Source of the DNA: Pseudonocardiaceae bacterium
GTDB taxonomy: Bacteria > Actinomycetota > Actinomycetes > Mycobacteriales > Pseudonocardiaceae
Direction of reading: 5' to 3'
DNA: 64,000 bases
Assembly (NCBI GenBank): GCA_050699975.1
Contig: JBOHGH010000008.1
Coordinates: forward strand, 976 to 64,975
This document shows, in pieces, positions 1-64,000 of the stretch. Under the pieces are notes generated by a model, which worked only from the letters and a program-made list of their open reading frames with translations, was not told where the DNA came from and searched no databases. How positions within the stretch are numbered: position 1 is the stretch's first letter; each line of letters opens with the position of its first letter. The position numbers were made by a program, and so were the translations under genes.

Positions 1-337
1 GCGTCCGTGCCGTTCATCACGTCTCACAGCAGCCCCAGCCCGCCAGCCGCCTCCGGGACCCCGGCACCCAGCCCCGGCAGCGGCAACGACAACCCCCGCA
101 GCAAAGAGATCACCGCAGGCGTCCATTCGGCACCCGCCGCCGCACCGATCAAACCGGCCGACGGCCCCGTCCCGCCAGAGACTGCCGCGGTGCCCGCGTC
201 GCACACCATCCGGAGCGACCACCGAACCACCAGCCGGTCCAAGCCCCGTGCTTCCCCGACGACCCCTGCTTTGCCACGCAGCCCAGCAATCCCGGCTGAG
301 GCCTCTGCGTGGTCTCACAAGGCCGCGCTCAGCGCGA

Positions 338-1084
338 GTGATCAGCGCAGCACACGCCTTCGTCCAGAAGCATTACCGCGCCCATGACGAAATCGGCCTG
401 CGTGTCTTACTGACTCGACGTGTCCGAAGTCTTGCCGGCAAGGCTGTCGCGGGCGGGCGGCCCCGGAACCCAGACATCGACACCGCCGTGCTCGGCGCCA
501 CGCTCGCCGTGCTCGACGGGTCGGGATACCGCGGTTGCACCCTTGATGAGGTCGCCAGGCGGGCCGGCACCACGAAACCGGCGATCTACCGCCGCTGGCC
601 GACACGGCAGCACCTCGTGCTCGCGGCGCTCGCTCGGCGTCTGGGTGAGTCGCCGGTGCCCGACACGGACTGCACCCTGTGCGACCTCGCCGAGGGCATC
701 AACGTCTTCGTCGCGGCCTTCCAGCGCATGCCGCCCGACGTGCTGGGCCCCCTCCTCGCGGACTGCGCCGGCGAGCCCGAGCTCCGCGCAGCCTTTATGA
801 CAACCCTGTTCGAGCCGCCGCGAGCCGCCGTCGAGCACACCCTGAGCCGCGCCCTCGCCCGGGGCGACCTGCGCGAAGACGTCGACTGCGGTCTCGTCCT
901 CGATCTGCTCGGCTCACTCGTCCACTACCGCGCCCTGTTCGGCCACGCGCCCACCAGCGCCGCCGAGATCGAGCGCACCGTCGAAACCCTGCTCCAAGGC
1001 ATCGCCACCGACTACCCCACGCTGCTCGACCACAGCCGCCGCCAGGCCGGTGACCCGCAAACGCACCAGCTCCACGCCAACTGA
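338..1084 (+). CDS. TetR/AcrR family transcriptional regulator
   Basis: ORF is open 248..1084. The N-terminal HTH segment LDEVARRAGTTKPAIYRRWPTRQHLV is typical of TetR. The nearest canonical in-frame start upstream of the HTH is GTG 338; GTG 248 is also possible. Confidence 0.8.
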   Translation: MISAAHAFVQKHYRAHDEIGLRVLLTRRVRSLAGKAVAGGRPRNPDIDTAVLGATLAVLDGSGYRGCTLDEVARRAGTTKPAIYRRWPTRQHLVLAALARRLGESPVPDTDCTLCDLAEGINVFVAAFQRMPPDVLGPLLADCAGEPELRAAFMTTLFEPPRAAVEHTLSRALARGDLREDVDCGLVLDLLGSLVHYRALFGHAPTSAAEIERTVETLLQGIATDYPTLLDHSRRQAGDPQTHQLHAN

Positions 1085-1125
1085 CGTCCGTTCGCGCTCT
1101 GACATCACCGTGCTAAATTCCTCGA

Positions 1126-1151
1126 TAAATTACGATACGTATCGTAATTTA
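1126..1151. promoter_or_regulatory. 26-bp perfect AT-rich palindrome (taaattacgatacgtatcgtaattta), candidate TetR operator
   Basis: Read directly from the sequence. It lies 42 nt after the TetR stop, is AT-rich in a ~70% GC context, and overlaps the 5' edge of the NmrA-like remnant. Confidence 0.45.
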
Positions 1152-1290
1152 CGCGACCGGTGCGACCGGAACCGTCGGCCGCCACGTCGTAGACCAGCTC
1201 GTGCAGAGCGGCCAGGCTGTGCGGGCGCTCACCCGCGACCCCGGCGTGACCCTGCCCGCCGGGGTCGAGATCGTTCGCGGCGACCTCATA
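1129..1290 (+). pseudogene. NmrA-like / NAD(P)H-binding SDR, N-terminal fragment only
   Basis: The frame starting gcg at 1153 reads ATGATGTVGRHVVDQLVQSGQAVRALTRDPGVTLPAGVEIVRGDL (Rossmann GxxGxxG start of NmrA-type proteins). There is no canonical start codon after the in-frame TAA at 1126-1128. Similarity ends at about 1290, where transposase-like sequence begins. Confidence 0.55.
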
Positions 1291-1299
1291 TGGGCGCAG

Positions 1300-1665
1300 G
1301 GAAGTGGCGGGCCTATCAACTGAAGGAGTCCCGCCGCGCGGTGTTCGCCGGCGACCTGGACCCCGCTGACGCGAGTGTCATGGTGGACCGCTGGTGCTCG
1401 AAAGCGCAACGGAGCCGAATCCCCGAATTCGTCAAAGCGGCACGCACGATCCGGAAACACCGCGACGGTATCAACGCCGCGATCGACCGCGGACTATCCA
1501 ACGGCCGCCAGGAAGGACTGAACAACAAGGTCCGGCTGATCATCCGCCGCGCCTACGGCTTCCACAGCGCCCCAAGCCGCGCTGGCCACCATCATGCTCG
1601 CCTGCGGACCCGTCAACCTGGAGCTCCCATACCACACCCCCCGCCACCCACATGTAGAGCAGTAG
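1300..1665 (+). mobile_element. ISL3-family transposase C-terminal remnant (frameshifted, no N-terminal part)
   Basis: WRAYQLKESRRAVFAGDL...IPEFVKAARTIRKHRDGINAAIDRGLSNGRQEGLNNKVRLIIRRAYGFHSA matches the conserved C-terminal region of ISL3 transposases. The tail QAALATIMLACGPVNLELPYH continues in a different frame and ends at TAG 1663-1665. Confidence 0.6.
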
Positions 1666-1700
1666 AGCCGGATGTGTCGCCGCGGATACACCGGGCAGAT

Positions 1701-1726
1701 AGTCCTCTGTCCCGGGACAGTGGACT
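1701..1726. terminator. Inverted repeat agtcctctgtccc/gggacagtggact (1 mismatch), possible terminator hairpin
   Basis: 13-bp arms centred on cccggg, 11 nt beyond the stop of the minus-strand FAD oxidase gene (stop at 1737). No T-tract. Confidence 0.3.
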
Positions 1727-1736
1727 CCTCGCTGGT

Positions 1737-3125
1737 TCACTGGTCTGAAGGCCGAGTGAAGACCTTGCCGGGGTTAAAGATGCCTTCCGGGTCCAGAGCG
1801 TCCTTGATCCCGCGGTGCATGGCAAGCACAGCCGGACTCATTTCCTTGGCCAGGCCACGCATCTTCAGCAGGCCGACCCCGTGCTCGCCGGTGACGGTAC
1901 CGCCCAGCGCGATAGCCTCGTCGACGATTTGTTCGAACGCCTCGTGTCCCCGCAGCCGGGCCTTCTCGTCGCCTGGCGGAACGACCATCATCGGGTGCAG
2001 GTTACCGTCTCCAGCGTGCGCCAGGCTGGCGACGTGGATGTCGTGCTCCACGGCTATGCCCTCGATGAGCCCGAGCATCTGAGGTACCAGCATCCGCGGC
2101 ACGCAAATGTCCTCGGTGAGCACCGGCCCGAGCCGCTCCAGCGCGGGATACACTAGGCGCCGTGCGGCGAACAGGGCGTTTGCCTCGGTTTCGTCGGTGG
2201 AGCGGGCGCTCCAGGTCGCGCCCGCCGAGGCGAAGCAGTCCAGCACGATGTCGGCTTCCGCCTCGCCGGCCACGCCCGGCGCGTCACACCGGGCGAGTAG
2301 CAGTACGTTGCCGCCATCGGTGAGGCCCATGTGCTTCCACTCGTCGACGGCTCGCAGGCAGTAGCGGTCGACGAGTTCCAGCGCGCTGGGTACAACGCCC
2401 GAGGCTGTCACGGCCGCGACGGCCCGGCCGGCGCCGGGCAGGTCGTCGAAGTAGCCGACGATCGTGCGCTCGGCGGCCCGCGCGCCACGCAACCGCACGG
2501 TGACCTCGGTGATGAGGCCGAGTGTGCCCTCCGAGCCCACCATCAGCCCGGTCAGGTCGTAGCCGGCGACTCCCTTGGCGGTGCGGCGGCCCAGCCGGAC
2601 CACCTCGCCCCGCCCGATGACCGCCTCCACGCCGAGTACGTAGTCCCGGGTCACCCCGTACTTCACGCAGCACACGCCGCCAGCGTTGGTGGCGACATTG
2701 CCGCCGATCGTGGACCACGGGGCGCTCGACGGATCTGGCGGATACCACAGATCCCGCTCCGCGCACGCCTTCCGCAGGTCGTCGTTGACCACTCCGGGCC
2801 GCACCACCGCGAGCCGTTCGTTCGGGTCGATGTGGATGATCTCGTTCATCGCCTCGAACGACACCACGACGCAGCCACGGACGGCGTTGGCGCCGCCGGA
2901 GAGCCCGGTGCCGGCGCCGCGCGCGACGATGGGGATGCCGTGCTCAGCGCAGTGGGCGACGAGCGCCGCCACCTCGGCGGTCTCGCGCGGTTGCACGACC
3001 GCGGCCGGGGTGGTGTACGGGGCTCGCTCCGCCTCGTCGTGCGCGTAGGAGGCCAGCAGGTCGGGGTCGGTGATCACGCTCCCGGCGGGAAGGATGTGTT
3101 GGAGCTCAGGAAATGTCACGCCCAT
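1737..3125 (-). CDS. FAD-linked oxidase, GlcD / D-lactate dehydrogenase family
   Basis: 462-aa ORF. FAD-binding PCMH-type region (PIVARGAGTGLSGGA) and C-terminal FAD-oxidase domain (GTVTGEHGVGLLK). Confidence 0.85.
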   Translation of the reverse strand: MGVTFPELQHILPAGSVITDPDLLASYAHDEAERAPYTTPAAVVQPRETAEVAALVAHCAEHGIPIVARGAGTGLSGGANAVRGCVVVSFEAMNEIIHIDPNERLAVVRPGVVNDDLRKACAERDLWYPPDPSSAPWSTIGGNVATNAGGVCCVKYGVTRDYVLGVEAVIGRGEVVRLGRRTAKGVAGYDLTGLMVGSEGTLGLITEVTVRLRGARAAERTIVGYFDDLPGAGRAVAAVTASGVVPSALELVDRYCLRAVDEWKHMGLTDGGNVLLLARCDAPGVAGEAEADIVLDCFASAGATWSARSTDETEANALFAARRLVYPALERLGPVLTEDICVPRMLVPQMLGLIEGIAVEHDIHVASLAHAGDGNLHPMMVVPPGDEKARLRGHEAFEQIVDEAIALGGTVTGEHGVGLLKMRGLAKEMSPAVLAMHRGIKDALDPEGIFNPGKVFTRPSDQ

Positions 3126-3345
3126 TCTCGCACCTTATTGCGACCCGCTGACGGTATCAATCATGGCCCTTAGTACATGCACAAATGGCCATGCACTAAG
3201 GGCCAGTTGAGGGCGCCCGCGCCGACCGGCGAGACTGAAAGCGTCGGAGGTCAGGCGATCGCCCATGAGGATTTTCCTGGTGCGAAATCGCCGGATCCTC
3301 ATGTCGCGGTCCCGGCGGGCCGCAATGACGAGGAGAGGATTGCCG

Positions 3346-4365
3346 ATGGCGGCGGTAATCGCGGGCCTCGGGGGTTGGCTTCCCCCGGCCGTAGTCACGA
3401 ACGAGGACCTGTGTGCGACTTTGGACACAACCAACGAGTGGATAGTGACCCGCACCGGAATTCGCGAGCGGCGCATGGTCACCGGCGGCCTGTCGACCCG
3501 GGATCTGGCCGTCGAAGCCGGCGCGAGAGCGCTGAAATCCGCTGGTGAGTCCGCGGTCGACGCCGTGGTCGTGGCGACGACCTCCGCCGATCGGCTCTGT
3601 CCCGCGGTGGCACCGGAGGTCGCGTTCCGGCTCGGCGTGGACACGGTGGCCGCCTTCGATCTGACCTCGGCGTGCAGTGGCTTTCCCTACGGCCTGGCAA
3701 CCTCCGCCGGTCTGATCGCCTCCGGGGTGGCCGACAGCGTGCTGTTCATCGGCGCGGAGGCGTTCACCACCCTGGTCAACCCCGACGACCGCAACACGGC
3801 ACCGATCTTCGGTGACGGCGCGGGCGCGGTGGTGCTGCGCCGTGGCGAGGTGGACGAGCCCGGCGCGCTGGGCCCCTTCGACCTCGGCAGCGACGGCGCT
3901 CGCGCCGACCTGCTGGCCGTCCCAGCTGGTGGATCACGTCAGCGGTCCGCCGAGGCCGGCCTCGGCTTCGACGTGGTGCCCACCAAGGACTGGTACCTGC
4001 AGATGGAGGGTCGAGCCCTCTACGTACAGGCTGTCGAGCGGATGACCGCCTCCGCGCGGACCGTGCTGAAGCGCGCCGGCTGGTCGGTCGCCGACGTCGA
4101 CTGGTTCATCGGTCACCAGGCCAATGTCCGCATCGTGCGCGCCGTGGCGGAGGAACTGGAGTTGGCCGAGGGGCGGGTCGCGGTCAACATCGACCGCGTC
4201 GGCAACACCCTGGCCGCTTCGATCCCGCTGCTGTTAAACGACACCGTCGACCGCGGCGATCTCAAGCCCGGCGACTGCGTGCTCCTGTCCGCGTTCGGCG
4301 CCGGCCTTTCGTGGGGTTCAACGGTACTCACCTGGCCGGATATTCCGGTCGACAGCGTCCGCTAG
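3346..4365 (+). CDS. fabH: 3-oxoacyl-ACP synthase III (FabH-type KAS III)
   Basis: Cys-His-Asn triad contexts: DLTSACSGFPYGL, GHQANVRI, GNTLAASIPL. ATG 3346 is preceded by aggagagg about 8 nt upstream. The ORF is open from 3265. Confidence 0.85.
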   Translation: MAAVIAGLGGWLPPAVVTNEDLCATLDTTNEWIVTRTGIRERRMVTGGLSTRDLAVEAGARALKSAGESAVDAVVVATTSADRLCPAVAPEVAFRLGVDTVAAFDLTSACSGFPYGLATSAGLIASGVADSVLFIGAEAFTTLVNPDDRNTAPIFGDGAGAVVLRRGEVDEPGALGPFDLGSDGARADLLAVPAGGSRQRSAEAGLGFDVVPTKDWYLQMEGRALYVQAVERMTASARTVLKRAGWSVADVDWFIGHQANVRIVRAVAEELELAEGRVAVNIDRVGNTLAASIPLLLNDTVDRGDLKPGDCVLLSAFGAGLSWGSTVLTWPDIPVDSVR

Positions 4366-4399
4366 CGTTTTCCCCAGAATGCAATTCCAGGAGGAAGAA

Positions 4400-4639
4400 A
4401 TGAGCGCGCTCTACGAGTCCGTCGTTGATGTTTTCACCGGCCGGTTCGGCATCGATCGGGACAAGGTGCAGCCGGACGCGTCGTTCGACGACATCGACCT
4501 TGACTCGCTCTCTCAGATCGAACTCGCGACGGCGCTCAAGAAGAAGTTCGCCGTCGAGATCACCGACGACGAGATGGCCGAGATGGCCGTTGTCTCCGAG
4601 GTTGTCGCCAAGCTTGCGGAGAAGGGCGTGACGGTCTGA
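4400..4639 (+). CDS. Acyl carrier protein
   Basis: 79 aa with a phosphopantetheine-attachment context (DLDSLSQIEL). aggagga lies 6-7 nt upstream of ATG 4400. Confidence 0.85.
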   Translation: MSALYESVVDVFTGRFGIDRDKVQPDASFDDIDLDSLSQIELATALKKKFAVEITDDEMAEMAVVSEVVAKLAEKGVTV

Positions 4640-5853
4640 TGTCTGGTTTCGCGGCAGCGATCACCGGAATCGGTCTGGTAACGCCCGCGGGAATCGGCGT
4701 ACCGGAGAACTGGACGCGCGTCGTCGAGGGCGAGGCGACCGCGGCGGTCGACCCAGAGCTCGCCGACCTCCCGGTGCGCATCTCGTGCCGGGTCCCCGAG
4801 TTCTCCGCCGAGGACCTCGGGCTCAGCGGTGCCTGGCAGTGGGATCGCTACACGCGGTTCGCCGTTGCGGCGGCGCACGAAGCGCTCCGCCAGGCCGGCC
4901 TCACACCTGGGGACTGGGACAGCTCCCGGGTGGCCGTGATTATCGGGTCGGGTGCCGGTGGTACCGCGACGCTGGAGGAGCAGCACCGGGTTCTAGTCGA
5001 GGACGGCCCTTCGGACGTGTCCCCGCTGACCCTACCCATGGGGCTGCTCAACATGGCGGCGGGGCAGCTGGCCATCGACATCGGCGCCAACGGCCCTTGC
5101 CTGGCCCCATGCACCGCCTGTGCCTCCGGCGCCTCGGCGATCGGGATCGGCCGGGACATACTGCGGTTGGGCACGGCGGACATCGTGATCGCCGGCGGCG
5201 CTGAGGCCCCGGTGACGCCGTTGTATGTCTCCGCGTTCTCCCGGATGCGCGCGCTGTCCAGGCGTAGCGACCCCGCGACGGCGTCGCGTCCGTTCGACGC
5301 CGCGCGGGACGGATTCGTGCTCGGGGAAGGGGCCGGAGTCGTCGTCCTGGAGTCCGAGGAGCATGCCAAAGCTCGAGGTGCCCAGGCGCTGGCCCGCGTG
5401 ATCGGCTACGGCGCCTCCGCCGACGCCCACCATGTCACCTCGCCGCACCCGCAGGGGCGCGGCGCCACACTGGGGATTCGCGCGGCCCTGGCCGACGCCG
5501 GACTGACCGGCCGGGACGTGCGGTACGTCAACGCGCACGGCACCTCCACGCCGCTCAACGACCGCGTCGAGGCGCGCGTGATCCGCGAGGTGCTCGGCGC
5601 GGATATCCCGGTGAGCTCGACCAAAGGGGTGACCGGGCACCCGCTCGGCGCCGCTGGCGCCATTGAGGCCGCCTACACGGCTCTCGCGGTGCACCGCGGC
5701 GTCATTCCCCCGACGGCGAACCTCACCGATCCCGACCCGAAGGCGGACATCGACCTGGTCTACAAGGCCGCACGACACGGCCGGGTGGACGTCGCGCTGA
5801 GCAATTCCTTCGGGTTCGGTGGCCAGAACACCGCCCTGCTGATCGCCGCTTGA
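4639..5853 (+). CDS. Beta-ketoacyl-ACP synthase (KAS I/II, FabF-like), catalytic triad intact
   Basis: CTACASGA (Cys), HHVTSPH and NAHGTSTP (two His). The ATG overlaps the ACP stop (tgATG). Confidence 0.85.
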   Translation: MSGFAAAITGIGLVTPAGIGVPENWTRVVEGEATAAVDPELADLPVRISCRVPEFSAEDLGLSGAWQWDRYTRFAVAAAHEALRQAGLTPGDWDSSRVAVIIGSGAGGTATLEEQHRVLVEDGPSDVSPLTLPMGLLNMAAGQLAIDIGANGPCLAPCTACASGASAIGIGRDILRLGTADIVIAGGAEAPVTPLYVSAFSRMRALSRRSDPATASRPFDAARDGFVLGEGAGVVVLESEEHAKARGAQALARVIGYGASADAHHVTSPHPQGRGATLGIRAALADAGLTGRDVRYVNAHGTSTPLNDRVEARVIREVLGADIPVSSTKGVTGHPLGAAGAIEAAYTALAVHRGVIPPTANLTDPDPKADIDLVYKAARHGRVDVALSNSFGFGGQNTALLIAA

Positions 5854-5887
5854 ACCGCCGACACGAACCGATGGAAAGGGACGCTCG

Positions 5888-7780
5888 ATGACCATGGCCA
5901 CGGCGCCGCAACTGGGACGGCGGACCGGTGACGACACCACGCGCGCCGACCTGACCCGGTTGGTCTACGACGGCACGTACGAGCAGGTACACGAGGATAT
6001 CCGGGCGGCGCTGCTGGACCGGATCTTCGACGCCCGCGAGGGCCTGAGTCTGCCCGAGGCCGGACGACTAGCCTACCAACGGTCCCGGTACCTGCACGGC
6101 CAGTTGGAGCGGCCGATGGAGATCCTGCGGAACCCACGGCGGCTGTTCGCGCTGGCCGAGTGGCCCTCGCTGCTGGACGTGTCGACGTTCTCGCTGCTGA
6201 TGGTCCACTACAACCTGTGCTTCGGCACCGTCTTCGACCACGGCATCGATCGACCGGACCTGAAGGACTACATCGACGAGTTGGACGGCCTGTCCTCGTT
6301 CGGCCCGTACATGGCCACCGAGCTCGGCTACGGCAACAACGTGGCGGCGCTACGGACCGAGGCGGTCTACGACCCCGCGAGCGAGACCTTCGTCCTCAAC
6401 ACCCCGGACGCCCTGGCCCAGAAATACATGTCGTACAGCGGATTCCAGGACATTCCGAAGATCGCCGTGGTGATGGCTCGGCTGAAGGCGGCCGACAAGG
6501 ACCACGGGGTGTTCCCGTTCCTCATCCGGATCAGTGACAGCGATGGGCTGTACGAGGGCGTCCACGCCGCGTCGTGCCCGGAGAAGCCGGTGCAGGGGCT
6601 GGACAATGGCGTCACCTGGTTCGACCACGTCAGGATTCCGCGGCGGAATCTGCTGCTGGGCGACATGGGCGAGTTCCTGGCGGACGGTACGTTCCGCCCG
6701 GCCGGCGGCAACCAACGCAAGCAGTTCCTGCGCGCGATGAGCCGCATCCAGCCCGGCCGGCTGTGCGTGTCCAGCTCGGCGGTCGGCGCTGGCCGGGCCA
6801 GTGTCTACATCGCGCTGCGCTACGCCAAGCAGCGGCTCACCAACGCCCCCGGCCGCAACGACATGCCGATTATCGAGTACCGCAGCCACCAGCTCGCGTT
6901 GTTCACCGCGCTGGCCAAGGTCTACGCGATGACCTTCCTGCTCAACCACGCCAAGCGGGAGTACATCGAGCAACAGGACGGTACCTCCGCCGAGCAGAAC
7001 AACCTGATCTCCATCACCAAGGCGCTCTCCACCTGGGAAATGACCGAGGTGATCGCCGTCTGCCGGGAGCGCTGCGGCGCGCAGGGGATCTTCAGCGTCA
7101 ACCGGATCGCGGACTACGGCTCGCTGCTGCAAGGCCTGGTGACCGCTGAGGGCGACAACCAGGTCCTCCTCGCCACCACGGCGGGCCAGCTGCTCGCCCA
7201 GCGCGACAGCGAGCCCGTGCCGGGCGCGCCTGAGCCGCGCGAGCGGGACGCCCAGGATCCCACTTTGCACCTGGAGCTGCTGCGCTATCGGGAGCACACC
7301 CTGCGCAAGGCCGCGCGGGCGGCGATGGCCGATGAGTCCGGCGAACGGACCTACCTCGAGGCGTGGAACGGCACCATGAACACCGCGCTGACCATGGCCC
7401 GCGGCCGCGGTGTCCGGGTGGCGCTGGAGCGTTTCCTGGGCGCGGCCGCTGACGCGGAGACCGTCGAGGTGCGCGAGGCCCTGCGGCTGCTGGCCTCGCT
7501 CTACGGGCTCACCGAGATCCAGCGCGACGCCGGCTGGTACCTGGCGCGGGACGTGCTGACGGCGGAGCAGGTCGAGCGGCTGCCCGCCACGATCGACGCG
7601 CTGTGCGCGCTGATCCTGCCGCACGTGACCGTGCTGATCGACGGGTTCCAGCTTTCGCCGGAGCTGTTGCGCGCCCCGATCGCCGCCGACGACTACGTCA
7701 CCGCGTTCCAGGGCCTGGCTGGGGCGCGCAAACCGGTCGACACCGACGCGGCGCTGGCCCAGAACCCCACCGGGAGCTGA
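5888..7780 (+). CDS. Acyl-CoA oxidase / long acyl-CoA dehydrogenase family protein
   Basis: 630 aa, with ACAD-like N-terminal and middle domains and a long ACOX-type C-terminal helical extension. Assigned by family resemblance only. Confidence 0.65.
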   Translation: MTMATAPQLGRRTGDDTTRADLTRLVYDGTYEQVHEDIRAALLDRIFDAREGLSLPEAGRLAYQRSRYLHGQLERPMEILRNPRRLFALAEWPSLLDVSTFSLLMVHYNLCFGTVFDHGIDRPDLKDYIDELDGLSSFGPYMATELGYGNNVAALRTEAVYDPASETFVLNTPDALAQKYMSYSGFQDIPKIAVVMARLKAADKDHGVFPFLIRISDSDGLYEGVHAASCPEKPVQGLDNGVTWFDHVRIPRRNLLLGDMGEFLADGTFRPAGGNQRKQFLRAMSRIQPGRLCVSSSAVGAGRASVYIALRYAKQRLTNAPGRNDMPIIEYRSHQLALFTALAKVYAMTFLLNHAKREYIEQQDGTSAEQNNLISITKALSTWEMTEVIAVCRERCGAQGIFSVNRIADYGSLLQGLVTAEGDNQVLLATTAGQLLAQRDSEPVPGAPEPRERDAQDPTLHLELLRYREHTLRKAARAAMADESGERTYLEAWNGTMNTALTMARGRGVRVALERFLGAAADAETVEVREALRLLASLYGLTEIQRDAGWYLARDVLTAEQVERLPATIDALCALILPHVTVLIDGFQLSPELLRAPIAADDYVTAFQGLAGARKPVDTDAALAQNPTGS

Positions 7781-7786
7781 CAGATC

Positions 7787-8209
7787 ATGGCCCGACACCT
7801 CTACCGCTGCCCGCTGCGCTGGGCGGACATGGACATCTACGGGATCGTCAACAACGTGGTCTTCCTCCGCTATCTGGAGGAGTCCCGAGTGGACTTCATC
7901 TTCCGCATGGCACCGACCGAGGGTGACGCCTTCTTCAAGGACGGCTCGGTCGTCGTGCGACACGAGATCGACTACAAGCGGCGGCTGGTCCACCGGCACG
8001 AACCCGTGGACATCGAAATGTGGGTCACGCGACTCGAGTCAGCGACGGTCACCATCGCCTACGAGATCAAGGACGGCGAGCAGCTGTACGCCACCGCCTT
8101 GACCGTCATGGCGCCGTTCAACTACACGAGAAACCGCCCCCGGCGGCTCACCGACGCGGAAACCACCTTCTTCGAGAAGTACCTCGAAGAGCCCGCCGCA
8201 CCCCACTGA
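7787..8209 (+). CDS. Acyl-CoA thioesterase, hotdog fold (4HBT/YbgC-like)
   Basis: 140 aa. The N-terminus YRCPLRWADMDIYGIVNNVVFLRYLEE is typical of 4HBT thioesterases. It starts 7 nt after the preceding stop. Confidence 0.75.
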   Translation: MARHLYRCPLRWADMDIYGIVNNVVFLRYLEESRVDFIFRMAPTEGDAFFKDGSVVVRHEIDYKRRLVHRHEPVDIEMWVTRLESATVTIAYEIKDGEQLYATALTVMAPFNYTRNRPRRLTDAETTFFEKYLEEPAAPH

Positions 8210-8224
8210 TCGACAGGAGGCGGA

Positions 8225-9145
8225 ATGCGACTGCTGCGGACAGGTCCGCACGGACAGGAACAGCCCTGCGTCATCGACGCCGACGGTGTCGTCCGCGATG
8301 TGTCGGCGTGGGTGCCCGACTGGACCGGTGCGGCGTTGCGTCCCGAGTTGGTGCGTGAGCTCGGGGCTCAGCTGGCTCGCGAGGCGTCGGGGCTGCCGAC
8401 TGTCGATTTGGGCGCAGCACGGGTCGGTCCGCCCGTGCGCCCAGGCGGGCACCTGCTGTCCATCGGTTTGAACTACCGCGCGCATGCCGCCGACGCCGGC
8501 ATGGAGCTCCAGTCCGAGCCGATCGTGTCCAGCAAGGCCCCCTCGACGATGGTCGGCCCGTACGACGACCTCATCATTCCGCGGGGCGGCGACAAAACCG
8601 ACTGGGAGGTAGAGCTCGCGATCGTCATCGGCCGCCGCGCCCAGTACTTGCCCGACAAGCGATCCGCTGTGGATCACATCACCGGCTTCAGCACGGCCAA
8701 CGATGTCTCCGAGCGCGGCTGGTTGCTTGACCGCGGCGGCCAGTGGCTCAAGGGGAAGTCCTTCGAGTCCTTCAGCCCGCTCGGCCCCTATCTGGTGACC
8801 ACCGACGAAGTCGGGGATCCGCGGTCCCTGCGGTTGACCTGCCACGTCAATGGCCGGCTCATGCAGGACGGCAGCACCGCCGACATGATTTTCGACGTGC
8901 CCCACCTGGTCTGGTATCTCAGCCAGTTCATGGTCCTGCAACCAGGGGATGTCGTGTTCACCGGATCCCCGGGCGGCGTCGCCCTCGGTCGCCCCGACGA
9001 GCCCTACCTGCGCCCCGGCGACCTGGTTGAGGTCGAGGTCGGCGGCCTCGGGGCACAGCGTCAGCGGTGCCGAGCCGTCAGTGCGGCGGACAACGGCCTG
9101 GTGCCCGCCGCGCTCACAGCGCCAGCACCGGAAGGAGCGCGGTAG
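8225..9145 (+). CDS. Fumarylacetoacetate hydrolase (FAH) family protein
   Basis: 306 aa. FAH-fold motifs: GLNYRAHA, WEVELAIVIG, GDVVFTGSPGGV. Confidence 0.8.
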   Translation: MRLLRTGPHGQEQPCVIDADGVVRDVSAWVPDWTGAALRPELVRELGAQLAREASGLPTVDLGAARVGPPVRPGGHLLSIGLNYRAHAADAGMELQSEPIVSSKAPSTMVGPYDDLIIPRGGDKTDWEVELAIVIGRRAQYLPDKRSAVDHITGFSTANDVSERGWLLDRGGQWLKGKSFESFSPLGPYLVTTDEVGDPRSLRLTCHVNGRLMQDGSTADMIFDVPHLVWYLSQFMVLQPGDVVFTGSPGGVALGRPDEPYLRPGDLVEVEVGGLGAQRQRCRAVSAADNGLVPAALTAPAPEGAR

Positions 9146-9148
9146 GCC

Positions 9149-10741
9149 ATGCCTTCCCTGGAGAAGGCCATCAGCGAGACCGCGCTGTCCGCCGACGCCA
9201 GGGGACGGGTGATCGAGCTCCGGGAAATCAAGGCGGCCGCCCAGCACGGCCCCAGCGACCGGGCGACCGCGGCCCAGCACGCCAAAGGCAAGCTGACCGC
9301 CCGGGAACGCATCGAACTGCTGCTGGATCCGGGCTCGTTCAACGAGGTCGAGCAGCTGCGCCGGCATCGGGCCACCTGGTTCGGGCTGGAGCACAACAAG
9401 CCCTACACCGACGGTGTGATCACCGGCTGGGGCACGGTCGAGGGCCGCACGGTTTTCGCCTACGCGCACGATTTCCGGATCTTCGGCGGTGCCCTGGGCG
9501 AGGCCCACGCCACCAAGATCCAGAAAATCATGGACATGGCGCTCACCGCCGGCGCCCCGCTGGTCTCCCTCAACGACGGGGCGGGCGCTCGGATCCAGGA
9601 AGGCGTCGTGGCGTTGGCCGGCTACGGCGGCATCTTCCAACGCAACGTCAAGGCCTCGGGCGTCATCCCGCAGATCTCGGTGATGCTCGGTCCGTGCGCC
9701 GGTGGCGCCGCCTACTCCCCGGCGCTGACCGATTTCGTGTTCATGGTCCGGGACACGTCGCAGATGTTCATCACCGGTCCGGACGTCGTCAAGGCCGTCA
9801 CCGGCGAGGAGGTTACCCACGACGGCCTCGGGGGCGCCGACGTCCACGCCGGGACATCCGGCGTGGCCCACTTCGTCTACGACGACGAACAGACCTGCCT
9901 CGTCGAGGTCCGCTACCTGCTGTCGCTGCTGCCCGCCAACCACCTCGAACTCCCGCCCAGCCAGCCGAGTGCCGATCCCGCCGACCGCCGCGGCGAGGTG
10001 CTGCTGGACCTGGTGCCGGCCAACGGAAAGCTCCCATACGACATGGGCAAAGTCATCGAGGAGCTCGTCGACGACGGCGAATACCTCGAAATCCACGAGT
10101 CCTGGGCCACCAACGTGCTGTGCTGCCTCGCCCGCATGGGCGGCCAGGTCGTCGGCGTTGTCGCCAACCAACCGCTGGTGCTCGCCGGGGTGCTTGACAT
10201 CCGGGCCAGCGAGAAGGCCGCCCGCTTTGTACGCATGTGCGACGCGTTCAACATCCCATTGCTCACCCTGCTGGACGTTCCCGGCTTCCTGCCGGGTGTC
10301 GATCAGGAGCACGACGGCATCATCCGGCACGGCGCCAAGCTGTTGTACGCGTACTGCGACGCCACCGTGCCGCGAATCCAGCTGATCCTGCGCAAGGCCT
10401 ACGGCGGCGCGTACATCGTGATGGACTCGCGCTCGATCGGCGCTGACCTGTCCTATGCCTGGCCGACCAACGAGATCGCGGTGATGGGCGCCGAGAGCGC
10501 CGCCAACGTCATCTTCCGCAAGCGGATCGCCGAGTCGGATGACCCCGAGGGCGTGCGGGCGCAGCTGGTCAAGGAGTACCGGGCGGAACTGATGCACCCC
10601 TACTACGCGGCTGAGCGCGGTCTGGTCGATGACGTCATCGATCCCGCCCAGACCCGTGAGGTGCTCATCCGGGCACTGGCGATGTTGCGGACCAAGCGCG
10701 CCGAGCCGCCGCTCCGCAAGCACGGCAACCCGCCCGTTTAA
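9149..10741 (+). CDS. Acyl-CoA carboxylase carboxyltransferase (beta) subunit, PccB/AccD-like
   Basis: 530 aa with carboxyltransferase N and C domains (GGARIQEGV, FGGAYIVM-type context AYGGAYIVM). Starts 3 nt after the FAH stop. Confidence 0.9.
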   Translation: MPSLEKAISETALSADARGRVIELREIKAAAQHGPSDRATAAQHAKGKLTARERIELLLDPGSFNEVEQLRRHRATWFGLEHNKPYTDGVITGWGTVEGRTVFAYAHDFRIFGGALGEAHATKIQKIMDMALTAGAPLVSLNDGAGARIQEGVVALAGYGGIFQRNVKASGVIPQISVMLGPCAGGAAYSPALTDFVFMVRDTSQMFITGPDVVKAVTGEEVTHDGLGGADVHAGTSGVAHFVYDDEQTCLVEVRYLLSLLPANHLELPPSQPSADPADRRGEVLLDLVPANGKLPYDMGKVIEELVDDGEYLEIHESWATNVLCCLARMGGQVVGVVANQPLVLAGVLDIRASEKAARFVRMCDAFNIPLLTLLDVPGFLPGVDQEHDGIIRHGAKLLYAYCDATVPRIQLILRKAYGGAYIVMDSRSIGADLSYAWPTNEIAVMGAESAANVIFRKRIAESDDPEGVRAQLVKEYRAELMHPYYAAERGLVDDVIDPAQTREVLIRALAMLRTKRAEPPLRKHGNPPV

Positions 10742-10822
10742 GCCAACTCGGCGACCGCCCGCCTCACCCAACACGGCAACCGGCCCGCGTAACGAAAGCG
10801 TGAACCACCCGGGAGACCCCAC

Positions 10823-11905
10823 ATGACGATCGAATTCGCCACCCAGGCCGCTGAGCGCGTTCCCGCCGCGCGGCGGGAACGGCTGCTGTCCGCTCCCGCG
10901 TTCGGACAGGTGTTCACCGACCACATGATCACCATCAGGTGGGTGGAGTGCAGCGGCTGGCATGACGCGCGGCTCGAGCCGTATGGGCCGCTCGTGCTCG
11001 ATCCGTCAACCCAGGTCTTCCACTATGGCCAGGAGATCTTCGAGGGTCTGAAGGCATACCGGTGGTCGGACGGATCGATCGTGACGTTCCGCCCCTACGC
11101 CAACGCTGAGCGCTTCAACCGCTCATCCGAGCGGATGGCCATGCCGCCGCTGGCCGAAGACGCCTTCGTCGGGGCCCTGGAGTTGTTGGTCAGCACCGAC
11201 CAGGACTGGGTTCCCGCCCACCGGGGCCACAGTCTCTACCTCCGACCCTTCATGATCGCGACCCAGCCCACCCTCGGCTTCTACCATCCGTCGAACGCCT
11301 ATTTGTTCATCGTGATCGCGTCGCCGGCCGGGGCGTATTTCAAGACGGGAGTCCAGCCCGTCTCGGTGTGGCTGTCGACGGACTACACCCGCGCGGCGCC
11401 GGGCGGAACCGGCGCCGCCAAGTGCGGCGGAAACTACGCCGGCACGCTGGTGGCCCAACAGCAAGCCCTGCGGCAGGGCTGCGACCAGGTGGTCTGGCTC
11501 GACTCGGCGGAGCACCGCTGGGTCAACGAAATGGGCACCAGCAACATGTTCTTCGTATATGGGTCGCGGCTGGTCACACCGGAGCTGACCGGCACGTTGC
11601 TGGCAGGCATCACCCGGGACTCCCTGCTGACGCTGGCCGGAGATCTCGGCTACTCCGCGGCAGAGGGTCGCATCAGCGTCGACCAGTGGTGTGCGGACGC
11701 GGCTTCTGGCCAGCTCACCGAGGTGTTCTCCTGCGGCACCTCATCCATGATCACGCCCGTGGGCCGGGTCAAGGGCGCCGACGGCGAGTTCAGCATCGGC
11801 GACGGCCGGCCGGGCCCGGTCACCATGCGGCTCCGTGAGGAACTGATGGGCATTCAGTCCGGCGAGCGCTCCGACCCGTACGGCTGGGTGCACAAGATCA
11901 CCTGA
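10823..11905 (+). CDS. ilvE: Branched-chain amino acid aminotransferase
   Basis: 360 aa. Class IV aminotransferase signature: VFHYGQEIFEGLKAYR, GGTGAAKCGGNYA. Confidence 0.9.
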   Translation: MTIEFATQAAERVPAARRERLLSAPAFGQVFTDHMITIRWVECSGWHDARLEPYGPLVLDPSTQVFHYGQEIFEGLKAYRWSDGSIVTFRPYANAERFNRSSERMAMPPLAEDAFVGALELLVSTDQDWVPAHRGHSLYLRPFMIATQPTLGFYHPSNAYLFIVIASPAGAYFKTGVQPVSVWLSTDYTRAAPGGTGAAKCGGNYAGTLVAQQQALRQGCDQVVWLDSAEHRWVNEMGTSNMFFVYGSRLVTPELTGTLLAGITRDSLLTLAGDLGYSAAEGRISVDQWCADAASGQLTEVFSCGTSSMITPVGRVKGADGEFSIGDGRPGPVTMRLREELMGIQSGERSDPYGWVHKIT

Positions 11906-11957
11906 CCTCGTCCGCTCCCTATCCCGGTTCCATTCAGCTCTGTTCAGCCGGGAGATG

Positions 11958-12062
11958 GGGCCACGTGGCATTACCTGCAACGTCATCGCGCCCGGTTACC
12001 TGGACACCGACATTGACCAGGGTGCTCAGTGAGAAGCTGCACACCGACATCGTGACGCAGGT
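11958..12062 (+). pseudogene. SDR (FabG-like) C-terminal remnant
   Basis: GPRGITCNVIAPGYLDTDI is followed, after a frame change, by LSEKLHTDIVTQV. No N-terminal part is present. Confidence 0.35.
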
Positions 12063-12065
12063 GGC

Positions 12066-12638
12066 TCAGGTGTGTTCGGACACCAGCACCGCCCAGGTTC
12101 CCGGCTCCAGGGCCTGGAAGACGTGCGGGACGTCGGCCGGGTAGGCGATGTAGTCGCCGGGATGGAGCTCCACCGGTTCGTCGGTGACGCCGACCAGCGC
12201 CCGGCCGGTACTGAGCACGACGTGTTCCACCACCCCAGGCATGTGCGGCTCGGACGCGCGCTGGTGTCCTGGTTCGGCCGCGACCCGGTAGACGTCGCGG
12301 CGCGCGCTGGGCGGGCAGGCGGCCAGCAGGGTGGCCCGGTAGTCGGCCTGGGCGGAGAAGACCACGGGGCCCTCGTCGGCCCGGATCACCTGGACGTGTG
12401 GTCGGGGCGGGTCCAGCAGCCGCGAGAACGGGGCGTCCAGAGCGACGCAGAGCGCCCAGAGCGTCTCCAGGCTGGGATTTCCGGTGCCCGATTCGAGCTG
12501 GGACAGCGTGGACTTGGCGATGCCGGCCCGGCGGGCAACCTGGGTGAGGGACAACCCGGTCCGACTGCGTTCCCGGCGCAGCGAGGCCGCGATGACCTCC
12601 AGCGGTGCCTTGACTGGGGTGTTGCCATGCTGCGCCAC
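12066..12638 (-). CDS. XRE-family HTH regulator with C-terminal cupin domain
   Basis: HTH LSLTQVARRAGIAKSTLSQLESG, then a cupin end (VELHPGDYIAYPADVPHVF). GTG 12638 is chosen because the upstream part of the 317-aa ORF is antisense to azlC. Confidence 0.8.
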   Translation of the reverse strand: MAQHGNTPVKAPLEVIAASLRRERSRTGLSLTQVARRAGIAKSTLSQLESGTGNPSLETLWALCVALDAPFSRLLDPPRPHVQVIRADEGPVVFSAQADYRATLLAACPPSARRDVYRVAAEPGHQRASEPHMPGVVEHVVLSTGRALVGVTDEPVELHPGDYIAYPADVPHVFQALEPGTWAVLVSEHT

Positions 12639-12665
12639 GTTCGCTCCAGTGGTTGCTTGTTCGCC

Positions 12666-12694
12666 TTGACGAACGGTCCGGGCCTGTTCATTAT
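12666..12694 (+). promoter_or_regulatory. Sigma-70-like promoter TTGACG-N17-CATTAT, consistent with a leaderless azlC transcript
   Basis: Hexamers read directly. The -10 element ends 7 nt before the azlC ATG (12702), and no SD sequence is present. Confidence 0.35.
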
Positions 12695-12701
12695 AAACTC
12701 C

Positions 12702-13376
12702 ATGCGTTCGATGTGGAGAACCCTGGACCGCGGCTTGGTGCGAGACATCGCGCTGGTGTGCTTGGCCGTCGGGGCGATCGGTCTGTCCTACGGCGCGACC
12801 GCTGTCGCGTCGGGGTTCCCGCTGTGGCTGCCCGTACTGCTGGGCACGCTCGTCCTCGCCGCGGGCTCGGAGTTCCTGTTCATCGGGATCATCGCCGCCG
12901 GCGGCAGCCCCATCGCGGCGGTACTGGCCGGATTGCTGGTCAACGCGCGCCACCTGCCGTACGGCTTGTCGGTGCCCGAGGTGATCGGCACCGGCTGGCG
13001 GCGGATCCTCAGTACCCACCTGATGAACGACGAGACCGTTGTCCTGGCCCTCGCCCAGCCCGACCTCGCCCGCAAGCGGGTCGCCTACTGGGTGTGTGGC
13101 CTCGGGATTCTAATTTGTTGGCCGTTCGGCGCCTTCTTCGGTGGCCTGGTCGGCAGCGTCGTGCCCGACACCAACGCGTTCGGTCTGGACGCCATGTTCC
13201 CGGCCGTGCTTCTCGCCCTGATCCTGGCAGCGCTGCACGAGCAGGGCCCGCTGCGCGCCGCCCTGGCAGGGGCCGTCGTCGCCCTGGTCACCACCCCGTT
13301 CCTGCCGGCCGGACTCCCTGTGCTGTTGGCCTTGGCCGGACTGATCTTCACCGCGCGAGAAAAGGTGAGCCAATGA
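12702..13376 (+). CDS. azlC: AzlC family branched-chain amino acid exporter subunit
   Basis: 224-aa polytopic membrane protein: GLSYGATAVASGFPLWLPVLLGTLVLAAGSEFLFIG...NARHLPYGLS. Confidence 0.8.
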   Translation: MRSMWRTLDRGLVRDIALVCLAVGAIGLSYGATAVASGFPLWLPVLLGTLVLAAGSEFLFIGIIAAGGSPIAAVLAGLLVNARHLPYGLSVPEVIGTGWRRILSTHLMNDETVVLALAQPDLARKRVAYWVCGLGILICWPFGAFFGGLVGSVVPDTNAFGLDAMFPAVLLALILAALHEQGPLRAALAGAVVALVTTPFLPAGLPVLLALAGLIFTAREKVSQ

Positions 13377-13693
13377 ACAACGTGCTGCTGATCGGCGCGA
13401 TGCTCGCGCTCGCCGCAGGAACCTTCGCATTCCGGTTCGCCGGCCCGGCGCTGCGCACCCGGATCACCTTTCCGCCCCGCGCGACGAAGCTGCTGGAAAC
13501 CTCCTCCATCGTGCTGCTCGCGGCGCTGGTAGCCACCACGGCGCTATCCGAAGGACACGGCTTCGCTGGGTTCGCTCGCCCGGTCGGGGTGCTAGTCGGT
13601 GGCGTGCTCGCCTGGCGTAAGGCGCCGTTTCTGCTGGTCGTCCTCGCCGCCGCCGGCACCGCGGCCGTGCTGCGCCTGCTCGGCGTCCCGTGA
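13373..13693 (+). CDS. azlD: AzlD family small membrane protein
   Basis: 106 aa, hydrophobic. ATGA overlap with the azlC stop; the canonical azlC partner. Confidence 0.75.
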   Translation: MNNVLLIGAMLALAAGTFAFRFAGPALRTRITFPPRATKLLETSSIVLLAALVATTALSEGHGFAGFARPVGVLVGGVLAWRKAPFLLVVLAAAGTAAVLRLLGVP

Positions 13694-14071
13694 CAGCTGC
13701 GGCCGCACGACTGCGATGACGATCTGGTCGAGGCTCTGGGCGCGCGGAGGAGTGGGCAGCGCCAGGCCGTGACGGTTCTCGGCGAGGATCGCCCAGGCGA
13801 AGGCGACGAGCCCCGCCTGCAGCCGGGACTCCACGTCGAGCTTGGACATGATCTGTGCCACATGCGCCTTCGCCGTCCGTTCCTTGACGCGAAGCCTGGT
13901 CGAGATCGCCCGGTTCGACCGGCCTTCGGCTAGCAGGCAGAAGACCTCCAGCTCACGGCTGGACAGCGAGGAGACCTTCGCGAGTACCGCCCGCCATGCC
14001 CCGCCGGACACCGAGTCGATCCGTCCGGTATCCATGCTCGGAGCGCGTCGGATTTCTTCCTCACTAGTCAT
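13592..14071 (-). CDS. LuxR-family HTH protein (small; HTH domain only)
   Basis: LSSRELEVFCLLAEGRSNRAISTRLRVKERTAKAHVAQIMSKLDV. Start taken at M40 of the 198-aa ORF. The tail overlaps the azlD end by about 100 nt, so the C-terminal extent is uncertain. Confidence 0.6.
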   Translation of the reverse strand: MTSEEEIRRAPSMDTGRIDSVSGGAWRAVLAKVSSLSSRELEVFCLLAEGRSNRAISTRLRVKERTAKAHVAQIMSKLDVESRLQAGLVAFAWAILAENRHGLALPTPPRAQSLDQIVIAVVRPQLSRDAEQAQHGRGAGGGEDDQQKRRLTPGEHATD

Positions 14072-14600
14072 CGGCCCCAGTCTTCCGAGATGAGCACATC
14101 GGGGCCAGAATGAACCAGCCCCCAGGAACGGGCATACCTGAGGCGCGTGAACCATCCATCGTGGGCACCATCTCCGCTGCTTTGCCAAGCCGATGCTTCG
14201 TGACCCAAACCAGCGACTACATGAAGACGAGGGCGAACAACACCTGGCAGGTACGTCATGCTCAACCCCGATCGGGTGAACTTGCCACGATGGCCACTGC
14301 CCTGGCCGCCACCCACACCGTTACCGGCCCGCGCTGACCTGGGAGCCCTTCGTGGTCGACGAACCCGTCGCTACCGGGGCGCCGATACAGCGCCGCCATC
14401 AGATACGCCGTCCGCTCGATGAGGACTTTGCCCTCCTGTGTGTCGCCCGCCACGATCATGGGACCACCCTGAGCGGGTTTCTGCCACGAGGATCGGACCA
14501 CCCGGTTGCCAGTGATGGGACCACCCGGCGTGTAGCGCGGTGGGGTTGATCACTTCCGATGTCCGATCTGTCCATGTCATGCGACGTGGAGCTTCGGTAG

Positions 14601-14714
14601 ATGGCGTTTCGGGAGGTCTCGGTGGTTGAGGTGCGAGAGGTACTGCGGGCGTGGTTGGCCGGCGCCGGGTTGCGCACCGTAGCCGGGCGGACGGGGGTGG
14701 CCCGCAGACGCTGA
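14601..14714 (+). pseudogene. Possible transposase N-terminal HTH remnant
   Basis: The short ORF MAFREVSVVEVREVLRAWLAGAGLRTVAGRTGVARRR resembles N-terminal HTH leaders of actinobacterial IS transposases. There is no downstream catalytic region. Confidence 0.25.
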
Positions 14715-14860
14715 GGATCCCCGTCGTAGCCAGCGCGCCGGGCGCCACGGAGGACAGAGCAACCGAAGCTGCGTGAGCGGTACTGACGCCATCACCGTGT
14801 CGCCGGTCACACCCGTTCGGGTCGGGAACAACGAACTGCACAGGCTGGCTTGCACTGCCC

Positions 14861-16146
14861 GTGGAGAAACGGACGTTAGGCACAGTGCGGACGGAGCAGG
14901 CGCCCCTCACTGACGTGGTGATCCCGCCGACCGGCGCCGACCGGGTCCGGCTGGTGTTGATCCTGGGCGCGCTGATCGCGCTCGGCCCGCTGACCATCGA
15001 CATGTACCTTCCCGCCCTGCCGGCGATCACCGCCGACCTGCTCACCACTGAGGCCGCCGTCCAGCTCACGCTGACCGGGACACTCCTCGGCCTCGCCGTG
15101 GCCCAGATGGTGGTGGGCCCACTAGCCGATGCGTTCGGCCGCAAGCGGCCGCTACTGGTCGGGGCCGGCGTGCACGTGGCTGCGTCGGTGCTGTGTGCCG
15201 TTGCTCCGAACATCGAGGTGCTCGGGGTCCTGCGGGTGCTGCAGGGGGCGGGCGCGGCGGCAGGCATGGTGGTCGCGTTGGCGATCGTCCGCGACCTCTA
15301 CACCGGCCGGGCCGCCGCGGTGCTCCTATCGCGGCTGATCCTGGTCATGGGCGCCGCCCCGATCGTGGCACCGACCATCGGCGGGGCACTGCTGGGCTTC
15401 ACCTCCTGGCGCGGCGTGTTCGTCGCGCTCGCGCTCTACGGGCTGGTGCTGCTGCCGATCGCCGCCCGCCTGCTCCCCGAGACGCTGCCCCCGCGACGCC
15501 GTCGCACCGCCCGGATCGGGCCCACCCTGCGGACCTATCGCGAGCTTCTCAGCGATCGGGTCTTCGTCGGCCTGGTGCTGACCGCCGGCCTGGTGATGTC
15601 CGGGATGTTCGCCTACATCGCCGGGTCGTCGTTCGTGTTCCAGCAACAGTTCGGCCTCGACGAGCAGGGCTTCGGCCTGCTGTTCGGGATCAGCGCGTTT
15701 TTCATCATCGGCGGGACCCAGGTCAACGCCTACCTGTTGCGCTGGTTCGAGCCCCACCAGCTGCTGCTGGCCGCCGTGCTGGCCGGAACGGCAGCCGGTC
15801 TGCTGCTGCTCGCGGCTGCGGTCATCGGGTTCGGCGGCCTCATGGGCGTGCTCGTCCCGCTGTGGGCGGCGCTGTTCACCGCCGGCCTAGCCCTGCCCAC
15901 ACGCCCGCGCTCGCCTTGAGCCGCCACGGGGAAGCGGCCGGTACCGCCGCCGCGCTCCTTGGCGCCATCCAGTTCGGGACCGGGGCCGTCGTGTCGCCGC
16001 TGGTCGGTGTCGTGGGAAACGACGCCACGGCGATGGGCGCCGTCGTGGCAACCGCAATGACACTGGCGCTGGCGGTACTGGTGCTCGTGGTGCGGCCATG
16101 GCGGCTGGCCGGCCCCGACGTTCCGGAACCCGCCTTCGCCCGCTAG
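14861..16146 (+). pseudogene. Bcr/CflA-type MFS efflux transporter, interrupted by a frameshift near 15895-15905
   Basis: ORF 14861..15919 carries about 10 TM segments (LTIDMYLPALPAI...). The last two TM segments (PALALSRHGEAAGTAAALLGAIQFGTGAVVSPLVG...) continue in the frame of ORF 15193..16146. The junction is at ccc aca cgc ccg. Confidence 0.7.
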
Positions 16147-16237
16147 CGGCGGCGCGGTCGCCGGTTGTTCGACTCACGCTGTGCCGGTACGAGACACTGG
16201 TGGTCTGTCCCCGTCTGTGCTGAACCCCTCTCGGAGC

Positions 16238-17166
16238 ATGCTGGCTGTGTCTTATGGCGACCGTCTGACGCATCGAGCGGTGGCCGATGTCCTTGGCCTC
16301 GACGGTGCCTACCGTGACCCGATGTGGCGAGTCACGGTCCAGCTCACCGCGCTTGAGCGTGACCTGCTTCAGTGCTGGTAGGTGCGCCGGCTTGGGTTCA
16401 TCACCCACGCCGGGGCGGCCGCGATCTCGACGACCCAGTCCTACTCGCGGCTGGAACACTCCCTGGGGCTGCTCGCGCTGGCCGCGCATTTCGATCCTGA
16501 TGACCAGGTGGCCCGCGCGGCGGCGTTGCTGCACGATGTGGGGCATCTGCCGTTGAGCCACACGTTCGAACACGTCGCCGGTCTCGATCACCACCAGCTC
16601 GGTGCCGAGCGCATCGCCGACTTGGCCGACCTGCTCCGCCACCACGGCGTGGACTCAGAGGAGGTCATCGCCACCGACACCGGCGCACGCCCCTCGGTAC
16701 TGCGCGGTGGGCTGAGTGGACTGAGGCTCGACCACCTTGAATCACTGGTGCGCAGCGGGTCCGCCACCTCGCCACCGTTCTGTTGGACGGCGCCTGCGCC
16801 TCCCGCAGAAACGAGGTCGCCGCGATGACCGACGACGAGTTCTGGGCGCTGTTGCTCCACCACCCCGACACCGCCGGCTACGCCCGCGCGCTGCGTCGCG
16901 ACCCTGCAGCGTGGCAGGTCGTCCCGCTGACCAAGGACACCGTCGACGGACTCGCCTACGAGGTCCCCCATCTCTACCTCGACATGCCGGTGGTCAACAG
17001 CCGGCCCCTTTTAGCGACGCACCCGGCCCTCGTCGAGTTACCCACCACCCCTTGGGCCTGCCGGATAATCCCACCCGATGCGATCACCGAGGTCGAGAAG
17101 GAACGGCTCGCTACCTGGCGAGCACGGCCCGCAAGGCCTTATCCACTCCGGCGAGGTCGTTGTTGA
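16238..17166 (+). pseudogene. HD-domain phosphohydrolase with an in-frame TAG (16379-16381) and a frameshift near 16765
   Basis: ...ALERDLLQCW*VRRLGFITHAG...LLHDVGHLPLSHTFEH...LRLDHLESLVRSG, then RHLATVLLDGACASRRNEVAAMTDDEFWALL continues in another frame. ORFs 16181..16381 and 16382.. share one frame, separated only by the TAG. Confidence 0.65.
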
Positions 17167-17347
17167 TCTCCCCAACGATCGATCCGACTGGCTCGGTCCG
17201 TTCGGTGACGAGGTGGAGGCCGGCGGTGGTTGCGCGAAGCTTGGCATCGACGCGCCGGAGAACGAGCGCGATCCTGATCAGGTAGGCAGCGAGCACCAGC
17301 ACGGTGAGCGCTGCGAGGATGATCGTGAATACAGCGGCTATCGGCAT
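17111..17347 (-). CDS. Small single-pass membrane protein (array member 5), DUF948-like architecture
   Basis: MPIAAVFTIILAALTVLVLAAYLI, then a helical tail. gaggag lies 8 nt upstream of ATG 17347. ORF open from 17404. Confidence 0.65.
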   Translation of the reverse strand: MPIAAVFTIILAALTVLVLAAYLIRIALVLRRVDAKLRATTAGLHLVTERTEPVGSIVGEINNDLAGVDKALRAVLAR

Positions 17348-17360
17348 GGTAATTCGCTCC

Positions 17361-17609
17361 TCACAGGAGGCGGGCAACCGCCTGCACATAGCGGGTGAGG
17401 CCACCGCCCACCCGTTTCACGGCGTCGCGGGTGGGTATCAGCGCCTTCACATCGTCGCATGCGATGACGATGCCCCCGGCCTGACCGTGAATGGTGTCGA
17501 CGTGCTTCCCGACGTCGAGGGTGGCCCTCATCAGGCGCTGCAGGAGCACCACCACGACGGGTATGACCACGAACAAGAAGATCGCGTTACCGATCCACCA
17601 CAGTGCCAC
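17361..17609 (-). CDS. Small single-pass membrane protein (array member 4)
   Basis: 82 aa with TM IGNAIFLFVVIPVVVVLL. GGAGG lies 6 nt upstream of GTG 17609. Confidence 0.65.
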   Translation of the reverse strand: MALWWIGNAIFLFVVIPVVVVLLQRLMRATLDVGKHVDTIHGQAGGIVIACDDVKALIPTRDAVKRVGGGLTRYVQAVARLL

Positions 17610-17623
17610 CGTCGCCTCCTATC

Positions 17624-17986
17624 TTACTTTCGCCCTATCGCAGGGTCCTGAGTTATTGCGGGTCGCCAACCAGTTCCCGAGGCCTGGGCAGGCGCCGACC
17701 GCGAGGTCTGGGCCTGCGTCTGCTGCGAAGGCAGCGACTCGGCCTTCTCCGCGATGGCGGGCAGCGCGCCGGCGATCACGTTCAGCTTCCGGTTCAGGAG
17801 CGCGGCACCAGCGCCGACCAGAAACACGTCCCCTTGGATCGCCCCGATGACCCCACTACTCACCTGTCCGAGGGTGTTGGCGAGGGAGCGCAGCCGACGA
17901 GTGATCAAGATAACGAACAGCGCCAAGACGGCCACCAGGGCCACGATCTCGACGACGGTGAGGGTTACGAGCAGTCCCGTGCTCAT
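17624..17986 (-). CDS. Small single-pass membrane protein (array member 3)
   Basis: 120 aa with TM LLVTLTVVEIVALVAVLALFVILI, then a helical region and a Q/S/A-rich tail. ATGA overlap with member 2. Confidence 0.65.
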   Translation of the reverse strand: MSTGLLVTLTVVEIVALVAVLALFVILITRRLRSLANTLGQVSSGVIGAIQGDVFLVGAGAALLNRKLNVIAGALPAIAEKAESLPSQQTQAQTSRSAPAQASGTGWRPAITQDPAIGRK

Positions 17987-18258
17987 CGCGCCCCCACCCC
18001 CAGCAGTTGAGCGTGGCGACCCGCCTCGGCCGCGACCTCATCCAGGCTGTCGATGACAGCGAGCGCGATCTTGATGTTGGCCGTGTTGCCGCCAACCCCC
18101 TGCGCCACGTCCCATAGCCGCAGCACGCTGGTTTCGATGGAGCCGACGAGATAGAGGAGGAGGCTGAGCAGCGCGATCACGGCGAGTAGCACGACCGCCC
18201 CGAGAGCCAGGATAACCTGCCAGAACGTGATCTCCTCGGCGGCGAGAGCTAAGACCAT
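17983..18258 (-). CDS. Small single-pass membrane protein (array member 2)
   Basis: 91 aa with TM WQVILALGAVVLLAVIALLSLLLYLV. GGAGG lies 6-7 nt upstream of the ATG. Confidence 0.65.
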   Translation of the reverse strand: MVLALAAEEITFWQVILALGAVVLLAVIALLSLLLYLVGSIETSVLRLWDVAQGVGGNTANIKIALAVIDSLDEVAAEAGRHAQLLGVGAR

Positions 18259-18260
18259 CG

Positions 18261-18536
18261 TTATCCTCCCAAAGCTTGTCGAGCGGCCCGAGCGCCCCGG
18301 AGGATGCTCTGGATCGTGTCGTTCGTGCGGCGCAGCTCCGCGAGCGGCTGGGTGGTCGACTGTGTCGCCTCGAGCTCACGAGTCGCTGCACGCACCTGCG
18401 AGTTGATTCGGGCTGCAAGCACCAAGAGCACGGTTACCACGACCACCACGACGACCACGACCACCAACCCGATGATCAGACCCGCCCACCAGCCACCGAG
18501 GCTCGGCTCCCCAAACTGATTCAACGCTACCCCCAA
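18261..18536 (-). CDS. Small single-pass membrane protein (array member 1), contains a Val run
   Basis: 91 aa with TM WWAGLIIGLVVVVVVVVVVTVLLVLA, then a helical tail. The start is uncertain: TTG 18536, or an in-frame TTG 12 nt downstream. Confidence 0.55.
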   Translation of the reverse strand: MGVALNQFGEPSLGGWWAGLIIGLVVVVVVVVVVTVLLVLAARINSQVRAATRELEATQSTTQPLAELRRTNDTIQSILRGARAARQALGG

Positions 18537-18611
18537 CCCTGCAAGGAATGTTCTGGCGCTTGATCAGGCGCGGAACATCGCCGTTTCACTATTGGGTTCG
18601 TAATCGAAAGT

Positions 18612-19140
18612 TTACACTCCATGACGAGCTGAGGGAAGTGGCAGTATGAGAAGTGCGGCACCGCGCGCCATCCGGAGTCTCAGACATCGACAGGGTTGTG
18701 GCGACCTTGAAAGTTGATCATGGTGTGGTGATGGGGCGGGGGTGTGGGGTGGGTTGGTGTCGAGTTGGTCGGTGAGCCGGGTGAGTGCCCGGGTGATCTT
18801 GGGGTTGGCAGGTCGGTCGAGGCGCACGGTGATGCTGTGGGGTGTAGGTGATGGTGCTACCTCGATGTAGCAGGTTGGCGGTGGTGGCCTGGTACTCGTT
18901 GGGTCTTGTAGGTAGGCGTTGGGTCGCTTGAGCGAGCCAGTGTTCGGCGTTGGCGGCGAGCAGGCGTAGCACCATGTGCAGGACGCGGCGTTGCGCGGCG
19001 CAGGGCGGTCTTGCCGTCTGGATTCTTCTCCAGTGCCGGATATTGGTTTGGGTGCTGGTCAGGGCCCGGTTGGTGGCGTAGTCGGCGAGTGTGTCGATGC
19101 CGTGGACGTCGACGGCGCAAAAAGACTCCCACAAACTCAC
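18612..19140 (-). mobile_element. DDE-type transposase C-terminal remnant (frameshifted)
   Basis: Two overlapping ORFs in different frames: ...LRLLAANAEHWLAQ...LLHRGSTITYTPQH, continuing as ITVRLDRPANPKITRALTRLTDQLD. This resembles the conserved C-terminal end of an actinobacterial transposase family that I cannot name. No N-terminal or catalytic part is present. Confidence 0.45.
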
Positions 19141-19399
19141 GGGCGCGGACGTACGTCACCTCATCGCGGTCTGTCGACAGAAGTGCCCTGTGTTGCACGG
19201 CCCACCACGACAAAAACCGGTGAAGAAGCAAAGCGGCACTGTTTCGCAGTTCGCTGCTGCGGCCGCACGCTTCCCGATGGCAGGTTCAGTACAGTCACGC
19301 GATATTGTGCAATAAGCTCAGTAACGCTGAACGCGAGGAACTCATCACCCGCAAACCTCGCCAAAACTTGCCCAAATCCCTACTCCGCGCTATAACTTC

Positions 19400-19900
19400 G
19401 GCAAGGACACTCCGGGTCAGCGATGTCAAGAGAATGCTCACCGGCGGCGAAGGGAAATCGCTTCTTACCCAGTGTATGCACTCGCGGGGACACTTGGCCT
19501 TCGCCGTGGCGAGCTGCTCGGGCTCAGGTGAAGCGATGCCGATTTCGCGAAGAACTCGCTGCACGTTGTACGGACGGCGCGGCGGGTGTTCTGGTCGATT
19601 GATCATCGATGAGACCGAGACGGATACCTCAGCCGCCGTGATCCCCTTACCGAAGATCACTCGCGCGCTGCTGCGCGAAACCAAGGGTACCAGGCGAAGG
19701 CGCGGGATTACGCCGGCGAGTTATAGGCCGACCACGATGTGGTCTTCACAACAAGCATCGGCACACCCCATCGAACCCCGAATCCTCAATCCCCACCGGG
19801 AAGGCGTCCGGGTACAGGCTGGGCGCCGATTCGAGGCGACGGACGGTGCTGAGGACGCTCCCGTACGGTCGAGGGGCGCCCGAGGGGGCGCTCAGCAGAA
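19400..19900 (+). pseudogene. Tyrosine recombinase (phage-type integrase) remnant, multiply frameshifted and 3'-truncated
   Basis: Fragments in shifting frames: ...TSAAVIPLPKITRALLRE..., YQAKARDYAGE, DHDVVFTTSIGTP(I)EPRILNPH. The last resembles the LVFTTxxGTPIEPRNLxR block that precedes the catalytic Arg-His-Arg-Tyr region, which is missing. Local GC is lower. Confidence 0.5.
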
Positions 19901-19926
19901 CGAGCTGTCGGGTTGATCGTGGCACA

Positions 19927-22900
19927 TCACGGGCAGGGCGGGCGATAGGGCAGGTCTGGGGAGACGTACTGCGCCCACTTCGCGGGGGTGAGGGTATTCG
20001 TGGTGGCGGCGCAGACCCGCTGGATCGCTCGGTCGACGTTCATTCCCCATAACCGAACAGTATGATCGGCGCTGCTACTAGCCAGGGTGTGCCCATCAAG
20101 GTTGAACGCCACTGCAAAGACGAAGTTGGTGTGGCCGGTCAGGGGTTGGCCCAGTGGGGTGGGGTGGGCCGGGCCGGCCATGTTCCACAACCGCACCGTG
20201 TGGTCGCTGCTGCCGCTGGCTAGGGTGCGCCCATCCGGGCTGAAGGCCACCGCGTTGACCGAGTTGGTGTGGCCGGTCAGGGGTTGACCCAACGGAGTGG
20301 GATGAGCCGAGTCGGCCACGTTCCACAACCGCACGGTCCCGTCGACGCTGCCGCTGGCCAGGGTGTGCCCATCCGGGCTGAACGCTACCGCGCGGACGTA
20401 ATTGGTGTGGCCGGTCAGGGGTTGGCCCAGCGGGGTGGGATGGGCCGGTTCGGCCACATTCCACAACCGTACCGTGTGGTCGCTGCTGCCGCTGGCCAGG
20501 GTGTGCCCATCCGGGCTGAACGCCACCGCGTTGACCGAGTTGGTGTGGCCGGTCAGGGGTTGACCCAGCGGAGTGGGATGAGCCGGGTCGGCCACATTCC
20601 ACAACCGCACGGTCCGGTCGTAGCTGGCGGTGGCCAGGGTGCGCCCATCAGGACTGAACGCCACCGCGATGACCGATCGGGTGTGCCCGGTCAGGGGTTG
20701 GCCCAGCGGGGTGGGATGAGCCGGGTCGGCCACATTCCACAACCGCACCGTGTGGTCGCTGCTGCCGCTGGCTAGGGTGCGCCCATCCGGGCTGAACGCC
20801 ACCGCGTTGACCGAGTTGGTGTGGCCGGTCAGGGGTTGACCCAGCGGAGTGGGATGAGCCGGGTCGGCCACATTCCACAACCGCACCGTGTGGTCGCTGC
20901 TGCCGCTGGCTAGGGTGCGCCCATCCGGGCTGAAAACCACCGCGATGACCGATTGGGTGTGGCCGGTCATGAGCGCAGAGGGGATGTCCCACAGCCGCGC
21001 TGTGTGGTCGCCGATGCCGGTGGCCAGGGTGCGCCCATCTGGGCTGAAGGCCACCGCGTAGACGGTGTTGGTGTGCCCGGTCAGGGGTTGACCCAACGGA
21101 GTGGGATGAGCCGGATCGGCCACGTACCACAACCGCACGGTCTGGTCGCGACTGCCGGTGGCCAGGATGTGTCCATCTGGGCTGAAGGCCACCGCGATGA
21201 CGGTGTTGGTGTGCCCGGTCAGGGGTTGACCCAACGGAGTGGGATGAGCCGAGTCAGCCACGTTCCACAACCGCACGGTCCGGTCGCCACTGCCGCTGGC
21301 CAGGGTGCGCCCATCCGGGCTGAAAACCACCGAGTGGATGTTGTTGGTGTGGCCGGTCAGGGAGGGGCCTAGCAGAGTGGGATGGGCCGAGTCAGCCACG
21401 TTCCACAACCGCACGGTCCGGTCGCCACTGCCGCTGGCCAGGGTGCGCCCATCCGGGCTGAACGCCACCGCGCGAACGGTGTTGGTGTGGCCGGTCAGGG
21501 GTTGACCCAGCGGAGTGGGATGGGCCGGGTCGGCCACATTCCACAACCGCACGGTCCGGTCGCTGCTGCCCGTGGCCAGGGTGCGCCCATCCGGGCTGAA
21601 CGCCACCGCGATGACCGATCGGGTGTGGCCGGTCAGGGGTTGACCCAGCGGAGTGGGGTGGGCCGGGTCGGCCACATTCCACAACCGCACGGTCCGGTCG
21701 TAGCTGGCGGTGGCCAGGGTGCGCCCATCCGGGCTGAACGCCACCGCGTTGACCGAGTTGGTGTGGCCGGTCAGGGGTTGACCCAGCGGGGTGGGGTGGG
21801 CCGGGTCGGTCACATTCCACAACCGCACGGTCCGGTCGTAGCTGGCGGTGGCCAGGGTGCGCCCATCAGGACTGAACGCCACCGCTCTGACGACGTCCTC
21901 GTGGCCGTCTACTGGGGTGGATAAGGCGGTGTTCCCTGCGGTGATCAGGGTTGTGAAGAGGTCCGGGGTCGATCGCATGCGGTAGGCGGTGAGGTCGAGT
22001 TGAGCCGCGAGCGAGATATCAGTGCTGCGCAGCCGGTCCGCTTGGGCGGTGATCTGGTTGAAGATTGCGGTGTCGCGTTGTGTCTGCGCGGTGCTGCGTT
22101 GTTGGAAGGCGAATATCGACGCCGTGGTGACGAGCAGCAGCAGGGTCGACAGCACGGCGATGATGCGGGTGCGGCGACGCCGTTCACGCTCCTTGGCGGC
22201 GTGGACGCTCCGGGCGGTGGCGTCGAGGAACGCTCGGGCCTCGTCATCGAGTTCGACGATGGGAGCCGCAGCAGGGTTGCGGCTGCCGCCGTCACCGGCC
22301 ATCCCCAACGTGCCGAGGGCGGCGGTGAGTCGCTTGTCGTCCCAGAGGTAGTGCTCAGGCCGGTCCGCGTTGTTCCACTCAGCGGCCGCTTGCTCGACTC
22401 CCCGGGCGGCGCGCAGGGCGGCGGTGATGTCGGCGGTGGCGGTGTCCAGTGGGCGCCACACGGTGAGCAGGGCCTCGTGGGCCACGGTGAGCCACACCTG
22501 GCCGGCGTCGTCGGTGTCGCTGAGGAGTAGGCGGCGCTCGACGAAGACCTGCAACGCGACACGCAGCGGCTCAGCCAAGCCAATGAGCCTGATCCGTCGC
22601 CGGCCGCGGCGGCCGGTCTCATCGACGGTGACCAGGCGGGTCAGTCCAGCCAGTATGTCGCGGTCGGTCAGGCCGCTGGTCCGGACCGCCTCGGTGAGTG
22701 CCGCATCGGCATGCCGGGCCAATCCACCTTGGACGCGGCCGAGGTCGCGGTAGCGCGACAGGCTCAACGTGCCTCCGGCGGGCAGGCCCTCTGCCAGCTG
22801 GCGCAAGGTGAACGCGAGCAGCGACAGGGCTTCGCCGCTGTCGGTGTCGGCCACCAGCGAAGCGGCCAGTCCGTCGTCGAGGCGCAGCCGGGCCACCTTG

Positions 22901-23967
22901 GCGGGCTGTTCGATGACGTCGCGCAGCATCTCCCGGTCCAGCGGAGCCAACACGTACGCCTCGATCGGCATGCTGGCCAGCGCGGGAAGCGTGCGGAGGT
23001 CATCAAGGAACTCTGACCGCATCACCGCAACCACCTGCACCGGGCCAGCGACCGCGTCGCGCAGCAGCTGCGTGAATCGCTGCAAGGCGGCCGGGGTCGT
23101 CCGGGTGAACAACTCCTCGACCTGGTCGATCGTCACCAGCAGTCGCCGCTGCTGAGTGCCCTGGCGGGCGGCCAGTAGATCGTCGGCCACCCGCCGCAGG
23201 CCATCGGTGCCGGCTTCGAGCCGGCGGCGGACGTCGCTGGCCGACCAGCCCAACTCCAGACCGGTGGCGGTGGCCGCCAGCGTCCGGGCCAACTCAGGTA
23301 GCGGATCGGTTCCCGGCACCAGCGTCGGCACCGTCAGCCATGCCGGATCAGTGTCAAGCAGCGGCACCACCGCAGCGTTCAACAGCGAGGATTTCCCGCA
23401 GCCGGACGGCCCGACGATGGCCAGCATGCCGCCGGTGCCGTCCATGGTGCGCAGCCGATTGCCCACCTCCCGGGCCTCCGCCGCGCGACCGAAAAACACC
23501 CGGCTCAGCGCCGCGGTGAACGGCTCCAACCCCGGGAACGGATTGTCGCCCTCCCGCCAGGCGCCGCCACCGTCATCCAGAAGCAGCACTGACTGGAGCA
23601 CTCGGTTGCGGGCTTGCTGGGAGTCCGCGTGATAGTCCACATACTGCAGGCCCTGCATCAACGGATGCACCACACCGGCCTCAGCTCGCAGCGGTATGAG
23701 CCGGCACCCCCGCGCATCCGCAATTCCCAACTCAGCAAAGCACCATTCCGACGCCACAAAGGACGTCGTCACCACCCCGATCACCGCGTCGACCTGGCGC
23801 AGCTCGCGGTACAGACGCTGCTTCCAGTCCTCGCCGGGGCCGATTCCGTCGCGAAGATCGTGGTCGAGGAACGGCTCGTGGCCAGCTGCCCGCAGCCAAC
23901 CCGACACCTCGTCGGCAATCGCCCGGTCCGGGGTGGCATAACTGATGAAGATGTGAGCCACGATCAC
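19927..23967 (-). CDS. TIR domain - STAND P-loop NTPase - single TM helix - 14x WD40 repeat protein
   Basis: 1346 aa. TIR: IFISYATPD...SEWCFAELG (the WCxxE glutamate is E79). Walker A is GPSGCGKSS; Walker B-like is LLVTIDQVEELF. TM is RRRRTRIIAVLSTLLLLVTTASIFAF (aa 601-621). Then 14 WD40 units (FSPDG...D.TVRLW). Confidence 0.9.
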   Translation of the reverse strand: MIVAHIFISYATPDRAIADEVSGWLRAAGHEPFLDHDLRDGIGPGEDWKQRLYRELRQVDAVIGVVTTSFVASEWCFAELGIADARGCRLIPLRAEAGVVHPLMQGLQYVDYHADSQQARNRVLQSVLLLDDGGGAWREGDNPFPGLEPFTAALSRVFFGRAAEAREVGNRLRTMDGTGGMLAIVGPSGCGKSSLLNAAVVPLLDTDPAWLTVPTLVPGTDPLPELARTLAATATGLELGWSASDVRRRLEAGTDGLRRVADDLLAARQGTQQRRLLVTIDQVEELFTRTTPAALQRFTQLLRDAVAGPVQVVAVMRSEFLDDLRTLPALASMPIEAYVLAPLDREMLRDVIEQPAKVARLRLDDGLAASLVADTDSGEALSLLAFTLRQLAEGLPAGGTLSLSRYRDLGRVQGGLARHADAALTEAVRTSGLTDRDILAGLTRLVTVDETGRRGRRRIRLIGLAEPLRVALQVFVERRLLLSDTDDAGQVWLTVAHEALLTVWRPLDTATADITAALRAARGVEQAAAEWNNADRPEHYLWDDKRLTAALGTLGMAGDGGSRNPAAAPIVELDDEARAFLDATARSVHAAKERERRRRTRIIAVLSTLLLLVTTASIFAFQQRSTAQTQRDTAIFNQITAQADRLRSTDISLAAQLDLTAYRMRSTPDLFTTLITAGNTALSTPVDGHEDVVRAVAFSPDGRTLATASYDRTVRLWNVTDPAHPTPLGQPLTGHTNSVNAVAFSPDGRTLATASYDRTVRLWNVADPAHPTPLGQPLTGHTRSVIAVAFSPDGRTLATGSSDRTVRLWNVADPAHPTPLGQPLTGHTNTVRAVAFSPDGRTLASGSGDRTVRLWNVADSAHPTLLGPSLTGHTNNIHSVVFSPDGRTLASGSGDRTVRLWNVADSAHPTPLGQPLTGHTNTVIAVAFSPDGHILATGSRDQTVRLWYVADPAHPTPLGQPLTGHTNTVYAVAFSPDGRTLATGIGDHTARLWDIPSALMTGHTQSVIAVVFSPDGRTLASGSSDHTVRLWNVADPAHPTPLGQPLTGHTNSVNAVAFSPDGRTLASGSSDHTVRLWNVADPAHPTPLGQPLTGHTRSVIAVAFSPDGRTLATASYDRTVRLWNVADPAHPTPLGQPLTGHTNSVNAVAFSPDGHTLASGSSDHTVRLWNVAEPAHPTPLGQPLTGHTNYVRAVAFSPDGHTLASGSVDGTVRLWNVADSAHPTPLGQPLTGHTNSVNAVAFSPDGRTLASGSSDHTVRLWNMAGPAHPTPLGQPLTGHTNFVFAVAFNLDGHTLASSSADHTVRLWGMNVDRAIQRVCAATTNTLTPAKWAQYVSPDLPYRPPCP
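20037..21906 (-). repeat. Tandem 138-bp (46-codon) near-identical WD40 coding repeats: 13 full units plus one short unit (unit 7, 38 codons)
   Basis: The unit V.AVAFSPDGRTLA..S.D.TVRLWNVADPAHPTPLGQPLTGHT.. recurs with long identical nucleotide runs. The same periodic peptides appear in several shadow ORFs on both strands. Confidence 0.9.
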
Positions 23968-24475
23968 CCCCAGCCCAATGTCTCGTAGACAGTGGACGAT
24001 ACGTCCACGCTCTCAGACAACCCCAGATCGGGCAGGCCCGCGCCCGGAGAGAATCTACAGAGAGCCAGGCTGCCGGATACGAGCGTGCGGCGCGTACCCC
24101 AGCGACCTGCCCCCTGTGTACCACCGGGGACGAGCCCTGCCCATGAATACATTTCTGCAGGGTCGGGACACGCCGGCCAGCGGCAACCCGCTGGGGCAGT
24201 ATGGGCAGGTCACCCGCCTTGGTGCGGCCACCCGAAGCCGTCGCCGACCACGACAAATGCAACCACCTCCGGCATGAGCCGTTCGCAGATTGTCGCTGCC
24301 AGCATCCCGATCGGGGCGCTGCGCTGCTCAGCAAGCAGATGGCTGCGCGAGTCCGGTTGGGGCCGCGCCCACGGCACCGGGTGTTGCCGATGGATCCATC
24401 AATGCCGCGACTGGCGGTGACCGCCACCGGTGCCGGTGAACAGGTCAAGCAGTTCGCCGTGGATCTGGTGCCACA

Positions 24476-24961
24476 TCATGTCCTGCCAGGCAAGGCGGCC
24501 TCACGGCATGATCCCCCGGGGCCGCGGGTCGTCATACCGGTGGCGAGCCGGGCAGCCCGGACCCCGGCCCGGCCCGGCCCGGGGACGGGGGCCGGATCGT
24601 CATCGGGCGTAGCTCGGCGCGGGGAACGTGCAGGCTCGCTGGCGCCGGGTAGTGAGTGGAAGGCGCGTCGGGATGCGCAGGGTGGGACCAGGCATAACAA
24701 GGTCCGCAGCGCCTGCTGCGGAGGGCCCTCGTAGATCCAGACCACAGTCTCGGGAGCGAAGATGTCCAGCTTGTCCCGTGCTGGAACCCTGGCCGTGGTG
24801 ATCCGATCGAAGTCGCGGATGGTGACCAGATCAACGTAACGCTCCCACTCATAGCACGCGACCAGTGCGTTCGGCGCTGTCTTGGGTCCGCAGCAGTACA
24901 CGACGAACCCGTCGGCGACCACGTCGACCAGTAGTCCTTCCACCACGGGGGGCAGGCTCAT
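24476..24961 (-). CDS. Hypothetical protein, possibly frameshifted near its 3' end
   Basis: MSLPPVVEGLLVDVVADGFVVYCCGPKTAPNALVACYEWERYVDLVTIRDFDRITTARVPARDKLDIFAPETVVWIYEGPPQQALRTLL looks protein-like. After about aa 95 a second frame (HPAHPDAPSTHYPAPASLHVPRAELRPMTIRPP) looks more plausible than the annotated one. Confidence 0.35.
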   Translation of the reverse strand: MSLPPVVEGLLVDVVADGFVVYCCGPKTAPNALVACYEWERYVDLVTIRDFDRITTARVPARDKLDIFAPETVVWIYEGPPQQALRTLLCLVPPCASRRAFHSLPGASEPARSPRRATPDDDPAPVPGPGRAGVRAARLATGMTTRGPGGSCREAALPGRT

Positions 24962-25984
24962 CTGCTTCCGCAACACGTGCCTGGTGAGGGAGCTGCGTCA
25001 TGTGCGGTTTCCTTCGCGAAATGGCTGGCCAATGGCGAGCGGCGTAGCTGGGGACGCAGATGATGGTGGGTGCCCCGGCCGACGACCTGGCCTTGTTGGT
25101 GCAGCCGGGACGGTAGCGCCCCGTGGACCTTGTCGACCGTGACCTGCTCGACCCGGCTCTTTAGGGGATGTGGGTGCCCTGGGCGTCGCGTCGGGGTCGG
25201 AGGCGGGGTTGTGGTGGTGGAGTGGGCATGGTAGGCGTCACCTCGGGGTGGCCGACCGGCCACCAGGAGCCGAGTCGGGGGTCGGGGCTCCACCGGTGGC
25301 CGGCCGGCGATCTATGGGGCGCTGCCTCCCGGTCCGGGGTCGCGCATCTCAGGGGGATCCCGCACACGCAGGCCATGCACAGCGCCACCCACCGGACCGT
25401 GGGTGATGGTGAGACCGTCAGGGGGTATCCGCCGACCGCACAGCGCCCGAGCGTCGCCGGCGGCGGCAAGGCGGATCTGGGCGGGTTGCAGCAGGTGGAG
25501 GCCGCCATCCTCGGGACAGCGCGTCCACCGCAACTGCCTCACATCCGACCTCCGCCAGCGCAGCGGGGGTCCGGCTGGTCGCCTGGCGGAAGCGGTGCGG
25601 GGCAGCTCGACCGGCGGCCAGCAGGGGTCTTGGTGGGGAAGCGAGGCTCAGGCACCCGTAGACGCGCTCGCCGCTGGGCGTGGTCCCGGTCCACAGTTTC
25701 CCCGATCTGTCGAGTGGAAGGCGGCGGCCCCGCCAGGTTTGGTGCCCAGAAGCGGGCCAACCCGCCCACTCACCACCACCCTGAGATAGAGGTTGACGGC
25801 GTGGACGTGACTCAGCCGAGCTGGAGGCGGTACTCGCGCAGTCGCGGGCGCTGGGAATCGGCCGTCACGACTGCACCTCCCCGCCCACTCCTTTCCGGTT
25901 ACCGGAGCACAGGAAACAGCACGCGAAAGGACACAGAGCGCAGCGTGGTACCGCCCGCATGACAGTGCGGGTGAGGGAGGCGGA

Positions 25985-26539
25985 CTAAGACTTTTCTGCG
26001 GGTTGACCGGCGGGGGCCAGCACCCAGGCGGGGTTGAAGGCGGCGATGACGTCGCCTCCGGTACCGGATTGGACGGCAGCAGGCTGCCCGGTGTGGCCGG
26101 CCTGGATGTCAACGAACGTCACCCCCGCTGCGGTGAGCACGTCTAGATTGCGTTGCCAGACGGGGTGCGACCACAGGCGATTGTTGACCATCGGTGCGAT
26201 GGTGATCGGGGTTTGTGAAGCGAGGGCTTCGCACAGCAGGCCCGCGGCGTAGTTGTCCATGATCCCGACGACGAGCTTGTTCACCGTGTTGAACGTGGCG
26301 GGACACACGATGACCTGAGCCGGTGGAGGAAACCGCTTAGCTTGTCCGGGCTGGCGCTGGTCGACGAGCACAGTAAACCCGGTGACCTTCTCGACTCGGT
26401 CAGCGTCTACCCAGTTCATTGCCGAAGGTGTTGCAACCACGCGCACGATCCAACCCACTTCGACCGCCTGTGCTGCGACATCGTGTGCGCGGGCAGCGAG
26501 CGGCGCGCCGCAGGCGACGAGTACGAGATGCTCGGGCAC
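25985..26539 (-). CDS. Flavoprotein, HFCD family (PPC-decarboxylase / EpiD-like fold)
   Basis: LVLVACGAPLAARAHDV...VRVVATPSAMNWV...VCPATFNTVNKLVVGIMDNYAAGLLCEAL (the PATxNT motif of Pfam Flavoprotein). GTG 26539 lies 7 nt after the upstream stop. Confidence 0.7.
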   Translation of the reverse strand: MPEHLVLVACGAPLAARAHDVAAQAVEVGWIVRVVATPSAMNWVDADRVEKVTGFTVLVDQRQPGQAKRFPPPAQVIVCPATFNTVNKLVVGIMDNYAAGLLCEALASQTPITIAPMVNNRLWSHPVWQRNLDVLTAAGVTFVDIQAGHTGQPAAVQSGTGGDVIAAFNPAWVLAPAGQPAEKS

Positions 26540-26546
26540 CGACGGC

Positions 26547-27752
26547 CTAGTCCAGCACGCCCGCGCGTACCGAGAGGTCGTGCAAAACGCTGTTCGGGCG
26601 GCGTGCGCGGGCGAGCATCTCGCGCAACAGGTCACCGACCATCGCGTTGTACCGCATCGCCTCCGGGGCGCAGCGTTCCGCTTCGAGCAGGTGCAGCGTT
26701 GCCTCGGCGTCGCGCTTGCGCTGTGCCTGCGCCCAGGCGAGATCGAGATAGACCTGTGCCCGTCGGCTGCGCAGACCATCCGCCAACCTCATCGGATCGA
26801 CGTCCGCGGCTGCCCGGAGCGCTTCGCCTGGATCGCCCAACTCGGCCGCCACCGTCACCCGGTGGATCCGGACGTTCGTCGGGCCGAACGCGGTCCATGC
26901 GTGGTTGGCGTCCTCGGCGAGCAGCTCAGCAAGACACTCGGCCGCGTCCAGGCGTGCCCAGGCCTCGCCCCGATCGGTGCGACGCGCGGCGGCCACCGCC
27001 GCGATCAACCACAACGCACCGGCAACCGAAGCCAGCTTCGGGGTCTCGGTCGTGGCCGATCCGTGGATCTTCTCGGCCATACGCACCGCGAGCCGCTCCG
27101 CCTCGTCAGTGTGGTCTGCCCGCAACTGAGCGCACACCACCTGGTACGCAGCCATCCCCCGGGCGCCGAGCGAGTCGGCCTCAACCGCGATCGTCGCTGC
27201 CCGGTCCGCCGCGAGCACGGCAAGATCGGTCACGCCGAACTTGGTCAGCAGCTTCGCGGCACCAACGTAGGCAAATACGTAGGTGCACAGCATCACGCCC
27301 CGCTCGTCGGCGGCGATCCGTGGTACCCCGTCGATCAGTGTGATGAGATCCGGGAGCTGACGGACGACCGTCTCATACCGTGCGGCCTGGTAATCCTGGT
27401 GCAGCGTCGCGACCTGGCCGCGCAATTCGGGCAATGGCGACATGATAGGAGCGTCCGCGCCGAGCAGGTGGTCATACCGGGTCATGACCTGCCGGACCGC
27501 GTCCAGGCCCTGGGCAACCCCGCCACCATTCGGGGGCAGCTGCCAAGGCCGGCCGATCAGCGACTCCACATCGACGTGCAGGATGCGCGCCATGTCAAGC
27601 AGCACGGACAGGCGATCCATCGAGCGGATCCCGCGCTCGACCTGAGACAGCCACGACTCCGACCTGCCGACCAGACCGGCCAGTGCCGCCTGACTCAGCC
27701 CACGTCGACGCCGATACACCGCGACACGCTCGCCAATTCCCGCCCAAGGCAC
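26547..27752 (-). CDS. XRE-family HTH regulator with a long helical (TPR-like) C-terminal domain
   Basis: 401 aa. HTH: RRRRGLSQAALAGLVGRSESWLSQVERGIRSMDRLSVLLDMARIL. Confidence 0.8.
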   Translation of the reverse strand: MPWAGIGERVAVYRRRRGLSQAALAGLVGRSESWLSQVERGIRSMDRLSVLLDMARILHVDVESLIGRPWQLPPNGGGVAQGLDAVRQVMTRYDHLLGADAPIMSPLPELRGQVATLHQDYQAARYETVVRQLPDLITLIDGVPRIAADERGVMLCTYVFAYVGAAKLLTKFGVTDLAVLAADRAATIAVEADSLGARGMAAYQVVCAQLRADHTDEAERLAVRMAEKIHGSATTETPKLASVAGALWLIAAVAAARRTDRGEAWARLDAAECLAELLAEDANHAWTAFGPTNVRIHRVTVAAELGDPGEALRAAADVDPMRLADGLRSRRAQVYLDLAWAQAQRKRDAEATLHLLEAERCAPEAMRYNAMVGDLLREMLARARRPNSVLHDLSVRAGVLD

Positions 27753-27878
27753 GCGGCAAGTGTCACATTTCCCTGTGGCGGCCCACCACGACGTCTGTCA
27801 GAGTGTCCGCTCTCCTCGGGACTAGTCCACGCGAAGAGAGTGATCATGCCGATCACCATCGTGCCTGGTCAGGGGCGG

Positions 27879-27963
27879 CGGAAGCGGAGGGATTCGAACC
27901 CCCGGGTGGTTGCCCACCTCTCGCTTTCAAGGCGAGTGCATTAGACCGCTCTGCCACGCTTCC
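27879..27963 (-). tRNA. tRNA-Ser (anticodon UGA)
   Basis: Sense strand: GGAAGCGTGGCAGAGCGGTCTAATGCACTCGCCTTGAAAGCGAGAGGTGGGCAACCACCCGGGGGTTCGAATCCCTCCGCTTCCG. It has a 7-bp acceptor stem, anticodon stem CTCGC/GCGAG with loop CTTGAAA, a long variable arm and a TTCGAAT T-loop. CCA is not encoded. Confidence 0.9.
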
Positions 27964-27998
27964 GATCGTGCACGCTAGCGGGTGGTCGGCCAGACCAC

Positions 27999-29024
27999 TC
28001 ACGAGGCTTGGAGCTCCATGCGCTGTTCCTGCACGTCCGCCAGCTCGCTGTGCGGCACAGCCCCGCGCCATACCCGGTAGTCGACCTCCGCGAGGCCGAA
28101 CTCGGCTGCCCGCGAACCATTCTCCCCGATGTAGTGGATCACGGCGTACTCCGGACCGGACTCCAGCAGCTCCACCGGCAAACCTCTCCACCCGCCACGC
28201 CAGCGGACCAGGTCCAGGGAGTCGAGCTCGCTGATCATCACCGACAGGGTGCAGGCGCCGGCCTGCTCGGTGAACTCCTTCGGCGGACGCTTGCCGGGCA
28301 GCGGGTGCAGGGTCACCTCGCCAGGGCGAGGGCCGAAGTCGGCGTCGAAGTCCCCACCGCGGTAGTGCACGACCAGGCCGCGGCGCACAGTGGGCCGCAA
28401 CGGTACCGGCGGCCGGTTCCAACCCCCCGGCCCCAGCAGCGGTCGCGCGGTACTCACCCAACCGACCTGCCGGTTGAGGTACGCGCCCACCCGCTGCTCA
28501 TCACCATGGGCGTCGATCCGCCACAACTCAGTGCCGGCGGGAAGTTCGAGCAGATCGACCTGATAGACGCTGCGCTCGAAGGGAGCGATGTAGAGCTGCG
28601 GGCTGTGCGCGTAAAAGCGCAGCACGTACAGCTCGTCGGTGACCGGCCAGCCAGCCACCTGGTCCAGCCCGTAGCGCCGGGCCAGCTCGGCCGATGAGCT
28701 GGCCGGAACGTCCTCCAGCCGGGTCACGAAACCGGCGATCCGGTGTGGATTGAACCGGTCCGGCACCACCACGTTGCCCAGGGTCAGCTCTACCAGCCCG
28801 GGCAGCACGACCTTCTGCATCGGGGTGTCGGGCTTGAGCTCAGGAACCTGGCCAGGCACCCTCAGCCGGGGCGGCGGGGGAGCAAGGCGTTCCTCGGGCA
28901 GCACGCTGTCCGGGCCACGCACCGGGCCCTCCACCGTCCCCTCCACTGGGCCATCAACTGGGGCGTCTACTGGGCCGCTGCCGGCCCCCAACTCGTTGGC
29001 TGCCACTCGTGCCGGATCTGTCAT
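27999..29024 (-). CDS. Hypothetical protein
   Basis: 341 aa from ATG 29024 (ORF open to 29315). The N-terminus is low complexity (GPVDAPVDGPVEGTVEGPVRGP), followed by a globular-looking region. No family recognised. Confidence 0.5.
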   Translation of the reverse strand: MTDPARVAANELGAGSGPVDAPVDGPVEGTVEGPVRGPDSVLPEERLAPPPPRLRVPGQVPELKPDTPMQKVVLPGLVELTLGNVVVPDRFNPHRIAGFVTRLEDVPASSSAELARRYGLDQVAGWPVTDELYVLRFYAHSPQLYIAPFERSVYQVDLLELPAGTELWRIDAHGDEQRVGAYLNRQVGWVSTARPLLGPGGWNRPPVPLRPTVRRGLVVHYRGGDFDADFGPRPGEVTLHPLPGKRPPKEFTEQAGACTLSVMISELDSLDLVRWRGGWRGLPVELLESGPEYAVIHYIGENGSRAAEFGLAEVDYRVWRGAVPHSELADVQEQRMELQAS

Positions 29025-29128
29025 GAACTCCACCACTCGATGCCGTGAGGCCCGCGCGCACCCCGCCCGGGTTGGTTGGGGGAACCTACTACGCCATTCG
29101 GGGGCAGGCCGACCGGGAGGGGGTGGGG

Positions 29129-29599
29129 TCACCGCCTTCGCAGGTGGGTGACGACCCGCTCGAATATCTCGGCCAGCACGGCTCGTTCGTCGTCGGAGAG
29201 CAGATCGACCAGGTTGTCGCGGACCCCCCGGACGTGAGTGGGAGCCGCGTCGCGCAACACCTGCAGACCGTGACTGGTGAGCGCAGCGACCACCCCGCGC
29301 CCGTCGCTCGGGCACTCCTGGCGGCGCACCAGCCCGGCCTTCTCCATCCGTCCGATCTGATGGGAGATCCGGCTCTTGGACGACGCGACCTGCTCGGCCA
29401 GGGTGCTCATCCGGGCCTGCTGGCAGGGAGCCTCGGAGAGCCGAACCAGCAGCTCGTAGTCGGCCAGCGCGAGCTGGTGCTCCTCCTGCAGGTCACGATT
29501 CAGCCGGGAATCGAGCAGCGCCTTACCTACCACGTAGGCCCGCCACGCGTGCATCTCACCGTCATTGAGCCACCGCGGCTGGTCAGTCCCCCTGCTCAC
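29129..29599 (-). CDS. MarR family transcriptional regulator
   Basis: 156 aa, winged-helix region MSTLAEQVASSKSRISHQIGRMEKAGLVRR. Confidence 0.85.
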   Translation of the reverse strand: MSRGTDQPRWLNDGEMHAWRAYVVGKALLDSRLNRDLQEEHQLALADYELLVRLSEAPCQQARMSTLAEQVASSKSRISHQIGRMEKAGLVRRQECPSDGRGVVAALTSHGLQVLRDAAPTHVRGVRDNLVDLLSDDERAVLAEIFERVVTHLRRR

Positions 29600-29625
29600 C
29601 CGTGCAGGTTAACCGACCACACCGG

Positions 29626-30798
29626 TCAACCGTCCCTGACGACGGCGTGCGCGTTCAGTTCCGCCGGGCGGGCGTAGCCGGCCAGCGCCAGAGCGAGGTC
29701 GAGATCAGCGAGGACCGCGCGCAGCACGTGCGCCACCCCGCGCTGCCCGGCCAGCCCCAACCCGTAGACCCACGGCCGTCCGAGCAGCACGGCGTGGGCG
29801 CCGAGCGCCAGCGCGATCAGGACGTCAGCGCCGCACCGGATCCCGGAATCCAGCAGCACCGGGGCACGCCCACCGACTGCGGCTGCCACGCCGGGCAGGC
29901 AGTCCAGCGCCGCCCGGGCCCCGTCGACCTGACGGCCGCCGTGGTTGGACACCACCACCCCGTCGACGCCGTGGTCCAGCGCAGCCCGGGCGTCATCGGG
30001 GTGGCAGATCCCCTTGATCAGGACCGGCAACCGGGTCCACTGCCGCAGCAGCGACAGATCCGACCAGCTCAGCGCGGGATTGCCGAACAGCTCCACCCAG
30101 CTGCGCACGGCCGCCTGCATGGCCTGCGCCGACTCCTCGGGCGGCGCATCCAGCCGGGAACGGAACACCGGATCGGACAGATAGTTGGCGATGCCCTCGG
30201 CACGAAGGAACGGCAGGTTCGCCAGCTCCAGGTCGCGCGGTCGCCAGCCCAGCGCCCAGGTGTCCACGGTGGCCACGATGGCCCGGTATCCGGCCGCCTC
30301 CGCCCGGCCGACCAGCGACTCGGCCAGTTCGTGGTCCCGTGGCCAGTACAGCTGATACCAGCGGTGGGCGTCCGGGGCGGCAGCGGCGACGTCCTCCAGG
30401 GTGGTCGAGGATACGGTGGACAGCACACTGGTCAGGCCCAGTGCGGCGGCGGCCCGGGTGACGGCGAGGTCAGCGTCGGGGTGCACCAGGCCAAGCGCGC
30501 CAACCGGCGCGGTGAGCACCGGGGCCGGCATCGGCGTGCCCAGCACGGTGGTGGACAGATCCCGCTCGGTGATGCCGCGCAACATTCGTGGCACGATCCG
30601 CCAGCGGGCGAACGCCTCGCGGTTCGCGGTGACGGTCCGCTCGGTGGACGCCCCGCCGGCCACGTAGCTGAACGCCTCAGCCGGCAGCACGCCCCGCGCC
30701 GCGGCCTCCAGGCCGTCGGCGGTCATCGGCAGGTCCGGCCGCTCCCCGGCCAGACCCCGCAGGTAGATCTCCCGCGCAAGGTCACCGAAATGAGCCAT
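29626..30798 (-). CDS. FMN-dependent alpha-hydroxy acid oxidase/dehydrogenase (LldD / lactate 2-monooxygenase family)
   Basis: 390 aa: SNHGGRQVDG, LDSGIRCGADVLIALALGA. Confidence 0.85.
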   Translation of the reverse strand: MAHFGDLAREIYLRGLAGERPDLPMTADGLEAAARGVLPAEAFSYVAGGASTERTVTANREAFARWRIVPRMLRGITERDLSTTVLGTPMPAPVLTAPVGALGLVHPDADLAVTRAAAALGLTSVLSTVSSTTLEDVAAAAPDAHRWYQLYWPRDHELAESLVGRAEAAGYRAIVATVDTWALGWRPRDLELANLPFLRAEGIANYLSDPVFRSRLDAPPEESAQAMQAAVRSWVELFGNPALSWSDLSLLRQWTRLPVLIKGICHPDDARAALDHGVDGVVVSNHGGRQVDGARAALDCLPGVAAAVGGRAPVLLDSGIRCGADVLIALALGAHAVLLGRPWVYGLGLAGQRGVAHVLRAVLADLDLALALAGYARPAELNAHAVVRDG

Positions 30799-30807
30799 GC
30801 CGGCACC

Positions 30808-31455
30808 CTAAACGGCGCCCAGCAGCTTGCGGCAGCCGTCCAGCCCTTCCACTTCGAGTGTCCACTCCGGACGGACGAAGTGCGCCGGCTCGAGTACCAG
30901 CCGGATCTCGGTGGCCGCCGTGCCTCGCCTGGCGTAGGTGTTCGCGCCGTCGCGGCGGTAACCCAGCTTCTCGCTGAGGCGCAGCGATGCCGGGTTGTCG
31001 GCGAAGGCCCCAGAGCGCGCGATGGTGGCACCGAGGTGGTCAAAGGCCAGTAGCAGCACCGCGGCGCGCATCTCGGTGCCGAACCCGCGTCGCTGATACG
31101 CGGCGCCCAGCCAGGAGCCGGTCGAGACCTCCCCGGTGATCGCGAAGTCCTTCGCCAACAGGCCCTGGGTGCCGATGACCCGGTTGTCGCGCCGGACCAG
31201 GAAATTGATGCGCCAGTCCGACGGGGTCAGTCGCGAGCGCGCCCCCCAGTGGTACTGCACGACGCTGCGCACCAGATCGTCGGGAGCTTGGTCCGTCCAG
31301 GGGGACAGGAAGGGCATCTCCTCCGGCGGATGAACGCCGCGCAGCGCCAGCGCCGCCAGTTTGTACAAGCCCGAGTCGTCGTCCGGGCGCAGCGTCAGAA
31401 GCGGGGTGCGCAGCACCAGATGCCGTAACGGCCAGGGGTCGGGCATACCGCACAC
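30808..31455 (-). CDS. GNAT family N-acetyltransferase (RimJ/RimL-like)
   Basis: 215 aa: YQRRGFGTEMRAAVLLLAFDHLG. Confidence 0.75.
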   Translation of the reverse strand: MCGMPDPWPLRHLVLRTPLLTLRPDDDSGLYKLAALALRGVHPPEEMPFLSPWTDQAPDDLVRSVVQYHWGARSRLTPSDWRINFLVRRDNRVIGTQGLLAKDFAITGEVSTGSWLGAAYQRRGFGTEMRAAVLLLAFDHLGATIARSGAFADNPASLRLSEKLGYRRDGANTYARRGTAATEIRLVLEPAHFVRPEWTLEVEGLDGCRKLLGAV

Positions 31456-31487
31456 GGTGCCACGGGCACCGACTACCGTCGGGCACC

Positions 31488-32462
31488 GTGCGCGCCATCA
31501 CGATCACCGAGTACGGCGGCCCGGAAGGGCTGCAGATCACCGAGCAGCCCGATCCTCGGCCGGGTCCTGGCGAAATACTGATCGACGTCGCAGCGACCGC
31601 GGTCAACCGGGCCGACCTGATGCAGCGGCAGGGCCGGTATCCCCCGCCGCCCGGGGCCAGCGAGATTCTCGGGCTGGAGTGCGCCGGAACAGTGGCCGAG
31701 CTCGGCGAGGGTGCGTCCGGGTTCGCGGTCGGTGACGAGGTGTGTGCGTTGCTGGCCGGCGGCGGCTACGCCGAACAGGTCACCGCGCCCGCTGGACAGG
31801 TGATGCCGGTGCCACCTGGGGTGGATGTGGTCACCGCGGGCGGCGTGCCTGAGGTGGCCTGCACGGTGTGGTCGACGGTGGTGATGCACGCCGGGCTCGC
31901 CGCCGGGGAGCTGCTGCTGGTGCACGGCGGGTCGGGGGGCATCGGCACCCACGCCATCCAGGTCGGCAGGGCGCTGGGCGCGCAGGTCGCGACCACGGCA
32001 GCGGCGGCTCGGCTGCCTCGCTGCGCCGAGCTGGGCGCGCAGATCCTGATCGACTACCGCGAGCAGGACTTCGCCGAACTGCTCAAGGCCCGCGCCGACG
32101 TCATCCTCGACAACATGGGCGCCCGGTACCTCGCACGCAATCTCGCAACACTTGCCCCGGACGGTCGGCTAGTGGTGATCGGCTTTCAAGGCGGCACCAC
32201 CACCGAGCTGGATCTCAGGGCCCTGCTGCCCAAGCGGACCAGTGTCGCGGCCATCGGGTTGCGCGGGCGACCCGTGGACGGCCCGCACGGAAAGGCCGCC
32301 ATCTGCGCCGACGTCGGCGCCCGGCTGTGGCCGATGTTCGGCGACGCCCGGGTCAAGCCCGTCGTGCACGCGACTCTCCCGCTCGCGCAGGCTGCCGAGG
32401 CACACCGACTACTGGAGGCTGGCGGTGCCGTCGGCAAGGTCCTGCTGACCACCCGCAGCTGA
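31488..32462 (+). CDS. NAD(P)H:quinone oxidoreductase, zinc-type medium-chain dehydrogenase family
   Basis: 324 aa: NRADLMQRQGRYPPPPGASEILGLECAG, VHGGSGGIGTHAIQ. Confidence 0.85.
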   Translation: MRAITITEYGGPEGLQITEQPDPRPGPGEILIDVAATAVNRADLMQRQGRYPPPPGASEILGLECAGTVAELGEGASGFAVGDEVCALLAGGGYAEQVTAPAGQVMPVPPGVDVVTAGGVPEVACTVWSTVVMHAGLAAGELLLVHGGSGGIGTHAIQVGRALGAQVATTAAAARLPRCAELGAQILIDYREQDFAELLKARADVILDNMGARYLARNLATLAPDGRLVVIGFQGGTTTELDLRALLPKRTSVAAIGLRGRPVDGPHGKAAICADVGARLWPMFGDARVKPVVHATLPLAQAAEAHRLLEAGGAVGKVLLTTRS

Positions 32463-32586
32463 GCAGTCCTATCTGGACACCAGACCGGGCTTCGTCTGGC
32501 ACCAGACCGGGTCTATCTGGGCACAGGAGCACGACATACCGGGCACCGGAGCACGACACGCGGGGGGGTTGGGGGAGGATGGGGTT

Positions 32587-33117
32587 ATGAGTGAACCGGA
32601 TGCGCAGCGGGTGATTGTGGTCGGGCCGGACGGCAAGGCGGTAGCCGGTACCTTCGACGAACAGGGTGGCGGGGACGTCTCCGACATGGTCGAGCAGCCC
32701 GCCAAGGTGATGCGGATCGGCAGCATGATCAAGCAATTGCTGGAAGAGGTACGCGCCGCGCCGCTGGACGATGCCAGCCGCAACCGGCTGCGGGAGATCC
32801 ACGCCTCCTCGATCCGCGAGCTGGAGATGGGCCTGGCCCCGGAGCTGCGCGACGAGCTGGAGCGGCTCTCGCTGCCGTTCAGCGAGGACTCCACCCCCAG
32901 CGACGCCGAACTACGGATCGCGCAGGCCCAGCTGGTCGGCTGGCTGGAGGGCCTGTTCCACGGCATCCAGACCACCCTGTTCGCCCAGCAGATGGCCGCC
33001 CGGGTGCAGCTGGAGCAGATGCGCCGCGGCCTACCCGCCGGCACGATCCCCCCCGGGATGCAGCCCAGCGGGCAGCCCGCAGAGCCCGGAACCCGAGGCA
33101 CCGGCCAGTACCTCTAA
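32587..33117 (+). CDS. bpa: Bacterial proteasome activator Bpa (PafE)
   Basis: C-terminal GQYL motif. The conserved core is VEQPAKVMRIGSMIKQLLEEVR...AELRIAQAQLVGWLEGLF. GGAGG lies 9 nt upstream of ATG 32587. ORF open from TTG 32569. Confidence 0.8.
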   Translation: MSEPDAQRVIVVGPDGKAVAGTFDEQGGGDVSDMVEQPAKVMRIGSMIKQLLEEVRAAPLDDASRNRLREIHASSIRELEMGLAPELRDELERLSLPFSEDSTPSDAELRIAQAQLVGWLEGLFHGIQTTLFAQQMAARVQLEQMRRGLPAGTIPPGMQPSGQPAEPGTRGTGQYL

Positions 33118-33219
33118 CCTCGCGTGTCGCGCTCTCGTGCACGGTGTGTCGCGCTCTGGTGCGTGACGCAGGATCTGTTCGCTGTCCTCTAACTGTCCCC
33201 TAGCTGCGCGAGGTGTCTC

Positions 33220-34398
33220 ATGACCAGAGGCTTCCGCCCCGTCAACTGCATCACGCCCCCGCACGTTCTCCAGAAGCTCCTCGAGAGCGAAGATCGGGAC
33301 ATTCGTGAGGCCGCGTTGAGCACTCTGCTGAGCAACGCCCGTTTAGGGGGCGAGCGCACGGTGCGGGCATCGTTTGCGGCTGCCGCCCCCGCCAGCGGGC
33401 GACGCACCATCTTCGATTGCCAGAACCGTACCGTCCTCTCGTCCGCTGTCCTCGCTCGATCAGAGGACGGCCCGGAGTCCGACGACAGTTCCGTCAACCA
33501 GGCATTCGACGGACTCGGGACCACCCGACAGTTCTACAAGGACATCCACGGTCGTGACTCGATCAACGACCGAGGGATGCTCCTGGATGGATACGTGCAT
33601 CGCGGCAGGAACTACAACAACGCGTTTTGGGATGGCCGGGCGATGGTATTCGGCGATGGGGACGGGAGGGTCTTCACTGACTTCACCAGATCCCTCGATG
33701 TGATCGCCCACGAGTTGACGCACGGGGTCACCGAGCACACCGCCGGGCTTGAGTATCACACTCAATCAGGAGCCCTGAACGAGCATATTTCGGACGTTTT
33801 CGGGTCGCTGGTCAAGCAGTGGGCTCGTCAGCAATCTGCCGCGGAAGCGGACTGGCTCATCGGAAGCGAGATATTCACCCCGGAAATCGAGGCGGACTCC
33901 CTGCGATCGTTGAAGGCTCCGGGGGAGGCGTACGACAACAGCATCTTCGGCAAGGACCCGCAACCTGACCACATGAGTAAGTTCGTCCACTTGCCGGACA
34001 CCGAAGAAGGGGACCACGGCGGTGTGCACATCAATTCCGGTATCCCCAATAAGGCGTTCTATCTGGCTGCGGTGAACATCGGGGGCTTCGCCTGGGAGGC
34101 TCCCGGGCGCATCTGGTACGAGACCCTGAAGGCATCCAGCCCGAGAACTCAGTTCCAGGAATTCGCGGACACCACCTACGTCAAGGCCGAGGAATTGTAC
34201 GGTGCAGGTAGCGCTGAGCAGCAGGCAGTGCTCGCCGCCTGGCGGGAGGTCGGCATTCGGATCAGCGGCATACCAGCCGCCGCGGACGCTGGGGTGGGCG
34301 GGACCAGTCTGGCGGCGCTGACCAGGCAGATCGATACCTCGTCCACCCAGGTGAAGGCGCGGGCCAAAGACGTTCGGGTCAGCACAGCAGGGAAGTGA
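33220..34398 (+). CDS. M4 (thermolysin-family) zinc metalloprotease, protealysin-like, no signal peptide
   Basis: HELTHGV (HExxH) and GALNEHISDVFG (third zinc ligand Glu). The N-terminal propeptide-like region has no hydrophobic leader. Confidence 0.85.
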   Translation: MTRGFRPVNCITPPHVLQKLLESEDRDIREAALSTLLSNARLGGERTVRASFAAAAPASGRRTIFDCQNRTVLSSAVLARSEDGPESDDSSVNQAFDGLGTTRQFYKDIHGRDSINDRGMLLDGYVHRGRNYNNAFWDGRAMVFGDGDGRVFTDFTRSLDVIAHELTHGVTEHTAGLEYHTQSGALNEHISDVFGSLVKQWARQQSAAEADWLIGSEIFTPEIEADSLRSLKAPGEAYDNSIFGKDPQPDHMSKFVHLPDTEEGDHGGVHINSGIPNKAFYLAAVNIGGFAWEAPGRIWYETLKASSPRTQFQEFADTTYVKAEELYGAGSAEQQAVLAAWREVGIRISGIPAAADAGVGGTSLAALTRQIDTSSTQVKARAKDVRVSTAGK

Positions 34399-34463
34399 GT
34401 ACCCTTTGGGTATCGCGAGATGTCCTCGGGGAGAGGGTCTCGGATCAGCCGGACGGTCGTGGG

Positions 34464-34772
34464 ATGAGGGTAACTCTGGCAACGCATGGCGGTCTGGCGG
34501 CTGCGATCAACCTCCGCCGCCCGCCGCGGGTGGTCGATGCTGACACCCTGACCGAGCCGGACGCGAAGGAGTTGACGCAGCTTGTTGCGGCAGCCTTAGC
34601 TGCCGCAACACCCGCAGAACCCACCGAAGCGGGACCCGGACGCGCCCGGGACGAAATGAGTTACACGATCACCGTGGAGGACGGCGGCCATCACGTTGTT
34701 CTCACCGAATCGGACACCACGATGTCACCGGAGTTCGGCGCCCTGCTGAGCTGGCTCGAAGAACGTTCGTGA
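34464..34772 (+). CDS. Emfourin-like protealysin inhibitor (M4in family), tentative
   Basis: About 102 aa, immediately downstream of the M4 protease. Position and size match the protealysin-emfourin operon. An alternative GTG start at 34395 overlaps the protease stop. Confidence 0.55.
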   Translation: MRVTLATHGGLAAAINLRRPPRVVDADTLTEPDAKELTQLVAAALAAATPAEPTEAGPGRARDEMSYTITVEDGGHHVVLTESDTTMSPEFGALLSWLEERS

Positions 34773-34854
34773 CACACATGACAGACCGCGTTTCGTGATC
34801 GATTCGCAACCCGGACGGGTTCAGGCTGCGACCGGAGGCTGACAGAGTCACTGC

Positions 34855-36135
34855 GTGGCAGTGTCGGCGGTCGCATCGGGCACCGATCCTGGGCTCCGTC
34901 GCTACCTCGCCGCCCGAGTGATCTCGATGGCCGGGACGTTGATCACTGCCGTGGTGTTGCCGGTGCTGGTGTACCGGCTGACCGGTTCGGCGGGGTGGAC
35001 CGCGGCGGTGGTCGCCGCCGAAGCGCTGCCGCATCTGTTGCTCGCCCCGTTCGCCGCGCCGATCGTGGCCCGGCGTGACGTCCGAAACGTGCTGTTGACC
35101 GCAGACCTGGCCGGCGCAGCGCTGTTGGCGAGCATCCCGCTGGCCTGGGGGTTCGGCGGGCTGTCCGGGTGGCAGGTGCTCGCGGTGGCCGGCGCCTTAC
35201 AGGCCGTGTTCGTGCTGCGCGAGGCCGCGCACGACGGTGCGTTCCCGGTACCGGTCGACACCGCCGCCGGGCGCGGGGCGTCCGGCTTGGTCGAGCTCAT
35301 GGTGCCGCCGCTGGCCGGGCTGGCGGTCGCGATCGTCGCGCCTGCTCCATTGCTCATCCTGGACGCGGTGAGTTTCCTGGCCTCCGCGCTGCTGGTCCGG
35401 GCGGCGGTTCGCACCTGGTGTGACCGTGCGGAATCCAACCCGGCCGAACCGACCTCGCTGCCCCGCCACCGGATGCGCTCCGGGCTGCGGTTCTTGCGCG
35501 GCAATCCCGGGTCGCGAACGTGGGCGTTGGCCGGGACCCTGCACGCCGCGGCGGCCGGCGCCTACCTGGCGATGCTGCTGCCGTGGGCCGACCGGCACCT
35601 CGGCGTGCCGCCCTCGGGTGACGCGCGGCTGGCTTTGCTGATCAGTTGCTGGGGCCTCGGCGCGATGATCGCCTGCGCGCTGTACCCGGCGCTGACCCGG
35701 CGGGCCGGTTCGGTCCGGCTGGCCAGGGAGGGGCTGCTGGTGGCCCTGGCCAGCGGGCTCGCCGTGCTGGCGTCCACTCATTGGCTGCCCGCGGTCTTGG
35801 CCGGGCTACTGTGGGGCGCTGCGCACACAGTGGCGAGCAAGGCCGCCATGAACGCGGTGGGGACGCCGGGCCGAGCCGTCGCCCGGCTGCTCTGGCGGGG
35901 GGCGGGGCCCCTGACGGGCGCGGCGCTGGCCGGGGGCGTCGCGGTGCTCGGCACGCCTCGCGCCGGGCTGGCCGTCGGCGTCGGCGTGCTCGCCCTCGCC
36001 GAGCTCACCGCCCGGCGGGTCACCGCGCCGACACCGAGCGATCCGGTGCCCACCCAGACCGGCCCCCACGCCGAGCAAAGGACCGACGCAACAAGAGATC
36101 GTGCCACCCAAACGTACCCGATCGCCCCGGTCTAA
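34855..36135 (+). CDS. MFS transporter
   Basis: 426 aa, about 12 hydrophobic segments, EntS/DUF894-like N-terminus (LRRYLAARVISMAGTLITAVVLPVLVY). Confidence 0.75.
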   Translation: MAVSAVASGTDPGLRRYLAARVISMAGTLITAVVLPVLVYRLTGSAGWTAAVVAAEALPHLLLAPFAAPIVARRDVRNVLLTADLAGAALLASIPLAWGFGGLSGWQVLAVAGALQAVFVLREAAHDGAFPVPVDTAAGRGASGLVELMVPPLAGLAVAIVAPAPLLILDAVSFLASALLVRAAVRTWCDRAESNPAEPTSLPRHRMRSGLRFLRGNPGSRTWALAGTLHAAAAGAYLAMLLPWADRHLGVPPSGDARLALLISCWGLGAMIACALYPALTRRAGSVRLAREGLLVALASGLAVLASTHWLPAVLAGLLWGAAHTVASKAAMNAVGTPGRAVARLLWRGAGPLTGAALAGGVAVLGTPRAGLAVGVGVLALAELTARRVTAPTPSDPVPTQTGPHAEQRTDATRDRATQTYPIAPV

Positions 36136-36330
36136 CTCCCGCGCGCCGGGTCCTCGCTCGCAGCGTTTGCGCGCGTCGTGAGCTCGACACCACCGACGTT
36201 TGCCAGCGCAGAGCGGTGGTGACGTCGAGTTCACGACGCACCAGCCCACGGTTAGCTATGGCCGGCGAGGGCATCATCTGCCGCCCCGCAGGCCGAGGGT
36301 CCGGGCACCGCCCGAGTACCCTCGCGGATC

Positions 36331-37203
36331 ATGCAGCACACCGCGACGGCATCCGAGAGCACGGAGGCCCGGGAGCTGTCGTCTCGCAGCTGGTCCCGAG
36401 CAGTCGGCGATCTGACGGCGGGGTGGCGACAACGTCGGCTGTGGGGGCACCTGGGCTGGCAGGACATCAGGCAGGGTTACCGGCGCTCGGTGATCGGCCC
36501 GTTCTGGATCACTATCAGCCTGGCCGTCCAAGCGATCGGGATGGGCATCCTCTACGCAGCGCTGTTCGGCCAAGAACTACACGACTTCCTGCCCTACCTG
36601 GCCGTCGGACTGATCATCTGGCAGTTCATGGCGGCCTGTATCAATGACGGCGCCGAGGTCTTCATCCGAAACGAGGGCCTGATCAAACACCTGCCCGCGC
36701 CGTTGAGTGTGCACATCTACCGGCTGGTCTGGCGGCAACTGCTGTTCTTCGGGCACAACGTGCTGGTCTGGGTCGCGCTCATGCTGATCTTCCCACCGCG
36801 AGACCCGCGGGGATTCGGGTGGAGCAGCCTGCTGGCGTTTCCGGCGCTGGCCCTGATCGTGCTCAACGGGGTCTGGGTGGCGATCCTGATCGGGGTCATC
36901 GCCACCAGATACCGCGATGTCCCCCCGGTGACCGGCAGCGTCGTCACCCTGATGTTCTTCATGACGCCGATCGTGTGGGACTACGAGCAGCTGCTGAGCA
37001 CACCCGGCACGGTCGGCGAGCGCGCCCGGCTGGCCGAGCTCAACCCGTTCCTGCACTACGTCGAGATCCTGCGACGCCCGATGATCGGTGAATCCTTCGA
37101 ACTCCGGCACTGGGTGGTGACTCTGGCTATCACTGTGGTGGGGTGGGCGGTGGCGCTGCTTGTCCTGCGAAACTACCGAGCCCGAGTCTCCTACTGGGTG
37201 TGA
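36331..37203 (+). CDS. ABC-2 type polysaccharide exporter permease (RfbD/TagG-like)
   Basis: 290 aa with 6 TM segments. N-terminal WRQRRLWGHLGWQDIRQGYRRSVIGPFWITIS is typical of ABC-2 permeases. Confidence 0.8.
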   Translation: MQHTATASESTEARELSSRSWSRAVGDLTAGWRQRRLWGHLGWQDIRQGYRRSVIGPFWITISLAVQAIGMGILYAALFGQELHDFLPYLAVGLIIWQFMAACINDGAEVFIRNEGLIKHLPAPLSVHIYRLVWRQLLFFGHNVLVWVALMLIFPPRDPRGFGWSSLLAFPALALIVLNGVWVAILIGVIATRYRDVPPVTGSVVTLMFFMTPIVWDYEQLLSTPGTVGERARLAELNPFLHYVEILRRPMIGESFELRHWVVTLAITVVGWAVALLVLRNYRARVSYWV

Positions 37204-37210
37204 TAGCACA

Positions 37211-38014
37211 ATGGTCTCCATCGACGTCAACGCAGCCTGCGTGGACTTCCCGATCTTCGACGCGAAGACCAGGTCGCTGAAGAAGGCGCTGCTGGGCACC
37301 ATGGGGCGGGCTGGCGGCAAGATCGGGATCGACTCCAAGGTGCCGATCATCGAGGCGCTCCGGGACATCACCCTGACGCTGCGCCACGGCGATCGGGTCG
37401 GCCTGATCGGGCACAACGGGGCGGGCAAGTCCACCCTGCTGCGGCTGCTGTCCGGGATCTACGAGCCGACCAGGGGCAGCTCGCAGATCGTCGGGAAGGT
37501 CGCCCCGGTGTTCGACCTCGGTGTCGGCATGGACCCGGAGATCTCCGGCTACGAGAACATCATCATCCGCGGGTTGTTCCTGGGCATGACCCGCAAGCAG
37601 ATGGAGGCCCGCACCGAGGAGATCGCCGAGTTCAGCGAGCTCGGTGACTACCTGTCGATGCCGCTGCGCACCTACTCGACCGGCATGCGGGTCCGCCTCG
37701 CGCTCGGCGTCGTGACCAGTATCGACCCGGAGATCCTGCTACTCGACGAGGGCATCGGCGCAGTGGACACCGCCTTCCTGGAGAAGGCCCGGGACCGGCT
37801 CACCGCGCTGGTCGAGCGATCCGGGATCCTGGTGTTCGCGTCGCACTCCGACGAATTCCTCATCGAACTGTGCACCTCGGCGTTGTGGCTGGACCACGGA
37901 GAGATCCGGGAGGAGGGTGACCTGCGCACGGTGCTGTCCCATTACAAGGGCAAGGACCCGTACGAGAACCTCAGCAAGGAAGCCCTCACCCGCGTCCAGG
38001 AGGCCGCCAGATGA
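37211..38014 (+). CDS. ABC polysaccharide exporter ATP-binding protein (RfbE/TagH-like)
   Basis: Walker A GHNGAGKST, signature YSTGMRVRL, Walker B ILLLDEG. ATG 37211 is 8 nt after the permease stop. Confidence 0.85.
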   Translation: MVSIDVNAACVDFPIFDAKTRSLKKALLGTMGRAGGKIGIDSKVPIIEALRDITLTLRHGDRVGLIGHNGAGKSTLLRLLSGIYEPTRGSSQIVGKVAPVFDLGVGMDPEISGYENIIIRGLFLGMTRKQMEARTEEIAEFSELGDYLSMPLRTYSTGMRVRLALGVVTSIDPEILLLDEGIGAVDTAFLEKARDRLTALVERSGILVFASHSDEFLIELCTSALWLDHGEIREEGDLRTVLSHYKGKDPYENLSKEALTRVQEAAR

Positions 38015-38022
38015 CCGCCCAT

Positions 38023-38090
38023 ACCGCATTCAGCGGGCTCAGCGGGGTTATCAGGCCGGCTTTTACCACGCTCAGCCCGCTGAATGCGGT
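38023..38090. repeat. 22-bp inverted repeat (1 mismatch) forming a stem-loop with a 24-nt loop
   Basis: Arms are accgcattcagcgggctcagcg (38023-38044) and cgctcagcccgctgaatgcggt (38069-38090). It lies between the ABC ATPase stop (38014) and the GT2 start (38100). Confidence 0.7.
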
Positions 38091-38099
38091 GGTCGCCCG

Positions 38100-38981
38100 A
38101 TGAGCACGGTGATCGCCGTGGTGGTGACGCGGCATCGGCGGGATCTGCTGGCCAAGTCGCTGGCCGTGATCGGCGAGCAGACCCGGGTACCCGATCATCT
38201 GGTGGTGGTGGATAACGGTCCGGATGACCCGGCCGAGGAGGTCGTCGAGGACTGCCCGATCCCGTCCACCTACCTGCCCTCGCTGCGCAACCTCGGCGGC
38301 GCCGGCGGGTTCGCGCTGGGCATCCTGCATGCGCTGGCGCTGGGCGCGGACTGGGTATGGCTGGCAGACGACGACGGGCGTCCCGCAGACGTCCGGGTGC
38401 TGCAGACACTGCTCGAGGAGGCCCGGCGCAAAAACCTCGGGGTGATCTCCCCGGTGGTCGTCAACATCGACGATCCCGAGCGGCTGGCGTTCCCGCTACG
38501 CCGTGGCCTGACCTGGAAGCGCCACCGCAGTGAGCTGGGGACTGACTTCCTGCCCGGTATCGCGAGCTTCTTCAACGGCGCGCTGTTCAGCGCCGGCGCG
38601 CTCGACGTCGTCGGCGTCCCGGACTACCGGCTGTTCGTCCGGGGCGACGAGGTGGAGGTGCACCGCCGGGTGGTCCGCGCCGGGCTGCGGTTCGGCACGA
38701 CCTTGAAGGCCGCCTACGCCCACCCCGACGGCTCAGCGGAATTCAAGCCGATGCTGCGCGGTCACTTCCACGCCCAGGACCCTGCCGACGAGGTCAAGCG
38801 GTACTACACCTACCGCAATCGCGGCTACCTGCTGTCCCAGCCGGGGATGCGCTGGATGGGGATGCTGGAGGTGTTCCGGTTCGGGCTGTACTTCCTGGGT
38901 ACCAAACGCGACCCGCGGGCCTTCCGGCAGTGGCTGCGGCTGCTCCGCCAGGGCCGGGCAGAGCGCTTCTACCGGCATTGA
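38100..38981 (+). CDS. Family 2 glycosyltransferase, GlfT1-like (galactofuranosyltransferase-type)
   Basis: 293 aa: VIAVVVTRHRRDLLAKSL...LVVVDNGPDD...WLADDDGRP. Its position beside rfbD/rfbE-like genes mirrors the mycobacterial Rv3781-Rv3783 region. Confidence 0.7.
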   Translation: MSTVIAVVVTRHRRDLLAKSLAVIGEQTRVPDHLVVVDNGPDDPAEEVVEDCPIPSTYLPSLRNLGGAGGFALGILHALALGADWVWLADDDGRPADVRVLQTLLEEARRKNLGVISPVVVNIDDPERLAFPLRRGLTWKRHRSELGTDFLPGIASFFNGALFSAGALDVVGVPDYRLFVRGDEVEVHRRVVRAGLRFGTTLKAAYAHPDGSAEFKPMLRGHFHAQDPADEVKRYYTYRNRGYLLSQPGMRWMGMLEVFRFGLYFLGTKRDPRAFRQWLRLLRQGRAERFYRH

Positions 38982-39038
38982 CAATCAAGGTCCGGGACGG
39001 GTGCCAAGGCGCTGGTCCCTTTGGACTAGCCTCCTCCC

Positions 39039-42000
39039 GTGCTGACCCCCGGGCACACCGAGACCTCGCGCCGCCCGTCCGGCATTGGTGACGAGGCCAC
39101 CGAGCGTCCCCCCGGCCGCCACAGAGGTAACGACCGTGTCTGCCCGCGGTGGCGGATCGCAGCCGCAGCGCTCGGTCTGCTCGGCGCGCTACTCGCCGTC
39201 CTGATACCGCTACTGCCGGTGGTCCAGGCCACCACCGTGATCACCTGGCCGCGCCCGGGGCAGGTTGCCCCGGTCAACGCGCCGCTGGTCACCTTTCAGC
39301 CGCAGAGCCTGACCGCCACGATCCCCTGCACGGCAGCCACCTCGGCTGACGCGCGGACGGTGCAGCCGGCGTCGCTGCTGGCCACCACCCCGCCCGGCTC
39401 CACCGAAGGCGCGGCCGTGGGAATGGTCCTGCAGGTGGCGGACCGGAAGCTGAGCCTGATCAGCCGCGGCCAGGCGCTCGGGACACCCATCCCCGTGCCC
39501 CCGGGCGAATGCTTGATCAAGATCGACTCCGACGCCACCGGCACCACGGCCTCGGCCGGCCCCACCCAGTTCGTCACCGTCGACCAGGACGTCCGGCCGC
39601 AGGTGACCGGCATCTACTCGGTTCTCGACGAGAAGCTCGACCCGGTCGCGGGGCTGGCGGTGCAGATCACCGCGGACACCCGCTTCCAGTCCACCCCACA
39701 TCCGATCAAGCTCGCCGCGATGGTGCTCGCCGTGGTGGCCGTGTTGAGCAGCCTGATCCTGCTGCATCGGCTGGACGGGCGGATCAGTCGACGGGCCCCC
39801 CGGCTGCTGCCGTCGGGCTGGTGGCGCCCCACCGGGCGGGACGCGACGGTGATCACCGTGCTGGCGGTGTGGGTCGTCATCGGTGGGATCACCTCCGACG
39901 ACGGCTACATCCTCACGATGATCCGCACCAGTTTGGACATGGGGTACGTCGGCAATTACTACCGATGGTTCAACGTCCCCGAGGCGCCCTTCGGCTGGCC
40001 CTACGAGCTGTACACGTTGTGGGCGCAGATCAGCACCGCTCCGCCGTGGCTGCGGCTGCCCTCCTTCGCCATGGGTGTGGTCAGCTGGATGCTGATCAGC
40101 CGCGAGGTGATGCCGCGGCTGGGCCGGCAAGTCCGCCGCAGTGCCGCCGCCGGATGGGCCGCCGCCGCGGTGTTCCTGGCCTTCTGGCTGCCCTACAACA
40201 ACGGCCTGCGGCTGGAACCGGTGGTCGCGATCGGCTCGCTGCTCGCGTTGTGCGCGGTAGAGCGCGCGGTGGCCACCCGCCGGGTGTTGCCGCTGGCGCT
40301 AGGCCTGCTCGCTGCCGCCTTCACCGTCGCCGCGACACCGACCGGTTTCATCGCGGCCGCACCGTTCCTGGTGGCGGTGCGACCACTGGTGCGACTGCTG
40401 CGCCAGCACGCCTCCGTCGCCGGTCGGCCCGCCGTGCTCGGGCCGATCATCGGTGCCGGGTTGCTGGTTCTTGTGGTGATCTTTGCTGACCAGACGCTGA
40501 GAGGGGTGCTGGAAGCCACCCGGATACGCACCGAGATCGGTCCCAGCATGTCCTGGTTCCAGGAGCCCACCCGCTACCAGTGGCTGTTCAGCCCCACCCC
40601 GGACGGGGCGCTGGCCCGCCGCTTCCCGGTGGTGCTGTTGCTGCTGTGCCTGGGAACCTGCCTGGTGGTGCTGTTGCGCCGGGGCGGCATCCCGGGCGCC
40701 GGCCTGGGTCCGAGCCGGCGGCTGATCGCCACCGCGGGGGTGTCGCTGGTACTCATGGCGCTGACTCCGACCAAATGGACCCACCACTTCGGGGCGCTCG
40801 CCTCGATCGGCGCCGCGCTGGCCGCGCTCACCGCGCTGGCCACCAGCTCGGGCGTGCTGCGTTCGGCGCGCAACCGGTGGTGGTTCGTGTCCGGCCTGCT
40901 GGTGATCCTGGCGCTGTCCTCGACCGGACCCAACGCACCGTGGTACGTCTCGCAGTACGGGGTGCCGTGGTTCGACAAACCCCCGTCGGTGAACGGCTTC
41001 CAAGCGAGCACGCTGCTGATCGTGGCGGCCGCGCTGGCCGGGTTGATCGCGGTGATCGAGGGGTTGCGGCACGAGCCGGGCGCACCGCCGCCACCCCCGC
41101 CGGACCGGGGCAACGGGCAGCGGCGGGCGCTGCTGATCGGGTCGGCTCCGCTGGCGGTGTTCTGCGGCCTGCTGGTGCTCGCCGAGGTCGGCGCGATGTT
41201 CAAGGCAATGCACAAGCAGCGCGACGGCTACAGCATGGCCGCCGCCAACATCGCCCATATCACCGGACGCAGTTGCAATCTCACCGACGCCGTGTCCGTC
41301 GAGCCCGATCGGAGCGCCGGTGCGCTGATCCCGCTCCGGGGTGCGCTGCTCGCCGACATCCCGCTGCGGCGTGGCTTCGAACTCAACCGGCTCACCTCCC
41401 CCGTAATCACTGACGGGGCGGACGAGCAACCTGGCGATACTCAGAGTGACCGCATTCAGGGTGACCGCGCTCCCGAGTCCGAGCCGAACATCCCGGTTGG
41501 CATCCCACCGCCTGGGCTGGGTGGCGACAAGATCCCGATCTGGAGCAGCTTCTCCAGCGACGGCCCCGGCACCGGGGACACCCGCACCACCTGGTACGCG
41601 CTGCCCGGCGGGGCCGGCCAGGGCCGTAACGCGCCGGTCGTGATCTCCGTCGCCGGAAACCTGTCCTCCACCACACCGCTGGTCGCTGAGTTCGCCCGCC
41701 GCACCGAGCGTGGATTTCAGGTCGTCGACCAGATTCCCATCGGCGGGCAGGCCACCGCCAATGCGCCAGGATGGCGGGACTACCGCCTCGGGCTGGCCGG
41801 CCGGCCCGCCGCCGGGGCGGACACCGTGCGGCTGATCGCCACCGACGCCGACGTCACCGAAGAGGGTTGGCTGTCGTTCTCCGCGCCCCGGGTGCCCGTG
41901 CTGACCTCGATGACCGACCTGGTGGCCCCGATACCCCCGGTGTTCATGGACTGGCCCGTCGGCTTCGTTCACCCGTGCGTGCGCCCGTTCGAGGTCCGCA

Positions 42001-42317
42001 ACGGCATCGCCGAAGTGCCCCAGTATCGGCTCCTACCCGACGAGCTGCTGGCTGATTACAGCAAGAACTGGTCATCACGGGACGCCGGCGGTCCGATCGG
42101 CTGGTTGCAGATTCTCGCTACCGAGCAGGAGGTGCCGACCTACCTCAAGGAGAACTGGGACACCGACTGGGGCAAGCTCATGGTCATCCAGCCCCGGGTA
42201 CCCGACGCTGAGGCACCCACGTTGAGGACCGGCACCGAGGTGCGCAGCGGCTGGTGGTCACCGGGGCCGCTGCGCAGCGGAGGCCAGACCGCGGAGATCT
42301 CCCAACTGGGTCGCTGA
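39039..42317 (+). CDS. Arabinosyltransferase, EmbA/B/C family (GT-C)
   Basis: 1092 aa. N-terminal domain, about 13 TM segments (ITSDDGYILTM..., WYVSQYGVPWFDKPP) and a C-terminal carbohydrate-binding domain. Confidence 0.85.
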   Translation: MLTPGHTETSRRPSGIGDEATERPPGRHRGNDRVCPRWRIAAAALGLLGALLAVLIPLLPVVQATTVITWPRPGQVAPVNAPLVTFQPQSLTATIPCTAATSADARTVQPASLLATTPPGSTEGAAVGMVLQVADRKLSLISRGQALGTPIPVPPGECLIKIDSDATGTTASAGPTQFVTVDQDVRPQVTGIYSVLDEKLDPVAGLAVQITADTRFQSTPHPIKLAAMVLAVVAVLSSLILLHRLDGRISRRAPRLLPSGWWRPTGRDATVITVLAVWVVIGGITSDDGYILTMIRTSLDMGYVGNYYRWFNVPEAPFGWPYELYTLWAQISTAPPWLRLPSFAMGVVSWMLISREVMPRLGRQVRRSAAAGWAAAAVFLAFWLPYNNGLRLEPVVAIGSLLALCAVERAVATRRVLPLALGLLAAAFTVAATPTGFIAAAPFLVAVRPLVRLLRQHASVAGRPAVLGPIIGAGLLVLVVIFADQTLRGVLEATRIRTEIGPSMSWFQEPTRYQWLFSPTPDGALARRFPVVLLLLCLGTCLVVLLRRGGIPGAGLGPSRRLIATAGVSLVLMALTPTKWTHHFGALASIGAALAALTALATSSGVLRSARNRWWFVSGLLVILALSSTGPNAPWYVSQYGVPWFDKPPSVNGFQASTLLIVAAALAGLIAVIEGLRHEPGAPPPPPPDRGNGQRRALLIGSAPLAVFCGLLVLAEVGAMFKAMHKQRDGYSMAAANIAHITGRSCNLTDAVSVEPDRSAGALIPLRGALLADIPLRRGFELNRLTSPVITDGADEQPGDTQSDRIQGDRAPESEPNIPVGIPPPGLGGDKIPIWSSFSSDGPGTGDTRTTWYALPGGAGQGRNAPVVISVAGNLSSTTPLVAEFARRTERGFQVVDQIPIGGQATANAPGWRDYRLGLAGRPAAGADTVRLIATDADVTEEGWLSFSAPRVPVLTSMTDLVAPIPPVFMDWPVGFVHPCVRPFEVRNGIAEVPQYRLLPDELLADYSKNWSSRDAGGPIGWLQILATEQEVPTYLKENWDTDWGKLMVIQPRVPDAEAPTLRTGTEVRSGWWSPGPLRSGGQTAEISQLGR

Positions 42318-42513
42318 GATCGCTGAGCAAAGAGGGGCCCCCCGCGGAAACGAGGGGGAGGTGTTCCGCGAGGGGCGGCGGATCCGGCTGGGGGTCCCGA
42401 ACCCGCACTTCATTGTGCCACTTTCAGACTCCCCCATGCGAGTGATCCCACGGCGTGGCGCACAGGATTTCCTCGGCGCGTCGCCGCTACCACTCGTCCG
42501 GGTCAGTGGCGGA

Positions 42514-42921
42514 TCAGTGCCGGAAGATCACCGTGCGTTGCACAATGAAGTTGATACATGTGGCAGTGCCCTGTGCGACGACGAACGCGGCAGTGATCTC
42601 ACCCTGCATCGGCGGCAGCAACGCGAGCATCACCGCGTTCATCCCCACCTGAACGACGAAGGTGATCCCGTACAGCGCCATCACCGAAGCGAGCTGCGCG
42701 CCGCCACCCCGGCCCTGGAACGTCCACCGGCGGTTGATCAGGTAGGCGGTGGCGGTACCGGCGATGAATCCCAGCGCCTTGGCCAGATGCACCCACAGCC
42801 CGGTGGCCAGCAACGCCTGGTAGCTGCCGTAGTCAACGATGGCGGCGACGCCGCCGACGAGCACGAACCGGGTGAGCTGGGTGGCCAGGCTCCGACGCGC
42901 CGCTAGCTGGGGTGCGGCCAA
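42514..42921 (-). CDS. GtrA family membrane protein
   Basis: 135 aa with 4 TM segments: QLTRFVLVGGVAAIVDYGSYQAL...INFIVQRTVIF. Confidence 0.8.
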   Translation of the reverse strand: MAAPQLAARRSLATQLTRFVLVGGVAAIVDYGSYQALLATGLWVHLAKALGFIAGTATAYLINRRWTFQGRGGGAQLASVMALYGITFVVQVGMNAVMLALLPPMQGEITAAFVVAQGTATCINFIVQRTVIFRH

Positions 42922-43049
42922 TCCGGGCTCCTTACCAGTGGCGGTCAGGTTCGAGAAGAGTACCGACGGGCCACCGGCACCGCCGGACCACCCGTTACCC
43001 TCCCGCCGTGGTCGCTTCCCGTTCGGAACGGACCACGGGATGGCGGGCT

Positions 43050-46000
43050 GTGACCTGGCAGGCAGCAGCGTTGGCCGGGCTGGCTGTGCTGGCGCTCGCC
43101 TGTGCGGTCGGTGCGCTGCTCGCCCCGGTGATCGTCGACGATCCGGTGGTCAGCTGGCCCCGGGCCGGAGAACAGCACCGTTCGACCGTGCTGCCGCTGG
43201 TGCCCTACCGCCCGTTGAGCCTGGACGCCACGGTGCCGTGCGCCGCGCTGGCTGCGCTGGACCAGCGGGCCGAGGGCGGCGACGCGCTGCGCACCCTGCC
43301 TCCCCCCGTCGTGCCGTCCGACCAGATCGATCTGGCGGACGCGCAGAGCTGGATCGATCAGGGCCTGGTCATCGGAGCGCACCGGGGCAACGTGGCGATC
43401 ACGGCCTCTGGTGCCACCCTGCTTCGGGAGGTACTGCCCGAGCCCGGGTGCACCTATCGCATCGTGGCCGACGCAGGCTGGGTGCGGGTGCTGCGCGACG
43501 GGCAACAGCGAGCCGCCGCCCCGCTGCCGGTACCCCAGGTCGGCGAGCTGGCCACCGACCTCGAAGGTCACCCGGCGGCCGAGGGTCTGGCGGTGTCGCT
43601 GCACACCGATGCCCGCTACGAGTCCAGGCCGACCGCGCTGAAGATCGGTCTGCTGGTGGCCCACGGCGCCGCCCTGCTGGTGTTGCTCGTGCTGGCCTGG
43701 CGGTGGTGGGGCGGCCGAGCCGGGCCCATGGATGGCCCTATGGATGGGCCTGTCCAGCCGCCGTTACTGCGGCGGACCAGACTCCGGGCCGCTGACCTGG
43801 TGCTGGTGCTGGTCTCGGTGGTGTGGGTGCTGCTCGCGCCGACGAACTTCGACGACCCGTGGTATCTGCTGATGGCCCGAGGTGCCAACACCTCCGGCTC
43901 GATCGGCAACGCCATCTACATGTTCAACGTCACCGAGAACCCCTTCGTGGCCAGCCAGTACGTGCTGCAGGCTTGGGGGGCGATCGGCGGTTGGGACCTG
44001 GCGTGGATGCGGGTGGTGCCGCTGGTCTACGGGCTGCTCACCTGGGTGCTGCTGCGTCTGCTCCTGATCGCGGGTTTCGGCCGCGAGCTTGGTAGCAGCC
44101 GGGCGGTGTGGGCGCTGCTGGTGGCGTACCTGCTGTGGTGGCTGCCCTACGGGATGACGCTGCGTCCGGAACCGCTGATCGTGCTGTTCGCTGCCGCGAC
44201 GCTGTTGCTGGCCGAGTTGGCCCGCCAGCGCCGCTCGATCGGCCGGCTTGCCGCGGCTACCACGACCGCCGCGCTGGCGGTGTCGGTCTCCCCTTCCGGG
44301 CTGGTCGCCGCGGCTCCGCTGGTGCTGGCACTGCCCTGGCTGTGGGCCTGGCTGCGTGCGCAACCGCGGGTCGCACAGGTGGCCGCGATCGGGCTGCTCG
44401 TCGCCGCGGGCACCAGCCTGGTGCCGGTGGGCTTCGCCGACGCCACGTTGGGCGACTTCCTGGAGTCCACCGCGGTGCATCAGTGGTACTACCGGACATA
44501 CTCCTGGTACGAGGAGTTCGTTCATTACCGGACAGTGCTGCACCTGCAGGACTCCAGCCAGTGGGCGCGTCGGGCACCCATCGTGCTCACCATCGCGGTC
44601 CTCGTGGTCGTCGCGCTGGGCAGCGTGGTGGACAGAGTGGCGGGCGGGGCGGTCAGCAACGGCTCCACCAACGGCGACCCGGTGCGCCGGCTGTTGTTGA
44701 GCAGTGCGCTCTGCTCGGCGATAGCGCTGGCGCTCCTCGCGCCGACACCGACCAAATGGGTCAACCACTTCGGAGCGGTGGCCGCCGCTCCCACCGTGTT
44801 ACTTGCCGCAGCTCTGCTTCGGCCCCCGCTGCACCTTCCGTGGCGTTCCCCGGGGCGCCCACCGGGGCGTCCCCGCGCGGGTGCCGTCGCCGTCACCGCA
44901 GTGACGGCGGTGCTGGTGGGTGCGGTGTCACTGAGCTTCGCCGGACCGAACCTGTGGCGGCCCTATTCCGACCGGGGCCAGCCCTTCGGTAACCACCTCA
45001 ACGCGGCCCTGGATTGGGCCGACCTCGGGAGCCTGCGACCCAAGCTGGGCCCCGTGCAGCTGGCCAACCCCACGCTCTGGGCCGCGGTCGCGCTCGCAGC
45101 GGCCGGCTGGGTGTGGTGGCGGCGTCGCCGCGGTCGAGATACCGCGCTGACCCCCGACCGAGCAGTGTTGCTGGCCGGTTCGATCATGATGGTGGTCATG
45201 ACCATCGTCGTCTTCGTGTGGGCACCGCTGCGCCAATACCCCGGGTGGTCGGTAGCGCTGTCGGCTGTTCGAGCGGTGCAGGACGAGCCATGCGCGCTGG
45301 CCGACTACGCTCAGATCCTCGTCGATACCGAGGCGCAGCCGGTGCCCGCCGGTCCGGCGATCACTGACGGAGCGTTCGCCGCGGCGGCTGACGAGCCATC
45401 ACCGGTGCCTGCACCGGCTCCGGACACGCTGGTCTGGCACAGCGCCGCCCAGGGCGGCCCAGAGATAGGGCTGCTGGTGACACCCTGGTTCGCGCTGCCT
45501 GCTGATGGGCCCGATATCGGGCCCGCGAATGGGCCCGCGAATGGCGGCACCGACTTGCTGATCCCGCTGCTCGGCACCCGCACAGACCAGTGGCTGACCC
45601 TGCAGTACGCCACCACCGCCGGGCCAAGCCCTGCCGTGGCCGGCACGGTCGGGCTGCCGGTGGACCCGACCGTGCCCAAGATGCAGTGGCAACAAACGGT
45701 CGTCGCCCTGGACCGGCTGTCCATCCCGCACCATTCGGGCCAGCCGCGGCCGTCGAGTGTGCGGCTGGTTATTCTCGACTTGGTGCCCGGCCCCGGCAGC
45801 TGGCTTGCGGTAGGCCAACCGCGGCTGGCGCAGTGGCGTCCGCTGACCACCCTGACCGCCGCGGCGCCGGTCTATGTCGACCAGGTCACCGCCACCCTGC
45901 TGCCCTGCGTCAACCAGGTCGGAGTCGAGGACGGGATCGCGCGGATGCCGGAGGTGCTGGTGCTGGGCGACGAGGGGTTCCCCCGGCACTTCCTCGACCT

Positions 46001-46322
46001 GATGTTCGAGGCCTTCCGGGGCGGTACCCAGGTGCCGGCGGATCGCTCCGCGACAGCAGTGCGGGTGCCCACCCGGCTGATACCCGCCGGGCCACCCACC
46101 CTGCCCTGGGGCCGAGTCGCGCGGGTGGTCTACGACCACCCCGTCGGGCTGGTCGACCTGCGCGTCGAGTCGCTGCGGCGTGCCGGATGGACCCGGCTTG
46201 CCACGCTGGCCGATGAGGGCTATCACGGGGATCTCGCGCCACCGGGCTCAGAGGTCACGCCGGGTGATCAGCCGGGACAAGGCCCTGCGCTCGGCGGCGG
46301 TGTGCGCCCGCGGGTGGGCTGA
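43050..46322 (+). CDS. Arabinosyltransferase, EmbA/B/C family (second paralog)
   Basis: Same architecture as 39039..42317 (FDDPWYLLMARG..., TPTKWVNHFG). The ORF is open from 42912, but that start would overlap gtrA. GTG 43050 precedes the first TM segment. Confidence 0.8.
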   Translation: MTWQAAALAGLAVLALACAVGALLAPVIVDDPVVSWPRAGEQHRSTVLPLVPYRPLSLDATVPCAALAALDQRAEGGDALRTLPPPVVPSDQIDLADAQSWIDQGLVIGAHRGNVAITASGATLLREVLPEPGCTYRIVADAGWVRVLRDGQQRAAAPLPVPQVGELATDLEGHPAAEGLAVSLHTDARYESRPTALKIGLLVAHGAALLVLLVLAWRWWGGRAGPMDGPMDGPVQPPLLRRTRLRAADLVLVLVSVVWVLLAPTNFDDPWYLLMARGANTSGSIGNAIYMFNVTENPFVASQYVLQAWGAIGGWDLAWMRVVPLVYGLLTWVLLRLLLIAGFGRELGSSRAVWALLVAYLLWWLPYGMTLRPEPLIVLFAAATLLLAELARQRRSIGRLAAATTTAALAVSVSPSGLVAAAPLVLALPWLWAWLRAQPRVAQVAAIGLLVAAGTSLVPVGFADATLGDFLESTAVHQWYYRTYSWYEEFVHYRTVLHLQDSSQWARRAPIVLTIAVLVVVALGSVVDRVAGGAVSNGSTNGDPVRRLLLSSALCSAIALALLAPTPTKWVNHFGAVAAAPTVLLAAALLRPPLHLPWRSPGRPPGRPRAGAVAVTAVTAVLVGAVSLSFAGPNLWRPYSDRGQPFGNHLNAALDWADLGSLRPKLGPVQLANPTLWAAVALAAAGWVWWRRRRGRDTALTPDRAVLLAGSIMMVVMTIVVFVWAPLRQYPGWSVALSAVRAVQDEPCALADYAQILVDTEAQPVPAGPAITDGAFAAAADEPSPVPAPAPDTLVWHSAAQGGPEIGLLVTPWFALPADGPDIGPANGPANGGTDLLIPLLGTRTDQWLTLQYATTAGPSPAVAGTVGLPVDPTVPKMQWQQTVVALDRLSIPHHSGQPRPSSVRLVILDLVPGPGSWLAVGQPRLAQWRPLTTLTAAAPVYVDQVTATLLPCVNQVGVEDGIARMPEVLVLGDEGFPRHFLDLMFEAFRGGTQVPADRSATAVRVPTRLIPAGPPTLPWGRVARVVYDHPVGLVDLRVESLRRAGWTRLATLADEGYHGDLAPPGSEVTPGDQPGQGPALGGGVRPRVG

Positions 46323-46327
46323 CCACA

Positions 46328-47839
46328 GTGGTGAGCAACGACTACCTGGACGGTAACTACGCTCCGGTGCGGCAGGAACACACCATCACCGAATTGGCGG
46401 TGACGGGCACCATCCCGGAGCATCTCGACGGGAGGTACCTGCGAAACGGCCCCAACCCGGTCGCCGAGATCGACCCGGAGACCTACCACTGGTTCATGGG
46501 TGACGGCATGGTGCACGGGGTGCGCCTGCGCGACGGCAAGGCAGAGTGGTACCGCAACCGCTGGATTCGCACCCCGGCCATCGCCCGTTCGCTCGGCGAG
46601 CCGACCGATCGCCGCCGCCATCGTGCCGGGCTGGAGATGTTCGCCGCGAACACCAACGTGCTCTGCCACGCTGGTCGCACCCTGGCGCTGGCCGAAGGCG
46701 GGATCGCCAGCTACGAGCTCACCGATGAACTGGACACAGTCGGGCCCTGCGACTTCGACGGCTCCCTGCCCGGCGGCTACACCGCCCACCCCAAATGCGA
46801 CCCCGACACCGGAGAGCTGCACGCGGTCTCCTACTTCTTCGGCCGCGGCAACACCGTGCAGTACTCGATCATCGGGGTCGACGGACACGCTCGACATACC
46901 GTCGATGTCCCGGTCACGGGTAGCCCGATGATGCACGACTTCTCGCTCACCCAAAACCACGTGGTGTTCTACGATCTGCCGGTCACGTTTGATCCGGTTC
47001 ACGGCGCCGGCATCGTCGTCCCGCGCGCATTGCGAGCACCGGCACGGCTGGTGCTCTCCGCGCTCATCGGCCGCGTCCGAGTGCCCGATCCGATCACGGC
47101 CATGTTCGGGAAAGGGGTCCGAGGGAACGCGAACATGCCCTACTCCTGGGACCCCGCCTACCCGGCTCGCATCGGCGTCCTGCCGCGCAAGGGCGGCGCT
47201 AGCGACATCCGGTGGTTCGACGTCCAGCCCTGCTATGTCTTCCACCCGCTCAACGCCTACGACGAAGCCGACACGATCGTCCTCGACGTCGTCCGGCACC
47301 CCACGATGTTCGACAGCGTCCGCGATGAGCACAGGGAGCTGCGCGGATCCAACGAAAGCCCCACCACCCTCGACCGCTGGATCGTCGATCTCACCGCGGG
47401 GACGGTTCGCGAGATCCGGCTCGACGACCACCCCCAGGAATTCCCGCGTATCGACGAACGGCTCCTGGGCCGACCGCACCGCTATGGCTATGCCATGCAC
47501 GCCGCGCCCGGCACCGGAGCCATCGCCGTCGATGCCGTGCTCAAACATGACCTGCACCTGGGGCGCACCACGGTGCGACGGCTCGGCCAGCACAGCCAGC
47601 CCGGCGAGTTCGTGTTCATCCCGAACAGCTCCGAAGCCCCCGAAGACGACGGCCTGCTCATGGGTTTCGTGTACGACGCCGCCACGAACCGCAGCGACCT
47701 GCTCCTGCTCGACGCCGCCACCCTCGACACCATCGCCGCGATCCACCTCCCCGACCGTGTCCCACACGGCTTCCACGGCAACTGGGCACCCAGTGAGGCG
47801 TTCACTCGCCTCGGCGGGGTGGGTCGGGGAGTTCGGTGA
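46328..47839 (+). CDS. Carotenoid cleavage dioxygenase family (RPE65/CCD, lignostilbene-dioxygenase-like)
   Basis: 503 aa: GNYAPVRQE, HWFMGDGMVHG, conserved His contexts (YTAHPK, MMHDFSLT, VFHPLNAY, GFHGNW). Confidence 0.85.
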   Translation: MVSNDYLDGNYAPVRQEHTITELAVTGTIPEHLDGRYLRNGPNPVAEIDPETYHWFMGDGMVHGVRLRDGKAEWYRNRWIRTPAIARSLGEPTDRRRHRAGLEMFAANTNVLCHAGRTLALAEGGIASYELTDELDTVGPCDFDGSLPGGYTAHPKCDPDTGELHAVSYFFGRGNTVQYSIIGVDGHARHTVDVPVTGSPMMHDFSLTQNHVVFYDLPVTFDPVHGAGIVVPRALRAPARLVLSALIGRVRVPDPITAMFGKGVRGNANMPYSWDPAYPARIGVLPRKGGASDIRWFDVQPCYVFHPLNAYDEADTIVLDVVRHPTMFDSVRDEHRELRGSNESPTTLDRWIVDLTAGTVREIRLDDHPQEFPRIDERLLGRPHRYGYAMHAAPGTGAIAVDAVLKHDLHLGRTTVRRLGQHSQPGEFVFIPNSSEAPEDDGLLMGFVYDAATNRSDLLLLDAATLDTIAAIHLPDRVPHGFHGNWAPSEAFTRLGGVGRGVR

Positions 47840-48518
47840 CCACGGGTATCGCCCGCCGCGGCCAGTCGGTAGCCTGCCAGCGCTCGAGCCAGGAATCCGT
47901 GGCGATGGCCGGCAGCAGCCCTTGCCACAGGTCCGTGACCGCCTCCCAGAGCTGGTCAGGGGTGAGGTCACAGATCAGGTTGGCGCCGGTCATCATGACC
48001 ACGACCAAGCGGGCTATCCGGGTCGGGTCGAGGCCGGGTCGAAGCAGCCCCGCCGCCGCGGCAGCGGTGAGTTGCTCGACGGCCGCCGCTTCTCCATAGG
48101 CGTAGTGCTCGGCAGCGCCGGCGCAGACCAGTCCGCGGTCGGTCAGCAGCTGGATGCCGCCGCGGGCGATGGGATCGGCGATCATGCGGGCGATGACCTC
48201 GTCGGTCTGGGCAAGCAGGGTCCATAGTGGGTCCAAACCGCGGGCGTTGACCTCGGCGACCAGCACCTTCCAGTGCTCCACCATCTCGGCCACGACCGCG
48301 TCGGCAAGGGCCTGTTTGGAGGCGAAATGAAAGTACAGCGCCCCCTTGGTGACCTTGCTGGCGGCGATCACCTCGCTCAGTGATGTGCCGTGGTAGCCCA
48401 CCGCCGCAAACTGAGCCGCGGCCGCGACCAGCAGCGCCCGTCGGGTAACCCGTGCCCTGCTCTGGGGATTCTCGGCCGCCACCATTGCGGCGACCGGCTC
48501 CCGCCGCGGCGTAACCAC
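47802..48518 (-). CDS. TetR family transcriptional regulator
   Basis: 238 aa: FAAVGYHGTSLSEVIAASKVTKGALYFHFASKQALA. Its 3' end overlaps the convergent dioxygenase gene by 38 nt. Confidence 0.85.
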   Translation of the reverse strand: MVTPRREPVAAMVAAENPQSRARVTRRALLVAAAAQFAAVGYHGTSLSEVIAASKVTKGALYFHFASKQALADAVVAEMVEHWKVLVAEVNARGLDPLWTLLAQTDEVIARMIADPIARGGIQLLTDRGLVCAGAAEHYAYGEAAAVEQLTAAAAAGLLRPGLDPTRIARLVVVMMTGANLICDLTPDQLWEAVTDLWQGLLPAIATDSWLERWQATDWPRRAIPVVTELPDPPRRGE

Positions 48519-48994
48519 CTAATCCCCTCCCTCCTGTCGATGGCCCAGACTGCTATGCCACCGGGCATGGCGCCAAACTAGAGCACGCGCCCTGCTGCGC
48601 ACTGGCGTGGCGTTGGGGTGAGACGCCTTGCGTGCAAGCCAACCGGTCGGTACCTTTGATGGTACCGGCGTAAACCGTCCGCTAGACCGGTCCGTGTGAA
48701 TGGACGCGGTGCGCAACCCAGCGAGGTGTGCCGGGGTTGCGGCGTGTTTTCCCGGGGCGCAATGCTTAGATAAATCCGAATGCACGGCCCGGCAGGAACA
48801 AACCGAATAAAAGGCACGCTACTGACGTGTCAGAAGTACCCTGGCCAGCGAAAGCGAGGGGACGGTGGCGATTTGCGCTGGCATTCCCCGCGGGATTACC
48901 TAAGGGGTTATTCTCTCATGTTCACGGCCAACCTGGTCCGCGGCTACTGCGTGGCGTCAGCACCCAATCCTGATGCGGCTGTTGTGACCTGACG

Positions 48995-50575
48995 ATGGGC
49001 AGCGCTACCGGCTCACTGTGTTGCGCCGGAAGCACCCGACCCCTTGTTCCGGGACGCGTGCGGGAGCTCTGTGCGCTGCAGGCCGAGCGGCACCGCAGCG
49101 CACTGGGTGAGCTGCGAGTGGCCTTGGTGCTCGGCGACGCAGGGCTGGGCAAGACACGGCTGGCGGCCGAACTGCTGCCTCGCGACGACGAGTCGGCCGT
49201 CGGGCTGATCGCCCACAGCTCCCCCCTGGGGGGTATGCCGCTGTTCGGCCCATGGGCAGACGCTCTCGGCTTGCATCCGGGTGATCTGGACCCGGAGGGG
49301 GTCTGTCGCGCCTGCGGGAGCGGGCTCGGTGGCCTGCCGGCGCTCGTGCGCCACGCCGAGATCGGGCACGACGCGTCCGCGTGCGCTGCCGCCCTTCGCT
49401 ACCACCTCGTTGAGTGGATCCCGGGTCTGCTCGCCAAGGCGAGCGCTGACCGGCCGATCATCGTGCTCATCGACGACATCCACCAGGGCCATGATGTGAT
49501 GTGGGAGATGCTGCTGCGGCTGGCGTGGGACTTTCCGGCCAGCCAGCTGTTCGTGCTCGCCACCGCCCGGCCGGCGGAGCTGGCCAGGCACCGGATGGCC
49601 GTCGAAGTGCTGCATACCTTGGAGCAGGAAGCGATGGTATGCCGGATTCAGCTAGCCCCGTTCTCCCGGGAGGATGTCCGGGAGCTGGCCGCGGAGATCC
49701 TTGGACGAGACCGGGTGCCGGCAGCGCTCGTGGACTGGCTGACGGCTCGCGCGCAGGGTAACCCGCGGTGTGCCGTCGGGCTGCAGGAGGCACTGGTCGA
49801 CAACGGCGCAGATCTCCACGCACCTGCATTGGACGCGGTACCGGAGAAACTGGCCCGCTGGGTCCGCACCGAGGTGGCGCGGCTCGACCCGCCGGCCCTG
49901 GCGCTGGTCGAGGTGCTCGCCGTAGTCGGAGAACTGGTCGATCCCGGGGACCTCACCCGGATCACCAACCAGCCGATCGACGACATCGCGCTCGCCCTGG
50001 AGCGGCTCGTGCGTTCTGGGATGGTCGTCGAGCAGCAGCACAACCGGTTCTTGGGCTATGAGGTCGCCCATCCGCTCACCCGGGAGGTGCTCTACACAGA
50101 TATCGGTGGTGCCAGGCGGCGCGTGATGCACCGGCGGGTGGCGGGGACGATGCTCCGGTCTGGGCGGACGGAGGCTGCGGCGTCGCACTTCGTCCGCGCG
50201 GCGCAGGCAGGGGACAGCGAGGCGATCGACGCCCTCGAGGCGTTGGCGCCCACGGTCGGCCGGTCGGGTCGTTTCGACGCGTGCGGAGCCATCCTGCGCC
50301 GCGAGCAGGCCCGCACTCCCCCCATCCCGGCCGGGCCGGAGGGACAGTGCAGCACGGCGGCGACCCACGGCCCGGGCGCACTGACCAGACGGGAGCGGCA
50401 GATCGTCGAGCTGGCCGCCGGCGGCTACACCGCCCCGCAGATCGCCAGCCGGCTCCACATCGGCGTGCGCACCGTGGAAACCCACCTCGCCCGCAGTTAT
50501 CCCAAGCTGGGGGTCGACTCCAAACAACAGCTTGTGCATCGCGCCGCCGAGTTCGGATTCACGCCCGGTCCGTAG
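48995..50575 (+). CDS. LuxR-family regulator with N-terminal AAA/P-loop domain (short LAL-like)
   Basis: Walker A-like GDAGLGKTRL, Walker B-like IIVLIDDIH. C-terminal HTH: LTRRERQIVELAAGGYTAPQIASRLHIGVRTVETHLARSYPKLGV. Confidence 0.8.
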   Translation: MGSATGSLCCAGSTRPLVPGRVRELCALQAERHRSALGELRVALVLGDAGLGKTRLAAELLPRDDESAVGLIAHSSPLGGMPLFGPWADALGLHPGDLDPEGVCRACGSGLGGLPALVRHAEIGHDASACAAALRYHLVEWIPGLLAKASADRPIIVLIDDIHQGHDVMWEMLLRLAWDFPASQLFVLATARPAELARHRMAVEVLHTLEQEAMVCRIQLAPFSREDVRELAAEILGRDRVPAALVDWLTARAQGNPRCAVGLQEALVDNGADLHAPALDAVPEKLARWVRTEVARLDPPALALVEVLAVVGELVDPGDLTRITNQPIDDIALALERLVRSGMVVEQQHNRFLGYEVAHPLTREVLYTDIGGARRRVMHRRVAGTMLRSGRTEAAASHFVRAAQAGDSEAIDALEALAPTVGRSGRFDACGAILRREQARTPPIPAGPEGQCSTAATHGPGALTRRERQIVELAAGGYTAPQIASRLHIGVRTVETHLARSYPKLGVDSKQQLVHRAAEFGFTPGP

Positions 50576-50611
50576 AAACTACGGACCGGGCGAAGTCCGT
50601 AGTTTCTACGG
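50570..50611. promoter_or_regulatory. Nested palindrome: ccgtagaaactacggac / gtccgtagtttctacgg (17-bp perfect arms, 8-nt spacer). Each arm contains its own CCGTAG-N3-CTACGG palindrome.
   Basis: Read directly. It overlaps the LuxR stop codon (TAG 50573-50575) and ends 1 nt before the ORF of the first shell gene opens. Confidence 0.6.
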
Positions 50612-50704
50612 ATGGCTCACCAGGCTGTGATCCCTAAAATGTGCTGCGACCGTGGGGGTAATTTCCTTCTCCGTGGATACGGACAGAGATTGGTGGTGTA
50701 CGCG

Positions 50705-52114
50705 GTGACTGAGCCGGGACAGCCGGGTGTGGATGTTGATAGTGAGCGGCAGCAGTTGAGTTTGGCTACGGCGGCGGCCCGTAATTTGGCGACGACGACC
50801 AAGTCCGTGCCGCAGATGCAGGGAATCACGTCGCGGTGGTTGTTGCGGGTACTGCCGTGGGTGGAGGCCGCCGGCGGGGCTTTCCGGGTGAACCGCCGAT
50901 TGACTTATGCGGTGGGTGACGGGCGGGTCACATTCACCACGGAGGGCGCCGAGGTGCGGGTCGTTCCCGAGGAGCTGCGTGAGTTGGCGGTGCTGCGCGG
51001 TCTTGAGGACAAGCAGATACTGGGTGCGTTGGCGGACCGGTTCGCGCAGCGGGAGTTCGAGGCCGGCAACACGATCGTGCAGGAAGGTCAGCCGGCTGAT
51101 CAGGTGTTTTTGATCGCCCATGGGAAGGTCAACAAGATCGGCCCCGGAGAGTTCGGTGATCCGACGGTATTGGGTACCTTGTCCGATGGTGATTATTTCG
51201 GTGTGTGGGAGTTGGTGGAGTCCAACGACACGTGGGCATACAGCGTGCGAGCGGTAACTCCGTGTACGGTGCTCGCGTTGTCCCAGCAGGCCTTCGAGGA
51301 AGTCGTCGGCCAGCACCCGGAGTTGCGGGCCCAGGTTGAGCGGTTCCAGGCATTGCTCCGACAGTCGCAGACCGAACACGGCGAGGCCGACATCGACCTG
51401 AGCGCGGGCCTAGCGCAGGAGTCGGACGTGGCGGGGACCTACGTCGACTACGAGATCAAGCCCCGGGAGTATGAGCTCAGCGTGGCGCAGACCGTGTTGC
51501 GGGTGCACACTCGGGTTGCGGATCTGTACAACAATCCGATGAACCAGGTCGAAGAGCAGCTGCGGCTGACCATCGAGGCGCTGCGGGAACGCCAAGAAAA
51601 CGAACTGATGAACAACCGTGACTTCGGGCTGCTGCACAACGCCGACTTCTCCCAGCGCATCAGCACCCGCACTGGACCCCCCACCCCTGATGACCTCGAC
51701 GAACTTCTGGCCACCGTGTGGAAAGATCCGGACGTTTTCCTGGCCCATCCCCGCACCATCGCCGCGTTCGGTCGGGAATGTAACAGCCGGGGCATCTACC
51801 CGCAGAGCGTCGAGATCAACGGCCACATGATGCCCGCCTGGCGAGGTATACCCGTCCTTCCCTGCAGCAAGATCCCCATCAGCAAGACCCGCACCAGTTC
51901 AATTTTGCTGCTCCGCACCGGTTTGGAGAAGCAAGGTGTGATCGGTCTGCACCAGACCGGCATCCCCGATGAGGTTCAGCCCGGGCTGAATGTCCGCTTC
52001 ATGGGTGTCGACGAAAAGGCGATCACTTCCTATCTGGTCAGCGCCTACTACTCCGCAGCCGTCATGGTCCCCGACGCACTCGGCATCCTCGAAAACATCG
52101 AAATCGGGCGGTAA
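50705..52114 (+). CDS. cNMP-binding EshA/Cnb-like protein = Family 2B encapsulin-type shell protein, copy 1
   Basis: CAP-type cNMP-binding segment ([34 protein letters not shown]...DGDYFG...[12 protein letters not shown]) embedded in a larger conserved fold ([23 protein letters not shown]...[25 protein letters not shown]). GTG 50705 aligns with the start of copy 2. ORF open from 50612. Confidence 0.75.
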
Positions 52115-54388
<2,274 letters not shown>

Positions 54389-54426
54389 ACTCGACTTATC
54401 GGTACTTGAGTGATTGGTGGTGACCG

Positions 54427-55755
54427 GTGTCTGTGCTGTCCCGTGTGTCCGCGCCCGCGGCCACCCATGACCTGGCGGGCGTGGTGGCCGCCCTGCTTTC
54501 CAACCCAGAACGCACTGCCCCGAGGGACCTTCCCGGAACCGACGGAGATCAGCTGCCCGAGGACGGAGATCAGCTACCCGAGGACGAAAACGAGCCAGCT
54601 GCGTCGGTGGTAGGCCGGCTCGTCACCGGCCCCACGGGGCTCGGTACGTCGGCGGCTCGGATCCCGTGGCAGGGCACCTCCGCTGGCGAGGCGGTTGCAG
54701 CCACTGGCCGTGGCGCGCAACCCCGCATACCCGACGATCCCACCGGATTAGGACCCTCTGCCGCGTGGGTTTCGGTCGAGGGGCCCACCGGCGGTGAGTC
54801 AGATTCAGAGCTGTACTGCCCTCCGGCCGTCCGTGACGACAAAGCCCTTGGTGAGGCAGTCAACGACCGCCTGGTCGACTGGGCCGGGCAGGTCGGGATC
54901 TACCCCGGACAGCTCGACCGCGTGCGGGCGGCCAATTTCGGACGTCTGATGATGCTCACCCATCCGGCCACGGATGACCCTGACCGGCTGCTGGCGGCAG
55001 CGAAGTGCGTCCTGGCGGAGTGGGCTACCGACGACCACTTCCTCGACGAGGAGTCCCTGGGTGCCGATGCGAAGCTGATCGGCTCGCGGCTAGGGATTGC
55101 CTACGCGGCAGTGGATCCGGTTGATCTTCCGGTCAGCTACGCGCCCCAGCTCGACAAGGCTCTTTCGGAGGAGCCGGTCGCGGTCGCGTACCGCTCGGCT
55201 TTCGAACACCTTGCCCAGTACGCCACAGCGACGCAGGTAGCCCGGCTCCGTCACGAGCTGTCGGTCATGTACATGGCCTACAACCATGAGGCGAACTGGC
55301 GTGCCACCGGGCGCACCCCGCCGGTCTGGGAGTATCTGACGCATCGGCATGAAAACAGTTTCTTGCCGCCCATGGTGTTGGTCGATCCGATTGCCGGCTA
55401 CGAGCTTCCCTCCTTCGAGTTCGCCGATCGGCGGGTGCGCCGTGTGTTTTGCTTGGCCGGTAGTGCGAGCGTGATTCTGAACGATCTGTACTCGATGGCC
55501 AAGGAATCTGACACGGACTTCGACCTGCCCAAGGTGATCGCCGCCGAAGAGAAGTGCTCTCCACAGGAAGCGATCAAGCGAACCGTGCAGATCCATAACG
55601 AGCTGATGCACACCTTCGTCGAAGAGGCGGCCGTCCTCAGCCACCTGGGCTCGCTTGCGCTGCGTCGTTTCCTGGCCGACATATGGGCCTGGCTCGGCGG
55701 CAACCGCGAGTGGCACAGCACCACCGAGCGATACCACGGCGCAAGTAATGCGTGA
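54427..55755 (+). CDS. 2-methylisoborneol synthase-type class I terpene cyclase with a ~110-aa disordered N-terminal extension
   Basis: DDHFLDEE and NDLYSMAKES metal-binding motifs. It lies immediately upstream of the GPP methyltransferase, as in known MIB operons. The N-terminus is Pro/Gly/Asp-rich. Confidence 0.8.
   Translation: MSVLSRVSAPAATHDLAGVVAALLSNPERTAPRDLPGTDGDQLPEDGDQLPEDENEPAASVVGRLVTGPTGLGTSAARIPWQGTSAGEAVAATGRGAQPRIPDDPTGLGPSAAWVSVEGPTGGESDSELYCPPAVRDDKALGEAVNDRLVDWAGQVGIYPGQLDRVRAANFGRLMMLTHPATDDPDRLLAAAKCVLAEWATDDHFLDEESLGADAKLIGSRLGIAYAAVDPVDLPVSYAPQLDKALSEEPVAVAYRSAFEHLAQYATATQVARLRHELSVMYMAYNHEANWRATGRTPPVWEYLTHRHENSFLPPMVLVDPIAGYELPSFEFADRRVRRVFCLAGSASVILNDLYSMAKESDTDFDLPKVIAAEEKCSPQEAIKRTVQIHNELMHTFVEEAAVLSHLGSLALRRFLADIWAWLGGNREWHSTTERYHGASNA
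54541..54582 (+). repeat. 21-bp tandem duplication (gacggagatcagctgcccgag x2, 1 mismatch) encoding DGDQLPE twice
   Basis: Read directly; in frame, within the disordered N-terminus of the MIB-type cyclase. Confidence 0.9.
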
Positions 55756-55821
55756 GCGGTCCACGAACCCGGCCTCGGCACCCGCCGGCTGTTCGGCCTG
55801 ACAAGCAGAAGGAGGTCCACC

Positions 55822-56676
55822 ATGACCACGACTACCATCGCCAACGTCCTGCGCAGCGACTACCAGAAGTCTGTTGCGTCGTACTGGAACAACGAGAAGG
55901 ACCCGGTCAACCTGCTGCTCGGTGATGTCGACGGGCTCTACCATCATCACTACGGGATCGGCAACTATGACCCGTCCGTGCTGGAAGGCCCCGAGGACAC
56001 CCGCGACGACCGGATCATCACCGAGATGCACCGGCTGGAGACCGCGCAGGCCAAGGTCCTGCTCGACCACCTCGGCGACATCTCGCCCGATGACCGCCTG
56101 TTGGATGCCGGGTGCGGTCGCGGCGGCACCAGCTTCATGGCCCACCAACGCTTCGGTTGTCAGGTGGACGGAGTGTCGATCTCGGAGCAACAGGTCGAGT
56201 TCGCCAACGACCAGGCCAGGCAGCGAGGCGTGCCCGACAAGGTGAGGTTCCACTTCCGCAACATGCTGGACACCGGTTTCGAGACGGGATCGCACCGGGG
56301 AATCTGGAACAACGAAAGCACTATGTACGTGGACCTGTTCGAGCTGTTCGCCGAGCATGCCCGCCAACTGGAGTTCGGCGGTCGCTACGTCTGCATCACC
56401 GGTTGCTATAACGATGTGACGGGTGGCCGATCCAGAGCGGTCAGCCGGATCGACGAGCATTACATCTGCAACATCCACCCCAGGAGTGACTATTTCAAGG
56501 CGCTGACGGCAAATAACCTCGTCCCGATCAACGTCATCGATCTGACCGCCCACACCATCCCGTACTGGGAACTCCGAGCGAAGTCCTCAGTGGCCACCGG
56601 GATCGAGGACCCGTTCCTGACGGCGTACCGCGAGGGCAGCTTCCACTACCTGCTCATCGCAGCCGATCGGGTCTGA
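55822..56676 (+). CDS. Geranyl diphosphate 2-C-methyltransferase (SAM-dependent)
   Basis: VASYWNNEKDPVNLLLGDVDGLYHHHYGIG...LLDAGCGRGGTSF...WNNESTMYVDL matches the GPPMT family of MIB operons. Confidence 0.9.
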   Translation: MTTTTIANVLRSDYQKSVASYWNNEKDPVNLLLGDVDGLYHHHYGIGNYDPSVLEGPEDTRDDRIITEMHRLETAQAKVLLDHLGDISPDDRLLDAGCGRGGTSFMAHQRFGCQVDGVSISEQQVEFANDQARQRGVPDKVRFHFRNMLDTGFETGSHRGIWNNESTMYVDLFELFAEHARQLEFGGRYVCITGCYNDVTGGRSRAVSRIDEHYICNIHPRSDYFKALTANNLVPINVIDLTAHTIPYWELRAKSSVATGIEDPFLTAYREGSFHYLLIAADRV

Positions 56677-56725
56677 CCCCTACCGAAGCGTCGATATCCG
56701 GCCGTATCGAGATTGATGAGGTGCA

Positions 56726-58156
56726 GTGACCATGACGGATCCGAACGGCGATGCTGTCGAGCAGTCACGGTTGAGCCCGCCTCAATTAAGCCTCAGCACC
56801 GCCGCGGCCCGCAAGCTGGCGAAGACGACCAAGTCCGTGCCGCAGATGCAGGGGATCACGTCACGGTGGCTGTTGCGAGTGTTGCCGTGGGTGGAGGTGT
56901 CGGGCGGGACCTATCGGGTAAACCGCCGGTTGACTTATCTGGTGGGTGACGGGCGGGTGACGTTCACCATGGCGGGAACCGAGGTGCGGGTCATTCCCGG
57001 CGAGCTGGGTGAGTTGCCGATGCTGCGGGGTTTTGATGACGCCGAGTTGCTGGGTGCATTGGCGGGCCAGTTCGTGCAGCGGGAGGTCACGGCCGGCGAC
57101 ACGCTCGTGGAGGCGGGCCAGCCGGCTGATCAGCTGTTCCTCATCGCCCATGGCAAGGTCAACAAGATCGGTCCTGGGGAGTTCGGCGAGCCGGCAGTGC
57201 TGGATTTGCTGGTCGACGGGGACTATTTCGGTGATCGGGAGCTGGCGGAGTCACTGGGTACCGGGTCCCCAGACACCTGGGGCTACAGCGTCCGGGCGGT
57301 GACCGCCTGCACGGTACTGGCGCTGCCCCAGCAGGCGTTCGAGGAGGCAGTCGGCCAGTCCGAGACATTGCGGATTCACCTCGAGCGGTTCCGGGCCGAC
57401 GCCCGAAAGCCGCAGAACAAACACGGCGAGGCCGCCATCGAGGTGACCTCGGGCCATGCGGGGGAGCCCGAGCTGGCGGCGACTTTCGTCGATTACGAGA
57501 TCGCACCCCGGGAGTATGAACTGAGCGTGGCGCAGACTGTGCTGCGGGTGAGCACCCGGGTAGCGGATCTGTACAACAAGCCGATGAACCAGGTCGAGGA
57601 GCAGTTGCGGTTGACCATTGAGGCGCTGCGGGAACGGCAAGAGCACGAGATGATGAACAACCGCGACTTCGGGCTCCTGCACAACGCCGACGTCAAACAG
57701 CGCATCACCACCCGCGCCGGGCCCCCCACCCCCGATGACCTCGACGAACTGCTCACCCGAAGGAGAAAGACGAGGTTTTTCCTGGCCGATCCCCGCACCA
57801 TCGCCGCATTCGGCCGAGAATGCAACCGCCGAGGAATCTATCCACAGAACGTCGACGTCGACGGCCATATGGTGATGTCCTGGCGCGGCGTACCAATTCT
57901 GCCCTGCAACAAGATCCCCATCACCAAGACTCGCACCAGCTCCATTCTCGCACTCCGCACTGGCGTGGAAGACGAAGGCGTGATCGGCCTGCATCAGACC
58001 GGTATCCCCGATGAGGTCCAGCCCGGGCTGAACGCGCGCTTCATGGGGATCAACGACAAGGCCATCATCTCCTACCTCGTCAGCGCCTATTACTCCGTGG
58101 CCGTCCTGGTTCCCGACGCGCTCGGCATCCTCGAAAACGTCGAAATAGACCGATAG
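56726..58156 (+). CDS. cNMP-binding EshA/Cnb-like protein = Family 2B encapsulin-type shell protein, copy 2
   Basis: Paralog of 50705..52114, by eye roughly three quarters identical over the full length, with the same cNMP segment ([24 protein letters not shown]...[11 protein letters not shown]). Start is GTG 56726 or ATG 56732. Confidence 0.75.
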
Positions 58157-58172
58157 GAGGAGGGGCAGGATC

Positions 58173-59240
58173 ATGACCACCATTGACGTGAAGACCGAGG
58201 GCCGGTCGGCGCGCGAGGTACTCGCGTGGAGCCGAGCTACTATCGAACCCGCCCTGCGCGCGGCGGTCGACACCTTGCCCTCTTCGATGCGGCGCATCGC
58301 CGGCTACCACTTCGGCTGGTGGAACGAGCACGGCCAGCTATACCCGGCCCCAGAAAACGGCACTGGCGGCAAAGCGATCCGCCCCGCGCTGGCACTGCTG
58401 AGCACCCAGGCCGTCGGCGGGGTTCCGACCACCGCGGTACCGGCCGCAGTGGCGGTAGAGCTGGTGCATAACTTCTCGCTCCTGCACGACGACGTACTGG
58501 ACGGTGACGTCACCCGCCGCCACCGCCCTACGGCGTGGAGCGTGTTCGGTCTCAATGCGGCGATCCTGGCCGGCGACGCGCTGCTGACGTTGGCCTTCGA
58601 CGTGCTCGCCGCTAGCGGGCACCCAGCCACCACAGACGCGACACGAATGCTCAGCGCCGCGGTCCAGGATCTGATAGACGGCCAGAGCGCGGACCTGGAT
58701 TTCGAGCAACGCGCGCAGGTCGAGCTGGCCGAGTGCGTGCGTATGGCCGAGCGAAAGACCGGTGCCCTGATTGAGTGCGCCTGCGCGGTGGGCGCCGCAT
58801 TCGGAGGGGGCAGCCCGGGGCAGGTCGAGCATTTCCGCCGCTTCGGAGCGCATCTGGGCTTGGCGTTCCAGCACGTGGACGATCTTCTGGGCATCTGGGG
58901 AGACCCGGCCGTGACCGGCAAGCCCGTCTACTCGGACCTGCGCAGCCGTAAGAAGTCCCTTCCGGTAGTGGCAGCCCTGAACTCAGGCACCCTGACCTCG
59001 GGAACCGTGGCCGAGCCCGAACTGGCCGAGCTCTACCACCGCGAGGCGCCGCTATCCGATACCGACCTGGTTCACGCAGCGAAACTGATCGACATTGCGG
59101 GCGGCCGAGCCTGGAGCCAAACCCAGGTCGATGACCTGCTGGCGCAGGCGATGCGCGACCTGGAATCAGCAAGCCCGACATCCAGAGCCGCCCGAGAGTT
59201 AGACGCGCTGTCCCGGCTGGCCACTCACCGTGACAACTGA
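58173..59240 (+). CDS. Polyprenyl diphosphate synthase (short-chain, FPP/GPP/GGPP class)
   Basis: First Asp-rich motif [10 protein letters not shown], second [13 protein letters not shown]. Phe lies 5 residues before the first motif, as Tyr does in E. coli IspA. Confidence 0.85.
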
Positions 59241-59269
59241 GCTCCGCCGAGTCGCTAGGAGGCACCCAG

Positions 59270-60229
59270 ATGTCGGTCACCGCAAACAGCCCCGCTGGAG
59301 CCCGCACCGTCCTGCTCGCCTCGCCTCGGTCGTTCTGCGCCGGGGTCGAACGTGCCATTGCCGTCGTGGAGCAACTGCTGGACCAACGGAGCGACCCGAT
59401 CTATGTGCGCAAGCAGATCGTGCACAACATCCACGTGGTGGCCGATCTCCAGGCGCGCGGCGCAGTGTTCGTCGACGAGCTGGACGACGTTCCCGACAAG
59501 GCCACGGTGGTGTTCTCTGCCCACGGGGTGTCACCGGCGGTGCAGGCTGAGGCGGCAGACCGGGGGCTGGAGGTGATCGACGCGACGTGCCCGCTGGTGA
59601 CCAAGGTGCATGCCGAGGCCCGGCGGTTCGCCGCCCGCGGTGACACCGTGGTCCTGATCGGCCACGCCGGGCACGAGGAGGTCGAAGGCACCTTGGGTGA
59701 GGCGCCGGATCAGACGGTTCTGGTGCAGACTGCCGACGAGGTCGCGGAGCTGGAGGTCACCGACCCGGCACGGGTGTCGTATCTGACGCAGACCACCCTG
59801 GCTGCGGACGAGACCACCGAGATCGTCGAGGCGCTGCGGGCCCGGTTCCCGGCGCTGCGGAGCCCGGGGTCCGACGATATCTGTTACGCCACGACGAACC
59901 GCCAGGATGCGCTCAAGGCCATCGCCGAAGAGTCGGATCTGGTGCTCGTGGTCGGTTCGGCGAACTCCTCCAACTCGGTGCGGCTGGTGGAACTCGCGAA
60001 CCGCCACGGCATCCCCAGCTACCTCATCGACGACCCCAGCGACATCCGCCCCGAATGGCTGGACGGGGTTGGGGTGGTCGGGTTGACCGCGGGTGCCTCG
60101 GCCCCACCCCGGCTGGTCGAGGCTGTCATTGCCGCCCTGGCCGAGCTGGGACCGGTCACCGTGGTTGAACGCGAGACCACCCGCGAGACCGTCCACTTCA
60201 CCCTGCCCGCCGCGGTGCGGCGATCGTGA
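59270..60229 (+). CDS. ispH: 4-hydroxy-3-methylbut-2-enyl diphosphate reductase
   Basis: [44 protein letters not shown]. Confidence 0.92.
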
Positions 60230-62016
60230 GCCTGCTCGGCCGCATCACCGGGCCAGCCGACCTCACCGGACTGTCCACCGCGGCTCTTGCTGTGCTGGCC
60301 GAGGAAATCCGCGCCTTTCTGATTGACAAGGTTTCCGGCGCCGGCGGGCACCTGGGACCGAACCTGGGTGCAGTCGAGTTGACCATCGCCGTGCACCGGG
60401 TGTTCGACTCACCCCAGGACGTCCTGCTGTTCGACACCGGGCATCAGGCCTACGTACACAAGATCCTCACCGGCCGGTGCGCCGAGTTCGACTCCCTGCG
60501 CCAAGCCGGCGGTCTGTCCGGCTACCCGTCCCGGGCCGAGTCCGTCCACGACGTCATCGAGAACTCGCACGCCTCCACCGCCCTGTCCTACGCCGACGGC
60601 CTGGCCAAGGCGTTCGCGCTGCGGGGCGGCGCCAACCGGCGGGTCGTCGCGATCGTCGGCGACGGGGCGCTGACCGGCGGCATGTGCTGGGAAGCGCTCA
60701 ACAACATCGGCGCGGCCCCGGACCGGCCCGTGATCGTCGTGCTCAACGACAATGGTCGCTCCTACTCACCCACCGTCGGTGGGCTCGCCCGCCACCTCGC
60801 TGAACTGCGTCAATCCAGTGTGGACCGGCGCACGCTGTTCGAGGATCTCGGGCTGGACTACCTCGGACCGGTCGACGGGCATGACCTCACCGACGTCGAG
60901 AACGCCCTGCGACGGGCCAGCAAGCTGAGCCGTCCCGTCGTGGTGCACTGCATCACCCGCAAGGGCAAGGGGTACCCGCCGGCCGAGCAGGACGAGGTCG
61001 ACTGCCTGCACACCGTCGGCGTCATCGATCCCAGCACCGGCTGCCCCCGCTCGGTCGGCAAGCCGACCTGGACCTCGGTGTTCGCCGAGGAGATCACCGC
61101 GATCGGCGCCGACCGTGACGACGTGGTGTGCCTGACCGCGGCGATGCGCCACCCCACCGGCCTCGGCACCTTCGCCGCGAGGTTCCCGCACCGGGTGTTC
61201 GATGTCGGGATCGCCGAGCAGCACGCCGTCACCTCCGCCGCCGGGCTAGCCCTCGGCGGCCTGCACCCCGTGGTCGCCGTCTACTCCACGTTCTTGAGCC
61301 GGGCCTTCGACCAACTGCTCATGGACGTCGCCCTGCACCAGCTACCGGTCACCTTCGTGCTGGATCGGGCCGGGATCACCGGGCCGGACGGGCCCAGTCA
61401 CCACGGCATGTGGGACGCCTCGGTCCTGCCGGTCGTGCCCGGCCTGCGTCTTGCCGCGCCCCGGGACTGTGCACGGCTGCGCGAACTGCTTCGCGAAGCC
61501 GTCGACACCGCCGACGGGCCCACCGTGATCCGCTACCCGAAGGCCACCGCAGGTCCGGACATCCCCGCCATCGGCAGGGTCGGGCAGTGCGACATCCTCC
61601 GTGACGACCCCGCTGCGGTGGGTTTGCTGGTCGCCGTCGGATCGCTGGCCGGGCCCTGCCTGGCCGCTGCTGATGAGCTCGCCGCCCACGACGTGCCGGT
61701 CACCGTGATCGACCCGCGCTGGATCGCGCCGCTGGACCCGGCTCTGCTCAGGATGGCGGGCGCGCACCGCCTAGTGCTGACCGTCGAGGAAACCACCACC
61801 ACCGGAGCGCTCGGCGCCCGGATCGCCCAGGCGCTGGCCGCGGCCGGAGCGGACACCTGTGCAGCCACCTTCGCCCTGCCGCCCCGGTTCCTGCCGCACG
61901 CCTCGCGCGATCAGATCCTGCGCGCTCACGGCCTGGATGCGGCCGGCATCGCCACCGCCGTCCTCAAACGGCTCGCCAGCACACACCGGGGGAAGGTCAC
62001 TTCCAAGGAGATGTGA
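60226..62016 (+). CDS. dxs: 1-deoxy-D-xylulose-5-phosphate synthase
   Basis: [42 protein letters not shown]. The start overlaps the ispH stop (GTGA). Confidence 0.92.
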
Positions 62017-63134
62017 TGACAACTGTCGAACTGGGCATGCCGGCACCACCGAGCCAGCCGGCTCTGCGGCGCCGAGCATCCCGCCAGGTCATGGTCGGCG
62101 GCGTGCCCGTCGGCGGCGACGCACCCGTCTCGGTCCAGTCCATGACCACCACCCGCACCTGCGACATCGACGCCACGCTGCAACAGATCGCCGAGCTCAC
62201 CGCGACCGGTTGCCAGATCGTGCGGGTCGCGGTCCCCAGCCAGGACGACGCCGACGCGCTGGCTGCGATCGCCGCCAAGTCGCAGATCCCGGTCATCGCC
62301 GACATCCACTTCCAACCCCGATACGTCTTCGCCGCCATCGACGCCGGCTGCGCCGCGGTCCGCGTCAACCCCGGCAACATCAAGAAGTTCGACGACAAGG
62401 TCGAACAGATCGCTGCGGCCGCCGCCGGCGCGGGTGTGCCGATCCGCATCGGGGTCAACGCCGGCTCCCTGGACCCCCGGCTGCTGGCCAAACACGGCCA
62501 CGCCACCCCCGAAGCGCTGGTCGAATCCGCGTTGTGGGAATGCTCCCTGTTCGAAGAGCACGGGTTCCGCGACATCAAGATCTCCGTCAAACACCACGAC
62601 CCGCTCGTCATGATCGCCGCCTACCGGCAGCTGGCGCAGCGCTGCGACTACCCGTTACACCTCGGCGTCACCGAGGCTGGACCACGCTTCCAGGGCACCA
62701 TCAAGTCCGCCGTGGCCTTCGGTGTCCTGCTCGCCGAGGGGATCGGCGACACCATCCGGGTGTCGCTGTCCGCCCCACCCGTCGAGGAAGTGAAGGTCGG
62801 CAACCAGATCCTCGAATCCCTCGGCCTGCGCCCCCGCCAACTGGAGATCGTGTCCTGCCCCTCCTGCGGGCGCGCCCAGGTCGACGTCTACACCCTCGCC
62901 GAGCAAGTCACCGCTGCGTTCGACGGCTTCCCCGTCCCGCTGCGCGTCGCCGTCATGGGCTGTGTCGTCAACGGCCCCGGCGAAGCCCGCGAAGCCGACC
63001 TCGGCGTCTCCGCCGGCAACGGCAAGGGCCAGATCTTCGTCCGCGGCAAGGTCATCAAGACCGTCCCGGAAAGCGAGATCGTCCAAACCCTCATCGACGA
63101 AGCCCTCCAAAGAGACTGGTCAAGTCCGTCCTGA
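62013..63134 (+). CDS. ispG: 4-hydroxy-3-methylbut-2-en-1-yl diphosphate synthase (flavodoxin)
   Basis: [44 protein letters not shown] overlap with the dxs stop. Confidence 0.92.
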
Positions 63135-63205
63135 AGGAAGCGAGGTTGATGCCGGATCAACACATCGATGACAGATCAACACAATGCACAGAATGGAGAA
63201 ATATC

Positions 63206-64000
63206 ATGGGTTCTTCTTCGATTCCTACTGGAACGAAGGTCGACGTCTACTTTCTGTCGGATTCTACTGGAAGTATGGGAAGCCAGCTGGATTCGGTGAA
63301 AAAGAACGCGTCGTCGATCTTAGAGAAGGTGCGCGCGACGGGGGCCGACGTGCAGTTCGGGGTCGGCAACTACAAAGACTTCAGCGACGGTGGCAAGGTC
63401 TTCAGCCCGCAGCAGACCGTGACAGCGGATCTCGGGTCGGTCGCCACGGCCATCAACGAGTGGGACGCCGGTGGTGGAGGCCATGACATCCCTGAGGCTC
63501 AGCTGTATGCCCTCGATCAGCTGGCAACCCGGGACGACATCGGTTGGCGGTCTGGGGCACAGCGCATCGTGGTCTGGTTCGGTGACGCCCCCGGCCATGA
63601 CCCGATCTGTAAAGCCATCTCCGGCTTGTCGTATGACATCACCGAGGAGTCGGTTACCCGCAAGCTCAAGGACCAGCGCATCCGGGTGGCTGCCTTGAGC
63701 ACCCCCTCGGGGTTGGATCACGATCCCCGAAAGTCCGCACAGAGCTACGTGTCCCAGTGCGGTGAACCTGGGGGGAGACCGGGTCAGGCGACCAGGATCG
63801 CGACAGCGACCGGGGGTTCCCACACCACAGGTGTCGGCACCGACGCGATCGCGGACACCATCGTCGAGCGGGTGCACACCCAGATCAGCCATGCCCCACT
63901 GCGCGGGCCGCTCCTCAGCTGGGGCGCGCATGACTGCGGAGCACTCGGGCACGGCAACCAGAACCGGAACGTTCCTGTTGGGGTGGACGGTGACCTGACC
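63206..64000 (+). CDS. vWA (MIDAS) domain protein with C-terminal RCC1-type repeats; 3' end beyond the window
   Basis: Not in the supplied ORF track because it is open at the window end. My own translation from ATG 63206 (ggagaa 6 nt upstream): MGSSSIPTGTKVDVYFLSDSTGSMGSQLD... (DxSxS MIDAS)...VVWFGDAPGHD...WGAHDCGALGHGNQNRNVPVGV (RCC1-like). No stop in 265 codons. Confidence 0.65.
   Translation, partial: MGSSSIPTGTKVDVYFLSDSTGSMGSQLDSVKKNASSILEKVRATGADVQFGVGNYKDFSDGGKVFSPQQTVTADLGSVATAINEWDAGGGGHDIPEAQLYALDQLATRDDIGWRSGAQRIVVWFGDAPGHDPICKAISGLSYDITEESVTRKLKDQRIRVAALSTPSGLDHDPRKSAQSYVSQCGEPGGRPGQATRIATATGGSHTTGVGTDAIADTIVERVHTQISHAPLRGPLLSWGAHDCGALGHGNQNRNVPVGVDGDLT

What the first reader, a model, noticed from the sequence alone, without database searches (positions are those of the whole stretch)
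19927..23967. 1346-aa TIR - STAND NTPase - TM - double WD40 propeller protein in an island-like context: candidate NLR-like immune or abortive-infection sensor
The N-terminal TIR domain retains the SxWCxxEL context, whose glutamate (E79) is the NADase catalytic residue in characterised TIR enzymes. It is followed by a P-loop NTPase (GPSGCGKSS; LLVTIDQVEELF) with the helical STAND-type extension, one hydrophobic helix, and 14 WD40 blades. TIR plus STAND plus repeat sensor is the logic of bacterial Avs/NLR-like antiphage systems and of plant and animal NLRs. The gene sits next to transposase and integrase remnants and about 4 kb from a tRNA-Ser, typical of defence islands. All neighbouring genes up to the XRE regulator at 27.7 kb are on the same strand.
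Basis: partly seen in the sequence, partly recalled or inferred. Interest (0 to 1): 0.75.

Follow-up and report, generated by a model that had tools for sequence, protein, structure and literature searches.

The report
Membrane-spanning TIR–STAND–WD40 receptor gene
This intact 1346-residue actinomycete gene joins an NAD-cleaving TIR domain and an ATPase switch to a membrane helix and 14 near-identical WD40 repeats; it belongs to a large, already described but untested family of predicted bacterial immune receptors, and its sensor probably lies outside the cell.

Summary
ORF 19927..23967 (-) encodes TIR_2 (E79 in the catalytic column), a full-length nSTAND1 NTPase with intact Walker A and B motifs, one hydrophobic helix (residues 602-621), 14 WD40 blades (7+7) and a two-cysteine tail. 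It is a new member of a known kind. nSTAND1 with TIR heads was defined by Kaur et al. 2021. A search of 1.84 billion representatives gave 1,448 relatives at E<=1e-30, and most of the best 150 are ~1350-aa proteins of the same build. No member has been tested. It matches no Avs, bNACHT or Thoeris model. (1) The helix is conserved family-wide with a strongly positive N-side flank, so TIR and NTPase should be cytoplasmic and the WD40 sensor outside. (2) The blades are ~87% identical in DNA, with variation focused on five columns, as in fungal HET-E-type receptors. (3) The same NTPase-helix-WD40 body also carries HTH or caspase heads. The island context is partly right: integrase and probable transposase remnants abut the 3' end, and tRNA-Ser lies 3.9 kb upstream. 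However, the gene keeps this position in related genomes, has up to 8 paralogues per genome, and known defence genes are not enriched nearby.

The parts
19927..23967 (-). Whole gene: TIR - nSTAND1 - TM - 14xWD40 - Cys-pair tail, 1346 aa, GTG start, intact
23605..23952 (-). TIR_2 domain (residues 6-121). The WxxxE motif W75-E79 lies at 23731-23745.
   Evidence: Pfam E 7e-24. E79 aligns with the catalytic-Glu column of solved TIRs. W75, C76 and E79 are invariant in 33 paralogues. Foldseek finds TIR structures: RPP1, SPARTA, TLR1.
22354..23541 (-). nSTAND1 NTPase module (residues 143-538). Walker A lies at 23386-23412 and Walker B at 23107-23142.
   Evidence: Pfam PF20703 full length, E 2e-76. 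G186, S188, G191, K192, S193, S194, D281, Q282, E284 and E285 are invariant in 52 homologues. The AF2 model shows a P-loop alpha/beta core, then helical and winged-helix-like parts.
22105..22164 (-). Predicted single transmembrane helix (residues 602-621), preceded by KERERRRRTR (22165-22194). It lies inside one long predicted helix, residues 575-646 (22030-22245).
   Evidence: Kyte-Doolittle mean is about 2.5. Flank charge is +4.6 on the N side and +1.2 on the C side in 100 close homologues. All 94 full-length 50%-cluster representatives have a helix at this position, and in 90 it is the only one. AF2 predicts a 72-residue helix.
20974..21915 (-). WD40 units 1-7 (first predicted 7-bladed propeller, residues 685-998)
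20020..20973 (-). WD40 units 8-14 (second predicted 7-bladed propeller, residues 999-1316)
   Evidence: The 138-bp tandem array has 86-89% matches between copies.
19930..20019 (-). C-terminal tail with two conserved cysteines (C1319, C1345), the only Cys residues after the helix
   Evidence: Exactly 2 Cys occur in the last 45 aa in 90 of 91 sequences counted (the window protein plus 90 full-length representatives). The tail is 78-80% identical to that of HTH-headed relatives.
19445..19900 (+). Tyrosine recombinase (integrase) pseudogene fragment. It is convergent with the gene, ends about 30 bp from its stop codon, and is broken by stops and frameshifts.
   Evidence: (E 1e-19, PF00589 proteins)
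18700..19150 (-). Probable C-terminal remnant of a DDE transposase (frameshifted)
   Evidence: The homologues are unnamed. The transposase assignment is inferred from the RWRIENxFK (YREK-type) motif in longer homologues.
27877..27963 (-). tRNA-Ser(tga), upstream of the gene and conserved at the same relative position in the orthologous loci L003/L001 and L058
26547..27752 (-). XRE-type HTH_31 regulator (401 aa), of a type recurrent near paralogues. Any link to the gene is unproven.

Best explanation
The gene encodes a single-polypeptide, NLR-like receptor of the nSTAND1 clade that is anchored in the membrane by one helix. The TIR domain and the P-loop STAND switch face the cytoplasm. Two seven-bladed WD40 propellers and a Cys-pair tail face the outside. 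The propellers are built from near-identical blades whose few variable positions correspond to the ligand-binding top face. In the proposed mechanism, binding of a non-self ligand brings receptors together and lets the NTPase modules oligomerise with ATP. Candidate ligands are a phage particle or tail protein, or a competitor's secreted or surface protein. Oligomerisation juxtaposes the TIR domains into an active NADase, which depletes NAD+ or makes an ADPR-derived signal and arrests or kills the hyphal compartment. Shown here: the domain architecture, the intact catalytic and NTP-binding motifs, the conserved helix with its charge bias, the hypervariable repeat columns, the paralogue expansion and the head swapping. 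Inferred: the topology, the type of ligand, the NADase activity and the physiological outcome.
For: Architecture and motifs. Structure: the AF2 model of residues 1-700 (mean pLDDT 73) is closest to the plant TIR-NLR RPP1 (7dfv, 7crc; E 1.4e-5), SPARTA TIR and the Apaf-1 apoptosome. Topology: the helix is conserved in 100 close homologues and in all 94 distant full-length ones, with flank charge about +5 on the N side and +1 on the C side. It lies in a single 72-residue predicted helix. The part after the helix has exactly two Cys in the tail in 90 of 91 sequences and an even Cys count in 86%, as expected for a disulphide in an exported actinobacterial domain. The same NOD-helix-WD40 body carries N-terminal HTH_31 heads, which must be cytoplasmic to bind DNA. 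Sensor diversification: the 14 units are 87% identical in DNA and 84% in protein. Variation is concentrated in columns 7, 8, 10, 26 and 28, and these columns recur among the most variable in 12 relatives (11 paralogues and homologue P0003). Dyrka et al. 2020 describe this pattern for fungal and bacterial NLR repeats. Conflict-system hallmarks: up to 8 paralogues per genome plus pseudogenised copies; interchangeable TIR, HTH, caspase and kinase heads; and variable flanks with integrase and transposase remnants. Kaur et al. 2021 define nSTAND1 as a counter-invader STAND clade with TIR among its effectors.
Against: No member of this family has been tested, and the NADase activity, topology and ligand are all predictions. 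Known defence genes are not enriched near 35 paralogous loci. The gene is positionally conserved next to tRNA-Ser across diverged genomes, which also fits a housekeeping or signalling role. HTH-headed siblings that share the sensor show that the chassis is not intrinsically a suicide device. Classical STAND autoinhibition relies on direct contact between sensor and NOD, and a membrane between them would forbid that, so a different activation route has to be assumed. No relatives were found in viral contigs, and no partner that could read a TIR product lies nearby. The ~425-aa HTH gene that precedes many paralogues is missing here, so this copy may be regulated differently or not at all.
Confidence: 0.5

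Rival explanations
1. It is a classical cytoplasmic, Avs-like abortive-infection sensor. The WD40 propellers sit in the cytoplasm and bind a phage protein made during infection. The hydrophobic helix only tethers the protein to the inner face of the membrane or is buried in the fold.
For: The tripartite effector-NOD-repeat logic is the same as in Avs, bNACHT and Apaf-1, and the Foldseek hits go to RPP1 and Apaf-1. The 2026 STAND survey treats WD40 propellers as STAND sensor domains within a framework of intracellular recognition of phage proteins. In known STANDs, direct contact between sensor and NOD explains autoinhibition.
Against: A 20-residue helix with Kyte-Doolittle mean ~2.5, flanked by about +5 and +1 charges and conserved in every full-length relative, is a typical signal-anchor. 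There is no second hydrophobic segment to bring the chain back. The conserved Cys pair occurs only after the helix. No Avs or bNACHT model matches.
Confidence: 0.15
2. It is a non-immune transmembrane signalling receptor for environmental, cell-wall or developmental cues in a filamentous actinomycete. The TIR acts as a scaffold or as a regulated NAD-derived signal generator rather than a suicide effector.
For: The chromosomal position is conserved across genomes. Paralogues sit next to housekeeping genes such as guaB, a GMC oxidoreductase and Emb. The commonest neighbours are XRE-type regulators. HTH-headed siblings share the same sensor, with WD 64-69% and tail 78-80% identical. Known defence genes are not enriched nearby.
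Against: Hypervariable top-face columns in near-identical repeats, many paralogues per genome, pseudogenised copies and interchangeable caspase and TIR heads are signatures of conflict systems. The catalytic Glu and the WxxxE motif are invariant.
Confidence: 0.2
3. It is a kin or allorecognition receptor analogous to fungal HET-E/NWD proteins. The variable propellers would recognise polymorphic surface or secreted proteins of conspecific strains and trigger local cell death on contact.
For: The repeat architecture and variable-column pattern match those described for fungal WD40 NLRs. An outward-facing sensor would suit recognition on contact.
Against: No polymorphic partner locus was identified. 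Vegetative fusion or contact incompatibility is not established for Pseudonocardiaceae (my own knowledge). The data cannot separate this from pathogen sensing.
Confidence: 0.1

Closest known systems
nSTAND1-clade conflict-system STAND NTPases (Kaur, Iyer, Burroughs & Aravind, eLife 2021, PMC8195603; Pfam PF20703)
   Same: The NTPase matches the family model end to end. The paper lists the TIR head among the effectors fused to STAND NTPases including nSTAND1. The gene is found in a filamentous actinomycete lineage. JGI already names a relative 'conflict system STAND superfamily ATPase/TIR/WD40'.
   Different: Nothing defining differs, so this is a member. The passages I read do not discuss the helix between NOD and WD40, the outward-facing sensor it implies, or the sensor shared with HTH-headed proteins.
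Plant TIR-NLRs (RPP1, ROQ1) and the Apaf-1 apoptosome
   Same: The order is TIR, STAND NOD, then repeat sensor. They are the best structural matches to the predicted N-terminal 700 residues. The catalytic Glu is conserved. Apaf-1 also uses two WD40 propellers.
   Different: The NOD clade differs (nSTAND1, not NB-ARC). The sensor is WD40 rather than LRR. A predicted membrane helix separates NOD and sensor, whereas the plant and animal proteins are soluble and cytosolic.
Bacterial antiphage STANDs: Avs1-5/Avs7 and bNACHT
   Same: They are single-gene effector-NTPase-sensor proteins that act by ligand-induced oligomerisation.
   Different: No PADLOC Avs or bNACHT model matches. The sensors are TPR-like and cytoplasmic. 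These systems sit in defence islands of unicellular bacteria, whereas here defence neighbours are not enriched.
Fungal HET-E/HET-D/NWD WD40 NLRs with highly internally conserved repeats
   Same: Repeat units are 80-90% identical and variation is restricted to a few positions, a pattern linked to repeat shuffling and rapid change of specificity.
   Different: The fungal proteins use a NACHT NOD with HET or other heads and have no membrane helix.
Toll-like receptors, and ToxR- or PknB-type single-pass bacterial receptors (topology only)
   Same: The predicted layout is an outside repeat sensor, one membrane helix and an inside TIR. HTH-headed siblings resemble ToxR/CadC-type membrane-bound transcription factors.
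   Different: TLRs have LRR ectodomains and no NTPase, and their TIR is a scaffold. The resemblance is analogy, not homology, beyond the TIR fold. The topology here is predicted, not shown.
Thoeris ThsB TIR proteins
   Same: There is weak TIR-level similarity (PADLOC ThsB E 8e-6; NCBIfam ThcB4 39 bits).
   Different: The scores are far below the family cut-off (220 bits). There is no ThsA-like reader gene in the window. The TIR is fused to its own sensor.

Membership tests
nSTAND1 STAND NTPase clade (PF20703) | Full-length match to the family HMM above the gathering score | tested here: met
   258 bits against a cut-off of 27.1, covering profile positions 1-378 of 379 at residues 143-538
nSTAND1 STAND NTPase clade (PF20703) | Intact Walker A (GxxxxGKS/T) and Walker B (hhhhD..EE) motifs | tested here: met
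   GPSGCGKSS at 186-194 and LLVTIDQVEE at 276-285, invariant in 52 homologues
nSTAND1 STAND NTPase clade (PF20703) | N-terminal effector and C-terminal repeat sensor, with interchangeable heads | tested here: met
   TIR head and WD40 sensor here. Relatives carry HTH_31, caspase or kinase heads.
Catalytic (NADase-type) TIR domains | TIR fold | tested here: met
   TIR_2 at E 7e-24. Foldseek matches TIR structures with TM-scores (normalised to the target) of 0.55-0.76.
Catalytic (NADase-type) TIR domains | Conserved catalytic glutamate in the alpha-C helix (WxxxE context) | tested here: met
   E79 aligns with the Glu column of 3h16, 7xoz and 7uxr and is invariant in 33 paralogues
Catalytic (NADase-type) TIR domains | NAD+ hydrolase or cyclase activity on oligomerisation | not testable with these tools
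   Needs a biochemical assay
Avs / bNACHT antiphage STAND families | Match to the family's NTPase or sensor models (PADLOC) | tested here: not met
   Only HEAT-ARM_XIII (on the WD40 part), weak TIR/ThsB-like hits and weak mad3/mad8 P-loop hits. No Avs or bNACHT model at E<=0.01.
Thoeris (ThsB + ThsA) | ThsB-family TIR above cut-off and an adjacent ThsA-type reader | tested here: not met
   ThcB4 scores 39 bits against a cut-off of 220. No such neighbour among the ORFs scanned at 16-29 kb.
Highly internally conserved (HIC) WD40 NLR sensors (HET-E type) | Repeat units ~80-90% identical, with variation focused on a few columns | tested here: met
   Mean identity between units is 84% in protein and 87% in DNA. 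Entropy peaks at columns 7, 8, 10, 26 and 28, and these columns recur among the most variable in 12 relatives.
Highly internally conserved (HIC) WD40 NLR sensors (HET-E type) | Positive selection or repeat shuffling shown at population level | not tested
   Needs population data and long-read assemblies. Short-read MAG contigs break or collapse inside the array.
Single-pass transmembrane receptor (N-in, C-out) | One conserved hydrophobic helix with positive-inside charge bias | tested here: met
Single-pass transmembrane receptor (N-in, C-out) | Experimentally shown extracytoplasmic location of the C-terminal domain | not testable with these tools
   The only indirect support is the conserved Cys pair and the HTH-headed siblings
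Defence-island / mobile-island gene | Enrichment of known defence genes or mobile-element genes in the neighbourhood; bounded element | tested here: inconclusive
   Integrase and probable transposase remnants, a tRNA and a low-GC patch are present. There is no att repeat. The locus is conserved in relatives. PADLOC hits among 135 neighbours are sporadic.

The most novel reading that the evidence does not exclude
The family would be a bacterial receptor class that combines a Toll-like-receptor layout with an NLR-type NTPase switch: a variable repeat ectodomain outside, one membrane helix, and the NTPase and TIR inside. In this reading, filamentous actinomycetes survey their cell surface for non-self with many paralogous, rapidly diversifying WD40 ectodomains. 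Phage particles, competitor proteins and kin determinants are candidate ligands. The same sensor cassette is exchanged between NADase (TIR), transcription-factor (HTH) and caspase outputs. In Pseudonocardiaceae the HTH- and TIR-headed proteins are 64-80% identical in the sensor but only 31% in the NTPase. Activation across a membrane would require a STAND mechanism different from the sensor-NOD autoinhibition known so far.
Probability: 0.4. Interest if true: 0.7.

Novelty: new member of a known kind. Interest (0 to 1): 0.4.

Why it matters
The gene is not a new kind of system. TIR-STAND-WD40 proteins of multicellular bacteria have been predicted as conflict systems for two decades, and the nSTAND1 clade is named and in Pfam. 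The family is nevertheless very large (1,448 50%-identity cluster representatives at E<=1e-30) and, as far as the papers searched here show, has never been tested. All characterised bacterial STAND immune sensors detect their ligands inside the cell. If the predicted topology holds, this family would show that an NLR-type switch can be driven from outside the cell. It would also give a tractable bacterial model for two questions: how repeat-shuffled WD40 sensors generate specificity, and how TIR NADases are activated at a membrane. The HTH-headed siblings with the same sensor offer a built-in reporter for finding ligands.

Tried and rejected
(1) Membership in Avs, bNACHT or Thoeris: rejected, because PADLOC and NCBIfam gave no or only sub-threshold hits.

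(2) A discrete tRNA-integrated island: searches for the tRNA-Ser 3' end (21-27 nt, up to 3 mismatches) found no second copy in the relevant stretch.

(3) Mobile-element remnants: ORF-level and six-frame Pfam scans, blastn against plasmids, PDB phmmer and tblastn against phages all returned nothing. tblastn with transposase genes from related loci also found nothing. Only the large protein database confirmed the integrase fragment, so the earlier negatives were sensitivity failures. The six-frame Pfam scan covered only 18540-19926. The 24.0-26.0 kb stretch was covered only at ORF level.

(4) A conserved two-gene module: a ~425-aa HTH_31 gene lies directly upstream, on the same strand, in at least 7 paralogous loci, including the positional orthologue L058. 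It is absent from the window, so it cannot be counted as part of this locus.

(5) The five small membrane ORFs downstream as partners: rejected, because none of the fetched loci carry them and the closest orthologue diverges 105 bp after the stop codon.

(6) Phage origin: no relatives in IMG/VR.

(7) Promoter, terminator and inverted-repeat scans around the gene gave nothing above chance.

(8) The AF2 model has a low overall pTM (0.39) and low confidence at 132-162, 184-193 and 339-360. I therefore used it only for fold assignment and the long helix, not for active-site geometry.

Full report
**1. The observation**

The minus-strand ORF 19927..23967 is real and intact: 1346 codons with a GTG start. 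Its GC3 of 0.83 matches other coding regions of this 68% GC window. All paralogues found elsewhere begin with the same V-I-V-A-[HR]-[IV]-F-I-S-Y, which supports the start.

Pfam gives three domains:
- TIR_2 at residues 6-121 (E 7e-24).
- nSTAND1 (PF20703) at residues 143-538, covering the whole profile (E 2e-76).
- WD40 in 14 stretches.

W75-C-F-A-E79 lies in the TIR, Walker A GPSGCGKSS at 186-194, and Walker B LLVTIDQVEELF at 276-287. E79 falls in the column of the conserved Glu of PdTIR (3h16), a plant TIR deposited as ADP-ribosyl cyclase (7xoz) and a bacterial TIR (7uxr), both by single-sequence and by profile search. W75, C76 and E79 are invariant in 33 intact paralogues. The Walker residues are invariant in 52 homologues.

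**2. The repeat array**

Tandem Repeats Finder reports a 138-bp period with 86-89% matches between copies across 20.07-21.89 kb. At the protein level there are 14 units of 46 residues. One junction, after unit 7, is shortened to 38 residues, which suggests two seven-bladed propellers.

Eleven canonical units are on average 87% identical in DNA and 84% in protein. Variation is concentrated in columns 7, 8 and 10 (just after the GHT) and columns 26 and 28 (either side of the Asp of SxDxT). Most other columns are invariant apart from synonymous changes. From my own knowledge of WD40 structure, these columns lie on the top, ligand-binding face. I did not test this on a model.

These columns recur among the most variable in 12 relatives: 11 paralogous proteins and homologue P0003. 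Dyrka et al. (bioRxiv 2020.01.06.895854) describe this 'high internal conservation' of repeats for fungal and bacterial NLR-like proteins and link it to repeat shuffling and rapid change of specificity. This feature is therefore known.

**3. The hydrophobic helix**

Residues 602-621 (IIAVLSTLLLLVTTASIFAF) follow KERERRRRTR. In 100 close homologues, the most hydrophobic 19-residue window lies at the equivalent position in nearly all. Its median Kyte-Doolittle score is 2.57, and the net charge of the 15 flanking residues is +4.6 on the N side and +1.2 on the C side.

I then searched residues 143-640 against 1.84 billion cluster representatives. The result was 26,869 proteins at E<=1e-3 and 1,448 at E<=1e-30. 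The best 150 are mostly ~1350-aa proteins in which the NTPase starts near residue 142. Among the 94 full-length ones:
- All have a helix at this position with the same charge asymmetry, and in 90 it is the only one.
- 89 have a WxxxE motif within the first 130 residues, most of them as WCxxE near residue 73.
- Nearly all end with a tail containing two cysteines.

Exactly two Cys occur in the last 45 residues in 90 of 91 sequences counted (the window protein plus 90 full-length representatives). They are the only Cys after the helix in 64 of 91. AlphaFold2 places the segment inside one uninterrupted 72-residue helix, 575-646.

By the positive-inside rule, this predicts an N-in, C-out topology with the TIR and NTPase in the cytoplasm and the propellers outside. 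This is an inference. No tool here can show topology.

**4. Family and literature**

The 120 best of 977 hits in the 5.8-billion-protein database are 65-96% identical. Nearly all of those that carry a name are from Pseudonocardiaceae, Pseudonocardiales or Actinomycetota MAGs and are named 'TIR domain-containing protein' or 'WD40 repeat protein'. One is named 'conflict system STAND superfamily ATPase/TIR/WD40'. A cultured relative is Saccharothrix tamanrassetensis WP_184698753.1.

Kaur et al. 2021 (PMC8195603) named nSTAND1 as a STAND clade of counter-invader systems in multicellular bacteria, with TIR among the N-terminal effectors. It also appears as a named domain in DGR-diversified sensors (PMC10907252) and as a previously defined clade in the 2026 STAND phylogeny, which notes WD40 sensors (PMC13581612). 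None of the passages I read discusses a membrane helix between the NTPase and the WD40 array. Two further literature searches found nothing on this point either. That is absence of evidence within this library only.

PADLOC gives no Avs or bNACHT hit. It returns a WD40 match, weak TIR/ThsB-like matches and weak mad3/mad8 P-loop matches. NCBIfam gives only a sub-threshold Thoeris ThcB4 hit. Foldseek with the model of residues 1-700 finds plant RPP1 first, then SPARTA TIR-APAZ, TLR TIR domains and the Apaf-1 apoptosome.

**5. Modularity**

More distant nSTAND1 relatives fetched from genomes carry other heads on the same body:
- HTH_31 in three Pseudonocardiaceae loci and one Microbacterium locus.
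- Caspase in a cyanobacterium.
- TIR in an Egibacteraceae MAG.
- A Ser/Thr kinase in a Polyangia MAG; that protein has no helix.

The Pseudonocardiaceae HTH-headed proteins are only ~31% identical to the window protein in the NTPase. They are 50-57% identical in the helix-linker region, 64-69% in the WD40 part and 78-80% in the tail. The Microbacterium protein is ~30-35% identical throughout. This suggests that within this lineage the sensor cassette is shared or exchanged between NADase and transcription-factor outputs. An N-terminal DNA-binding head also fits the N-in topology.

**6. Genomic context**

The window is chromosomal. It carries ilvE-like, AzlC, MFS, two Emb arabinosyltransferase, RPE65 and terpene synthase genes.

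*Paralogues.* The family is expanded in these genomes. One MAG (SON bin10) has eight loci, and several others have three or four TIR-headed copies plus HTH-headed copies. Four loci carry stops or frameshifts in the TIR region, though low-coverage assemblies may contribute to that.

*Orthologous loci.* The window locus is orthologous to L003/L001 (93% protein identity, flanks ~96% DNA identity) and to L058 (77% protein identity, flanks ~75% DNA identity). In all of them tRNA-Ser(tga) lies upstream in the same orientation. The DNA between the tRNA side and the gene differs completely: 1.45 kb here, against 6.9 kb with an rve transposase, a radical SAM gene and another XRE in L003. The downstream flank diverges from L001 105 bp after the stop codon.

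*Mobile-element remnants.* Immediately downstream, on the opposite strand (about 19445-19900), is a frameshifted fragment of a tyrosine recombinase (E 1e-19). At 18.7-19.15 kb there is a fragment of a protein family whose longer members carry an RWRIENxFK motif typical of DDE transposases. The transposase assignment is inferred from that motif. This stretch coincides with a GC dip to 0.625-0.65.

*Limits of the island reading.* No tRNA-derived repeat bounds an element. Among 135 neighbour proteins from 35 loci, the most frequent family is HTH_31, in 12 proteins. PADLOC hits are single and scattered: one SNF2 helicase, one RT, one Cas1-like protein and two methyltransferases. A ~425-aa HTH_31 protein lies directly upstream on the same strand in at least seven loci, including L058, but is absent here. 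The context is therefore a recombination-prone, variable spot next to a tRNA. It is not a recognisable defence island or an intact mobile element.

**7. Interpretation**

The best-supported reading is an all-in-one NLR-like receptor whose output is a TIR NADase. It belongs to the nSTAND1 clade and has a rapidly diversifying double-propeller sensor that is probably extracytoplasmic. The mechanism I favour runs as follows: ligand-driven clustering, then ATP-dependent NOD oligomerisation, then TIR juxtaposition, then NAD+ cleavage, then local growth arrest. This follows from established knowledge of TIR enzymes and STAND switches. Every step after the architecture is inferred.

The rivals cannot be excluded:
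- A cytoplasmic Avs-like sensor.
- A non-immune signalling receptor.
- A kin-recognition receptor.

The HTH-headed siblings and the lack of defence-gene enrichment keep the non-immune reading alive.

**8. Verdict**

The gene is a new member of a known, computationally defined and experimentally untested family, so the finding itself is of moderate interest. The family-wide membrane helix, and the TLR-like layout it implies, is the aspect most worth testing at the bench.

Noticed in passing
window 17111-18536 (-): Five tandem small ORFs (82-120 aa) lie in the low-GC patch downstream of the integrase and transposase remnants. Each has one N-terminal hydrophobic helix followed by a helical, polar tail. 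They give only sub-threshold Pfam hits (DUF948, DUF4381) and are absent from all fetched related loci.
   Followed up: partly
L067:2397-6275, L070:9737-13615, L071:1681-4806: HTH_31- or short-headed nSTAND1-TM-WD40 proteins occur in the same lineage. They share the sensor with the window protein (WD 64-69% and tail 78-80% identical) but only ~31% identity in the NTPase. This suggests exchange of the sensor cassette between output types.
   Followed up: partly
L008:8550-9830, L058:8559-9833, L017:238-1503, L054:5711-6994 and others: A ~425-aa protein with an N-terminal HTH_31 and an unassigned C-terminal domain lies directly upstream, on the same strand, of TIR-nSTAND1 paralogues in at least 7 loci. 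It may be a dedicated regulator. It is missing from the window locus.
   Followed up: partly
L011:2639-3058, L056:2862-3281, L057:10001-10420, L061:1605-2024: Some paralogues have a stop (at the W75 codon in L011) or frameshifts inside the TIR domain. These are either pseudogenised copies or errors in low-coverage MAG assemblies.
   Followed up: no
L003 contig end; L001:10001-12262: Short-read MAG contigs end inside the 138-bp WD40 array or collapse it. L001 encodes 753 aa instead of ~1350. Many database 'partial' proteins of this family are therefore assembly artefacts, and blade numbers in MAGs are unreliable.
   Followed up: partly
window 25985-27752 (-): The 401-aa XRE ORF (26547-27752) and a flavoprotein-domain ORF (25985-26779) overlap by ~230 nt. 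The close relative L003/L001 lacks ~300 bp here and is called as one 380-aa flavoprotein gene, so one of the two arrangements is probably a recent deletion or fusion.
   Followed up: partly
window 16382-17166 (+): An HD-domain ORF (148 aa, truncated profile match) overlaps a second ORF in another frame. This looks like a frameshifted HD phosphohydrolase pseudogene. The 12-19 kb region generally looks decayed.
   Followed up: no
window 52139-54388 (+): A 749-aa protein has two Terpene_syn_C_2 stretches, a two-domain sesquiterpene synthase of the geosmin-synthase type (the type is judged from memory). The surrounding 50-59 kb has lower GC (0.62-0.65).
   Followed up: no
window 39039-46322 (+), 46328-47839 (+), 48995-50575 (+): Two tandem Emb-type arabinosyltransferases, an RPE65-family carotenoid oxygenase and an AAA_16-LuxR regulator show that the window is ordinary actinomycete chromosome.
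   Followed up: no
window 18718-19140 (-): P0290, a 123-aa 'hypothetical protein' from a Pseudonocardiaceae MAG (3.6-kb contig), is 100% identical to this degenerate ORF. This points to the source lineage of the window.
   Followed up: no
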